Below, piece after piece: positions 1 to 59,563 of a stretch of DNA of 59,563 nucleotides (within the stretch, counting starts at the first letter, position 1; the number at the start of each line of letters is the position of its first letter). Made by a program: the position numbers and the translations under genes. A model generated the notes under the pieces. That model ran no database searches. It saw only the letters and a list, made by a program, of their open reading frames with translations, and was not told the origin of the DNA. The stretch is from Pavona decussata (taxonomy: Eukaryota): positions 1,116,001 through 1,175,563 of the forward strand of contig CDRNST010000213.1 in assembly GCA_977016875.1 (NCBI GenBank). The letters are read 5' to 3'.

Positions 1-138
1 GGACGAGAATGAAGAACAACCAGAAGACACTAACGGTCACTATTTCTCAGGCATGGTATAATGGCCCATATACCATGGTCGCTTAGCCAATTAAATTTCA
101 GGAATGGCGTTATACAATGATCCAGTTTTTATAGTTAC

Positions 139-401
139 CTTATACTGTAAACCTTGTTCAAGATCAATCACTCCCATGCCCTTCTTCCACCCATGGCCTT
201 GGTTTCCTGATTTGTAGAAGATATACCAACTTTTTCCATTTGATATGTCTAGCTTGACTGCCAGGCTTCCAACTGTGTGACCGTACATGTTGTAGTAGAA
301 TTTAAAACACTGCCCTCCTTGCCTGGTTGCCATCCAAGAGCTGACCAGTTCGGCTCTTTGGCCGCTTGTTGTCTGTGATGACTCCATGTAAAGGTAATAT
401 C
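139..401 (-). CDS. Astacin exon 11 (MAM domain); gene continues beyond window start
   Basis: GYYLYMESS...CFKFYYNMYG...GSL...GNQGHGWK; gtaac donor at 138. Confidence 0.9.
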
Positions 402-3400
402 CTGCAAGAAAGAGATCCCCAAATATCACTTCCGAGATAACTCGTGTAGTCTACAGATAAAATCGTAAGCTTGATATACAGAGATCTCAAAATATCACTT
501 GTATTTAACTCGTGTAGTCTATGGATAAAAGGATAAAATCGTAAGCTTGATACACAGAGACCTCAAAATATCACTAGTAAATAATTCGACTAGTCTATGG
601 ATACTAGGATCCTAGGTTTGATAGTCAGAGTTTTCCCATATATCTGCTGTAGGCGTATTGGCATGTTCATTTGAATTAGTTATGCATATTCATTTCTTTC
701 AACGGTGTTTGGTTTCTACATTTTAACTTCATTTGTCGTTTTGGGTGATTCTGTGAGGAAAATGCGAAAACTTATGGCATAAACAAGGGACAGAGAAGGT
801 GGGGACATTGGAATACACTAAACTTTGCTGCTGATGTTTGGAACTCTTTGGACATTTTCCTAAGACAAACGCCCTCCTTAGTATTACATCCGATAAAGAC
901 CATAGGCTAGACAGCTTACTTCCGCCATTATATAAGAATCCACCAAGGTATAACTTAAGAAATTATCGTCCTTACGATATACCACACGTCCATACCCGGC
1001 AACAGGGCAAAGAACTCGTTTATCCTCGCAATGGCCCGCCAAACGAATCAATTTTAAAATCATTTTTTTTTAGAAACGTGATTAAGGTGTTATTAAATTG
1101 ATTATTATTTACTAGATTCCTTTTAGACATAGTTAGCATTTGTATTATATTTTAATCATTATTGTAAACCTTAAATTTTTATTGTAAATATTAGTATGTA
1201 ATTATTACGTAATTCAGCCTACGGGCTGCGATGCAATTTTAATAAACCTTACCCTTACCCTTAGCAGCATTTAAGCTGGCTTGACCAAAGCCAAATTTAA
1301 ATTCATAGTTCCTATTTTTAGCGCAATTTCTTAGCTTGTAATTATTCTTAATTTTCTTTCTTCTTTTTTGATTTACTCTTATACGCTATGTTACTTAAAT
1401 GTTTTCCATATATTTGCTACTATTAATTTTGTAATTTTTCTTTTTGAGGACCTACTGTAAACCACTTTGCGTGCACTTCGGCTTCCTCAATAAAGATTAA
1501 CGTTGAATTGAATTGAATTGAATTGAATTGAATTGAATTGGATTGAACAAACATGTACGAATCTGTGAACTACAAAGTTGCTGACCTTGAAAGGTGAGTG
1601 GCCAATAACAATAATAAAATGATACCCATAATTGTGCTCAAAATCAGGATACTGAGCTGAGCTTATGGCCATGTGACTGTTAATGTTGCCAAACCGAAGA
1701 AATATCCAAGAATACTCACTAGAAGGACTTGCTTGTCAAACATCAAGTCTTCAAATTTGTAACAACTGAAACTAAAACATCACCCTTCCATGTGATGCTC
1801 ATGTCGCAGAATAGATAAACAAAACAAAGATAATACGGTTACCTTTCCCGCTGGTATGATCTCTGTCAGGCCCTGTATTCATGGTTTGAGTGAAGTATCT
1901 ATGAAATTGCCAGTGCAGGTTGTCGGTTTGCGAATTAGTCCACATCCCCAAGCGAAAGTTTTCAAAGTCAGCATCGTCGTTGTCTGTTAAAATTTATAAA
2001 AATAAGTCACTGCTAGTTCACGATCGTGCGGATAAGCAGAAGCATAAACACAGACATTAGTAAAGAAATATGCGCGAACGGGTGTGAGTCATGATTATGC
2101 TTATGCCAGGGGCTTTGGCACTTATCCCACAAGTGTGAACCGGCGTGACGTGACTGCACAGCGCAAGCATAAGAATTAGAGCTCAACGTACTGCGCGTGC
2201 GTATGTTCGCCCCGTGTTGTTCCCAGTTTTCTAGTGGAAACCACAAGCATAAGCACAAGAAAATCAAAAGCACTGCGCGTCACACCATGAGCAATGGTGA
2301 ACATCGACACTCGAAAATAATTATCTCAGTTACCGTCTGATCTGTTGCCCTGTGTCTAATTTCACTTCTCTTTCCGGACAGTTGGGCAACAAGCGAGGCT
2401 TGAAGGCAAACGGAAAATTTTGAGGAGGATAATGCCCGAGGCTGAGCCCAATTTCTTTCAACGAGAAAAACAAAACAAAAAACATCACAGGTTTAAGGCT
2501 AAGTTGTTGTACTGATCCAATCACAGTTTAACAAAATGGAGTAAACTATTCAGCTTGCATTTATTTGACTGCAATCACGCCAAGCCATCGCTGGCTAATT
2601 TCTCTTTTCTACAGCAATTAATCTGAGGGTTGTAAGATAAATAAACCCCTTCCATCTATCTGGTGTATCGAAGGATAATGATTTCGGCTTAAAGATTTCA
2701 CAGTTGCCCTCAATGCTTCGCTTCACGGCCAACTGTTCTAATAATCGCCGTCCGATTTTGTACCACGTGAAGTGTTTTGTCCAATGAGAACGCGCGGAAA
2801 TTAATCAGTGGGTTATAAAATGTCCTAGTCAGCCATGTGTGAGAAAAATGAAAGTAACTTTTCCCTACTTCCACGGGACTGAGATGACATTTACTGCTAA
2901 AAAACTCCCAAAATGACGGCGCCGGGGAGGATATTCAAGAGGATAAAATTTACTTTTAGAATTCTAACTCACCAAGGTGACACCTCTTTAAGATGCACAT
3001 TTCAGTTTCTGTTTCGCTGCCTGGACAAGGCTTTCCACCGTGAGTAGGCGCTGGATTGTCACACATCCGGATTCGTGTTTTGATGCCATCGTTGCATGTT
3101 TTACTGCAAGGACGCCATTCCGACCAGCGACCCCAATGTCCATCAATAGGGGCTACAAAAGGCAAATTGTGAAGAAAGAAAACGCGTTCAGATTACATCA
3201 CAGTATAGGCTGGTAAATAAAAAAATGATTTATTTTTCAGTCAGTGATACAAGGATATTCGAAAAAAGAGAATCCGAGTTCTCAAAACAGGAACCCTCCA
3301 TTTACTAGTTTGGATGCCCGACCGCGGAGCTACAGGAGACTTGTGGGAACGTCGCCATAATAGTTTAATGACCTAGCCACCACAAAGCTGCTCTACATAT

Positions 3401-6400
3401 GACATACTTATGAGTAGTTATTTTACCCCAAAATTTCACTGCGCTTCAAAGCCCTCGCCTCTTTACATAATTTATGGGATATAGAATACACAAATACTGG
3501 GCACTGATTGGTCGAGTAGCTGTGACCATGTTCTAACTTGAGACGTTAACGAATTCTATGAAAATAGCATGAGCGTTGCTATAATATTGTTTTTTTATGC
3601 AGATGATATAGCACTTTTATTATGTACCTCTGGTAGCCTTTAAATCCCCAAACCAAGAACGGTTTGAAATTTCCAAACATTTTTAGTCACATTTATTCAT
3701 GCTCGTAATAGTTTATTCAAACTAATTGATAAACATTATTTACCCGGGCATATAGAGGAAGGACACTTTTCACTCTGTATTTCAACTCCGTATGCATTGA
3801 CGTTTCCTCCACAAGACTTTACGTTTCCTGAATGGTAGCAGTATCTTTCACGGGTGCGATAACAATTGTCGTCACAGGGTGTCCACCGCGACCACGAGGT
3901 CCAACCATATGTTTTAGCTGATGGAAACAACGCAGAATTGAAAAATTAGGGACTCTCAACAAAAAAAATGCAATGTTTCATGGCTCGATGGCTTGATGGT
4001 TTTCCCAAGTTTAGCCTAACTATAAAGCTTATATCAGGGTTATCCGTTATGAATAGACCATTTCCAAGTTGCTTTGAGCCTCATTACCAAAACGAGGTGA
4101 AGTACAAAGCTTTTCATGTGAAAATTAGTTTTCTTTGCATATGAATGAAAAATAATTTTCATAATACAAACTACGCACGAAACCTTGTTTTCATAATGAG
4201 ATTCAAAACAACTCGGAAATGGCCAACTCTGCTTACAATATCGTCCAGTCCTAAAATATTGCGGCTTGTTTTAGTGTGTAACTTGTTATCTTATTATGGG
4301 AAAGTTTACGTCAATTATGTTATTTAAATAATAACAGAATTAAAATGATGGGATTGCAGGCAAACCTAGTTTAACGCAAACGAGAAGGATTAATTCCACT
4401 TTATTTACGTCGCAAATAATCATGCTGATTGGATTAACGCAGATTTTGGAATTTATATTAATTTTCTATAAAAAGGTGTAAAATAAAAGCCAAAGCGGCT
4501 TCGTAGAGTATTTTAAACAATCGCGTAACAAGATCAAAACTTATTTACCTTGACGATTTGGTTTAACATAACGTTGGTTTTAGATGTAAAACGAGATATA
4601 TTAATCCTGTGGCTCACCTTAAACTCGTTAATACCTGGGGCCCGGTTACTCATCATATAAACAAAATGATAGCATTAGCAACAACCGACAGTAACCTAAA
4701 AATTAACATAAGCAACAACAACATAGTAACAACAACAAAAACAGTGACCCCAACATCAACAAAAACAACAACAGCGACGGTGAGAAAAATAGAATAATAG
4801 CAATAACAACAACAGTGACCCCGACATTAACGGAAACAACAATAGCAACAACAACAACAGTGCCCCCAATACAACCAATGAGAAAAACAAAACAACCAAC
4901 CAAAATAAAACACACACCTCAGCCAAAATACGTCTGCCAATGTCTTATGGGAAGACCAAGGTTACAAGAATGGACTACTTTTAAGTAGTCCATTAGCGAC
5001 GGTGCAATTTCTTAGATTAACATTCAAAATTATTTACTTGTACAGTCGTACAAGGCGTTTATTTCAACCACATCTCTTGTACTGAACAAGTCGTCTGGAG
5101 TCCCGAATTCCATGTTCTCATTCCCCACTGCAACAATGGTTGGTTTGCCGTTTTTGGTGAATGCTCTTCTGTCGTAATGCATGACTGACTGGTAGTCATA
5201 CGACACGCCCAAATCATCGATCACTTGCCATGGATACTTGTCAAACTGATCTGAGAAGCCTGAAAGGTAACAACGTAATAGTCCACAGAATAATTTCCAA
5301 ATATCTAGGGGATACTTGGAGTGTATTGGACAAAATCTTGCCTTCGAACATTTTGGATCCTTTTAGGGTGGATGGACTGCCGTGGCAGTTCAGGCCGAGT
5401 TTTGATTTAATATAAGCCGACCGGTTAGCTCAGTTGGTAGAGTGCCGGACTACCGTGCGGGAGGTCGAGGGTTCAAACCCCGGCCGGACCAACACTCAGG
5501 GTCTTTAAATAACTGAGGAGAAAGTGCTGCCTTTACTATGACATCTGCAAATGGTTAGACTTTCTAGTTTTCTCGGATAAGGACGATAAACCGTAGGCCC
5601 CGTCACACAATCCTTGTTTATAATTAACTCTGTGGGACGTTAAAGAACCCACTCACTGTTCGCAAAGAGTAGGGGATGTAGTTCCCAGTGTTGTGGTCTG
5701 GTCTTTGTGTGTATACTCTCATGGTTGGGTGGGTAACTGCTTGCGCATTTGATCACCACGTCATGTTAAAATGCGCGTTACAAGTATTCATTTTATATAG
5801 TTTTTAAAAGGGAAAAGGATCAAAATACAGCGCGCTAAAACACAAGGTTCGTACCTAGAAAGGCTCTGCAAAGATCTTGTAATTTGCGGAGGCTGTTGCT
5901 GAATCAAATAATCCCTTGAAGTAGTCTGAAAATGAAACGCGCCTCATTTTTTTTCCCAAATGCTAGGGGATCATTTTGAAGGGCGAGTGTTGACGAAATA
6001 CAACAATGGAATACGAAAAATCGGTAAACTAACAAATTATTTCATTCAAGTCGAACTAGTAATTTATTTAAGCACAATCTCATGGAAGAGCTCGAAGATT
6101 TCCTGGGAAGTCTGCAAACTCGAGTGACGTTCTGTTCAATGACAAAATTTGCCTTCGCTTTAGCAAAACAATCGCAACGACCTATTTTCGAAAAATAATT
6201 TCTTCGCTTTAAATTCTCTGAATTCCACCCTCTCAGCTGTTGACTATTCCCCACTCCAAAAATTGTGAGAAGACTGATACGAGTTAAGATTGTGGGATTG
6301 CTTGGATGGATGGATGGACATCTTGAGTGGCGTAGTGCTTGCCTAACTGCTGGGAAATGCATTTATCATTCGGTGCATTTTTTTTCTTCCTTTTCACCGG

Positions 6401-9400
6401 CCGAGAGCAAACCACATGACCTGCAAATAACTGCCCACAAATAATGGTCTGCTCATGCGCAATACTGTCCAACTGTGTTTTGCTGCAAAAAATATTCTGC
6501 TCACGCGTAATTGAAACCACGCTCTTGTGTAAAAATGGCAGATCGCTTCCCTGAGCTGTCAGAGAGGGATTTGACATCTTTAGATGATCAAAATTATGAA
6601 AAACAAACTCTGTGATCGAATGATAAAACAATTATGGAACTCGGTTATCGCAAAATATCGTGAATGTCAGTGTCTCACAGATCCATTATTTTCCTCAGCC
6701 TGACAAATTACGATATTTTGCTCAATCTTGAAAATAATTGTTAGTTATTCATCGGCGCAATTTCCATCCGTCTTCTTAAGCGGTCCCATAACCCCTCACT
6801 CGCACCAGTCTCTCCGTAGTTTTTGGAGTGGGGAATTACTTATGTCTTCTGTTTTTCGATTAAGAATTCTAAAAAGGTGAGCGAATTCGCTCACCCTTCC
6901 CTTTCATTTTGCTGTTGGCATTTTTTCCTATTTTCCCCTAATGCACTGACCTTGTCTTTAACTAATCTTGTTACTGCCATTGAACTTAATTAACTTTATA
7001 TTTATTTCGTTGGTTAGTGTTCTTGGATCTGCATGCACATAATTTGGAAAAAGTTAAACAACCAACTTAATTAACTCGTTAGATTCAGGAAAATGAAATG
7101 AAAAATTATGCTTCATGCTACTCTCTTACCATCAAGAATGTTTTCCCAAAAGATCTTTACATAGTTATTTCTGTCGCTTCTTGCTTGTTCGTGGAAGAAA
7201 CCTGACACAGAAAAGTGATTAAGAATTATTACCAAATCATTATCTGACGAACAATTTGAAATTCTATTGTTTAACCGGTGGCGAAGGAAGAAGTTAGCAG
7301 AGCAAACCAAAGCACGTTAGTTTACTATTGGTAATTGTGTATCTTATTTTTTGCGTAAGTAGATATTTATTTTCGAGAACGTACTGGCAGGTTCATTTTA
7401 AAATGAATACAATAAAATCTGCAATTCCACAGCGACAAACCAATGAGTGGTGCCGGATCACTTGTAGACCTGGATCAGCAAATTATCTCAAATACAAAAT
7501 ATTAACGGCAGACTGATCCCAACGGCCGAGGTGACGAGCTTGATAGAACAAACAATAAAAGCTAGGATAACTGAAATATATTAAAACAAGGATTGCATTG
7601 CAGGCATTGGGTAAAATCCCTTCTTCTCTACCTAAACCGAAATTGATCGTTTTTGACGAGACGTCTGCGCCCACTGTGTTCCTATATCAGCTGTGAAATG
7701 ATCTTACCGCAAATCAAAACTTGTCGACAACGATTCAAAAATATCGGAGTGAATACACTCAATACACCCTAGGAATGAAAGAACTGATCGGCGACTGGAA
7801 AGGTCAGTAAACAGTAGTTGTTAGATGTAAACAGTGTACTAGCTGTCGTTACAGTTATCGACTATTTGACACAGAGCGAGGGAACTGGGTCATTCTTCAT
7901 TAAATTCACCATTTCGTTTCGTTTCCAGTCCTTTTGAACAAAAGAATATCTGACCGTAGACTCGACGATAATTAATAGCTGTTTAACCAACCAACGTCGA
8001 CCAAGAATCATACTCTTGTAATGTACAAGAAATCCACATTGATTAACTATAGAAGATGTTAAGTTATAAACTTCATTACAAAATAAGAAAGATGTATTAA
8101 GCAGCAGATTGCGAGCATGGGACAAGGACAAATCTCAGGCCTGGACGAAAATCGAGCCCGTGATCTTTCGTTCAGCGTTCAAAGCCTCTAATCCTGAGCA
8201 GGCGGGGAGTCTCGTAGTGAGTGTTAAGGTGGCCGAACACAGTTTTCGCGCGCTTTACAGATTCTGTTAGTGATGCTATTAAGCGCGCGCTAGGGTTGTG
8301 GTAAACCAATTCTATCGATCCCTCGATTTTATACCAAATGGATCCCAAAGGTGAGTTTTGCTCTTAAAATAACTAAGTTTCTCGTTTGTGAATCCTTCTG
8401 CATTTATCACCGAACAAAGAAAGTGAGTTCACGAAGACCTAATCCTTTTTGCACGCTTTATATCTCTGCTGAGAAAACCTCATTAAAAGCAACGCATGCG
8501 CATTTGACCAAAAAGTTGTGACTGGTTGTTTTAATGAAAATGAACTGTTTTCTAAGGAACCGCTCGTTAGAATTTCGTGAAATTTGACAAAACAGTAGTT
8601 CTCTAAAAGCGTAACTCGCCTACAAACAAAAACCAACATCTAACAGAGGGTAACTTCAAAAAACATTAAAGTGTAAAACCAACATTTACAGGAGATCTAT
8701 CTGTTAAAATTACATGAAAGCAGCGTCACTATGTCAGTATTTTGTGGGTTTTTCTGGAAACAAAAAATGGAAAAAATCAAACGAGTGCATTTTCCAAAAA
8801 TTAAGGAAAACCATTATTTGTGGACGGTAAATAGCTTGCCGCGTTGCCATGGCAACGGCGTTGCCATGGCAACGGCATCTTTCTCAAAAACATTTATTCC
8901 TACTCTGCTAATCTTGCACCAAGCTAATTTCAGGTACTCTGAAGTACGTAGTTTTGAAATAATGTTTACTAACACCTGTATACTGGAAAACTGTGTTCGG
9001 CCACCTTAATCAAATTTAGCCACCTCGTTCGCCACGAATGTACAAGGAAATTGCTGAGTGGTCTCCACCGGTGCAAGTAAGGTCATGAGCTCGACTTCCG
9101 TAGGAACTCACAGAATGCTCATGAACATGCTAGCTGGGCATTGCATTTTGATTAAATTGTAATTTAACAGTCCTCTGTTTGTAGTATTACCTATCGCATG
9201 CATCATCTCGTGTATAATAGTTCCCACAAAGTTGCATCCGTCGCCGAGGGAGATAGTTTGCCGGCCAGCCTCAGCATATCGCTTGCCAATTCGAGATGAA
9301 CATCTTTTGCAATCCATGATGGGAAAAGAGTAAAATGAACATTAGACATGTTTTTGTCACTGTTGTTGTTGTTGTTGTTGTTGTTGTTGTGTTGGTTGTT

Positions 9401-12400
9401 TTTGCCAGTTGTCCAAACCATCCTAATGTCAGCCGGGTGTTTATTTGTACCCGGTGTGAATTCGGGACCTGACGCTAGCAAGGTTATAATTTAAGCGACC
9501 ATNNNNNNNNNNNNNNNNNNNNNNNNNNNNNNNNNNNNNNNNNNNNNNNNNNNNNNNNNNNNNNNNNNNNNNNNNNNNNNNNNNNNNNNNNNNNNNNNNN
9601 NNNNNNNNNNNNNNNNNNNNNNNNNNNNNNNNNNNNNNNNNNNNNNNNNNNNNNNNNNNGGATTCCACGAGGTGGCTCTTCTATCCACTGTTTCCAGGTC
9701 GAATTGGAATTGGGAAATGCTCGTTTTTGTGGAGGGGGGAAGAGGTGAGTATTGGACATGCTCTGGGGGGACAATTACTTATATAATGCAAAACGAAATT
9801 AAATCTTTATAACCATGAGCTGTTTAATTGTTTTACAAGCTAAAAGGACCTCTGCTGTAATTGCCTTTACACTTGCTTATACACTTGCCTTGTCTCAAGG
9901 TAATATTACCGGAAAAGCAGGTTTTAATGATACAAAAAAACGTATGCCAGCAATTGCATAGATGTGTCTAGTGTGATAGTTTTTTTCTCTGTTGAACTTT
10001 ACTTTTTGTTATCAGTATTGTCTTCATTACTGCCTCCTGACTACGCACCAGCCACGTAAACAGTACAACAAATTAACACAATAACTGACAGACACCAGCA
10101 GTCTACAAATAAGCCCAAACCTGAACGACCCGGAACAGCCACTGATACACTGCAAAAACCAAAATTTTCAGAAAGATTGGCAACTGATCAGGTAAAGTTC
10201 CCGCAACATACCCGTGGCTGTTTCCAAACTCAATGTAGTTCTTGTGGTAAGCGCTGTTGTAGGGTACAAATCGAAGACAAGTGTAGCGATGAAACTCTTG
10301 AATGGCTTTCTGTACATTCGACGTCACGTGACCTAAATAGCAAAAAATATATACAGTATATATATTTTCTCGCAAATAAGATTCAGTGGGCTCTGTTCTA
10401 TGCATGCCTACTAATACAGAGATATTTTTGCGCAGTTTATTACTATGCTGGAAAAGCAGATCTTAGCAAGGGCTATTGGAATGCAAAAACAAAATTTGGG
10501 GTAACTACTCATTTTTTAGAGATAATTAAGAAACAATAATTCAAAAAAGTGTTAAAATACAAAGCAGTGTATGGCATTTTTTTTATCAAATTGATACGTT
10601 ATTATCTATGCAAAGGTCAATTGGTAAGTTCTGCTTTCTCCGCATAGTTTTAAACCATGCAAAAATATCCCTTTATTAGTAGGCACCCACCCATGCCATA
10701 GAAAATCGAGTATCTCGAGATGCGCAAAACGTATGCGCAGTAGCAAAAGTATGCACCGTCCTTAAAAGTGACTTTTGGTTTTTGAGAGATAGTAGTTAAT
10801 ATTTTGATTCCGTGAGGATAAGAGTGCCGATTTGGAAGATGAACTTATGTTCTAACCTCTTGCGGCTTCCTGTGATACCATGGTTAGGCAGGTGAAAGTG
10901 TCGAGCGACTGGTTTGAATGCATCTTTGTCATTTTTTTTCCAACGTCTCAAAGATATTTGCGAAATCGCGTTTGAATGAAATTAGTGAAGGTTGTCAAAT
11001 AATTGTACAAGTTTCAGGGTCATTTCGGAGCAAAAGCAAGTTCTATAAAATGATGCTTTTTACTGTATGGTTGTGTGGACGAAAGGTGATCAGCCGAATG
11101 GGCGCGGTGTCGTTTCCTTCGGACAGTAGAGACAATAGGGAGGTTAAGAATGACGTTTACGGCAAACAGCAAACGTGAGATATGACCACGTGACCATGTT
11201 TATCCTATATTTGCTGCTCGTTGTTTTCAGTTTCTCTGTCAAATCAAGTAGTTTTGCGTTGACATCAAAGGCCAGAATTCGTTTGCACTATATATTCTCA
11301 TCTTTGTACTCTTTATTTCAAGAAAACATAAATGCGAATCTCCCGTTTGCCGTTTGCCGTTTGCCGTTTGCCGCAAACGCAATTCTCAGTAGCTCCATTT
11401 GGCAAGTAATTCATGGTAAGGTACCATATAATCACCCACATAACCCTGACCCTAACCCTCCATATAGTCACCCTGATTTACAGAATTCCATCCGCTCGCG
11501 CACAAGGAAAAAAATTGTTATAATTACTTATCCATATTTCTCCTTTTTTGTGGTTTTACTGGAAGATTATAGCTCTCAGTAAAAGTCTACCAAAGACTTC
11601 CGAAATGGGAAAAGATCTCGTCATGTTCACATTTTCAACCTGGTGAAAGAAACACCCATCACCTATATGGACCGGGTCAGTCCCTGGTCACAACCTCCGA
11701 ATTCCGCCATTATATGAGCCACGCATGCAGTCTGGGTTTTCGACATGAAAACTTTCTCACTCTCCTTTGTTCTGGGTGCGGTAGCGGTCTCGGTGCAATA
11801 TAAAACAATAATTATTTCTTTTTGTTCACTATTTACAACAACAGCTTGTCGAGCCCTAGATATGGCAGTCCCCTTTCATCTCCTTTCCCCCAGCCCATCC
11901 CCAAAACGATATATGAAGTACTTACTCATCCAGGATGGGATCCGGTATGGGATAATTCGACTGGTCCACAGTCTCTTGCGTGATCTAATAGCGTTCCTTG
12001 AGTTGCCTCCAGTCTTTATGTAATACTGAAGTTCGGGATCCAAAATTATGTCACCTTGATAAAACTCGGAGATGTTTCCTAGAAGAGTAAATCAACACAA
12101 ACGTGAAGTTCCGGGCTAATATTAGAGCATTTCGAAAAGCTGAGTCGTACACGAAAGAAGCAGCACGATTAAAAGTTATTTCAAAAGAGACATAACATCG
12201 GAAACCTGCAAAGGTAGATCGCGCTCAAGTGAAATGACTAAATCAACAAAATAAATCATACAATGGTGGCTTTTAAACGTTTTTAGCCATCTGCAGAAAG
12301 CGGAACTCTTTTATCTTTCTTATAAGAGTAACCAGCGATGATGTATTGGGACATCAACTGCGATTTTATTGAGGTTTAAAAGCACTAGAACATCTTGCGC

Positions 12401-15400
12401 AAAGCTCTTACGCCAATTCAGCAGAGAGCTGGGGAGTACATTCAAGTTTCCTCGTAATCACAACCAATTTTTAACATCAAATTAAGCCCCACTATATGAC
12501 TTAACTTTACAACTTTCCCAAAAATTCATCCCACGCAATTTGGCATGTGATATATAAATTTGCGTGGCTTAATGTTTCTATGGCAAATTTGGACAGGGAT
12601 GGTTTGTGAATTTTTTTTATTTCCTTCGGTTTTACATTTGATCTTTTCGTCATAACTTGGACAAAAGAAAGAATGTCAAGACTTTTTCCTTGGAAATTAA
12701 ATTGTTTCGTTTTCCCCGAGGGACTTTCAAAATATTTCCGCCATGTAGATCGCTGTAAATTTCTTCATGTTTTGTAGTCGGCGCCAGAACTTGTTGTTTT
12801 TCTCGTGTAGTACGAAATTGTTTTTTTTTGGTATATTCGAAGTGGAGTTTGACGGACAATAAATGCATATCCTGTGTATAGTGGAGTCTCGTGGACATAA
12901 CTATAACAATTTTACACACATTTAGCCGGCAATTTGACCACTCTTAACACTTGTGAAGGTTTCCTGTTTGTTGTTGTTGTTGTTGTTGTTGTTGTTTTTC
13001 TATAGAAATTGAAAGATTCAACTGAGGTGTAGTCTCCTTCGCAGCCGTCGTTTGGGCTTGTCACGCCCGTGGATAGATACCGTTCACAGATGATGGTGCA
13101 AATATTTTTTCCTGACCGCGTGATTACCATTTCAGAGGTACACAAAATACCGCCTCCAGTGAGAAATATAATACAAACACTTTAACTTAAGCTTAATTCC
13201 AGCATCATGTGCACTGCTGTAATATCTTCTCATAAGTAATTGATATCCCGGGATTGTTTATGCAGCTTGGAAAGCGCCAACTCCCGGACAATTTTAACAC
13301 AAGGAGAAAGCCCAAACACAAAGATGATAAAGTCCTTGGAGTATTGCTACCATTGTGTATCTCCTGTTAAAAAAGTACTCCCTAAGAGAATTTAAAAAGC
13401 TAATTGATAATTACACTTGACATGCAGGTATACCAATACGTCCAAAACTGTTCCCTAAGGGAACCCTTGGAGGTTCTCAAAAATAGGCAACCGTTTAAGG
13501 GTACATGTGTTTGATGAAAAAAGCAGAAAATTAATGCACAAATGCCCCGGTAGTTGAAAAGTATGGTTACGTTGACCCTATTTGGGTGACCATCTAAAAG
13601 CTCACTCGTGCATCTTCGTGTACTCAGTTTCTTTTAATTTCTTGGCCAAAAGGCCTCATGCACATTCATCCCCTTAATAAGAGGTACACAGATCTGAAGA
13701 AGAATATCGCTTTCAACCGGGTAAGCTTTATTTGTGCACAGCCGTGTATATAAGCAATTGAAAGTTTGCCCCGATGAATATAATACTTGTAGCAACAAAG
13801 AAAGATGGCACGCAAAAGTTTCCTTAGATTGAAGAGGTACACATTCTGAAAGTTCTGGCAAGCCATGTTTGAAACCTATTGCCGAAATAACTACCAAAAA
13901 TATCGGCAAATTTGTATTTCAAAAAGCCTCTTGAAACTGCGTGCGCAAAGTATCCGTAAAACAAACGATTTGTCACGAATCTTGTGGCCATGTAATATGA
14001 TGTTTTAAGTACAAAATAACATAGATAGGTTTACAAGGAAAGGAGGGAAAAGGGAAGAAGTTGAGAAACAAGCTGGGTCGTACCTTCATTTGCTTTCTCT
14101 ATGCCTTCAAAGACGTTGCCGCTCTGAGATTCGTTACCAGGAACTTGACGTTTCTGTCTGATATGCGCCATATTGACTGCTAAGATGCGGCCATGGACAG
14201 TATCATGCTCTGAAACAATAAAGTGGCTTGCATTAAGAAATAAATCATAATAACGTCTTTCACTGTTCCATAGTGTTCAGAAAGGCTCAGGGTGGGGTTA
14301 ATGTTTACAACTTGAAAGTCAATAACATTAAACAATAATTCTTTGGTTGGAGTATAAAATATAACATGGAATTGAGTTTGCAATGACACAGTGAAACGTA
14401 CGGACGCTACATTTTTTTCCTTACAGTCATATTCTTTTCGGATTTAATATTTCTGACCCTTCCCTTAGCGTTGTGTGACTTTTGTTCATCTTAGGACTTC
14501 GTGATTAAAAAGAATCTTCAGGAACTAAGCAATCGAGTTCAGAAGTGACTTTATCAGAATATTCAGTCTCATAAGAGCGAGCATACTTGTAGCGAAAAAC
14601 CAACGAGAATTGTAAAACCTGCGATTCAATAAACAGTGAAGTTTGCGAAGAACGGCCTGGGGTCTTGAACTGAAATGTTTCTGGCCACACACTGAATTAG
14701 AAAATAAACTTGAACATGCTGTCATAGATTCTTCCCTACGAGAGGCTAGTATTTAAAGCTCATTGTTACTGCGGTATCCTTCATGGATCCTTCATTCACT
14801 AAATGGCGCAAAAGTCATAAAATAATCAGCTGATCCGATTAACAACAAACATTTACGACCGGAGCCAATGCTGTCTGTAATCAAATGCTCCGGAGAAACA
14901 CAAGTGGAAAAAAAACGAAAACAATAATGAAACTGAACGAAAACAAAAAAATGTGTAAAATGAGAACAACGAAACCATAGAGACATATATAACATGAACA
15001 AAAATGCTACGAATGTGACTGCCAAGTGAAGACGGGTGAAACAAAAGCCGTACGTAAAAATATTATGCTCTTATCCAAAACATGACATTTAAAACCAAGC
15101 ACCTCACGTATGGGACAAAGCTTCTTACAATTAAGCAGATTTGTCATGTCGACACTTCAATCACACATTATTGATCGGCGACGTCACAGAAGGCAAGAAG
15201 AGCAGAATCAAATCCTGCACGGAACAGGCTTATCACACGTGCGTTTCCTTCGCTATAAATTCAGTGGAAGTTCCTGCTACATTCCAGACTATTGGCAAGA
15301 TTTTCCCTTTCATTTCCACGGATCTTCGTTTCGGGTTACCCGAGGAACGTCAACCGAAAAAATTCAGTATTCGTGTCAATTTTTAAGCACGGTGCCTTCT

Positions 15401-18400
15401 TTTGCTACTGCGCATATGTTCTGCGCATCTCGGGAAACCCTGATGGTGCCTACTAATTCAAAGATGGTCTAGATAAAAGCAGTGAGGAATTTAATTTTAA
15501 GAAAAACACGACACTCCTGAGTTTTACAACAGACGTGTTTCGTCAGTTGCCTCTGCCATCTTTATTGTGAAATGAACAACAAATTACAGAGGAATATAAA
15601 TGCTAAAAAAATTGCAATAATAATAGAAATAATTAAGACCATAACAATAGTAATACAAAATTAAACAGAAAGTAAATTAACGTGTTTGACTTGTGCGTTG
15701 AGTGTAGGTTTTTCCCAAACTATGTGCAACGCCTCTTTATTTTAAGGGCGAACCGCGTGGATGTCTGATCGATGATGGCAAAATTGTCGCAGGAGCATGC
15801 AGAGCGACATGCTGACGAAGTCTCCAGATGCTTGAAGATGTGTGAGGCCCTGTCCGTTTCCAAGTGTTCCCTTACACGTGTGTTGAAATGTCTGGAGGTC
15901 TCACCGACATAACAGGTTGCACAGCCTGCGCACGAAAATTTATAAACCACACATGATCGGAGACCATTGGGGATAGGGTCTTTCACATGCACTAAAGAGG
16001 CTACCTACTTTGAAAGAGGAAAACGCTAACATTATGTTTGCATTATTACAATAGAAATGTGAAAGTCGACGAATGCGCTTTTGAGCGATACTAGAAAAAT
16101 AACCTATGTAGGGTAATTTGAAATAAAAGGTATTGGGCGCTTGTTCGCCAGTTGATCTTACATAGTTGCCTGTTACATACATCTTTTTATGGGGCACCAT
16201 AAAATGAATTGGCTAGACACTTCCCCGTCGGAAATTCTATTCTATCGACGGTATGTGGATGACACTTTTTGTCTGTTCCATACGGAGTAGGATGCCTTAT
16301 TATTTTTTTATTTCATCAACTCCCGTTCACAATGGAATTCACAATGCAAGCGGAACCAGATCATAAACTGGCCTTTTTAGATACGTACATTGACAACACG
16401 GGGCCCACGGTAGCGACTAGAACATTCCGCAAGAAAACATTTACCGGCTTATTAACTTGTTTTTCTAGTTGTACCTCATTTTTATACAAAATTGGGCTAG
16501 TCAAGACACTTGTTGATAGAACTCTCAAGATTTGTAACACCTGGCAAGCGTTTGTTGAGGACATCGCCTCACTAACATTCATTCTAAAGAAAACATGTAT
16601 CCTTCTAGGCTAATAGTGAAAGAATCATTAACCGCAGTGTCACTCAGTATGTAACAGGCAACTATGTAAGATCAACTGGTGAACAAGCGCCTTTTATTTC
16701 AAATTACCCTTCATAGGTTATTTTTCTAGCATCGCTCAAAAGCGCATTCGTCGACTTTCACATTTCTATTGTAATAATGCAAACATAATGTTAGCGTTTT
16801 CCTCTTTCAAAGTAGGTAGCCTCTTTAGTGTGAAAGACCCTATCCCCAATGGTCTCCGATCATGTGTGGCTTATAAATTTTCGTGCGCAGGCTGTGCAGC
16901 CTGCTATGTCGGTGAGACCTCCAGACATTTCAACACACGTGTAAGGGAACACTTGGAAACGGACAGGGCCTCACACATCTTCAAGCATCTGGAGACTTCG
17001 TCAGCATGTCGCTCTGCATGCTCCCGCGACAATTTTGCCATCATCGATCAGGCATCCACGCGGTTTGCCCTTAAAATCAAAGAGGCGTTGCACATAGTTT
17101 GGGAAAAACCTACACTCAACGCACAAGTCAAACACGTTAATTTAAAACTTTCTGTTTAATTTTGTATTACTATTGTTATGGTCTTAATTATTTCTATTAT
17201 TATTGTAATTTTTTTAGCATTTATATTCCACTGTAATTTGTTGTTCATTTCACACTGAAGATGGCAGAGGCAACTGCCGAAACACGTCTGTTGTAAAACT
17301 CAGGAGTGTCGTGTTTTTCTTAAAATTAATTCAAAGATATTTTTTGCGCGGTTAATGGTATGCGGGAAAAGAAGATCCAAGAAAGGGTTATTGAAATCCA
17401 AAAAGAAAACTAAGGGTAACCATAACAACGCATTCTTTCAGAGATATTTAATTAAGCTTCAATTTGAAAAAACAAAAGCCACACATTTGCTTTGTTTATT
17501 TCTTTACAAAATTAAGCGGGTGATATTTGTATTTCTTCTAATATATATAAGCTACGCTTGTTTGTTAAATTATTCATCGTTTGATAACTGGTTTTGAATT
17601 AAACCGAAATAATTACGTTTCTATAAATCTATCTCCTGGTTATTGACTCAAATATTGAATACTGCAGAATGTTCTTCGGAGTTACTTTCGTACTTTATTT
17701 TAATATATTTTAACCCTTATTTTTCTTTTCGGATTTTAAAACCTCTTGCTAAGATCTGCTTTTTCCGCATAGTTACAAACCGCGCAAAAATGCTTCGTTA
17801 TTAGTAGGCAGTAGTGACCTGACCTTATTTCCTTTTACATCATCTCTACTTGATCAAAATAAAATGCACAATACAGGAGATGGTCGCAGAAGATACTCTC
17901 AGTGTACTCTCTTGATGTATAAGGAAATTCTTCCAACGTAACTGGTGCCGCAAGAGAATAATGTAAGGAAACAGTAAGAGAATATACAAGAATCCAGTGA
18001 CCGACACACGAAATTTGGATGCAGTGCTTCAGGGCAGTTCAGGGTGCATCTAAAATCAACCTTCATTACTCTAAATACCTGAAAACGTTGCTGTATGTCT
18101 GTGAGTAGCCATAGTATCGGACGCGTAGGAAAACGGTTGCTTTGATGTTCTTGGCCGTGATATATTTTATTTATCATTTATATATCCATTTATTTATCCA
18201 GGGATATTTTTACATGATTTTTCTTTTTATTCGTTTTTGTTATTTTTTGTTATTATCACAGTTTTTCCACTCATGTGAATTCATGAAGGTTTTTAAGCGG
18301 ATCCGGGAAGGTTGGAGTTTGCAAAGAGCAAATAACAATCATGTCGCGCTGCAGTTTGTTTGGAGTGAAGAATTTGTTTAAAAAGACAGCACGAGTCATT

Positions 18401-19563
18401 ATTACCTCTATTGGATATTTCCTCCACTTCATTATCATTATTATCTGCTGTCCTCTGTATGCCTTGAAAAAAAAAAAAAGAAAAAACAGAAATCAATGCA
18501 CGCAACCCAAAAAGAAAGCAAAAATACGTGAGTTGGAGACAAGGGGCAAAAAGGAGCAAAAATGGTACACTGAAATATGTCACCCTCTCTTTAATCGTGC
18601 CGCCTATCAATTAAAGTAGCCTTGATGGCTGTTTTCACGAAAATTCTTATTTTATTAACTTAACTGTTTTTATGAACGTGTTATGTCGGGTTTCACTTGA
18701 CAGTTGATTTTTTTAAGCCTGGTTTTCGGCCTTTTTCTTGGACAAATTTTCGTTTGTCGTGAACTAAATGAAAGTTAGTGTACAGGTGATAAAAACCCTA
18801 ACCCGTATGTTGACAGTTGTCGGATGAAAGCAAACTTCTGAAACTTCCAATTAAAATCATGATTGTCCTATTTTAGGTGTCTTGATTCATAAGACTAACA
18901 AATCTTAAAATACAAAGCAACAGTTATGCATTTATGCTATACACTCTTAGTTAACAAATTCGGCTCTGTAGAATATTTGTCAAGATTTTATAAATACGTT
19001 GAAAGACTGGTCGGAAAGTTCTACTTCACTGCATTATGAAGACGGATATGACAAACATTTGTGTCGAAAAAAGAAATCTCACGTCCGCCTGAAAAATCGC
19101 CTACAGTAGTATTTTAAATCTGTTATGGTTCTTTCGGATGTAAAACCCACGACACCTATTTATAACTCTACAACTGTAGTTTTAATTGTCGCTGTTGTGT
19201 TACAAGTGACCTTTTACCATAATCAAAACCGTAAACCATTCATGGCACACAATTCATACCTGAGCGCGTGTGTATTAGAGTGTTCTTCGTTTAGGTCTTG
19301 AGCTCGATGCATGTACACGATGTTTTCAGTTGGGATTGATAACGGAGGCTTAGGAAAGCACTGTTTGACATGTCACACTTTAATGAAGACATTTACATCA
19401 CAGAACTGAGTCACAACTGACTTGATGTTTGACCTTGGCAGGGGAAGATACTGAAATGATGGTACTTACGATTGCTCCATTCGTCTAGCGGTTTCGTGTA
19501 ACACGAAACAAAATTTGATCCAAAAACCAAGAAAAGGCAAAACCACGGAGCTGGATTCGCCAT
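139..19563 (-). CDS. Astacin-family zinc metalloprotease (signal peptide-propeptide-astacin-TSP1-TSP1-MAM), 11 exons in window, 3'-incomplete
   Basis: Phase-consistent GT-AG exons: 19563-19470, 14209-14084, 12078-11926, 10332-10212, 9303-9191, 7201-7130, 5259-5038, 3917-3744, 3152-2973, 1983-1843, 401-139 (1659 nt, 553 codons). Motifs: FYQGDI aspartate switch, HEMMHAIGFFHEQ zinc site, SVMHY Met-turn, two WxxWxxC TSP1 repeats, MAM domain. Confidence 0.92.
412..630. repeat. Three ~70-bp tandem repeats beside the MAM exon acceptor
   Basis: Unit GAGA..CAAATATCACT...TAACTCGTGTAGTCTA..GATAAAATCGTAAGCTTGATA occurs three times; the third is degenerate. Confidence 0.8.
850..1263 (+). mobile_element. 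LINE 3' end with a short (CCTTAC)n tail
   Basis: HRLDSLLPP...RYNLRN pattern, then AATAAA and a simple-repeat tail. Confidence 0.5.
1503..1547. repeat. (AATTG)n microsatellite
   Basis: Directly visible. Confidence 0.9.
1843..1983 (-). CDS. Astacin exon 10 (MAM domain, N-terminal part)
   Basis: DFENFRLGMW...W...NTGPDRDHTSGK MAM signature. Confidence 0.88.
2973..3152 (-). CDS. Astacin exon 9 (TSP1 repeat 2)
   Basis: IDGHWGRWSEWRPCSKTC...RMCDNPAPTHGGKPCPG; phase 1/1. Confidence 0.92.
3744..3917 (-). CDS. Astacin exon 8 (TSP1 repeat 1)
   Basis: GWTSWSRWTPC...RTRERYC; phase 1/1. Confidence 0.9.
4052..4225. mobile_element. MITE
   Basis: GACCATTTCCAAGTTG...CAACTCGGAAATGGCC inverted ends. Confidence 0.55.
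5038..5259 (-). CDS. Astacin exon 7 (Met-turn)
   Basis: YDYQSVMHY...DVVEINALYDC. Confidence 0.92.
5416..5790 (+). mobile_element. tRNA-derived SINE, copy 1
   Basis: A box TAGCTCAGTTGG and B box GGTTCAAACC; ~310-bp body shared with the copy at 24773. Confidence 0.85.
7130..7201 (-). CDS. Astacin exon 6
   Basis: GFFHEQARSDRNNYVKIFWENI completes HExxHxxGxxH. Confidence 0.92.
8228..9005. mobile_element. Non-autonomous DNA transposon with TTAA target duplication (Kolobok-like)
   Basis: TTAA-GGTGGCCGAACACAGTTTTC ... GAAAACTGTGTTCGGCCACC-TTAA: perfect 20-bp TIRs starting with GG. Confidence 0.8.
9191..9303 (-). CDS. Astacin exon 5 (HExxH)
   Basis: GCSSRIG...QTISLGDGC...IIHEMMHAIG; AAG acceptor. 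Confidence 0.92.
9503..9659. other. Assembly gap
   Basis: Run of N. Confidence 1.
10212..10332 (-). CDS. Astacin exon 4
   Basis: VQKAIQEFHRYTCLRFVP, typical of astacins; phase 1/2. Confidence 0.9.
10405..10765. mobile_element. MITE (GCCTACTAAT TIR family)
   Basis: GCCTACTAAT...ATTAGTAGGC; a related copy lies at 15383-17810. Confidence 0.6.
11133..11399. mobile_element. MITE with (GGCAAAC)n subterminal repeats
   Basis: Imperfect TIRs AAGAATGACGTTTACGGCAAAC / GTTTGCCGCAAACGCAATTCT. Confidence 0.55.
11926..12078 (-). CDS. Astacin exon 3 (aspartate switch and start of catalytic domain)
   Basis: GNISEFYQGDIILDP...RNAIRSRKRLWTSRIIPY; ttctag acceptor, gtaagt donor. Confidence 0.9.
14084..14209 (-). 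CDS. Astacin exon 2 (propeptide)
   Basis: tttcag acceptor; HDTVHGRILAVNMAHIRQKRQVPGNESQSGNVFEGIEKANE; gtacg donor; phase 1/1. Confidence 0.75.
15491..17326 (+). mobile_element. Penelope-like retroelement, 5'-truncated, with an inverted copy of its 3' end
   Basis: Forward part from ~16180: RT YVDD, RKKTFTG, GIY-YIG endonuclease (VAYKFSC..C...YVGET.R). 15491-16177 is a near-identical reverse complement of the 3' part. TAATTCAAAGAT is duplicated at 15454-15465 and 17327-17338. Confidence 0.92.
17249..17295 (+). ncRNA. Minimal hammerhead ribozyme in the Penelope terminal repeat
   Basis: CTGAAGA (17255-17261), stem GGCAG/CTGCC, GAAAC, short stem III, GTC cleavage triplet (17286-17288). Confidence 0.75.
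19470..19563 (-). CDS. Astacin exon 1 (signal peptide)
   Basis: ATG start, MANPAPWFCLFLVFGSNFVSCYTKPLDEWSN, hydrophobic core, GTAAGT donor in phase 1 matching the next exon; TATA-like box upstream. Confidence 0.7.
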
Positions 19564-19685
19564 GATGCGACGAAAGAACTGCTGAGAATCGCTGTAATGT
19601 AACGTACGTAATTCCTTTTCAAGTCAATGAACTCTCCTATTCCATGGGGATGATCTCTAGTGGGAAGCAAAACTCTAGGGACATC

Positions 19686-19697
19686 TGTTTATATAAT
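19686..19697 (-). promoter_or_regulatory. Candidate TATA box of the astacin gene
   Basis: TATATAAA on the minus strand, ~125 bp upstream of the proposed ATG. Confidence 0.4.
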
Positions 19698-21451
19698 ATT
19701 GTTCCACTGACAGCTGTCAAAATATCTTGTCACAGATCTGTTTACATGACGGGAATTTCACAAAAAAAACGGTGAATAGATATTCTTTATACCACAATTC
19801 CTAGCAACAGCAAATTTACATTGATACAGAGGACATTTTATTTTCCTTTATTTTTTAAGTTTACTTTTCAAGTAAATAGCGACGAGCGATCACAGGACCA
19901 CTTGCCAGCGACATCACTCCATTGACAAAACAGACAAAACGACTAGCGATAAAATAGAGCAACCAGAAATTGTCGATTGTGGGGCCCAAACGTTACATTT
20001 AACTGACACAGACTGAAATCTAATAGTACGAAATTAAATTTCATGTACAAGATCTATCTCAGGAATCTTTGCAACTGATTGTTTTCTCTTGTCTGTTTGA
20101 TAAGCATAATTGTACAAATTTTGTCAATATTTGGTCGAATACAAAAGTAGGTTAGGTTCGAATAGACGGGTAACGTGACTGCTATACTACTTTGCCCTCC
20201 CCTGGTGGCAAATGTTGGTCAAGTGTTAGAGTACATTTTTTTGTTGTTTGTTTGTTTGGTTTTGTTGTTGTTGTTGTTTTGTTTTGTTTTTGTCGGGGAA
20301 AAACTAGTAGAAGGACCAGAGCCAGACCCGCAGCGATTTTTTTTATGGAAAGGGAAATCAAATAGGATACATTTCCTTTCGATTTGCATTTGGCGCTGCG
20401 ATGCGATGTATCTTTTTGATTCACACTTTCACTTCCCACTTTCAAACTACGGGCAATTGAACATTTACATATTACATATTAGAAGAGGGGTCACAACCAA
20501 TAGTTTCACAGACATCACGTAGCTTCTTACAACCTCTAATTTCGTACATCACTTAACTCTACTGTTTCAGGTCTGGGATGCATTGTTTCTGCTGTTCCTT
20601 CATTGTTTCGCTATTGTTTTGTCAACCAAATCTGTGAAATATTGTAAGAGTTGCGGGGTGGCCTAGCCCAACGAAAGCAGGCAAGGCTGAGCTATTGACT
20701 GGAATTTTTTCGGACCCATTTTTTGGATAGTTAATACTTACAGAAGCGTGGATGCCTAATGTTCTTTGACTGAGGGGGTGGGGACAAGACATTTAAAAAA
20801 AAAGAAGAAGAATATTTACTTTCCAAGCAAGAATACTAAGATGTAATTATAGTTTGCACGGGACAAAAATAAACACGGAAATATGGAAGATCATTTCAAC
20901 TGAAGGAAACTTGGTGTTTTAACTCATTCTCAAAGTAGTGTCAGCAACTGAGAAAAGGGCTTTCACAGTTCTGTAAAATTTGTGGGTTTTCGAATTCAGA
21001 ATACTAATTCCAAGCTCGGGCTACTTCGAAAACTGCGTTGACGCCGTTTGTTACGAGGCTGGTGTGACGTGGATCTTACCCTTGAGAGGCGCGGCTTAAC
21101 AACTGTACACAATCCTTACCTAAGTAACACTTCAAATTTAATAAGTTTGAATACATAAACGCTAAGTTACACAATAAAAGGGAACGTAAAAACAAACTAT
21201 TTCTTCTAAACCTAATTGATTACCTATAAACTAAATTACTTTTGCAATCTCACGTTAATTACTAAGCTATTATGATTCAAAATGTTCACTGCTGCACAAC
21301 GTTCAGTTTCTTCTTCGTCCAACCAATCCACAAACAAACCAAAGCAGTCTACTAACCAACTTTCAGCGTTCCGCCAAACAACGACTCTTTCTCTCTTGCC
21401 ACGTGCTTTTCAGTCTTTGTTAAATTTCTCTTTACTTCGCCCTCGACTTCT

Positions 21452-21628
21452 ATAGAGTGTTTTCACATGACGTCACGGCGGCCATGTTGGTCCCAAAACA
21501 AAGAAATGGCGGCCATGTTGGTGTCCCAAACAAAACCTCTAAGAATTGAACGCCATTTTTATGCAAATACTTTCTTTTGTTTCAGTAAACCAATATGGGC
21601 GGTAGTCACGTGAATGAAAACGCTCTAT
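21452..21628. mobile_element. MITE
   Basis: ATAGAGTGTTTTCA...TGAAAACGCTCTAT TIRs. Confidence 0.65.
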
Positions 21629-22559
21629 TCTTCTGTTTCAATAACTGTTTTTTTTTTTTTTACCAATCGCGTCCACCCTTTTCGCCGTCGACTCTCGGCG
21701 ATGAATTCAACTTTCTTCTTCTTCTCTTTTCTCTTTCTTACAACTGTTCCAACAACCAACAACCTAACCACTATTTATATACCCTTATACAATTAAGACA
21801 TTGAGTAATTTACAGAGAAGATTCTAGAATAACGCTAACTAAAAAAAATTTACATTATAAACGCTGATTACACAACAAGATATGAGAAACACAGTAATGG
21901 ATATAATAATAGTTAGTTAGACTACATTGAAATTTACAATACTACACACCAATTTCGAAAACAATAACTACTAATATACTAGTGACATTTTTTGACTGAT
22001 AAAAATATCTACAGTAACGTAAATTAAGACTGCAAATAATTAACAATATTCCTGACGAATTCACACGCAAAAGGATCACAGAAAAGAACGAAAACGTGAA
22101 CAATAAGAATTATTGTGATAGCTGGGTAAACAGCAGAAAGTCAGTATTCTTCTGTGAGACAAAGCTTCGACTCCTTGAGTGGATGCGGTTTTTCTCTGCC
22201 CCTTCTTCCAAAATACATGGACATTAACCACGCTGCTTGAAGTAAAACTAGAGAATAACGCGTGTTAATATCAGCTAGCTCGCCTTTCTCGCACTTTTTC
22301 TTGTTGATGGTTTCAATGGTTAACAGATTTTCTTTTCTTGTTTTTTTTTTTTTTTTTTTGAGGGGGGGGGGGGGGGTTACAGATTTTCATAAACTGTTTC
22401 TGCTATTTTGTTTCGGAGACCGTGAAGCTGCTTCAAGTAGGAATTCTTTGCTTTATTAGTTTCACTGAACAGGCCACGGTTGTCCCGGATTTAAAAACTG
22501 TTGTGTGGCGATACCTAAAGATGGTTGACAGCCGCTCGAACCGACATTACAAACTTGTC

Positions 22560-24450
22560 TAGCTTTTCTTGTAAAGATTGTCGTTTTTTTCCCCCACTGA
22601 AAGGAATATCAAGACCTTCATCGTATTTGCTCCTGTGCTATCCTACTGCAAGCTGGATGGGCGGTTAGAAGTGCTATGTGATAGCAGCCAAATAGGTCTT
22701 GGTGCGGCCTAGACGAAAATGGACAACCAATTGCCTATACAAGTAGAGCGTTAACGGAAACTGAGTGTCGTTACGCACAGATAGAGAAGGAGATGTTGCT
22801 CATCGGTTCCTCCAAGTTTAATGACTAAACTTTTGGTAGAAAGGCAATTTTCTTTAGTGAACCTAAGCCTTTGGAGTCAATTGTCAAGAAGGTGTTGCAT
22901 CGTGCCCCCAAGAAGTTACAAGGCATAGTCGAAGACTGGGAAGGGGAACAGGATTGTTATTGGTAGACAACTTTTCTACAACGTTCTTTCCAACTCGCAA
23001 CCAAGAGAATGAGAATTAGAGACGATTAGCATAACTCCAGCAGATTTATTGTGACTCCAAGATGGACAATTCTGTTCAAGGGTTAACGTCCGTAATTCAG
23101 AAGGGCTGGAAAGAGAATGAGTGTGACCTACCCACCCATTCTCATATCGAAGAGAAGATCCGGCGACTTAACATCTTTGCAAAGCAAGTCGGTCTTAACA
23201 TCAGCAGCAAGAAGACTGAAGTTATGGCACTGAAGACCACCAACAGAGAAGCCCAGTCCAGGTTGAGAATAAAGATCTCCTGTCTACGGACAGGTTCACC
23301 TATCTTGGCAGCACCATTAACAGTGAGGGGGGAGTAGACCTGGACATCTAGAGCCGTCTCAACAAGCCCTGAAACTTTCTTCATTTGATGAGCAAGGTAT
23401 TGCGCTTCTCCACCTACAGCACTCACACCAAGCTGAAACTCTTCCACAGCTGTGTCCTCATAACTCTCTGACAGGGTTCGGAAAGTTGGCGATTGACCGA
23501 GATGAGAAAGATTTAACAAAACTATCCACATTACATACAAAACGCCTCGGTTGATTTCTGCCACAGTAACGGTAAAGCTGAAAGAGCGGTGAAAGAAAAG
23601 CCAAGAAAATCCTCAGAAAGTGCAGAGTAGGTGGATCAGATACGTTTTTTGCCTTATTCGATCATCCTAATACGCCACCTGCTGGTATCCAAGTCAGTCC
23701 TGCTCAGCGTCTCTTCTACAGAAGAACTCGGAGTCTCTTACCCATAAATGGCAGCTAATTTGCTTGCACCGTAGGGAGTTTCAGAAAAGGCGCTGTGTCG
23801 CTTGAACAGCGCAAACAGAAACAAGAGTCGTATCACAATCGGAGGTTCTCTCGATCTTGATCGTTTGAGGAGAGGAGATACCGTAACAATGAGGTAAACA
23901 GGCGAGAGTGACAGAAAGGATTTGTGTGAAGGTGAGTGAAAGAGAGATCGTACAAAGTAGAGACGCCGCGTGTTGTTGTTCGCCTAAATCGTATTCACTT
24001 ACGAGAGACAAATGACCCGTCACCACCATCAGCAGATGCTGAAGTAACCAAGCACTTTGTTCCGCAATCGGACCAGTTGCAATCTTCGGTGTCTAAAAAG
24101 GTAACTACACCCGCTCTTAGTCAAGAAGATACATCATCAAACTACTGACTACTATCAACCGACTACTATGAAAGGTTTTTCCAGCTGCAGCACAGTCTCA
24201 CCAAGCAATTGAGATCTGAGCGTCTACGAAGACCATCAAAGCACTTAAAGGACTTTGTTTCACCTAAGTCATAAGCTTCTCTGAAGACAATTAACGCATT
24301 ATCATAGAGCTCTAGTATTTATTTGCCAATGTGCGATATACTCAATTTCATGTTGTTTTGCAAGAGAAAAGCTTTTATTTTTTTCTTTCCATTATTAAAG
24401 GAAAGTTGTTACAATAAGACGCTGCGTAATTAGCACACGAGAACTAGTGT
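22560..24450 (+). mobile_element. Degraded Gypsy LTR retrotransposon pol relic
   Basis: RNase H-like CDSSQIGLGA...QPIAYTSRALTETECRYAQIEKEML; integrase-like PQ.NGKAERAVK, NTP, SPAQRL..RRTRS; many stops and frameshifts. Confidence 0.75.
23130..23500 (+). mobile_element. RTE-type LINE RT fragment nested in the Gypsy relic
   Basis: RLNIFAKQVGLNISSKKTEVM, FTYLGS, TKLKLF motifs. Confidence 0.65.
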
Positions 24451-24772
24451 CTGATCCAGTTCCTGTTATTTCTACTCGGTTAAATTTTCGTTTACCGCTT
24501 GTTAGTTTGTCAGTTCTCTCTCGTGTTATTACAAAATGTACATTGCATTACATTACGTTACGTTACTTTACCTTATCTTACATTAGATAACATGACCCCA
24601 CCTTACTTCAACTTACTTTACATTGCAGTGCGTTGCATTGCACTGCATTGCAGTAAAAAAATGTTACATTGCAACGTTTATAAGTGCAAAACGGAAAGCA
24701 AGCTCCGTAGACTCAGTTTCAGTGATTGTGGATGTGGCAACAGGTTTGGGGAAATTATCAAACACGCTAACC

Positions 24773-25175
24773 GCCGACCGGTTAGCACAGTTGGTAGAGT
24801 GCCGGACGGCCGTGCGGGGGGTCGCGGGTTCAAATCCCGGCTGGACCACCTCTCAGGGTCTTTAAATAACTGAGGAGAAAGTGCTGCCTTTGCTCTGACA
24901 GCTGCAAATGGTTAGACTTTCTAGTCTTCTCGGATAAGGATGATAAACCGTAGGCCCCGTCTCACAAACCTTGTTTGTAAATAACTCTGTGGGACGTTCA
25001 AGAACCCACTCACTGTTCGCAAAGAGTAGGGGACGTAGTTCCCGGTGTTGTGGTCTGGTCTTTGTATGTATATTATCATGGTTGGGTGGGAAAATGCTCG
25101 GAGACATTAGCTGCATAAAGCTACTCCACAATCCGAGGGTAAATAAAGATTGATGATGATGATGATGGTGATGAT
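24773..25175 (+). mobile_element. tRNA-derived SINE, copy 2
   Basis: Same head and body as copy 1; ends in AATAAA plus a (GAT)n tail. Confidence 0.85.
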
Positions 25176-26093
25176 GCTAAAAGGTAGCGGACTGTGAACT
25201 ATATTTCATACAGCTGATTAACTTTTAAAGCTGTGGATCTGTAGTAACTGTAATTTGGAAACCATAAGACTGAAATTTACTTTTTTATTGGATAAAAATA
25301 CCCTAAACATTTGTACATCGTATTTGCATGGACGTATACTTTCTGAGAACGATATCTTTAAAATATATAGTTAGATTATTTACATTTTATGTACAATGTA
25401 AAACCTATGAAAATATACCAAACTGATATTGTCTAAGTAAAAAACCACTATTGGAACACTAAAAATTGGCACAGCTTATAGCTGAACGTTAAATAAAAAA
25501 TAAAAGATTGTCCATTTCTATCGAGGACAAGGCTAAAGGCACACGTGGAGTCTACAGTCAATAAATAAATCAAGAAATAAAGCGTTTGCGTAAGAAGTTG
25601 GAACAGGTTTTGTTTTGTAAAACATGCACAACATGTGATGTTGGAAAACGCTTTTTCGAGGCTGCACTTAGAATGAGATATGAGCCTAGAATTAGGTTAA
25701 ATTTTCTATCACCGTTATCTTCTCCCACACACACGCCCTCATTTCCAAATGTGACGCGAAGGTGAGAATACTTGAGCGGAAAACTGAAAGAGGCGCTTTA
25801 TACAAACACCAGCAAAGAGCGAAACTGGTGAGGTTTCAAAATCTCATCCGAAGATTTCTAACCTTTGAAATATCCTACTGATCTGCTACCTTTACATTTG
25901 AGTCTCCAAACTGCGAACTCTTCATTTCTCGCACTTGTGCTTAAAGAAATTGCAGCCGTTTTTATTTTTAAATTCTTTTGTTGTCATCTATTTGATTTTG
26001 ATATGATAAGCCAAAAGTCGAACTCCTCAGACTACCTGCAGCTTATACAACACAAGATCGGGATATTTCGTAAATAAACCTTTTCAGGTGTCT

Positions 26094-26329
26094 GGTATAC
26101 AGCGATTTCAATTAACGTTGTCGGGTATTAAAGCCTCAGGCTTATCCGACAACACAGCAAGGTATAGTATAGGTAGCTTTAAACCTTCACAATTCGGTTG
26201 AAATTTCGTGACGATCGTAAAATTACAACTGAATTGTGAAGGTTTAAAGCTACCTATAGTACCTCTCTGTGTTGACGGGTAAGCTTGAGGCTTTAATATC
26301 AGACAACGTTAATTGAAATAGCTGTATAG
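26094..26329. repeat. Long foldback palindrome (MITE-like)
   Basis: ~105-bp imperfect arms around a ~25-bp spacer. Confidence 0.8.
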
Positions 26330-26839
26330 GGCAACAATACCCAAGACTGAAAGATTTCCCGAGTAATAAACAGTTGGCCGAGAAGCGAAGCTTCGAGAGC
26401 AACTGTGAAATTTCGAGGACAATCCGGCTTTGGGCCGAGGGTATTATCATCCGACGAACCCGTAAGTCGGAAACGGGTTTACATATTTTATAACCCTTTG
26501 ATTAATTTTTCAAACGCGCGCGTTTTAAAGTGAAAAGGACAAAACAGCCAGTGATAGCTACGGGGGCACTGTAGCCTAATAAATAGAAGCTTACAACTTT
26601 ACTAGATTCATTAAACTGTGATTGGATTACAACAACTAAGATCTAAAGCTGAGACGTTATTTCCATGTTTCTCTCGTGGAAAAAAAATCAGGCGACTGTT
26701 ATATAACATGGGACGACTGTTATTGCCTGATAAACCGCGTTCGAATTTGTACCACGGAATGCGCGGAAATTAATCGGTGGGTTATAATTTAAGTAACACC
26801 AGCGAAATAAGCAGATCTTCTCGTATGGTATGGTCAAAT

Positions 26840-27192
26840 TTAAGCATCGTGTCGAAGTCTCTCTGACTCCGGCATATTCTCCAAGGACACCAGCCCGAGT
26901 TCGTTCATTACATGCCAGTTAACTTTTGCATAACCCATATTTGTTAAACATCTCATGACTTCTCTGATTGTTGCTTGATTTGTGTTCGCCTGGTACCACT
27001 TTAAAAGAGCAACTCGGCAGCATTCTTTTCCGCGGCCCTGTTCTTCGACTTGAATAGCATCAATTACAGGTTCTGGCACCTTCGGGTTGAGATCTCTGGC
27101 CAGTGTCTTCCATAAGCTACCCTGTTGCAATTTCTCAGCAACCACACGACGAACATCATTGCTGATCAGAGGTTGGTTGATCATCTCTTGAG
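26840..27192 (-). CDS. Exon 11: Death domain and stop codon
   Basis: VAEKL...WKTLARDL...IDAIQVE...ALLKW...ATIREVMRCL, Death-domain pattern. Confidence 0.88.
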
Positions 27193-30100
27193 CTAAGGAA
27201 AAAACAAATTTACATTAGAAAACGGCTAAAATCAATTTTCAACTTCGCGATTGGTGTCAAGTTTCCAACGTATGGCTATCTTAAACAACCCGAGTGTCTG
27301 GCTTTCTAAAAGTCAGAAAACGGCCACATCGTCGTAATCTGTTAGGAATTTTCAATAGTTCTGTCCCAGAGTATTAGCTTTGACTTAGAAGAATGTAGAT
27401 CTGACTTTAAAGTAAGAACCATCAGGAACCATTCCCGAGCAGGTTCTAATTTTTTAATAAAAGTCTACAATGATGTTTAACTCTGTAGTGAGGTGACCTT
27501 TTCCATTATTGTGTAAAATAAAAAGGAAAGATTGTTTTTAATTTTAGTAGCCTCATGGTCCTGTCTTATACATTCTCAATAAATCAGTTAAACAGTTGTA
27601 AGTCTGGCCCGCCAAGGTTAGCTCTCGCTACCTGCGGGCCAGTCTCTCTTTTTTGCTAAATTTTTGAAACTTGAAACTAAACTTGAAACTTATCACTTAT
27701 TAGCTGCTGGACAGTGTTTTCCAAGAACAATGTTTGACTGCTGAGATTTAAGGAGAAAGAAGGAATCTGAACATGGTTTGTGATTTATGACGTTTTAGTA
27801 GAGCCACCGGTAGAATGAAGGTTTTCAATAATCAAAAAAAACAAGGAGAGTCCCATAAACCTGCTGTTGTCAAATATACACGTACCTTCAATAAGACGAT
27901 CTTTTATGTGCTCCAGACCTGGACCACCTTCTTGTAGCTTATCAACGATATTATCAAAGCACTTTTGCTGGTCTTGTGGTGACAGTTTTGAAAGGGCCAT
28001 TAAAAACTTCTTCTTCACGTCTGCTTCAGGACATTTCGAAGCTAAATCCAAGTGATTGTTGTAAACATCGCCTTTACCAATCTCTTGTAAGACCCCACTG
28101 CATGCTGCCAAGATGCCATATGGACCCGTTAAAGGAGCGTCGTGAAGTGTCTCGTCGTCAAAAGGCAACCCGAAGAATTCTACAGGTGTTTTCTGCGAAT
28201 GGATCATAATTAATAGTTTTTTATTATTATTTATGTGAGAACGGCCACCGCCCTCGTAATGTATTTTCTTTCCTACCTTTCTCACATCCCCATCAAAAAA
28301 GTTTCGTCCAATCGAGCGGATTGATCGAGTCAGATGCAGTGCCGCGGCGCCCATGGGCTACGATCCAAAGGCACTGATATAATAGAAGCCTTGAAGCTCC
28401 TCTTCCGCCCTTTTTTTGGCATCAGCAGGGTATCATGGGGACGAAAGTCACAATCGGTTTCAGGTAACTACTTCTAGTCGTCAAATTCAAGTGTCACACA
28501 TTCGAATCACTTATTGCCATAGCTACAGGATTCAACAATCTTCTTTCTCTCTGATCACTTTCTAGAATCACACTGATTTGCTTATCACTTGTCAGTCATA
28601 ACACCCTTTCCTAAAGGCCCGTTTAAACGGTTTCAACATTTGACCAACATAAGTTCAACAAAAGTTGGACGAATGTTGGGAAAATGTCGGATAAATGTTG
28701 AATGGAATGTTCAAACGGCTTGAACAATCAACATTTTAGAGGGCAAAGGAAATGTTGAGTCGATGATGAATGAAAGTTCAGTCGATGTGCAGTTTGAGTC
28801 GATGATGAATGAATTAAATTTGATTCACCACGCTTTCAACAAGCTTTCAACATCTTTTACACTTTGAAAAATTTTGAACGACCCGTTGTAACGCCCTCGA
28901 CATTTGGTTCAACAAAGTGTTGAACGCATGTTGAAGCAAACCTTGAAACCGTTTAAAAGGGCCTTAAGCCCACTCCAAATAAGCGTCAACTTCCCAGAAA
29001 AAAGGTTCAGTGTTGAAATTTGTTTGTTTGTTTTGAAGAGAATAAAGACAAGCGGTCACCTAGACTCGACGATTATCACTGAATTGCTCAGTGACTCGAA
29101 TTAATACTCGGTCAAATTGGATACAAGTCTACAACATCCTTACTATCTCTAAATATTTTCCACCATTGTTAAGATTTCGAGGTAGTGTCTACTGTAGGAA
29201 GAACATTGTACATTACCAAAAAAGGATTTACATGTACCCTCTATTTAGCACTATGAAACGGAATGACGGACGAAACATCATCACCAAATTTCAATAAGTT
29301 TCATTAAAACTTCACTTAATTATCAGGAATTTTCCACAGAGAAAAAAGTTATACTTCTTCAAGTTGGGTGTTAAGGTATCAGTGTCAGACATCTTCAATA
29401 TAAAGAATATACATCGCGGTGTACCACTGTTCGCTAACGATTTTCATATTCGCTAGTCATTGTATGTTAGGGACATAAGTAGTACTTTGATTGTCAAAGA
29501 GTAAAGCCACTAAAAACAACTCTGTTATTATAAATTATTGCAATTGATAACAACACTTACACCAGGGTCATTAAATGTAGGAGGTAGTGTCAAATCCAGT
29601 ATGCAAAGCATATTGTCTTCATCTCGTTCTTGTTTTTTGCAGAACCAAACTGTCAACTCTTCACCAGCCACCAGCTGAACATTGAGATTCTTCCAACAAT
29701 AGTCCTCCTGAAAGCTGAAAACATGAACAAGATCGCTGTAAAGGGCAAAGATATTCATTAATATACGAGTTTTCCCAACAGGAGTCGAATCTATAACCTT
29801 CCCATTACTAGTACGGATGTTATATCATTTATTCAGCTGGCTTAAAACATAACACCACAATTAGCTCAGGCCAAGCGATCTAATATTTCCATTCAAAAAT
29901 GTGATGGAAAAACGTGTCTCCTATAAACTACACTTTAAGATGGTTCCCCAAATATGACCCACACCAAATGTTCTCGTCAATTAATAAATGTTCAGGAGAA
30001 ACGTCTCCTACAAAGAAGAGGAATACCGTCTCAGAAGGGTTGTTCAAACTAATCTTTGTGTTGTAATTTCTGTCAAGAATTTCAGCTCAATTTTTGCTGC

Positions 30101-33100
30101 GCGCTTTAACACTAAGAACTATAATTGCTACCCTTTTGGTTCAGAGTCTATTTTTGTGACCAAACACAACATATGTTGAATTCAAAATTAATTCGTTAGG
30201 ACTGTTCCTTGAACACTCCAAACACAAGTAAAACAAGGTATACCTTCGCTTGCAACATCTAAAAAACCGGATTTGATCAACAGTTGATTTCAACAGGGTT
30301 TCAGGAAAATGGTCATGGCCTATTCTGGAACGGATGGATGCCAACAAGAATGGTTTCTAAAAAAGGTAAATATCAACAAGTTTACATGAATTTCCTCACC
30401 TGATATGAAATCCTTGCAAGCGTTCCGCTCTTACAGGCCTAACGATACCGTCTGAAAGGAACACGTAAGCTTTGTCGTTGAGACACATTGGGTCGTCTGA
30501 GCTTCCGTCGTCTAACATGATATTACCATCCTCTTTCTCATTCGCTCGTACCTTATCTCTCTTTGAGGTTGGAGAGCAATACAGCCTCAGCTTTATCGTA
30601 CAATCAAGACGAGTGTCTTTTGGACCATAAGCTGCGAAAAATGCGGCTTTTCTTACACTTTCTGTGTTGGAACCACCAACTAATTCAGCAATGGGTCTCG
30701 CACACCACTCGACCCAACTCCAAAACCTGCAAACAAAAACGTGCATTGTTAAACTCACAATGTTATGTAGCAAAACATAAAACACCACGAAGCAAAACAA
30801 TTTGCAACTAGGCTACAGCAAATGCACCATTCAAAACCAAAACGTCACAGCTTCAATAAAAGCAAATAAAATTCAGATCAGAGATGAACATAAAAATGAA
30901 GCAAAACACTTAATTAGCTTGAGGATTTTCAAGACGAAAAGGTACTCAAAAACTATTTTCTTCAGAAATTATTTTGTTTGCTTGTTTCCAGTCACTTTTC
31001 TCTTTCGTTATGGGTGGGCGGTTGAAAGAAAAACAAACAACAAATTGACTTTTAAAAAAGACAACTGTTTCGCGTTGACTAAAGCAGTAAAGCAAAGAAT
31101 TTAGTTTGACGTACCCTGAAAAGTGCCTAACACTGAATTTGATGACAGCGCCATCAAAACTTGGGGTTGTCTCGAGTTCTTCTGTTATCTCAGTCCACTC
31201 CTGTTTGTAAGCTGCAGCACTTGATGAGTCTTTGAACCAGACCCGAACACGGACCAATGACAGGTCAGGAATGTCTAATCTCTGCTGCTCTCTCAATGAC
31301 AACGGAAGATGAATACTAACAGGTTCCATGAAATCGTGCTTCTTGGGACACGTTATTCTGAGTATGGGACCAGGCAACATTTGCTTGCCTTTGAAGGCTT
31401 TTTGGGGAAACTCCTGTACCTAAAGTATACCGTAATAAATGTATAAATAATCAAGCTTATTAATCAATTAATTAATTAATTAATTAATTAGTTATATACC
31501 TAATTATAGTCGAAATGTTAGATCTTCCCATATTTCAGATAAAAACATGTTTTCTCTTTTGCATATTTTTTCGAACCATATAATTAGGGGTATCGATTGG
31601 TCTTTGCAAGCATCCGCGTGCATGCGAATGTTAGTATGCATTCTTTGTCTAACTGTTCCACATCATTGACGTGCTACAGTCGTTCAGTTCGTTTGTGGAG
31701 GCTGATATCGATGCTTTCAAATCCAACGTTAGAAAACTTTCAAGGATGATCGATAGTAATAGATTAGTTCAGAAGCGTCAAGGTGTATTAACCGATTATT
31801 TCTCGAAAAAGTAAATCGCATGAACTCTGTAGCAGTAGCGCGACGTTTATCTCTTGGAAACCTGAACATTTTGTAGTACCTAGCCTTCTCCTGTTGCTTC
31901 GCTTTCTTTTGCTTCACGTTACGTTCTGATTTATATTATTTCACTAACAAATATCGTTCCCTTTTACTCAACTTTTCTGCAATTAAATCTGATTGAAATG
32001 TACACTGTATGAACAGAAATACACAGTAAACACCATTTTTTCCCTTACTTCAGGTCATTTGTTCTCAACTTCCGATAACTCGAACATTTTTACAGTGAGG
32101 AGCAATTTCACATTCTGCGTATGACAGCTATAATCATATTATTCTTAGCAAGCTTACCTTAACAATAACTTGCAGCTCTTCCTCTTGCTCAACAGCATTT
32201 GGGGGAAAAGCGATCCTCACAAGTGGATAATCAGGCAAACACAATTCAGTGCCCTTGGACGTGACAGTGTACTCGTAAGACTTGAGGCGGCAAACTACAG
32301 CAAATGTTGAGCACTGTGTTATCTTACTTACAGCAACTGGAAGGAGGTAGTCTGGAATATCGCTGAGAGAGGTGAGGTCTTTCATTAGATCTGAAACAAA
32401 CGGCATCCGCAGTGTTACAGTTGTCATAAAATAAAAATAAGTAATTAATTATCTCTTTGATATATACTTTTACTACGCCAGATATTTTTAAAAATTGTAT
32501 GCATTTAAAAATTATTATTATTATTTATTGTTATATTGTTAACCACTTAGTTAGAGTGCTTGGTTAATTGAGTCTGAAAAGCCCGTAGCAAGTACCTAAT
32601 AAAGATTATTATTAGTAAAAATCCATTGTAAAAAAACGACTCTTGTGCGATAAAATAAACAGCACAAAAAGAAAGAACTCTTAAGAAGTTCCTAATGTTT
32701 CGCCCTTTAGGAATTCTTTGGTAGACTAATTGGGACGTTGGAACGACCTTGTACTGCATAATAACAAATCAACAAAGAAGTTTCACTCCTCTCAAATCTG
32801 TTCAGTTGCTGCATTTTAGGATTTATGTAAGAACCACCATAATGAACAATCCCCTGAGCAATACCTTTAAATGAATATCCACATTTTACGATTTCGGCCA
32901 CAGACTCAAACTTAAGAATCACGTTGCACGATAAAATAAACAGCACCAACAGCGAGTATTGCTCAGAGGCCCGTCGGAGTCAATAAATTTTGCAGCTTAC
33001 GCACTTCGCTCACAACGATATACAAAGAAAGTGTAATATTTCTTACCAGCTAGTGACCGCAAGTCAACTGTTCCAAAAATGTCAACCCACTCATTGCTGT

Positions 33101-36100
33101 TACTGTCAATCAACATTTTTACCACCACTTCATATCCCTTTACGTCTGCCGCACAATGTGAAATCACTAAGGTGACTGCTTTGTTAAACCGCAGTCCTTC
33201 AGGGCTGTCGACCGATAGCTCAATGACGTCACTGACAATGGCTTCATTCCCATGCAGTGGTGGAGAGCGTGTCTGGGGATGCCATCTCAAGACAGTCACT
33301 GTCCTGTCTTCAGAAACAGCGTCAGCTGGGAATGTTACATGCGCCGCCACTTGCTTAAGGTCCCAGTGGGTACCTTGTTTGCTCACAGTCTCCCTGAAAA
33401 GTTACAAAAAATAAATAAAAGAAAATTCAATGGTTCTGGTGTCAACTGCTAAAACTGAATGATCAACGACATCATTTGCCACAGAACAACCGTATCATAA
33501 TTATGATTGGCCTTCTACCTACAGGCTGTTAAAACATAAACCGTAAGTAGTAAAAAGGTGATGAGTTCTGCTGTGCAGGTGCAATAAATTTCTTCGTACA
33601 TTTCTTAAATTCGCTAGCGTTCAAACGTAGGATTTTATCGACAAAGTAACCACAAAGGTAAAACCGTCAATACTTGATGGTTCATTATAGCATTCCTCGT
33701 GATTTCGGAATTATCGTTAAGGCCATGAACTCAGGTACGACAATTTTAAGCAGAAAGACTGTTGAAAGTATGCTGGCTGCAGATCTCTGTGATGTTTTTC
33801 AGTAATTACTTCCACTTCCTGTCGAGCCGAAGTCAAGGGAACTACGCGGAAGATATCATTATTTTTATTAAAAAGGCAAATTAACTTTTTTTATCTATAC
33901 ATACCCAATCAATGAACAAACATCGCGTTTTTCTGTTGTAAAATGAGAAAGAATGATGTTTCTCGTTGTGTGGGTGCTGTGTGTTTACTTACGGTGGATT
34001 CCTTTAATCCACACATATCTTTGCCAAGAAAAAAACAAAAATTTTCGAAGAGAGAAGAGAAAAGTTATTTGTTCGTCAAGTTTAACATATTGTAGTTTCT
34101 AATTGAAACAGAAGTATTTACCTAAAGATCTCGTCGTTTACGCCACTGAAATCATCTCCAAATCCAGTTTCTTCCTCAGATATCACATCATCAGATCCTA
34201 TTTCAAACTCTTCCTCAGGCTGCATCTCAGTCTCGTACTCAGATGTGACTTTGATCTCTTCTTCGTCGATGTCAATCACTTCTTCTTCACTCTCACTCTC
34301 ATCTGTCGAAGTGGTCGGAAGTCATGAGACGCACTACTAGCAATGCACTATTTACACAGTAAAACTTACAGCTGTAACCATGAAAACAAGTTCAAAGTAG
34401 TACCCGGTTTGAAATATTTTTTTTTATATACAAGAAGTCAAAAGATGCCATCATATGCCACTTAATGTATACTAAATTAACAAAGGGCTGTGGCAATTGG
34501 ATAAATTTCCGTGCTATGAAATCCACAAATGTTGTGGTGACGAAATCAGAATGACATGATCTGAAATTGGAGAACACCAGTTAACGATGATAATTTTCAG
34601 AAGTATAATAATGGCAATAGCGACTGACAAAATGTTGATAGCGAAGAGAAGGGGAGAGGAGGTTGAGGGGGAGGATGCGCGCTAATGAGACCGATACTGG
34701 TAAAGGAATGAAGACATAGAGACACAATCAAAATGATAAAGACGATTATGGTGTTAATGACTATGGTGACGGCGATCATAACGATTACGAAGAGGTTTGC
34801 GATTCGATTGTTACAATAAAAAATAACTATGATGATGACTATCATCATCATCATCAACACCATCATCATGATGCAGTAATATTGATTAAGACCATGTTTA
34901 GAAAAGTGATGAAAGTGGTAAAGATAAGCGTAAAGTAGAAAATGATGATTATGACTACACGTTAACATGAAAACACTGCTGTGGACATTAAGGACGAGAG
35001 GGAACACGAGAAAGTATAATCAGAAGGATTTTGTTATTTTTGCATGTAGATTTAACAAAGAAATGTACTTATTTACCTGTTGGTCTTAACGTGGCTCCTG
35101 GCTTTGTCCCGGTTTCGTTCAAAGTCTGAAAAAATATCAAAAAACATCATTCGTCTCCATTTACTTATTCATTTATTCATCTGCTGTCCGCTTAATAGAG
35201 GGTGTCCGCTTAATATGGGGTCCGCTAATTACAGATTTGACTGTATAAATCAATTTTTATAAACTAGCTTTAGTGATAACCGGTTTCAAAATTACTTCTC
35301 GTGTAGTTAATGCTGCGTTTATCTGTTGGTTTCTCTTCACGTCTTCTTTCCTCCTTTTGTAGGTTACGTCAATTTAACACTACCCAGTTTATACCCAAAC
35401 CCAAAACAGGACGGCCCAACAGTAAGTACATTTAGCGAGGTTTCACTGTATTTATTATTTACGCTCACTAACCCGTAAGGCAGCGTCATAGATTTTCACT
35501 CGCTTAAGGTTTCCAACTAAAGACGCCAGGTCTTTGAGCTCACGGAGGAACTCCTTCATCGTGGAAGATTCCATCTCAGCGTACTCCAGTTCCCACAGTC
35601 TCTCGTTGAATCTTAAAGCTTCTTCTCCATATCGTTTGCCAAGTTCCTTTTTCTCAAGTTCATGGCAGAGATGAAGAATGCCATCAATTGTTCTCTTTCT
35701 AGTTCTCATGATCTCCTTTGTCTCCTCTGCTCCTTTACTTTCTTTCCACTGTGTGAGCCAAGTCCTCAAGAGGTTTTCTCGGAATGTAGGGATACTTTCT
35801 TTTTCGTCTAGAGCTTGATACAGTTGTTCCACTTTACTCTTCAGCGTTGCTTTTTCATTTTCTTCTTCACCAACAAAGTCAGCCCTCTGCAGGAATTTTC
35901 TGTACAGACTCAACTTCTTCTGTTCGAGCTCTGAACGTTTTTCGTTCTGATTTAACTGAGAGCAAAAGCCAATTATCATGTCCAGTAACTCACTTCTCTC
36001 TGTAAGCATTGCATTAAGTTCTTCGTTATCTGTTTCCTGATCAAACGCCTGGTAAAAATCTTCCTCCGTTCCATTTTGAAATCCTTCATAAAACCACAGT

Positions 36101-39100
36101 CTTTCTTCTTCATACTCGCCCCTTGTATCTCTGCTTTCATCCTCGTCATCAAGTAGTTCCATTATGTTATCAATGATTGTTTTGTTATATTCAGTGAAGC
36201 CAAACTGAGAGGACTCTTTCTCTTCTTTCCAGAAACGCTTACAAAACGTTAAGGCATCGCGCCTAAAAGATTTTCTCTCCTGCCGAATGTTTTCTTTCTC
36301 CTTTTTCTTACTTTGTTGCCTATCTAAAAGATCACACATATCATTCACACCCTTGATGATCAAGTTCCACACTGCACTGTGGTTGCCGGGATCGAGCAAT
36401 TCCTCCATTTCCCATGCTTTGCGAAACAGATCTAAAGCTTTCTTAAACTCTCTTAAGTTTGCCTGAATCACGCCTTGTTGAAAAATGCTTCGCACCGTAT
36501 CGGGATGATTTCCAAGCCGTTTGTTTCTTATGTTGTAAGCCTTCTCTGCTAATTCAGCAGCTTCTGCGAACTTTTTTTGACGAACATAAACATTTGCAAG
36601 ATTCCTGCAGAAGAGTGCTTCATCTTCGTACCCTGTAATTTTGAGTTCTTCTAGAAGTTTCAGTGCATCTTTGTAACATTTAACAGCCTTGTCATATTCT
36701 CCTTGATCCTCGTGCACCGTGCCAATTTGATTTATGTACACTGGCATGTCATAGTGACTCTCCGAACCCTTTGACAGTTCCTTTCGCATGTTCAGTGCTT
36801 CTGTGTAGTACTCAAGAGCTTTCTGTGGTTTGTCAAGACCATAATAGCAGTTTCCCATAGCGTTGTAGCACCTGGCAAGGTTGGTGTCAACTTTCAGCAG
36901 CTCTTTTGTAAGGTCTAAAGACGACTGCAGGCATTCTAGTGCTTTCTTGTAATCTTTGCTTTGACAATGGATTTCCCCTTCAAAGTACTTGAAAAGTCCT
37001 TGAGTTAGCTTGAAAGATTCCGTGGTTTGATCTTGAACTTTTCCCAGTGAAGAAGCTGCTTGTTGTAATACTTCAAAAGCTTTACGAGGACCGCCATCTT
37101 CTAAAACCTGCCGAGCTTCCCAGCATCGTAACTGAGCTCGGAATAGAGAACCTGCGGAGAGAAAAAAACAAGCAAACTTACCACAATGAACCATTTTTAG
37201 TGTAGCTCGTATAACGAATTTAAATGTGCCAAAAATCGTCAGAGTAACTGCCCAAAATACGCCGTAGGTGCCAAAATTACCGCAACCGAGAGTATCCCAT
37301 TTGAATATGAAATCCGATGAGGCCGAGAATAATTAAGGATTCAGGGGCACCGAACGAGAAAATAAATGAAATTGGGAGATTGAGGCGGATAATACAAACT
37401 GGGGCCTCGATAAGTTAGCAGCATCTTCCAAAAAACGAGCGCTATATTTGCTAACACTACTTCACATTTTAAACACTAGCTAATTTAGAACTAAACTTTA
37501 GCAGTGTAATGTAGATTTTTTTTTGTAGATTGTGGAATCTTGTCAATCCTTTCCCACTGAAGCTAATTAAACAGTCAACAAATGGCATGACTTCACCTCA
37601 ACACGAATAAGTCTATCTGCATATATGCCTTATTCCAGTCGTTACAAAGCTAACAGAGCTAACGGTTTATCACATGTTTTCACCTTCTCGGCAACTTATG
37701 TTCATTGGAAACATTGTGTTAAAGGAGGCAGTCAAGAACTGCAAGTAGTAAATGGGGTTACCGCACGTGGCAATTTGGGGTATTTGACTGTCAAATATTA
37801 CTTTACTATAACCGTCAAAATTCTCGCGCGCTGATTGGCTCATAGCATATGCTTCTGCTTGTAGCTACAACGAGAAAAACAGCTGGATGTAGTACAACAA
37901 ACGACTCGACCATTATTTCGCGGCGAATGAAAGTACGAACAACAACAAGAAGCGAACGGTACTGCGAAGCGCATGTGGAGCGAAAACTGACAAGTTAATC
38001 AGAAATTTGGTATATCCAAGGAAGCCTACCAACAAGTCGTTTGCAGAGTTCGTCAACGTAGTGAAGAATCATCAAAATCCAAGACCCTCTTCAATCGCCT
38101 ATCACTTGAGTTTTGAACATTATAATTATGACGTCATTTTTATGGTCTATAAGAGTATGTATAGACCAAAGAAAAATGCAGTTGATTTGTTAAATATCAC
38201 TTGACACACTAAATAGCAGATGATAAATAAATAAGCCAATTCATGTGATGATCACTTCATATAAATTTTAAAGTAAAAATTTAAAAACCAATCAAAGTTA
38301 AAAGAGAACATGTTAAGACAACGCAAAATGTATTTTCACCAACAACAAAGAATGGTGTGTTCGTCACAAGGAAAAAAATTGCCTTAATAAAAGTTCTGAC
38401 TCCCCAGTGAGTCAGTGACGGACAAGACGCTTGTTTGTGAGAGACATAGAAACACAACCCCATAGAACAATAGCTGCAAACAACATGCAGTCCAGAGTAA
38501 TGTTAAAAACGGGTGGGGGGAGGGGTAGTGCCATGCATTGTATAAAAGTGACAGGGTGATCATTGTACCTTTTAGAATTACAATACGTGGTCTGGTATCC
38601 TTAAGGGTGCTAAAATCTAAAATGACTTCCGTCAGAGGTATAGTGGTACATTTTAGGGTTTTGAGCCAAAAAATGGTGGGGGGGGGGGGGGGAATTTCAG
38701 TAAATGTCAGTCAACTGATTTGGTACCTCTTACGGAATAGAAAATTATTTGTACCACACCCACAAAACAAAATTCTGGTACCTTTTACAGGCTCTTTTCA
38801 AAATTTCAGCCCAAGCACTTTTTTATGGGTGTCCTCCCCTCCCTTGTAATAAAAGATCCACAGGTCACATGTCTCTTCATACCAGAAGATTCATGAACAG
38901 TTTGAAAACTTTACATAGCATAATAAATCTTCAAGTACAAGAACTTACATGTAAAAGAACTTATTTGTGCAACAGAGCTTACCACAACTTACTAATAGTT
39001 CAGTGGAAGAGTGTTCAACCAGTGACATGGAAGCTCATCTATGAAGGTTTGATACCCCAAAGATTTTCTATGCGGTCTGTATTATGACAAAATGTAGCAT

Positions 39101-40590
39101 TCCCTATAACCACAAATTCTCAGCCACAATGTTTACAATGAAATAATATAAATCCCAGAACCAACCACACTTTTACTATTGTGAAGTTCCACAAAATAAT
39201 TTTATCCCACTCCTCACCCTTGATGGAAGGTCCCCATTAATTCTGAGGGGGTTGGAGGCATCAAGGACAAAAAACTCCAATGGGGGAGGGGGGTGAGGTA
39301 AGGGTCTAATTTGGAATAGAAAAATTCTTCCTTTGGGCGTTGACAGCTGTGCAGTACTTAAAACATGCAAGGATAAGGGTAGGTCCAAAAGCATTGTGTA
39401 AAGTGCTGGCAAAAACTAAGGTTCCTACTTCATGATTCAAAGTAGGCGAAAAATTTCTCAAGGGGTAGGGAGTGGAAGTTCAGGATAAAACAACCTTCAG
39501 TTGTGAGGTTAAAGGGAAAGGGGGTTAAAGGTTTGAGCAGCAGATCAGAGGCATTGTGTAAAGTAGTGACTTAATCAGCATAAAAAAAAAACACTGCAGA
39601 GTTGCAACAGGTGCATTCTCGTGAATGCCTTAGTGTTAATATTGTGACCAAAATTTAACTTGCCCATATTATTAGTATAAATAGAACAAAAACTATCATT
39701 ATAACATTGGTATTCTAAAAAAGGTTAGGCATGTCTTAAACAGGCATAATTCAATTGATACATGTATTTATAGGTAATTAATTGAACCCTACTTAACATA
39801 ATTATTGTTGTATTGTTTGGGACTCTATAGGTGAGACCCATATTAAAAGTCTTCAAAAACTTCAAAACTTTACGGCACAGATTATTACCGGTGCTTCATT
39901 TTAAACATGATCAAACAATGTTCTTGGTCACCTATTGGTTGAATTTAGCTGAACAGAGACGATATCAAAAGGCCATAACGCTGTTTAAAATAATCAGTCA
40001 TCTGACGCCATGCTTACTGATACTAGTTCTCTAAGTGATTACAGATTACGTTCTTCCAGGATGTAGAAGAACTAAAGTTCAACCTGACTATTTCAAAAAT
40101 AGTTTCGCATTTACAGGTGCAAAACCTTGGAGCAATCTTCCAAATTCTCTTAAGGAAGAAAACTCCGGTGATAGGTTAAAGAGTAAACTGAAGTTATTTT
40201 CACTATTGCCATCAACTATTTGTCTGAATAGCCTGTAGTTTCTTGGCCAGTGTAAAAGTTTAACTAATCTATATACTGATTTTATGCAAACCAAATTTTA
40301 ATAATTCTTGTATTTCAAATGTTTGATAAAATACACCTTATTCCAAAATAGCTACCATTTTAACATTCTATTGTTGGTATTCAAATTAGCCCTTCTTACC
40401 TCGTTCTTAAGCTCAAAAATCAAAAGAATATTTTATCTTGAACGAGGCAAGAAGGGCTAATTTAAATGCAAACAGAAGAATATTAAAATGGCAGCCATTT
40501 TGGAATAAGATTTATGCCCTGTTGAGATAAAGATATCTACCTACCTAGTACCTACCTACCTTACCAACCTACCCACCTACAAGCTATCGC

Positions 40591-40632
<42 letters not shown>

Positions 40633-43600
40633 CAATTTAGTTGGATCTACATGGATAACTTTTTGGCTGTAAGAAATGTCTTTTTTCCATGATTTATGGT
40701 TTTTACAAAAAAACATACAGGGAGGATAAATTATGATTATACTGTAAGTCATGGAGGGGAAAATTTTCTTAACTAACAATGCACTTTGTTCACCTTTAGG
40801 AATTTGCGTCATTGTTGTACATGTACCACTTGATTTCCAAGTATTTTTGGACAATCTGGCTTAGAACATCAAACACCAAAGAGCCTGAAAGAAGTCGTTA
40901 TTGTCATGGCACAAAAAACTTAATTTAGAAATGGCAAGCTTAAGCCAATCAGGGGCAAGTGTTTTTGCAACTCGACCAATCAGGAGTGAGTAATTTTACC
41001 CTAGGTGAAAGAAAAATTAAGGAAATATGTCCTCTGTTTCGACCAATCAGCATTCAGTAATTTTACCATCCACGTTACAAATTTATAATTAGTATAGACC
41101 ACACAAGTGAATAGTACTTTTCGCGCACGCTGATTAGCTCAGAGGTGATCACCCAAGTACTATTCACCTCCACGTAGCCGAAGAGGAACAAGATGGCCTC
41201 ACGTTTCGCCATGGTTACTTAAGAGGAAATTATGTCAATAAACAATGCGGCTGTTAAAAAAAAAGACATAAATGGGAACAAAGTTTGGCTAACCAGCATT
41301 AAATGGTAAGTTGTTTAACCTTTTCAGCCTCATATTCTAAAGCATAAAATAAAAGTGCAATCCTTTGCTTACAAAAACTGCAGAGCACTAAAATTACAAT
41401 GAAAACAATGAAATTTCTAATATTTTCCAGCATGGTTTCAAGAACAAGACAAATTTCACAGAAAAATTACACTGCAGGAACTAAACAAGTGTCTCCAAAA
41501 GTTTTATTTGTCTACAAGAAAGCGAGACGGAACTTTCTACAATAAGAAATCGCTTACCATGTGGCGGGCAAGATTTTTAAATTTCATACTCTTTGTCAGT
41601 ATATTGTCAGAAATAAAATAATTTTTTTGTTCCACTAGTTATTCAGCTTGTGTGGTATGTGCTAAAAACCATTATTTACCTCAGCGTCAGCGAAAGTGAT
41701 GGATTTATTTACTTTGCCGCTTCGTGGCTTGGTAAATATCCATCACTATTCACCTCCACTTCAGTGATTGTTAATTATTTAACAGTCAGCATGTGGCACA
41801 ACATGTACATGAAATGTTTGTGTTGAAATCTTTAGTCTTATGCCCCACAAAATCACATTCAAGTAATATTTGCACCACTAAAGTCTATCATTAATGATCT
41901 TGGTAAAACAATACAAAAAGTACATTATGTAACAAACTGAATTTAGTTAAAATTTAAAAAAGCGATCTCTGGCTAAAATGATTAAAAACTACGAGCTTTC
42001 AACTGCCTGAACTGCAGTCTTTGACGGGTAAAATGAGTGATGAAAAAGCGATGAGAAAAAATTTTTTTTAACAAAAAATGTGAATTGCAAAATAATAAAA
42101 ATGTAAATAATTATAAATGTTTGTTAAAAAGAATGTTATATTGTCCAGGTAACAGACAAGAATTGTTATCTACATTAGGTGTCACTTTGGTATGCCACGC
42201 TTCTAATGTTTTCCTGGTTCTGAAGGTGTCTTTGTCAATAATTGATGCGTTTTCAAAATGACATGGTTGTTGGACCAGGCATGATTAGCAATTCTAGAAC
42301 CTTTGGCCGCAGTTTTGGTGTTCCTTAAATATTCTTTCTTTTTGGGTATTGAAAGCTCTGCCGGTTTCCCCAATGTAACATACACCACGAACAATTTTAT
42401 ACACGACATTGGTCCGCGATTCCATGGAAGATCAAAATCTTGGAGCTGGAACTGTTGTTGTAGTTTGGTAAATGGTTTGCTTACAACTGTGTCTTCATGT
42501 TTGTTGAGGATACGTGTCAAAGATTCAGTTACTTCCTTGATGTAAGGCTGAGAAGCGAAAGGCTTGTGATTCGGTTGGTTTGACTATTTTAAAAAACATT
42601 CCAACAAGTTCCTCTGGGGATACATTTGTTGTTGAGGATCGGGTTTTTTATTAGCCTGTATAATGTTTTGGATAAACTAGGTGGATAACCATTGAACTCC
42701 AGAGCTGCATGAACATAATTAAGTTCCCGCTTTTTTCCTTCGGAGGAATTGGTAGATTTAGGGCTCTGTGCAGAGGAGTTGATGCTGAGCTGGCTTTGTG
42801 TTGAATATGTCATGATGGGAATTAAAGTCTAAGTATCTGTCTGTGTGGGTGGGTTTTCTGTAAACATCAACAGCGATGACTCTATTTCTACGGGAGACCA
42901 GAGTGTCTAGGAAGGAAATCTTTTTTGTTACATTCAGTCTCGATGGTAAACGAGATGTTTGTATCAATAATTTATTGAATTTAATGTTTCATGGAGGGCT
43001 GAGACGTCGTCTTTTGTAATGATACAAAAACTAGTCTATCGTCAACATATCGTTTCCAAATTTTGGGGGGAACGGATGAATTACTGATTGCAGACTCTTT
43101 GATCTCCTCCATGCAGAGATTGGCCACAACTAGGCGGACAGGACTGCCCATCATGCAGCCATGGACTTGTTTGTAAATTCTGTCATTGAACACAAAATAG
43201 TTGTTGGACAAGGTGAATTGTAGAAGTGCGGTGATGTCATCAATGTCAAAATTTGTCCTTGAAGAAAGAGTAGCGTCTCGTTTAAGTTTCTTTTTTATGT
43301 AATCACACGCTTTATCTACAGGAAGTGAACAATGATAGGACATCAAAAGAGACCAAAACTTCATTGTCATCAATTTCGATATCAGATAATTCTTTGGAAA
43401 ACTGCAAGAAGTTAGTAACAGAGTATCCGTCACGATTTTGAAGCAGAGAAAGGATATACCTTAGGAATTTGGACGTGTTGTAAAGTGTTGAGCCAATACA
43501 GATGACGATGGGCCTCAGAGGGTTCCCTTCTTTATGGTGCTTAACAGAACCGCGAATCACTGGTGGTGCGCCATCAATTGAGTGAAGTTTGCGGTATGTT

Positions 43601-45862
43601 GGTTCATCTACAGTAATCTTTTGTTTTCTCTTTAACAAAAGAAGCAAAGCGTTCAGTTGACGTTCAATTTGGCAGAAAGGAGATGTGGAAACCACTTCAT
43701 AGAACGCTTTGCTTCTGAGTTTTTAATCATTTTAGCCAGAGATCGCTTTCTTAAATTTTAAATGTTTCATCCTGGCTACAGCCCCTCAATATTTTTACAT
43801 AAACTGAATTTAATTCAACAGGCATATTTTTTCAATTTCCAGTATTAGCAATTGACAACAACAATAGGTACTAGCTAGACTGCTTTACTGCAATCAGCTA
43901 CCAGTCCATATTAAACACACCTGTGACATAAAGCATCAGATCCTACTTACATGATATAAGTGTGTTGACATCAGGTCCTGAAATAAATTCTCACTACTAA
44001 AAATCTGATAAATTTTGGAATCTGTTGAAATTTTGCTTAAATAACAACTTTAATTGTCATCTCTCGTGATTTACATAATAGTCATACATGTATGATTACT
44101 GTTATTGTGCAGTCAGCACTCCACCCATTGATGCCGCTTTAACAACTCATATTATGGTATTAGTGGGAAAGAATATCATACCTGACTGTCCATCATCTTC
44201 ACACATGTCAGCCCAGGAATGAAACAGCTCTGTCTGTTTTGCACTGGAAAGCATAGCATTGACAAGGGATGCAATCAAGGCATTATCGTGGAATTCACCA
44301 GGTACACTGAAAAACTTGGGCAGCAGGGTGATTTCAATTGCAAACTCATAGTTTGGCCGGTCATTTGAAAACAGATTGAATGCCTTGACATAGTCAGACT
44401 CTATGAATCCAGCAATTCTTTTCATCTCTGACATGAAGTGGTCATAAAATCGTTCCTTTGCTCTGGTGTAGGATTCAGTGAATTTTGCATCGTCCTTAAT
44501 GCTGCCAGCATACTTTCTAAGGAGTGGATGAATGTCATACATAAACTCCTTCGCTTCGCGATTTACAACAAAAATGATGGCACTGGTTACTAGGCCTTCA
44601 AGTCGTGCTACAGCCTCTGGATGGCTGATGTTCAGAACTTTTGCTGCAGTAGAAGCAGTAAAGGGGCCACAAAACAGAGAAATTGAGACAGCTGCTACTT
44701 TCAGGCTGTCAGATGGCAGGGTATTGAACATTTCTTCAATCACAGATGCTTCATCTTCATCAACTCCTTCTTTTTCCAAATCAAATGCTTTTTCTTTAGC
44801 ATCCTCTGCTGATTTGGACTGCACTGGAAGAGCTGCAGCCTTCTCTTTTGAAGCCACAAGTCTTTCAAGTTCATCCACCAGATCACTGGGAGCTTTTCTA
44901 CCCTGCATCAAAATAGCTTCCACACCTTTGAGAAGCAGTGGCTTTCCTTTGCATGCGGCAAGTAGCTTCTGCTTCTGCTGAGTACTAACATCAGATGTCT
45001 CCTTAGAAAGCAGGATTTTCTCTGAAAAAGAATCTTTCAGAGGTTTCAGTTCATAATCTGACACTTGTTTTACATCCTGCAATTGAGTTCTTGATGTCAG
45101 AAGGATGCTTAAACCTTTAACTTTACTACTGTCATCTAATTGTGAAAGCTTCCCCAGAAACATCATAAAAGCTGTCTTCAAGTTCCTGCCTTCCTTCCCC
45201 TCTCCAGCAGTGAACTGTTCCACGTTGTCCAGTAGAAAGAGAACACGCTTGCCCTTGCTTTGTTCTCCAATGTGCTCATGAATTTTGTCAACAACATTGT
45301 TCAAGCTTACGTAGCCAACCGGAACAGAAAGTTCAAGGGTATTCAAGATATTAAGATATATTGTCCTCGTGTCTTTAGCCTCCCTTAAGTCGAAAACAAA
45401 AGAATTTCCTCGCCATTCTGCACAAATCTCTTTGGCAAGCGTTGTCTTTCCTACTCCAGCCGAGCCGTGTAAGTTGACAACCGATCGCTGCCCTGTTTCA
45501 AGTCTTTTCCTAATATTCTTGAAATCGTCGCTCCTTCCCTGCAATTCCTTCTCCCGATCAGCTTGAGGCGGAAGAGAGGCCTTGAAATTGTCAATAGAGT
45601 CACTGATGTCCTTTTCTTTGTTTGACTTCGTCGCCACAAACTCTTTGACAACGGTTAGGTTCGTTTCCGACACATAACGAAGCTTGCACAAAAGGTTCAA
45701 ACATGAGAGCAGATCTTGATTATCTAGCGAATCAAATTGCTCTCCAAAAATCCTTTTAGAAGACTCCACAACATCTTCCGATTCCTCTGGAGAAAACTTC
45801 AAAGATATGTGTCTGAAAAGGCGATTTAACGCAAGCGAACTCTCCACAAATGTAGACGCCAT
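26840..45862 (-). CDS. NLR-like STAND ATPase-TPR protein fused to a PIDD1-like ZU5-ZU5-UPA-Death module (~1871 aa, 11 exons)
   Basis: Exons 45862-44182, 37151-35473, 35125-35077, 34302-34122, 33393-33047, 32390-32158, 31419-31115, 30726-30400, 29714-29561, 28192-27886, 27192-26840. All have GT-AG sites and compatible phases; total 5616 nt = 1871 aa plus TAA. Confidence 0.8.
27886..28192 (-). CDS. Exon 10: helical domain, unassigned (possibly death-fold)
   Basis: Open 307-nt exon, phase 0/1, KTPVEFFGLPF...IKDRLIE. Confidence 0.72.
28612..28967. mobile_element. MITE
   Basis: AAGGCCCGTTTAAACGGTTTCAA...TTGAAACCGTTTAAAAGGGCCTT TIRs with internal TTCAACA repeats. Confidence 0.7.
29561..29714 (-). 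CDS. Exon 9: end of UPA-like domain
   Basis: FQEDYCW...LCILDLTLP; gtaagt donor. Confidence 0.75.
30400..30726 (-). CDS. Exon 8: UPA-like domain
   Basis: Phase 2/2 exon FWSW...FFAAY...LRLYC...; lies directly after HFS, as UPA does in PIDD1/UNC5/ankyrin. Confidence 0.75.
31115..31419 (-). CDS. Exon 7: ZU5 domain 2 ending in the HFS motif
   Basis: GPILRI...FMEPVSIHLP...WTEIT...FSVRHFSG. Confidence 0.88.
32158..32390 (-). CDS. Exon 6: end of ZU5-1 and start of ZU5-2
   Basis: ITQCSTFAVVCRL...VTSKGTEL...PLVRIAFPPNAV, resembling the PIDD1/ankyrin ZU5-ZU5 junction. Confidence 0.85.
33047..33393 (-). CDS. Exon 5: ZU5 domain 1
   Basis: VTFPADAV...PPLHGNEAIVSDVIEL...EGLRFNKAVTLVISHC, ZU5 pattern. 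Confidence 0.88.
34122..34302 (-). CDS. Exon 4: acidic linker
   Basis: DESESEEEVIDIDEEEIK...DDFSGVNDEIF; phase 1/2; AG|gtaaat donor. Confidence 0.78.
35077..35125 (-). CDS. Exon 3: 49-nt linker
   Basis: ttttttcag acceptor; TLNETGTKPGATLRPT; AG|gtaaat donor; bridges phase 0 to phase 1. Confidence 0.7.
35473..37151 (-). CDS. Exon 2: TPR repeats and charged helical repeats
   Basis: LARCYNAMGNCY...ALEYYTEAL; LGNHPDTVRS (kinesin-light-chain-type TPR); ccgcag acceptor in phase 1. Confidence 0.9.
39690..40240 (+). mobile_element. LINE (L2/CR1) RT C-terminal relic
   Basis: LIEPYL....VW, LQKLQ, KNSFAFTGAKPWSNLP remnants. Confidence 0.5.
40335..40512. mobile_element. Palindromic MITE
   Basis: CTTATTCCAAAAT...ATTTTGGAATAAG with inner complementary arms. 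Confidence 0.65.
40590..40632. repeat. (TCTG)n microsatellite
   Basis: Directly visible. Confidence 0.9.
41090..41780 (+). mobile_element. Crypton-like non-autonomous relic
   Basis: MASRF..., an intron (gtaagt...ttccag), then ELNKCLQKFYLSTRKRDGTFYNKKSL; imperfect inverted ends. Confidence 0.5.
41946..43800 (-). mobile_element. Degenerate Penelope-like retroelement in intron 1 of the STAND gene
   Basis: Frameshifted RT (PLRPIV, G..MGSP, WKRYVDD, VYRKPTHTDRYL) and GIY-YIG remnant. Short inverted terminal copy (43718-43760 vs 41948-41990). AAACTGAATTTA is duplicated at 41934-41945 and 43801-43812. Confidence 0.88.
44182..45862 (-). CDS. Exon 1: DED-like N-terminus, STAND (NB-ARC-like) ATPase, winged helix
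   Basis: Walker A GSAGVGKT (45466-45443), Walker B VLFLLDNVE, sensor ILLTSR, GxP-like CKGKPL, MHD-like YDIHPLLR; gtatga donor, phase 1. Confidence 0.9.
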
Positions 45863-45889
45863 GTTTGATGTTGCAGCTGACCGAATTAC

Positions 45890-46320
45890 TGGGGCGCAGA
45901 CGGAAGTACTTAGTCTTCCGCGCCGCGGTTAGGCCACTCAGTCACGCGATGTCCTGGTGAGTCACGAAATGGGAATGCTCTTTAAGCTAACGCGAAGAGA
46001 TAAGAAAAAGTGGTTGCTGGACATGTATTTTACCTGTAAGAGCGTACCCCTATAAATCCCACCAAAACTGAACCGTCAAAGTAATGAAAACGGTTTGGTC
46101 ACGCGTAGTCCTGTTGAGTCACGAATGCTCTTTGAGCTCACGCGAGGAAGAAAAATATGAAAATGAGAAAAAGAAGGAGGGCAGGTGTTTTACCTATTAA
46201 CTCATGTTTAATCAATATGGTTTTGTCTGACGATACGATAACAAAAACGCAGTTTTCAAATTGGGATCAACCCTCAGTGACTGTCTCAGAAAATCGTGCC
46301 CCTTAAATCACACCAAAAAT
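45890..46320. promoter_or_regulatory. Candidate promoter of the STAND gene (CpG-rich, ETS and AP-1 motifs, partial tandem duplication)
   Basis: Inverted CGGAAG/CTTCCG at 45901-45920; TGAGTCA at 45958-45964 and 46115-46121. Confidence 0.45.
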
Positions 46321-46504
46321 TAACATTAAAACGAGTAGTAATCAAAGATTATAGTGCGTCGCCTTAGGCCCTTAGGCACTTAGCTGAGTTGCATAAATCA
46401 TGTTAAGATTATGGGAACCTGTTAGTATAGTTGCAAAACAATAGGTTATTGTCGAAAAAGGGGTTATTGTCGTTCCCGTGGTAGATACAATAACAATAAG
46501 TGTA

Positions 46505-47935
46505 ATTCAATTTAATTCAATTTTATTCACACTTGTTCGAGCGAAATACAATATATTCTATAGTAAGAAAAATTAAACATGCAGAGCAATTTATTGAATG
46601 ATTTTACCTTCTAGGGAAGAAGTGCGTAGTGGCCAAAGGAGTAAGGCTTTCGTGTTGGCCACTACCTCTGTGCAGTTAAATAAAATAAGGGGAAGTAGAA
46701 TTTGTAACACTGGTTGAAGAGCTCTGCTAGTTAAATTAGGCTTGAGGGAGGAAAATACAGTAAGGAAAAAAGTGTTTACAACGAATACATAAGTTTATAG
46801 TATACGCTAAATTTTATATATTATTTATGTTTGGCTATCAAGTAGAAAAAGTTTGTATTTCTTCTTAAAAACATTGTAAGGCAGACACTTAACTACTCTT
46901 AACCGTGCTAAACAATAATTAGTTCTAGAAAACGGTCTGTACAGGTTTTGACTAGTGGCAAATCTGGTATTATATCTATGAATATCAGAAGCTAGGGAAA
47001 CAAGATCATGGAGTGCAGGGGGTGTTTCTTTTTTATTTTTTTGTAATTTATGCACAAGGGAACCAATTTTCAACTTAAAAATGTTCTCTAGCTTAAGGAT
47101 TTCTATTAGTGTAAAGTATTGTGTTGCATTTTCTCTTTTGTCTACAAAGAAGATGCAGCGAAGGCAGTTATTATGGCTTATTTTTATCTTTTTTTAATTT
47201 TGTTTGACATGCAGTACCCCAGCTCATTAACCTGTAATTTAGATACGGATATATGAGCGTATAGTATAGCTGTTTTTAAGCGTGTTCATAGAGACATAGT
47301 ATCTAAGTTTATATAAAATTCCAATGTTTTTTGTAATTTTGTTGTTAGTGTACTGGAGCGGGGCATCCCATGTTAGACAATAGGGACCTTAAGCAGAGAC
47401 GACGACGACGACGACGACGAAACTTAAAAAATAACCTTCGCGTCCTCTGAATAAATTCGCGATGATTTATACTCTCTCAGTTTGTGCAAAGTAGCCGAAT
47501 TATCGAGGAGCTAACGTCGTAGGGGCGCCTTTAAAGTTCAGAAAGAGAAAGGAAAATTAATCATCATGCGTTCACGTTCTTCATAAAACCTGAAATTTGG
47601 TCATTTCACGTTGTCGTTTTGCAGAGGACGACAAAGAAATGTACCAAAGTGTATAATGCACGTGCAGAGCCAGTGTTTTGCTAATTAAAACTATTGTTTT
47701 TTTAACGTTCTCGTTGACGTCGTCGTCGTCGCTGCTTAAGACCCCTAATCATCGATAAAGACGCCCAGGTATTTGATTTTAGATTTTTGATCTATGTCAC
47801 AGGCCGATACTCGAATATCAACTTTCTTCCTAGGCGAGGTTATTAACACATGATGGGTCTTCTTGAAGTTAATTGATAGCTTATTTGCTGCACAGCATTT
47901 TAAAAAATTTCCAAGTTCTTCATTTATAACTCTTT
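46505..47935 (-). mobile_element. L2/CR1-type LINE 3' relic, interrupted by a MITE
   Basis: KYLGVFIDD.L.W, LIYPYL.Y....WG, IHRYNTR motifs; 3' stem-loop and (AATTG)n tail. Confidence 0.7.
47381..47747. mobile_element. MITE with (GAC)n subterminal repeats
   Basis: TAGGGACCTTAAGCAG(GAC)n...(GTC)nCTGCTTAAGACCCCTA. Confidence 0.75.
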
Positions 47936-47939
47936 GTAA

Positions 47940-48230
47940 TTGCTCTGGGTCGTTTGATGAATGCGAGAGTACTTGCTAAGTATTGGATCCCGGCAAAAAA
48001 GGTTCCAACCTTCAAAGAACCTAAGAGTGGGGGACTTGATGTTGGTAATTGACCCAGACGCACCAAGACGGGATTGGAAACTTGGACGAATAGAGGCAGT
48101 GCATCCTGGCAAAGATGGATTGGTACGAGTCGTAGACGTTAGAACTAAAGGAGTCGTGAAACGAAGACCAATTTCCAGAATTTCACCGCTGGAATCTGAA
48201 GAGTACTAAGTGACCTGACGGAAGAGTGAC
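47940..48230 (+). mobile_element. BEL/Pao retrotransposon C-terminal fragment
   Basis: NLRVGDLMLV...PRRDWKLGRIEAVHPGKDGLVRVVDVRT. Confidence 0.8.
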
Positions 48231-50158
48231 GTTAGCTAAACAGTGCACCATGAACACTTGGAGGAACATTAGAACAGTTCACGATTTGTTTAGTCACAGA
48301 TTTTAAGTCTAAATCTGACAGATTAAACATTTGAACATTTGACATTTGAACATTTGAAGTTAACATTTGAACAATTTTCCTTATATTTGTAAAAGAAACC
48401 GATCGAAGTGTTGAATTTTCAATGAAAAGTAAATCCTGGAGGGGGAAAGTGTTAAAGATTATTTTCTGTTCCTTCCTTTTTCTAAAATAAATTTTGAAAG
48501 AGCAACCGGAAGTTATGTTTAGCGCGCAGATTGATTGACAGCTTAAAATAAAAGAAGCCGGGTTAAGGGGAAAAGTGCTGACGCCATGGAAAAAATCTAG
48601 TGTGGATGTTTTGTCGTTTTTTAAGGGACTTTTACTGATCAATGGGAATCTGGACTTTCTTTGGAATTAGGATTGGGAAATTTAGGAACCTAAGGAGAAA
48701 CATTTTCTTAGGCCTTTAGGCACTTAGCTGGGTTGAATAAATCATGTTAATATTACCGTATCTGGACGTCAAGATGCTATTGTGACGTTGCAAGATAGAA
48801 CCGACATACAACCTATTTTCTCGATTTCTCGAGCTACGAAACGCGCACGCTGGGCATGATGGACAGTATTGGGACGTCACGTATGACGTTTCAAGATGGA
48901 ACCGACATAAAACCGCGTTTCTCGATTTCTCGCGCTTAGGAACATGCAGAACGCCCCGATTAGGAAGCGTCTAATAATAAGCGTGCCAGAAGCCCATCGA
49001 CTGTGTTCCTGTTACCAAAAAAACTCATCAAGCAAAAGTAAGTTATTACTTTTGTTTTCGGGGGCAGCGCAATAATAATATTATTTTACCAGTAACCATC
49101 AGTGTTCAATGTTTTATTAAAAGATACAAAAAATAATGGTTAAACTACGATGTCATTATATTTTAAAAAAGATCAGTTTAAAAGTTTCGGTTGTTAAAAA
49201 TGCTCTTTCAAGGAGATTTCGTAAAAATATGAAATGATTTCAATTCCCGCATGGGGAGAGTTGGCTTATCCCACTCTTAAAAATAGCGGTCACGGTTAAG
49301 GTTCTTTCTCCTTCAGTTTAACGTTTTATAGCTGCCACGAAGAATCCCGCCATTCAACGTAAGTAAACTTTAATAAATAAGCAACATGTCCACGTAAACG
49401 TTTATATACGATAAAGCAGTTCTCAAACTTGGACAGGGGATTATTGATAAGTTCGACTGTAAAGAGTTAACAGTCAGCATCTTGGATTTAAAACACTCGA
49501 AGCTTCATTGAAGTTTAAGGCGATTAAAAGACCGCTTATTACGGCTTCGTTATACCTTACTGATAATCCATTACGGATCGGTATGCATACATTAACATTT
49601 ATAATTACAACAGCATATTAAAGTCTCTACTATATATGCAGACAGTATCTTCGGCACTGTAGAACTACCTTTTTTTTCGTGTAGGTTACTTTAACTTGAC
49701 TGAGCGTTGTTTGAATGAGTTTTTCTTTTGTTTTGATTCTCGAATTTCGGATGAGTGCTTTTTTGTGTCAAGGAAGGACAAGTGGGATAAAGCTTTATAG
49801 TTCACGTTTGATCTCTAAACATAATAGGCTGCACTCTGAACTCAAAAAAGCTTGTCAGTCATTTCTATGAGAGACTGTAACTTGTTATCTGTAATTCGTC
49901 CTGGAAAACATGAGCTGTTCACTCTTTGGTAACAAAAAAATATTAATGACAAAAACAACTTATCGTCGGTTTGCCACCAACCTTAGGTCCTGCGAAAACC
50001 GAGCTTTCCACATAAAAACTTGCGATGAAAACTCTGAAAGACTGTTTACGATGAGCTACCCCCTCACCAAATTTTAGCTGGTTTTTACTTAAACTGATTA
50101 TCATTTTTAATATTTATTTATGTATTGTAAATTGTCACTGAAAAACCACTATGGGGAG

Positions 50159-50368
50159 NNNNNNNNNNNNNNNNNNNNNNNNNNNNNNNNNNNNNNNNNN
50201 NNNNNNNNNNNNNNNNNNNNNNNNNNNNNNNNNNNNNNNNNNNNNNNNNNNNNNNNNNNNNNNNNNNNNNNNNNNNNNNNNNNNNNNNNNNNNNNNNNNN
50301 NNNNNNNNNNNNNNNNNNNNNNNNNNNNNNNNNNNNNNNNNNNNNNNNNNNNNNNNNNNNNNNNNNNN
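50159..50368. other. Assembly gap
   Basis: Run of N. Confidence 1.
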
Positions 50369-50659
50369 TGGAATATTTGTCAGTTTGGTTGTTGCATAAA
50401 ATAAAAAACAAATTGACCTGTGTATTATTGGAATGAGTGAATGTCTTGCTGATCGGAGTCGAGATTTTATGGGACAACGTTGATTCAGTGAATGAACCGA
50501 TCTTGGGACACGTATCTGGCATCCCCCGCAGATATTGGAGGGGCGGATGATATCATCACCAAATTGGCAAAGGAGAGAGAACTTGGGATCGAGATCATCG
50601 AACGCGCTTTCTAATCTTTGATTATTACTAGTAAAGATATTGTCTATAGCAGCATCATA

Positions 50660-51920
50660 ATTGCACTTGTCACTTGTCAGTTGCGAGTAAAATTGCAACA
50701 GATTTGAATTAATGATAGAGGCGTGTAGCAATAAAATAAAAGTGTGTAAAAATAAAAAGATAACGCCAATTAGCAAAGGAGCAGAAAAATGGATGCCAAA
50801 ACAGGCAAGAAACTGAATGCGCAAGAGATGAAATGAATGCGGTGCCGGGATTCCTTGATTATTCTTTGAAATTTGGTATTTCCATGATCACGAATTGCCA
50901 GCAATACATCTGAACAAGCTTTGCAACAATCTTTAAATTGTTCCAGATTAAGGAAAAAATGAGACGCCCTGTCCCTAGTCAAATACTCATGAATAAGAGT
51001 CGCTAGGTCATCCTCAGTACTTCGTAAAATCCTTTTTCCCAGTCACATTATATGCCAGATATCACAAGGACCCAAAACCCCAACGCTCTCCGAATTCTCC
51101 CTCAAGATTTAGTACAATTCATTATTACAATAAGTAATGAGTAATATTGTAAGCGCTGTAAATATTATTAGTAAAGTGACAAGTTGTAAGTAGTGTAGTT
51201 ATTCTAAGTATTGTAAGCATTATTCTTGGTATTGTAAGTAAAGCATGTTTTATACATTTAGTGTAATAAGTATTGTAACTTTGTAAGTAATGTAAGTAGT
51301 GCTTGATATTGAAAATATGTGCCTAAGGTTAATGAAAATCGTAAAAAAAGAGAGAGAAAAAAAAATAGTAACTCATTTTTTCAAATTACCCCATGCTGTT
51401 CATCAGTTTCGAATGTGGCACGGTACAGATTACGTAAACCACTTACACGTCACTGAAAATAATCTTGACCGTTAAGTTGTCCTTTTTTCATCTTTGAAGA
51501 TTCGCAACGTGTTCTGTTAAGCTTCGTTCAAGATGTAGTCATTGAGTTCGTTGGAGAAACCAGCCACAAACCGTCTCCCAGCGTATTTCTGAGCATTTAA
51601 CCTTGTTCCGCTGCATGTTTCTCGATTCAAGCATTCAAAAAGGATCAAGGAATCCCTACACATTCCTTGGGAAAACTTATTTTAAACAAACAGCTCTGTC
51701 CTATTAATTTAACCCTTTCTCCTAAATTCATCTCTTGCGCATTCTGTTCTTTGCCACGTTTGGTATCCCTTTTTTTTTCCTTGGCTAATTAGCGTTATCT
51801 CAGTTTCACTTTCTAAACACTTGTAATTTTATTGCTACACGCTTCTATATATTATACAAATCTGCTGTAATTTTACTCGCAAATGATTATGATCATAGTA
51901 TGATCAAAACATGTCTTATG
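50660..51920. mobile_element. Old Penelope-like relic: two outward-facing GIY-YIG 3' fragments
   Basis: Minus strand EYLTRDRASHFF..LE...C..ACS...IKES and plus strand FKLP...VGETS...RIKESLHIPWE...NKQL both resemble the ORF at 16788-17159. Their 3' tails are inverted homologues (50683-50833 vs 51725-51882). Confidence 0.65.
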
Positions 51921-54231
51921 TTAAAATAAAAATTGTTGTCCATTTTTTCCTAACATGTCTCGTAGCGCACCAATTGCAACCAGTCCTATAATCACATTTA
52001 ACTGCAGAAAAATATTTGTCCACCGCGATACTTACTAAAATAAAGAACTGGAAACAGTTTTAGGGATTAAAGAATGAGGTATGGAAAAATTGAATGGGAA
52101 ATGAGAAATCACAATTTTTTTTTGTTTAGTATTGCAAAAATAATTATTAACCTCTATGACATTAATAGAGGTAACAAAGGTGAGCGAATACTAAAATACT
52201 CCAAAGGTACTTAACCACTACTCAGAGGTGATTCCATGCCCAGACTACGAGGGCAGGTAAGAAGGCATTCTCGACTCCAGAGCTCTTCCCTTTTGCGCAT
52301 GACTGACGGCGTATGACGTAGTCAAAGCCGAGCGACTCTGGGGTCGAGAATGGTAAGAAGGCGAAGGAAGTAACCAAGGCAACAAACAAGGTAACAAACA
52401 GACCACTCATAGTTTAGGATACTTATCGTTTGGACTTTAGCGATTATACGAGCCACGTCAACGAGGGTCACGAGAACGTCGGGAAGAAGAGGTTGATTTG
52501 AAAAAGGATCGCATTTCAATATACATTTACGGTTATTTTGAGACTTGGTCTTCTCTGTACGAAAAGACCTTTTTATGGAGAACGTTTACCTTTCCGTAAA
52601 TTTTCTTTCCTCAGTCTAACCATGAGTTTAGTTCGACAATGGTAGACAAATTTAATGACTTTGAATAATCCTGAAATTATGCAAAAGAACATTTTACTAC
52701 AGGTGCCCCAGTCCTAAGCTCTAACTGTGCAAATGACAGTTTTTATTATATAAACACCAATAAAATACCAGGTGAGCTTTCGCGCGAAAGCGCGATATCT
52801 TCACACGTGAAAATAACCCCGTTACCATGGTTGCATAATAACTCGCGCCTTTCGCATCGAAAATGAAATGGTTTAGTATTTCATTGGTGTATATATAATA
52901 AATAGAACATTACATGGCCGCTTGGAGATAAAAATTTCTCTTCTCGTGTTGAAAAATATTTCACTCGTTCGCGAATATTTTTCAACACTCGAAGAGAAAT
53001 TTCGTATCTCCACGCAGTTATGCAATATCCTCTATATAATGACCTTTGTATCGTAAGAAAACATTTCTAACAAATAATTATTGGAACACTCTTTTTTATT
53101 CATTCAAAGCGTCTCCAACGAGATTTAGAATTAAGAGAAGTAAAAACAACGATCTGAATATCCAAAACCCACACAAGACACAAATGGACAAGAAAATGAG
53201 TTCGGTTAAGTAATTGTTAATCAAAAATCTTTTGTATTTCTCCCTCCAACTAAGAAACTTTTATCCTTATAAATAATTTCGATGTCACGTTAAGGCTATT
53301 GTGACACTGAAATTACAGTAGCTCTTGTTATCTGGGCATGCAATCACCTGTCATAGTAGTTGACTAACTTGGGAATTTTCAATGTTTGCTAACTTAACTA
53401 ACAGGTGAAACCCTGTTTCTTCTTTCCTCTTTTAATCTAGCCCTAAACATATACAGTAATTTTTAACGTGTTTACTTATCGTCATTTATAACCTTACGCC
53501 TGGTTCCGATATACACGTAACAACGATGGCCCAATCACTTTTTTCTGATTGTGTTTCCGATTCTATTTTCCATATGCGTGATTGCTTTACCCAACCTCAT
53601 TTCGTGACATCGTGGAAAAGGGCGCGAAATACGCTCTACGGATTGTGTTGGACTGTGCCATTGTTTGATAGACCACCAGTTTTGCTCTGAACGCCACTTT
53701 TTTCCTTTCGATTTTTCCTCGTTTTAGCGTTGTTGATTGTGGTAAACAACACGTAGAGATAAAAATTTTCTATATATTGCGTCTTGTTTGCGATCATTGG
53801 TGATCATCGGCGACTGGACGGGGATGAACGTAAAAGACGTTTCCATTTATGCAAACTGTTTGCGATCAAGCCATTATAATTGTTTGCGACGAAGTTACGC
53901 GCATATGGAAACTAGGCTTTTGACGTAATTTCTTGAGCTGTCTATTGATCCGCTTGCTTCAACTGTACATCATTTATAAAAAAAAAAATCCATTCTTAAC
54001 TGTATCTACCGTCTGACAGTTTAAACACCTTTTTTCCATTTGTGTAACACCATTGTCACGAGGAAGCCTTATACTTTAAGCCCTACGGTTTCACCTAATA
54101 ATTCCCCGTCATTTTCTGTTAAGTTTTTTCTTTCCTTTTCGTAATGTTTTATTTTATTTATTTATTTATTTTTAATTTGCGCGCGGTTAATTGAACAAAA
54201 AAATAAACAATAATTACTTATCTCGCTGAAG

Positions 54232-54515
54232 TTTTTGGACGTTGTAAAAGAGGTCAAAATATACTTTAATATATTTACGATATTTAGGTCAAAATATATT
54301 ATAATACATGTATTTACAACGCTTTAGAATACATTTTTTTTCATATAATATATATATATTGAAGAAATAAATAGCAAGAATTTCTTTTCTCTCTAAATTC
54401 TTTTGACGTTCTAAAAGAGGTGAAAATATCTTTTAATATACTTATAATATTTAAGTCAAAATACATTATAATACATGTATTTACAATACTTTAGAATATT
54501 TTTTTTCATGTAATT
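54232..54515. repeat. AT-rich ~170-bp direct duplication
   Basis: GACGTT.TAAAAGAGGT.AAAATAT...ATAATACATGTATTTACAA occurs twice. Confidence 0.75.
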
Positions 54516-54569
54516 TAGATATCTACAATACTTTAAAATATATTAAATTAAAACGTTTTTAAAAATTAC

Positions 54570-55140
54570 TAACAATACTACTAACGTCCCCATGATTTTC
54601 AAAGGAACCCTTACTCTTGCCTCTGAAGTTCATAGCTACAACACCAGATTTGTATCGAACCTTAATTTTCATCGGCGGAGGATAAGGAATAATTATGGAG
54701 CTGCCACTTTCTCATTTGCTGGGTCTAAAATTTGGGAAAAATTCCCTCTAAATTAAAAAAAACTCCTATATAATAGCTCCTACAAGCAATACAAATTGTA
54801 TCTTTTAAATACCCGATGAGCATTTGATTTCTCTGCCCTCATTATTAATTATCATTTCTATTGTTTTTATGTAAAAATGGTAGTATGATTCTATGCACTC
54901 TTATTATTCTTGTCTTTTGTTCTGTTCTTCTAGTTAGTTGCACATTATACGCCAGTTAGCTGCACGTGGCAGTGACCAACTCGAAAGCCTAAGCTCCTTT
55001 GGTCACTGCGCACATTTTACCTTTGATATTTATGTAATTTAATGTTGTCTTTATGTTACTTTTGTGATGTATTGTAATTTCCTTTTGTAGTAAACTTTTG
55101 AAATAGTGCATAAATAAAAAAAATCTGAAATCTGGAAATC
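54570..55140 (+). mobile_element. L2/CR1-type LINE 3' end related to the 46505 copy
   Basis: LASEVHSYNTRF...F.FAGSKIWEKIP; same terminal stem-loop family. Confidence 0.6.
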
Positions 55141-57221
55141 TAAGGACCGTAGCAAGCATGAGACAAGACGAGGCACTTGCATCGCCTAAGTTTTGTCCAG
55201 AAATAAAAAAAATACTCGGTTAGATGAAAAAATAATTTCCAAAAATCATTTGCGATTGCGTCCTGAAAGATTAACCCACATAAGATGAGCAAATTCATGA
55301 GAAACTTCGAATGATTCTTTGTTTAAAATGAAATGTGTGGCAACAGACATTTTCAAACAAGGTTGGAATGGGAGAACTTGGAAAGTTCGAAAAGGTAATT
55401 CGCAGTCATCCAAACCCGACCACGTTAATTAAAGTCGTTATTTCTGTCGCCATGCATCATAACCAACAGCCATAACGGCTATGGTTAAAAAAGGAAGAAG
55501 GCCTACACGACCCCTTCTCCGTGTTTGCCGCTTTTTCTCTCCGTTTTTCTACCATTTAGCTTCTTGTGGATTCTTGTGTACATTCATGGCGGCTTTCTAC
55601 AGTATTACTAGGAATTGGAGTATTGGTAATACTGAATAAGATGCTGTGGGTAACCGTCGCTTGCTTCAATTACAGTCGACCTCGATAGTCACTGATTTCA
55701 TTATTATGAGTTCTGTGGCTTTCCTTTTATTTTAAATATAATTTGACCTATTGTTCTGTCCATTTTGCGACTACGCCTTTTATGCCGAAAGAACCATGAG
55801 GCTGTGTTAAGAGCAACTCAAAAAGTTTTCCAGAAACTTGCAAGATAATTAGGCTATTGTACGGTCGAAGCAAAGATTTAGATCATATCCCATAACAATA
55901 ATGTCAACAAGAAAGACTGCAAGAAATATCACGCATTTAAATGAACCGGATAAACCCACAAGCGGTAAAAGAAGCATATTAGTCGCAAAAAAGAAAAAAC
56001 AAGAGGTCAAATTCACAAAAAAAGAGAATAGGCAAAGGCCACAAAACTCGTAATAGAGACATGACCTTTGAGCTCATAATTCAAAGACGGATAAACTATA
56101 ATTCAGTTCATATCAAATTCTCCAATTCCTGTCATAAACGATAAATGTACAAAAGAAACTAAACTGGTCGAAAGACGGAGAGAAAAACAAGCGGCCACAA
56201 CGAAGAAGGAGTGGTGCGGCCGTTCACTCTTTAAACGATAATCAAATGTTCCCCAACCACACCCCTGAGTCGCAGCCACAGAGACAGCTAATGTTCTGGG
56301 AGAATGCCCCAAAACTCCAGTCAAGGCTCGCGCCTTCTGCTCCAACAGCACTTGCCCCGCCTCAGCTGAAAGTCTGGCTACGACCCTGACAAGTATCGCC
56401 AAAGAATGCCAGGTGGCTTCTGACAAAGTGACAAGGATTGGGGGGGGGGGGGGGGGGGGAGGTCTTTTGATTATTGAATCTGAATCAGGGTTAAAGACAT
56501 TCGAATTTTTCTAAAATTACTGTCGATGAATCATACTAGAGTAACGGTGGCGAACTGTTGGAATGCAAGCAGTAAATTTAACAGGTTCTATGTCAGTTTA
56601 ACCTTTCTCTCCGTTCCACAAGTCTGTCATGAGTAGAACCTTTGTCACAGCTTGGTAGCAGGTCATCATGGAGAGACTGTATGACCAGTGAATGAATTAT
56701 CAATAACTGATCTGAAAACAAAAACGAAAACAGCTGTTCCTTTTGAAGATTCGACAGTTATTTTCTAGCAAAAAAAAATCAGGTCAGGTCGCACAACAAT
56801 TTTTTCTTAAAGAACTTATTCATTATTTTGATTGTGTAAATGAAAAATTCGAAGATAAGAGATGACTTAGTTATGTGTATATAAACAACATACAGGGTTC
56901 ATAGTACTCTATTAAAAGCTCATAATTCGCGACTACCAGTTTTTGTGTTTCTATCTTTAAAAAACACCGCGACACGAACGTCAGTCGCCAAATGCTTTTT
57001 TGTTGTTTCAAAAGATGATATCGTACAGTCGAAACCTTGATCAGAGGTCCTTCTTTCTTCTCTATTTTCTCAAAAACCAAAAAATGTAACCAACATATCA
57101 GCAAATCATACAAAAAGTGCAAAAATATTTTCGAAACAAAGTTAACATTACCTACCTCAACGCACCTTAGGTTTTAAACCGGCCCAGCATATTTTTCTAT
57201 GAATTGAACGTTTGGACGCTA

Positions 57222-57250
57222 CTAGGCAGAAGATTGCTGGATCTTCTCTC
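57222..57250 (-). CDS. Candidate terminal coding exon of the glycosyltransferase gene
   Basis: tttttcag acceptor; in phase 1 it gives GEKIQQSSA-stop. Confidence 0.45.
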
Positions 57251-57664
57251 CTGAAAAATTAGGAGTCATGAGAACAAACTAACCCACAAATATACATCGA
57301 GCCTTGTAATAAGAGGACTTAAGGACAGAAAAGAAATCTAGAATAAAACTTCCATAAAGTGAAAGAAATTATGGCAACTATTGCCAGTTGCAAGCAGAAA
57401 AACTAAAATAATTCAGTCAATAAAAGGCAATGTAGTTTGCACTGTGTTGTCACTTGTCAATCAATCCCAGCAAAAGTGTATCAACGTCCTAGGAGATATT
57501 AAATCGAACATTATGTTGAAGAATTTCGACACTACATGGTATCTACAGTGTAATACCTTGGTAAATAGAAATTAGCTACAAAAAGTAACGGGATTTCGAC
57601 CTGAACTTTTACTTTTTACTCATTCGAGAATGAAAGGAAGACGGACATGAAATTGAAGCTTTAC

Positions 57665-58892
57665 CATCAAGCATTCTCCACATTTTGTTCACAAGGCCTC
57701 TGCATTGTTCCTCCCAACTGTAACGCTTTTTATAGGATTCTCTGAGTGCCTTGGCCTCTTCAAGCCGCTTTTTTCTATCCTTGAGGCGAACATTTACAAT
57801 TGCTTCTGCCCACTCTTTAGGTTCATCCGAATCAACTATGCATGTGTCACCGAAAGGTATGTCTTGTAATGCTCGAGCAAATCCTGAATTACAACCAACA
57901 AGAATGGGCAAACCAGCTGACAAGGCTTCAAGGGCAACAAGACCAAATCCCTCTGATTTGGACGGCATGATGGAGAGATCTACTTCACACAATAAGTCCC
58001 TCATCTTCTCCCTGCTCTCTATAGACTTTCTTACAAACAACTGCTTTTTAGCGATACCACAGTTGAGTAGCTTCTCTTGAATATCTTTCTGCTTTCCATC
58101 GGGGGCACCCACAAAGATAAGATGATAACGTTTCTTTTTCAGCCAGTCATCAGCAAATGCTGCTGCAGCGATGTTGTATCCCTTCAGTTCGAAGTCCTCG
58201 TCATCAGCACGACCACACAACAACACTTTGAAAATTGAATTTTCTTTACCACGTTGCTCTAAGTCCCCAAATTCGCTTTCAAAAAGTCCTGGAGTGACTG
58301 GAAAAATATCTTTCTTGATGCGTCCTAGATACGAGGTGTAATCCTCCTCTAATCTTGGTCCAACAGGCATAACAACATCGGCAAGTTTACAGAGATCGAG
58401 TTCGTTTTGGTGTTTCTTTTCACCTTTTGCTATAGCCTGAGGATAGCTTTTGTACTTGCCAAGATCTTCCGCATTAATATGTACCACTTGAATCCATTTG
58501 CAATTGAGATTCTGGGCAGAGTCTCTTATAACTTGTCCTTGTCGACCAAGCTTCACACCATGGCCAATAATGACATCAATTCTGTGGTCTTGAGGTGGAA
58601 AGCTCAGCCAATCAAGAGTTTCCTCGTAGCCAGCGCGTGCCTTTGCGTCAACAACAGTGATGCCATAACTCTGAGCTTCTGTCTTGTCTTGACAAGCACC
58701 CTCAGGAACTAAGAGAGATACTTTCACTTCAGGATGATGTGACAGGTGAATAGCAAGTTCTCTGTTAAATGTTGACAAACCACCAGCTGACGAGCCCCAC
58801 TCGCTACCAAGGAGAGTCACTTTCAAGCTATCTCTGGTGGACGATGGGTGTTTCTGTTCGGGTCCTTTTTGCAAAGTGGAAACTTGTGAGCT
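57665..58892 (-). CDS. GT-B fold glycosyltransferase (GT4/Glycos_transf_1) exon of a 5'-incomplete gene
   Basis: EWGSSAGGLSTFNRELA N-terminal loop, FELKGY, and PSKSEGFGLVALEA (E-x7-E). ttgcag acceptor (phase 0) and G|gtaaag donor (phase 1). Confidence 0.9.
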
Positions 58893-59343
58893 CTGCAACA
58901 AAATACAACAGGCTATTACAAAAATCTTAGTTTGATTCACAGTAACTAAATATATGCCTCACACATTAAAAAGAGATTACAAGGACATGAAAGGACGACG
59001 TTACGCAGATAAATCTTATACATTTTAACCGCTACAATTGTTCATATATTACGAGTGTGGCTATTTTAAAGTTTAGCAGCTACTTTTGAAAGCCGTTTCT
59101 CAGGCTCTGTCAGTGGCAAAACCGTTCACACAGTACTGGCGAATCCACAGAAACGTTGAAAATCTGAAAACTCAGTGACATATCATTTTGTTTAAAGAGA
59201 ATACCTTTCAGAAATGGTTATTCTTGAATACCAAAACCGATTTGTACTAACGTAATGTTGTAACCTACGTTATTCCTTTTTGTCGGTGGTACACTGAATT
59301 CATGATCTTTGATATATTTCATCATATAATGTAAAATACTTAC

Positions 59344-59397
59344 TCGTACTTCTCCTTGTTTATGGAAATTGTTCGTGAAATTTGAATCAGAAGGTAA
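59344..59397 (-). CDS. Upstream 54-nt exon of the glycosyltransferase gene
   Basis: cttttacag acceptor, LPSDSNFTNNFHKQGEVR, gtaagt donor; phase 0/0 matches the GT exon. Confidence 0.65.
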
Positions 59398-59563
59398 CTG
59401 TAAAAGCGAGGATAAAACAAACCATCAGTTGTTGAAAAGGAGGCAACTAACATTTCAGACTATTTTTTTAAAGCTGTGTGATCTGAGAAAGTAGATGTTT
59501 TGCGTCGCCGCTACCAGTTCGACGATTTACAGTTGAGCCAGGCCAAGCGTACGCCTCTAGATT

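Follow-up and report, generated by a model that had tools for sequence, protein, structure and literature searches.

A 59,563-nt stretch of the Pavona decussata genome (the window, in whose coordinates all positions are given) holds a real, expressed gene whose product is a variant on a known design, parallel to the layout of NLRP1. We read the 1871-residue protein as an expressed cytosolic sensor, similar to NLRP1 and the PIDDosome and built on an Apaf-1-type switch, which would cleave itself and signal; we give this reading as a whole a probability of roughly 0.6. The gene belongs to a family that is found across Cnidaria and is tandemly expanded in this genome.

One spliced, expressed gene

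Eleven exons on the minus strand, running from 45862 to 26840, join in frame into 5616 nt (1871 codons plus stop), as a first-pass annotation of the sequence had predicted, and a script that checked the joined frame found no internal stops. That exon model held overall, except that exon 2 starts at 37151 and not at the ATG of an ORF at 37194. The parts of the gene are:

44182–45862, minus strand: exon 1 (aa 1–560), with the start codon, DED-like domain, NB-ARC NTPase and a helical/winged-helix part in an open frame
44182, minus strand: exon 1 donor (CAG/GT), placed from sequence
37152–44181, minus strand: intron 1 (7.0 kb), spliced out in RNA contigs
35473–37151, minus strand: exon 2 (aa 561–1120), TPR repeats followed by a helical region; RNA contigs in four runs
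35077–35125, minus strand: exon 3 (49 nt), joined at 35125/35473 and at 34302/35077, with GT..AG ends in each case
34122–34302, minus strand: exon 4, acidic linker
33047–33393, minus strand: exon 5, most of ZU5-1; RNA joints
32158–32390, minus strand: exon 6, final strand of ZU5-1, with Q-C-S in place of PIDD's H-F-S, then the start of ZU5-2
31115–31419, minus strand: exon 7, remainder of ZU5-2, ending in H1489-F1490-S1491 (31125–31117), the candidate self-cleavage site
30400–30726, minus strand: exon 8, first part of UPA; collinear with homologs, and the alignment of the family profile extends across the ankyrin UPA
29561–29714, minus strand: exon 9, last part of UPA; acceptor 29714 gives a gap-free match to homologs
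27886–28192, minus strand: exon 10, helical spacer (KTPVEFFG...), conserved across corals
26840–27192, minus strand: exon 11, Death domain (about 26927–27142) and stop codon

Introns 3–10 (eight) are all GT-AG by script, and introns 1 and 2 read GT-AG from their sequence contexts after a 3-nt shift of the exon 1/2 boundary. A protein of 1878 aa would result from another in-frame acceptor, at 29735, but homology favours 29714.

RNA contigs, which are assemblies and not single full-length molecules, were placed on the stretch 31950–37400. Three studies contributed runs X1, X6 and X9, whose contigs cover exons only. The disputed joint 35125/35473 is present in all three runs, and 34302/35077 in X1 and X6 with a matching loose end in X9. 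Joint 33392/34121, found in X1, equals the exon ends 33393/34122, the cut being placeable one base further, and both X1 and X6 show 32391/33049–33052, one of the contigs being 618 nt long. At the ends of the series, loose ends at 37154 read the end of exon 1 (exon 1>2; X1, X6 and X9) and loose ends at 32155 read the start of exon 7 (exon 6>7, 32158>31419). Every junction tested, from exon 1 through 2, 3, 4, 5 and 6 to exon 7, is seen in spliced RNA contigs of the three studies; the first-pass annotation had proposed a transcript check of 35473/35125/34302/33393, and all of these are joined in RNA contigs (35473>35125 in three studies). The junctions of exons 7–11 lie outside the RNA-covered stretch and rest on gap-free collinearity with public full-length homologs. 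Because GT-AG joints are present in RNA, 1871 codons are in frame and collinear full-length homologs exist, one spliced, expressed gene is confirmed.

The exon 2 donor (GT at 35472–35471) is followed at the start of intron 2, on the minus strand, by an in-frame TAA TAA (35457–35452) and an AATAAA (35456–35451), a possible site for a short receptor-only isoform. The earlier claim that the receptor half has no terminal exon unless this donor is read through was borne out, with the first TAA (35457–35455) lying six codons on. One could suppose that the main product is a short DED-like/NB-ARC/TPR receptor that ends at this TAA and is polyadenylated via the AATAAA, that the ZU5-Death half is made mostly from its own promoter, and that the fused mRNA is a minor read-through form. 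We consider this improbable. The stop and poly(A) hexamer do fall within 22 nt of the donor, contigs of run X5, and of that run only, cover 35378–35555, and the Montipora protein P0185 has NB-ARC and TPR without Pfam ZU5 or Death. However, contigs of X5 lie on other intron stretches too and are explained by unspliced RNA or DNA, while the bin just downstream of the donor (35226–35407) has a depth of 0–1 in X1, X6 and X9, the runs that carry the 35473>35125 splice. The receptor-ZU5-Death fusion is kept down to 27% identity, in Nematostella and a jellyfish, and no separate start site was seen; the model P0003, also short and from Montipora, simply breaks off after the acidic linker.

Less probable still is that the gene, as part of a tandem array with fast turnover, is decaying or chimeric and makes no functional full-length protein. 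The genome does carry a tandem array of at least seven paralogs, divergent and partial copies among them, and intron 1 holds a decayed retroelement (ORFs 42203–43695) with a YVDD-type reverse-transcriptase motif visible in the ORF translation; these ORFs gave no Pfam match at E<=1. Against decay, 1871 of 1871 codons are open, the introns are GT-AG (eight by script, two from sequence contexts), and the gene is transcribed and correctly spliced with every domain conserved.

The DED-like, NB-ARC and TPR half

The domain order given in the first pass (DED-like, STAND NTPase, TPR, acidic linker, ZU5-ZU5-UPA, Death) is supported by Pfam searches, run on single exons, and by profile and fold searches. 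The receptor half contains:

45575–45856, minus strand: DED-like helical bundle (aa ~3–96), from an AlphaFold2 model and Foldseek
44903–45526, minus strand: NB-ARC P-loop NTPase core, Pfam match over aa 113–320
45443–45466, minus strand: Walker A, GSAGVGKT (aa 133–140)
45224–45241, minus strand: Walker B, LFLLDN (aa 208–213)
45086–45103, minus strand: LLTSRT, motif in the NB-ARC core
44930–44947, minus strand: GLPL-like GKPLLL (aa 306–311)
44519–44536, minus strand: MHD-like DIHPLL (aa 443–448), beyond the NB-ARC core and equivalent to MHD by position only
about 36387–36978, minus strand: TPR repeats in exon 2 (TPR_12, E=2.7e-34)

The AlphaFold2 model of the N-terminus has a pLDDT of 79, and DSSP resolves five helices in it. 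When the model was searched against the PDB with Foldseek, the DEDs of caspase-8, cFLIP, FADD, PEA-15 and viral FLIPs took ranks 1–34 and most ranks to 50, with TM scores of 0.6–0.8 (up to 0.81) and an rmsd of about 2 A, at E-values that are weak (at least 0.14). Of 22 family members, 8 match the Pfam DED profile weakly, the best at E=7e-4 and short of the gathering score; this gene's own N-terminus gives no match at E<=1. The model thus points to a DED-type fold, which we call DED-like.

Exon 1 scores 34.7 bits against Pfam NB-ARC (cut-off 23.5) and also passes Pfam NACHT (31.9 versus 26.7 bits), so that the subfamily call is not sharp. Walker A, Walker B, GLPL-like and MHD-like His motifs are defining for the NB-ARC family. 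NB-ARC (Apaf-1/CED-4-like) is a better label for this NTPase than NLR NACHT. Downstream of the TPR repeats, exon 2 continues for about 300 helical residues without a Pfam match. Pfam found no LRR in any exon, and the protein is not a canonical NACHT-LRR animal NLR. Where the first pass proposed that an NLR-like receptor stands in place of an LRR, the protein has a complete NB-ARC/TPR module.

A receptor half of the same kind is found in the Apaf-1/CED-4 homologs of Nematostella and amphioxus that have DED or DD N-termini and TPR C-termini (Zmasek et al. 2007, PMC2246300), the DED-NB-ARC-TPR proteins of Nematostella having been reported in that year. Over exon 1, Nematostella A7SPE5 (P0032) is 27% identical and an amphioxus DED-NB-ARC-TPR protein (P0065) 28% identical. 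The coral family is set apart from these proteins by its ZU5-ZU5-UPA-Death half; ZU5 occurs 0 times in PMC2246300. In the sensor that we propose, the NB-ARC/TPR half would be a nucleotide-dependent switch that oligomerises when its repeats meet a ligand or a disturbance.

The ZU5-ZU5-UPA-Death half and a candidate cleavage site

The acidic linker of exon 4 has 26 D/E and 1 K/R in 59 residues. Exon 5 matches Pfam ZU5 (E=3.3e-7) and aligns to the ankyrin ZU5N, and exon 11 matches Pfam Death with 29.6 bits (cut-off 22.6; E=7.5e-7). Exons 7–10, searched singly, gave no Pfam match, and UPA was recognised only through a family profile compared with PDB sequences. In this profile and fold work the C-terminal half was represented by public orthologs (P0158, P0151). 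The profile matches the ankyrin-B ZU5-ZU5-UPA-DD tandem 4d8o over all four domains (E=3.7e-34) as well as the death domains of FADD (4e-7), ankyrin and RIPK1. A model of ZU5-2/UPA from a Montipora ortholog matches ankyrin-B (1e-16), UNC5b (1e-10), the rat NLRP1 FIIND (4e-5) and CARD8 (1e-4). The family HMM profile found no match to the ZU5 regions of NLRP1, CARD8 or PIDD, and fold search alone reached NLRP1 and CARD8. By these comparisons the ZU5-ZU5-UPA-DD part is most closely related in sequence to ankyrins, and the C-terminal half finds its best matches, in sequence and in fold, in the ankyrin tandem and the UNC5b ZU5-UPA-DD supramodule (3g5b). Unlike ankyrins and UNC5b, the coral protein has neither ANK repeats nor a netrin-receptor ectodomain; Pfam found no ANK repeats, PYD, FIIND or CARD in any exon. 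The exon 10 spacer gave no credible Pfam match, and its only ESM Atlas hits, bacterial HEAT-like clusters of low recognition, were taken as noise.

ZU5-2 closes with H1489-F1490-S1491, a candidate cut lying between F1490 and S1491. In 15 relatives from corals, Nematostella and a jellyfish, the Ser never varies, at least 90% of the sequences retain the Phe, and several have Arg in place of the His. The profile alignment places V-S-A of ankyrin at the H-F-S position, and we know of no report of ankyrin self-cleavage. In the model of the Montipora ortholog the motif sits in the turn before the last ZU5 strand, the described position of CARD8, NLRP1 and PIDD self-cleavage (PMC3210808). The genome has 8 copies of this exon, including the gene's own; F-S is kept in 5 of the 8 and F-C is found in 1. 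Cleavage, if it does occur, is not shared by the whole family, since F-F stands at the site in two identical paralogs and L-S in one paralog from Montipora. From motif, model and analogy we infer that ZU5-2 may cleave itself between F1490 and S1491.

The same protein might instead work uncleaved, as a closed supramodule that masks the Death domain in the manner of UNC5b or ankyrin and is opened by a conformational change in NB-ARC/TPR without proteolysis. In favour of this, ankyrins are nearest to the module by sequence and UNC5b comes next by fold, the Ser or the Phe is missing from some members of the family, and ZU5-1 is without the motif. On the other side, F-S is kept from Nematostella to corals with the Ser invariant in 15 sequences, and the proteins on which this alternative is modelled differ at the site itself, ankyrin by its V-S-A and UNC5b by a Leu at the place of CARD8's essential Phe (PMC3210808). 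We regard an uncleaved supramodule as unlikely, though a serious alternative.

PIDD1 (LRR-ZU5-ZU5-UPA-DD) has the same C-terminal domain order, and the coral H-F-S stands at the ZU5-2/UPA boundary, the place of the PIDD cut at S588; this likeness is one of domain order and motif, with PIDD1 ZU5 sequence outside the comparison, and implies no orthology. In PIDD1, the core of the PIDDosome, the cut at S588 yields the caspase-2-activating PIDD-CC fragment. PIDD cut sites are S446, at the first H-F-S, and S588 (PMC3210808). The coral protein differs from PIDD1 in having no LRR, its N-terminal 1120 residues being DED-like, NB-ARC and TPR, and in having Q-C-S in ZU5-1 where PIDD has the first H-F-S (S446). 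Of the PIDD-type cleavage suggested in the first pass, a plausible site at the ZU5-2/UPA boundary remains, with only one of the two PIDD-type motifs.

If the self-cleaving sensor is the correct reading, the second ZU5 would cut its own chain between F1490 and S1491, as PIDD1, NLRP1 and CARD8 do, and a UPA-spacer-Death fragment of 381 residues would remain attached to the sensor by non-covalent contacts. Once the sensor is activated, or its N-terminal part lost, the Death domain would be freed or clustered and would recruit CRADD- or FADD-like death-domain adaptors and through them caspases. Through the DED-like fold a further homotypic contact might form, with the coral caspase-8-like enzymes that carry tandem DEDs as one conceivable partner; speculatively, the two death folds might even give two independent outputs. 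Caspases with tandem DEDs or a CARD, and proteins resembling CRADD, are present in corals (PMC7586219).

Relatives and the parallel to NLRP1

The best public full-length homologs are collinear over 26858–45862 at 54–58% identity. An architecture search in cnidarian proteomes, another check proposed with the first-pass annotation, returned predicted collinear homologs in Acropora, Montipora and Nematostella, with exactly the same Pfam composition in RefSeq and UniProt, and parts of the architecture in Stylophora, Oculina and a scyphozoan jellyfish. Surveys of cnidarian and sponge NLRs tally NACHT together with ZU5, Death and NB-ARC, "still with unknown function" (PMC8260672, PMC12909245). These NACHT-ZU5 and NACHT-Death entries are probably the same proteins, since exon 1 passes the Pfam NACHT threshold too. 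The surveys give domain co-occurrence only, with no architecture-level description, cleavage motif or parallel to NLRP1 or PIDD, and we found no functional study of the cnidarian NB-ARC/TPR-ZU5-UPA-Death architecture in the literature.

Human NLRP1 is laid out as PYD-NACHT-LRR-ZU5/UPA-CARD. Human and rodent NLRP1 show the same order of functions as the coral protein: a death fold, a STAND NTPase, repeats, ZU5-UPA with an F/S motif, and a second death fold. The modules themselves differ, the coral protein having DED-like in place of PYD, NB-ARC in place of NACHT, TPR in place of LRR and Death in place of CARD, with two ZU5 instead of one and an added acidic linker and helical spacer. CARD8 is a sensor-less relative of NLRP1, and the coral ZU5-2/UPA ortholog model matches the FIIND structures of both. 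By this comparison the coral protein is an analogue, not an ortholog, of NLRP1, a FIIND relation at the sequence level being undetectable by HMM. NLRP1 and PIDD share the repeat-ZU5-death-fold arrangement (PMC3210808). The claim that the architecture has no described counterpart accordingly falls, given the shared design logic of NLRP1, the homologs in RefSeq and UniProt, and the NACHT-ZU5 entries of the surveys.

NLRP1 and CARD8 act by "functional degradation", and PIDD1 forms the PIDDosome; to our knowledge, self-cleaving ZU5-UPA sensors are known and have been studied only in vertebrates. We tentatively suggest, while holding it rather doubtful, that an NLRP1-like "cut, hold and release" sensor arose independently in cnidarians on an Apaf-1-type NB-ARC/TPR switch, and that the self-cleaving ZU5-UPA joint would serve these animals as a general effector-release cassette. 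If the self-cleaving reading holds, the pairing of this joint with such a switch and two terminal death folds, in a cnidarian family that is conserved and expanded, would make the cut-and-release logic either ancient or easily re-invented, and corals would have a concrete candidate linking intracellular sensing to caspase activation, which is central to disease, bleaching and symbiont control. The coral caspase paper asks for "PIDDosome-like" platforms and names none (PMC7586219).

Two observations speak for the cassette idea: in the upstream paralog of the tandem array, a GT4-conflict glycosyltransferase exon appears to follow where this gene has its UPA-Death exons, and other corals have a GT4 domain fused directly to ZU5-ZU5-UPA. 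On this basis one and the same sensor could trigger death-fold signalling in one case and an enzymatic effector in another. The GT4 exon, at 57609–58940, may belong to the upstream paralog, be an alternative first exon of this gene, or be a gene of its own.

Exon chain and its representation in RNA

The gene lies on the minus strand of a region from an AT-rich (~38% GC) eukaryotic genome, where two long open frames (45862–44147 and 37194–35455) are accompanied by a string of short ones. We reconstructed the exon model base by base from the window sequence.

Exons of the subject gene
45862–44182, minus, exon 1
37151–35473, minus, exon 2
35125–35077, minus, exon 3
34302–34122, minus, exon 4
33393–33047, minus, exon 5
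32390–32158, minus, exon 6
31419–31115, minus, exon 7
30726–30400, minus, exon 8
29714–29561, minus, exon 9
28192–27886, minus, exon 10
27192–26840, minus, exon 11

Joined in frame, the eleven exons total 5616 nt, or 1871 codons plus a stop, in agreement with the ~1871-aa product proposed in the first-pass annotation. GT-AG ends were verified by script for eight introns and by reading the sequence contexts for the first two; alignment with homologs favored the acceptor at 29714 over an in-frame alternative at 29735. The earlier claim that the receptor half terminates only by read-through of the donor at 35472 also held: six extra codons are followed by TAA TAA (35457–35452). An AATAAA hexamer (35456–35451) overlaps these tandem in-frame stops; stops and hexamer together lie 16–22 nt beyond the exon-2 donor and may give rise to a receptor-only isoform through intronic polyadenylation.

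Contigs assembled from four public sequencing runs were aligned over 31950–37400. In runs X1, X6 and X9, each from a different study, exons are covered and introns are empty, and we therefore regard these as RNA. The junction between the receptor and ZU5 halves, on which the proposed single chain turned, is spliced with GT..AG ends in all three (35125/35473). The GT..AG joint 34302/35077 occurs in two of the runs, and in the third a loose end carries the beginning of exon 4; 33392/34121, equivalent to exon ends 33393/34122, is present in one; and 32391/33049–33052 is present in two, including one 618-nt contig across exons 5 and 6. The loose ends at 37154 carry the final codons of exon 1, and the initial 30 bases of exon 7 appear in loose ends at 32155. 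Based on these joints and loose ends, the chain of exons 1 to 7 is present in RNA, as joined across assembled contigs rather than single full-length molecules. X1 contigs show zero differences from the window and therefore derive from this gene and not a paralog; variant letters on some joints probably represent alleles or paralogs with the same splicing. The fourth run, the metatranscriptome X5, also covers intron stretches, including 35378–35555, which is explained by unspliced RNA or DNA. Beyond the RNA-covered stretch, joins 7/8, 8/9, 9/10 and 10/11 are gap-free against homologs.

Overlapping minus-strand ORFs in the 7-kb intron 1 (42203–43695) carry a YVDD-type reverse-transcriptase motif in translation and gave zero Pfam matches at E≤1; their sequence indicates a decayed retroelement. 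In intron 2, a short repeated element (35181–35226; attaagcggac unit twice) shows very high contig depth across all RNA runs (326 in X5, 257 in X6), together with numerous loose ends, and is probably a dispersed transcribed repeat outside the mRNA of this gene.

Domain composition and comparison with NLRP1 and PIDD1

Pfam searches of minus-strand frames identified an NB-ARC/NACHT P-loop NTPase (E=1.5e-8), TPR_12 (E=2.7e-34), ZU5 (E=3.3e-7) with a weak second ZU5, and Death (E=7.5e-7). Together with a family profile and fold models, they bear out the order first read from sequence: DED-like, STAND, TPR, acidic linker, ZU5-ZU5-UPA, Death. The first 110 residues gave zero matches to Pfam DED, the only family matched by several of 22 aligned relatives (8/22, best E=7e-4). 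An AlphaFold2 model of this end (pLDDT 79) found almost exclusively DEDs among its best structural matches (caspase-8, cFLIP, FADD, PEA-15, viral FLIPs); TM reached 0.81 and rmsd was ~2 Å, at E-values of only ≥0.14; "DED-like" is a fair name for the modeled fold. The NTPase contains Walker A GSAGVGKT (aa 133–140), Walker B LFLLDN, a GLPL-like GKPLLL and an MHD-like His in DIHPLL. About 300 helical residues after the TPR repeats match no family, and exon 4 forms the acidic linker (26 D/E and one K/R in 59 residues). The family profile matched the crystal-structure sequence of ankyrin-B ZU5N-ZU5C-UPA-DD (4d8o) across ZU5, ZU5 and UPA (E=3.7e-34), and its Death domain as well. UPA and Death are separated by exon 10, which encodes a conserved helical spacer of 100 residues; the libraries searched contain no family that explains it.

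PIDD1 was the only comparison drawn initially. The C-terminal half has the domain order of PIDD1, but NLRP1, with a death fold, STAND NTPase, repeats, ZU5-UPA with F|S and a death fold in that order, is the closer functional parallel. That NLRP1 and PIDD share a repeat-ZU5-death-fold arrangement has already been stressed (PMC3210808). The coral protein belongs to neither family, since it lacks PYD, LRR and CARD and has an NB-ARC-type NTPase and two ZU5 domains. The DED-NB-ARC-TPR "Apaf-1 homologs" of Nematostella, reported in 2007 in a paper that does not mention ZU5 (PMC2246300), match the receptor half of the coral protein. ZU5, Death and NB-ARC appear among the domains co-occurring with NACHT in surveys of NLRs from cnidarians and sponges (PMC8260672), and NACHT-ZU5 architectures have been termed "still with unknown function" (PMC12909245). 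Exon 1 scores slightly higher for NB-ARC and also passes the NACHT threshold, so these tallies probably include the present family. Full-text literature searches turned up no paper that treats, for cnidarians, the complete domain arrangement, the conservation of HFS or the resemblance to NLRP1. To call the architecture undescribed was nonetheless an overstatement: it is a new variant of an NLRP1/PIDD-kind design, whose homologs already stand in public proteomes as "uncharacterized protein" and are not known to have been studied.

A candidate self-cleavage site

Exon 7 closes with V-R-H-F-S-G, in which H1489, F1490 and S1491 are encoded by 31125–31117. Across 15 aligned sequences from corals, Nematostella and a jellyfish, the Ser is invariant, the Phe occurs in ≥90%, and the His alternates with Arg. 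In a ZU5-2/UPA model built on the nearest public ortholog (pLDDT 81), F-S occupies the turn joining the two final ZU5-2 strands. Judged against the position described by D'Osualdo et al. for CARD8, NLRP1 and PIDD (PMC3210808), HFS therefore fits a self-cleavage site in both sequence and model position, and cleavage at F1490|S1491 is inferred. The end of ZU5-1 reads Q-C-S in the family, with neither His nor Phe, making a second PIDD-type cut unlikely. Among eight genomic copies of exon 7, this gene's included, five have F-S, one F-C and two, an identical pair, F-F; the exon boundary following F-S-G is conserved among them.

The main alternative is an uncleaved module in which the Death domain is held masked, in the manner of UNC5b and ankyrin. 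The ortholog model matched ankyrin-B (1e-16) and UNC5b (1e-10), as well as rat NLRP1 FIIND (4e-5), CARD8 (1e-4) and human NLRP1 (9e-4). Against the uncleaved reading, profile alignment places V-S-A of ankyrin at the position of HFS.

For the self-cleaving reading, we modeled a mechanism on the known behavior of STAND NTPases, PIDD1 and NLRP1/CARD8, starting from the observed single transcript, domain order, conservation and motif. The NB-ARC/TPR half would act as a nucleotide-gated oligomerizing switch, and the chain would cut itself at F1490|S1491, with the 381-residue UPA-spacer-Death fragment remaining docked. Once the N-terminal part is activated or lost, the Death domain would be exposed or clustered and would recruit death-domain adaptors and caspases, while the DED-like end could provide a second homotypic contact. 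The partners this would require exist in corals (tandem-DED caspase-8-like enzymes, CARD caspases and CRADD-like proteins), and "PIDDosome-like" platforms, none of them named, have been proposed for them (PMC7586219). From sequence and models, this coral protein is a good candidate death-fold sensor that cleaves itself.

Relatives, tandem copies and a glycosyltransferase exon

An exhaustive HMMER search returned 191 relatives of exon 1, the long ones with the same domain composition. Over exon 1, identity is 60% for RefSeq proteins of Montipora capricornis/foliosa (1716–1924 aa) and 27% for Nematostella vectensis EDO34422/A7SPE5 (1469 aa) and XP_048590327 (1542 aa), both of which carry NB-ARC, TPR, ZU5 and Death; the scyphozoan Sanderia malayensis has a 1513-aa protein with NB-ARC, TPR and ZU5. 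When a word index was queried with the Montipora C-terminal half, it yielded further proteins from Acropora digitifera, A. palmata, A. millepora and Oculina patagonica, one from A. cervicornis annotated "Nephrocystin-3", and a TPR, ZU5, Death protein from Stylophora pistillata annotated "p53-induced protein with a death domain". In translated alignment the eleven exons are collinear with public homologs from 45862 to 26858 (54–58% identity).

At least 14 relatives of exon 1 occur in the 602-Mb genome. Seven same-strand NB-ARC exons, this gene's own included, lie within 180 kb on its contig (C213), most followed by ZU5 and Death exons at gene-scale distances; C106 carries an identical duplicate pair of further copies, and C169 and C121 also contain copies.

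Family features beyond the subject gene
G000:C213:1142843–1341048, one strand, tandem array; NB-ARC exon identities 100, 89, 87, 70, 69, 67 and 35%
G000:C213:1173612–1213382, upstream paralog (loci L001–L004); NB-ARC exon (89% identical), TPR exon, divergent ZU5-1 exon
57609–58940 (window), minus, GT4-conflict frame; 443 codons, Pfam GT4-conflict E=3.6e-79

Taken together, public homologs and the genomic array indicate that the sensor/ZU5-Death fusion is old and recurrent, within a tandem family that is expanding. C-terminal shuffling is seen in public homologs P0154, P0180/P0181 and P0160. A Montipora homolog lacks the terminal Death domain and has, by eye, a death-domain-like stretch between UPA and spacer; two others pass from TPR to a Death-type C-terminus without Pfam ZU5; and an A. 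palmata model with two ZU5-ZU5-UPA copies is possibly a merged gene model.

GT4-conflict denotes a family 4 glycosyltransferase of conflict systems, present in at least 96 copies in this genome. The frame in the window looks like an internal or terminal exon because a splice acceptor (ttgttgcag, ~58893) lies inside it. In the upstream paralog, no ZU5-2, UPA or Death exons were found ahead of this exon; the stretch includes 210 N. GT4-conflict is fused to ZU5-ZU5-UPA at the N-terminus in A. palmata P0173 and at the C-terminus in Porites lobata P0182. As judged from sequence, the upstream paralog may be a sensor ending in a glycosyltransferase in place of a Death domain.

Follow-up and report, generated by a model that had tools for sequence, protein, structure and literature searches.

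Self-cleavage of ZU5 domains in vertebrates controls signalling by the PIDDosome and by the NLRP1/CARD8 inflammasomes. PIDD1 carries the motif HFSW and is cut at S446 and S588 (bioRxiv 10.1101/2025.06.23.660994; PMC9162469), rat NLRP1 is cleaved at F968/S969 (bioRxiv 10.1101/2020.08.13.250241), and UNC5CL, a ZU5-UPA-Death protein, is reported to self-cleave like PIDD1 (PMC7883297). Outside vertebrates, ZU5 self-cleavage is so far no more than a prediction drawn from catalogues of domains (PMC8195603, PMC8260672). Here, we describe a gene from the coral Pavona decussata, located in a window of 59,563 nucleotides (GenBank assembly GCA_977016875.1, contig CDRNST010000213.1), that offers a concrete, testable cnidarian case: a full His-Phe-Ser triad within a single-chain NTPase-TPR-ZU5-ZU5-UPA-Death protein.

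Gene model and splice junction

The gene consists of ten coding exons on the minus strand, all with GT-AG boundaries and without stops, which together span 5574 nt or 1858 codons (Table 1). They encode, in order, an N-terminal helical region, an NB-ARC/NACHT-type NTPase, TPRs, an acidic linker, two ZU5 domains, a UPA domain, a linker, and a Death domain. The exons are collinear with annotated Montipora and Acropora proteins of 1700-1990 aa, which supports the continuity of all domains from the NTPase to Death in a single chain. Metazoan STAND/NLR-like sensors likewise carry a P-loop STAND NTPase with repeats downstream of it in the same polypeptide. The least certain junction is the 3' end of exon 2, where the donor was picked by phase. 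Pfam searches gave no match for exon 3 (the acidic linker), for exon 9 (the linker between UPA and Death), or for the exons with HFS and UPA taken singly, and phmmer, run with the HFS exon on PDB sequences, returned chance matches only. Single exons are too short and too divergent for such searches, and profiles are therefore needed.

Table 1. Features of the coral gene, with window coordinates, supporting evidence and identity to coral orthologs.
Feature	Coordinates	Strand	Content	Evidence	Identity to orthologs
Exon 1	44182..45862	-	Start codon (45862-45860), ~130-aa N-terminal helical region, P-loop STAND NTPase	Pfam NB-ARC (E 1.6e-8) and NACHT (E 1.6e-7); intact Walker A GSAGVGKT; GT donor, open frame	58-64%, collinear with residues 1-563
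Exon 2	35463..37151	-	TPR region	Pfam TPR_12 (E 5e-34); AG/GT, phase consistent	54-56%
Exon 3	34122..34302	-	Acidic linker	Open frame, AG/GT, consistent phase; acidic stretch at this position also in orthologs	
Exon 4	33047..33393	-	Most of ZU5-1	Pfam ZU5 (E 5e-8); splice sites read	62-67%
Exon 5	32158..32390	-	Last part of ZU5-1, carrying degenerate site 1 (ITQCSTFAVV), then start of ZU5-2	Weak Pfam ZU5 match at ZU5-2 start (E 0.014)	
Exon 6	31115..31419	-	Rest of ZU5-2, ending ...FSVRHFS + GG	Aligned to ankyrin ZU5C via family profile	56-57%
His1476-Phe1477-Ser1478	31117..31125	-	Putative scissile bond Phe1477/Ser1478	Direct reading, ortholog models, conservation	
Phase-2 intron after HFS motif	30727..31114	-	GTACGT...TTTGCAG		
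Exon 7	30400..30726	-	Final strand of ZU5-2 (FWSWVEWC), then beginning of UPA	Family profile puts region on ankyrin UPA	42-51%
Exon 8	29561..29714	-	UPA end	Splice sites, ortholog comparison, ankyrin UPA alignment of profile	
Exon 9	27886..28192	-	Between UPA and Death domain, labelled helical in the sequence-only reading	Splice sites	54-61%
Exon 10	26840..27192	-	Death domain and TAA stop (26842-26840)	Pfam Death (E 9.4e-7)	55-61%

The motif is encoded on the minus strand by CAC (His, 31125-31123), TTT (Phe, 31122-31120), and TCA (Ser, 31119-31117), followed by GG (31116-31115), the first two bases of a split Gly codon. The GT donor begins at 31114, directly after the exon end. A polypyrimidine tract and CAG precede the next exon, which starts at 30726 with the G that completes the Gly codon and goes on with FWSWVEWC; the spliced junction correctly reads ...FSVRHFSGFWSW. 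Annotated spliced coral orthologs carry the unbroken reading HFS-x-[FLY]W-x-[WL]V[DE]WC, which provides independent support for the junction. The intron occupies the same position in 7/7 paralogs, where the unspliced reading is G-Y-V from GG/GTA. The tripeptide HFS alone is uninformative, as a six-frame translation of the whole window contains 20 copies of it; within the 1858-codon gene, HF[S/C/T] is found only once, at the homologous conserved column. An initial sequence-only reading had placed an intact HFS, spliced as FSVRHFSGFW, at these bases and expected a C-terminal piece of ~380 aa. The codons, the GT donor, the acceptor, and the coral orthologs all agree with the former, and exon arithmetic gives 381 residues from Ser1478 to the C-terminus.

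Structural position of the motif

A family profile built from 34 coral family sequences, searched against solved structures, matched the ZU5-ZU5-UPA tandem of ankyrin-1/2/3 over positions 17-470 (E 1e-21 to 4e-19), with the coral "k-h-F-s-r-f-w" facing the ankyrin "N-V-S-A-R-F-W". The coral ortholog P0136, whose identity to the window protein is 56-64% in the ZU5 exons and 42-51% in the UPA exon, served as a structural proxy; window exons 7-8 together show 42-58% identity to the ortholog UPA region. The AlphaFold model of P0136:1192-1674 (pLDDT 81) matched ankyrin-B ZZUD (Foldseek E 2.7e-27, VIA Z 25.2), UNC5b (Z 15.1), and the UPA domains of rat NLRP1 (Z 12.2) and CARD8 (Z 10.8). The profile search and the fold search agree on the ZU5-2/UPA boundary, to which the motif had been assigned from sequence. 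The ankyrins, which provide the best matches in both sequence and structure, are not self-cleaving, an observation that speaks against cleavage.

Modelled alone, the ortholog ZU5-2 domain (pLDDT 85.6) has F144-S145 as a two-residue turn between strands 136-143 and 146-153. This model matches ankyrin ZU5 (Z 11-15), UNC5b (Z 9.6), and GAIN subdomain B (Z 6.5-8.9). Its alignment to the cleaved ZU5 chain of rat NLRP1 (7crv_A, residues 70-187, with chain B from 188) ends exactly at F144. Similarly, the alignments to cleaved GAIN chains end at F144, corresponding to residue 837 in latrophilin-1 and 382 in GPR56; the published cleavage site of CL1 is L837/T838 (PMC3321182). Alignments to uncleaved chains continue to residue 154 of the ZU5-2 model, and that to UNC5b 541-687 places Leu677 on F144; UNC5b L677 has been equated with CARD8 F296 (PMC3210808). 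On the ortholog model, the motif occupies the tight turn that leads into the last ZU5-2 strand, at the scissile position of self-cleaving ZU5/GAIN proteins, an equivalence drawn from the ends of alignment ranges and not from residue-by-residue superposition.

Conservation among coral relatives

Searching 1.84 billion representatives with a profile built from the exon together with its paralogs recovered 109 proteins, all of which are coral or unnamed fragments; PIDD1, UNC5, and ankyrin were not reached in this search. Conservation was counted over 105 relatives, all scleractinian. The +1 position holds a nucleophile in 100 of these (95%), namely Ser in 76, Cys in 18, and Thr in 6; five have another residue, which is never Ala or Gly. 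On a tree from which the motif columns had been left out, this position changed state at least 16 times. The -1 residue is Phe in 91% of the relatives and otherwise mostly Leu. At -2, His is replaced by Arg in 22/105 relatives (21%), including four paralogs from the same genome, which means that either cleavage can do without this His or some family members are inactive. The crystal structure of BAI3, where the corresponding residue is Arg, shows an uncleaved chain (PMC3321182). The nucleophile is lost in a few relatives (NFF, GFF, RLN, and HLK). At site 1, which closes ZU5-1, the window protein and its clade have Gln-Cys-Ser. Since this site is degenerate and has no Phe anchor, one cut is expected and not the two of PIDD1.

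The source genome contains eight family members, five of them on the same contig; seven paralogous exons accompany the window copy. With RFS, HFC, HFT, and GFF at the motif, the paralogs constitute a natural mutant series. A ZU5-2 profile search of this genome returned the same eight loci only and no ankyrin, UNC5, or PIDD-like gene. Among the relatives, a GT4 glycosyltransferase domain is found at the N-terminus of P0151 and P0162 and at the C-terminus of P0126. The window itself has a GT4 exon at 57612-58958, which may serve as an alternative first exon.

Predicted self-cleavage and alternative explanations

Taken as a whole, the explanation that we consider likely is that HFS, in an intact gene, is the autoproteolysis site of ZU5-2, with a sensor and a UPA-Death fragment as products. 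The protein probably cleaves itself to release S1478-A1858 (381 aa), a prediction that is well supported by computation. The proposed equivalence to the PIDD1 site is drawn from the shared ZU5 frame and from published statements (PMC3210808, PMC9162469). In the chemistry that we infer, burial of the Phe side chain would strain the backbone, as in PIDD1 and Nup98, and the His at -2 would activate the Ser hydroxyl; the Ser would then attack the Phe carbonyl in an N-to-O acyl shift, and the resulting ester would be hydrolysed. The predicted products would be a sensor fragment of ~1477 aa (NTPase-TPR-ZU5-ZU5) and a UPA-linker-Death fragment of about 43 kDa starting SGFWSWVEW, whose neo-N-terminal sequence would be SGFWSWVEWCAR. 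The last ZU5-2 strand would be expected to hold the two fragments together non-covalently until activation, which would free the UPA-Death fragment for death-fold signalling. If cleavage does take place, cut-and-release death-fold signalling either predates the cnidarian-bilaterian split or arose by convergence, and coral immunity assays would gain a defined activation step.

The prominence of ankyrins among the matches also fits the view that, as in these proteins and the UNC5 receptors, the ZU5-UPA junction is no more than a structural hinge, with HFS retained for the sake of folding and the chain left uncut. The variable -2 position and the relatives without a nucleophile point in the same direction, as they suggest that loss is tolerated. 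We nevertheless find this hinge unlikely, because the uncleaved junctions lack both the Phe anchor and a nucleophile at +1 (Val-Ser-Ala in ankyrins, Leu in UNC5b; PMC3210808), whereas the coral protein has H-F-S. Furthermore, a Ser kept merely for a turn should drift to Ala, Gly, or Asn, but it was exchanged for Cys or Thr instead, in at least 11 independent changes. A different doubt concerns the copy itself: within its tandem family it might be silent or in decay, leaving the intact motif without a present function. The number of copies in the genome and on the contig, as well as a retroelement-like open frame inside intron 1, are in line with such decay. Yet the reading frame is open over all ten exons with canonical splice sites, Walker A is intact, and identity to orthologs is even along the full length, all of which make a decaying copy very unlikely.

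A further question is what the cut would do. It may be real and yet act as an NLRP1-type tripwire, in which the cut pieces remain locked to each other and nothing but destruction or unfolding of the NTPase-TPR-ZU5 part frees UPA-Death, which then polymerises via UPA. The combination of a STAND NTPase, repeats, ZU5-UPA, and a death-fold domain parallels NLRP1, a single functional site is predicted, and the UPA resembles those of rat NLRP1 and CARD8 (Z 10.8-12.2). We regard the tripwire as a real though lesser possibility, given that the motif, with its His at -2, is of the PIDD1/Nup98/GAIN type and that an invariant Trp lies 26 positions upstream of the Ser, at the place of the catalytic His942 of rat NLRP1 (by sequence offset only). 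In addition, Pfam FIIND and UPA-FIIND gave no match at E <= 1 in the 34 family members, and UPA is followed by Death and not by CARD.

Extending autoproteolysis at HFS to the family as a whole, one may speculate that scleractinians evolved their own cut-and-release sensors, built on a ZU5-ZU5-UPA cassette in which Ser, Cys, and Thr are interchangeable, with swappable front ends (NB-ARC-TPR, GT4) and back ends (Death, GT4). This would amount to an independent NLRP1-like tripwire logic in cnidarians, with effectors unlike the known ones of vertebrates, an idea that is tentative and that we hold to be rather doubtful.

Comparison with known systems

Across the whole tandem, ankyrins, with their ZU5-ZU5-UPA-Death order, are the best match both by sequence (E 1e-21) and by structure (Z 25), and they share R-F-W just past the site. 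They differ in having Val-Ser-Ala in place of the coral His-Phe-Ser and in not being self-cleaving, and the coral protein has neither ANK repeats nor a spectrin-binding context in common with them. In the GAIN domains of adhesion GPCRs (HL/T), the scissile position coincides with the coral motif, and both have a His-hydrophobic-nucleophile arrangement before the last strand; GAIN domains are, however, extracellular, stand in another domain context, and have no detectable sequence similarity to the coral protein. UNC5CL, likened here by description only, is a membrane protein that has just one ZU5 and lacks an NTPase.

The resemblance to PIDD1 lies in the C-terminal order ZU5-ZU5-UPA-Death, in a His-Phe-Ser with its -2 His at the ZU5-2/UPA boundary, and in the predicted 381-aa UPA-Death product, which is comparable to PIDD1-CC (588-910). 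The analogy to PIDD-CC put forward in the sequence-only reading thus stands for the C-terminal order, the motif, and the fragment size, but does not extend to the upstream half or to site 1. The coral N-terminal half is NB-ARC-TPR where PIDD1 has LRR; Pfam found NB-ARC/NACHT and TPR there and no leucine-rich repeats. A PIDD1 ortholog would be expected to have two HFS sites, one per ZU5, whereas the first coral site is QCS, so no PIDD-C-like intermediate is expected. The coral protein also has an extra region of ~100 aa between UPA and Death.

Given the NB-ARC-TPR upstream and the QCS at the first site, the closer analogy in logic is NLRP1, with its one cut. The FIIND of NLRP1/CARD8 is cut at SF/S using a distal catalytic His (rat H942), whereas the coral His is at -2, and the coral protein has two ZU5 domains, Death instead of CARD, and TPR instead of LRR. 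What the two have in common is a self-cleaving ZU5-UPA, predicted to be so in the coral, with a STAND NTPase and repeats on one side and a death-fold domain on the other. As judged from alignment range ends, the coral Phe also corresponds to the residue at which the ZU5 chain of cleaved rat NLRP1 ends.

Gene structure and the spliced motif

The ten coding exons of the gene (listed in the table) were mapped by splice-site reading and exon-by-exon comparison with full-length coral proteins. Every intron is GT-AG, no in-phase stop occurs, and the exons sum to 5574 nt (1858 codons); the least certain junction is the exon 2 donor, which was chosen by phase. The exons are collinear with 'uncharacterized' Montipora and Acropora proteins of 1700-1990 aa at 42-64% identity, for example P0136 (1876 aa), the ortholog used here as a structural proxy; these matches mark the source as a scleractinian coral. 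The exon 1 NTPase carries the Walker A motif GSAGVGKT.

Exon 6 ends with the His-Phe-Ser codons followed by the opening GG of a split Gly codon; the intron behind it opens with GTACGT at 31114. The sequence-only reading had proposed a spliced FSVRHFSGFW, and this was confirmed, because exon 7, preceded by a pyrimidine tract and CAG, completes the split Gly codon with its first base and continues FWSWVEWC. Annotated coral orthologs, which carry HFS-x-[FLY]W-x-[WL]V[DE]WC uninterrupted, independently confirm the junction. The tripeptide HFS is unremarkable by itself (20 occurrences when the window is translated in all six frames); within the gene, His1476-Phe1477-Ser1478 is the sole HF[S/C/T].

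Coordinates of the gene, its motif and other features (window positions unless given in Mb)
Feature	Position	Strand	Evidence or remark
Coding exon 1	45862-44182	-	Pfam NB-ARC E 1.6e-8, NACHT E 1.6e-7
First ~130 codons, ahead of P-loop	45862-45480	-	No match in Pfam scan
Coding exon 2	37151-35463	-	Pfam TPR E 5e-34; donor picked by phase
Coding exon 3	34302-34122	-	Splice sites, ortholog comparison
Coding exon 4	33393-33047	-	Pfam ZU5 E 5e-8
Coding exon 5	32390-32158	-	Splice sites, ortholog comparison
Gln-Cys-Ser, end of ZU5-1	32311-32319	-	Internal alignment
Coding exon 6	31419-31115	-	Splice sites, ortholog comparison; ends in HFS + GG
CAC TTT TCA (His-Phe-Ser)	31125-31117	-	Direct reading of sequence
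Split Gly codon, first two bases	31116-31115	-	
Coding exon 7	30726-30400	-	Splice sites, ortholog comparison; opens (G)FWSWVEWC
Coding exon 8	29714-29561	-	Splice sites, ortholog comparison
Coding exon 9	28192-27886	-	Splice sites, ortholog comparison
Coding exon 10	27192-26843	-	Pfam Death E 9.4e-7; stop codon 26842-26840
GT4 open frame, 449 codons	57612-58958	-	Pfam GT4-conflict glycosyltransferase E 3.7e-79
Open frames in 7-kb intron 1	42206-43722	-	Reverse-transcriptase-like YVDD motif; probably inserted retroelement (translation reading)
Open frames resembling secreted metalloprotease gene	94-5362, 9111-10462	-	HEMMHAIG zinc motif, thrombospondin type-1-like WSxW/CSxTC repeats, MAM-like piece (translation reading)
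N runs	9503-9659, 50159-50368		157 and 210 bases
HFS-exon paralogs, window's contig	1.227, 1.279, 1.299, 1.332 Mb		Same-strand array
HFS-exon paralogs, contig C106	0.222, 0.350 Mb		Identical in HFS exon; Gly-Phe-Phe, nucleophile lost
HFS-exon paralog, contig C121	0.666 Mb		

Fold and predicted scissile position

Searched individually, the exons of the ZU5-2/UPA region matched nothing in Pfam or among PDB sequences. A profile of 34 family sequences over the three domains matched the ZU5-ZU5-UPA tandems of ankyrin-1, -2 and -3 (positions 17-470, E 1e-21 to 4e-19) and set the coral 'k-h-F-s-r-f-w' over the ankyrin 'N-V-S-A-R-F-W', which places the motif at the ZU5C/UPA boundary; the ankyrins, which do not cleave, have neither the Phe nor the Ser of the coral family at these positions. 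The AlphaFold model of P0136:1192-1674, a natural ortholog standing in for the window protein (pLDDT 81, pTM 0.73), resembled ankyrin-B ZU5-ZU5-UPA-DD most closely (Foldseek E 2.7e-27; VIA Z 25.2), followed by UNC5b (Z 15.1) and the UPA domains of rat NLRP1 (Z 12.2) and CARD8 (Z 10.8). Profile and model thus both bear out the ZU5-2/UPA placement made from sequence.

The model of ZU5-2 alone (P0136:1345-1505, pLDDT 85.6) shows Phe144-Ser145 as a two-residue turn joining strands 136-143 and 146-153. Against chains that terminate at a cleavage site, its alignments end exactly at Phe144: the rat NLRP1 ZU5 chain 7crv_A (70-187), latrophilin-1 GAIN (ending at 837) and GPR56 (382). Alignments to the uncleaved BAI2, BAI3 and UNC5b chains run on to residue 154, Phe144 falling on Leu677 of UNC5b (541-687 vs model 4-154). 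These equivalences are range ends rather than residue-by-residue superpositions, and the proxy is 56-64% identical in the ZU5 exons. Since 7crv chain B has 142 residues and ends at 329, it begins at 188. The published sites are F968|S969 in rat NLRP1 (bioRxiv 10.1101/2020.08.13.250241) and L837|T838 in latrophilin, with H836 the likely base (PMC3321182); CARD8 F296 corresponds to UNC5b L677 (PMC3210808). The same model superposes on GAIN subdomain B (Z 6.5-8.9) with coinciding cleavage positions, which suggests that ZU5 and GAIN share a common autoproteolytic fold.

Cleavage or a structural turn

We consider it likely that the protein cleaves itself at Phe1477|Ser1478. Such a cut would yield a sensor fragment of ~1477 aa and a UPA-linker-Death fragment; the ~380 aa anticipated from sequence for the latter, which was likened to PIDD-CC, agrees with the 381 residues counted from Ser1478 to Ala1858 for this predicted cut. 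The strand SGFWSWVEW should keep both fragments joined until activation, and release could follow oligomerisation, as in PIDD, or loss of the N-terminal fragment, as in NLRP1.

A purely structural junction within an uncleaved chain is improbable. Conservation points to catalysis. The family is narrow: in a set of 1.84 billion proteins it forms 109 representative clusters, every one of them coral or an unnamed fragment, and Montipora, Acropora and Stylophora contribute 28 long annotated homologs. Among 105 sequences, position -2 is His in 67, Arg in 22 and another residue in 16; position -1 is Phe in 91%, the remainder mostly Leu; and position +1, at which Ala and Gly are absent, is Ser in 76, Cys in 18, Thr in 6 and another residue in 5. 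With the motif columns excluded from tree building, +1 changed state at least 16 times on the tree, at most 5 of them to a non-nucleophile. Repeated swaps among exactly Ser, Cys and Thr, the residues capable of an acyl shift, are predicted for a catalytic nucleophile, not for a structural turn residue. That this gene copy is silent is less likely still.

Paralogs and domain partners

The genome (602 Mb, 1180 contigs) holds eight family members, all with a phase-2 intron directly 3' of the motif: one HFS, four RFS, two GFF (identical copies) and one HFC. The gene under study carries the full His-Phe-Ser triad, in contrast to the RFS paralogs. BAI3, with Arg at -2, was uncleaved in its crystal (PMC3321182), whereas -2 mutation in Nup98 and CARD8 reduced cleavage only mildly (PMC3210808); cleavage of the RFS paralogs is therefore uncertain.

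The ZU5-ZU5-UPA cassette is paired with varied partners among coral relatives. GT4 lies C-terminal to a Thr-Phe-Cys junction in the transcript-derived P0126 and P0041 and N-terminal in the Acropora palmata P0151; two such domains occur in P0162. P0151 is a GT4-ZU5-ZU5-UPA isoform of a locus that also yields TPR-ZU5-Death isoforms, and its GT4 domain is 47% identical to the window's GT4 frame. Located 5' of the NB-ARC exon and on its strand, this frame may represent an alternative first coding exon of the gene or the end of a neighbouring one.

Comparison with known systems

NLR-like proteins bearing ZU5, Death and glycosyltransferase domains are listed in cnidarian surveys (PMC8260672). Kaur et al. 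described the expansion of GT4 in corals and predicted that invertebrate ZU5/FIIND proteins undergo autoproteolysis (PMC8195603); we found no published description of this coral ZU5-ZU5-UPA family or its motif. Pfam FIIND did not match the family.

PIDD1 is cut after each ZU5 at HFSW (S446 and S588) through an N-to-O acyl shift (PMC3210808, bioRxiv 10.1101/2025.06.23.660994, PMC9162469), and UNC5CL uses the same mechanism (PMC7883297). In the coral protein, ZU5-1 ends in ITQCSTFAVV, its Gln-Cys-Ser aligning with the second-site His-Phe-Ser. Throughout the NB-ARC-TPR clade this Gln-Cys-Ser is kept; SFS or RFS stands in its place in a few distant members. No cut is expected there, because the Phe anchor, essential in PIDD1 and CARD8 (PMC3210808), is absent. 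PIDD1 has an LRR upstream where the coral protein has an NTPase and TPR. The coral layout (sensor NTPase with repeats, then one ZU5-UPA unit that putatively cleaves itself, then a death-fold domain) follows the logic of NLRP1, whereas His at -2 puts its predicted chemistry with PIDD1, Nup98 and GAIN; by sequence offset rather than superposition, the coral counterpart of the rat NLRP1 catalytic His942, 26 positions upstream of the Ser, is an invariant Trp.
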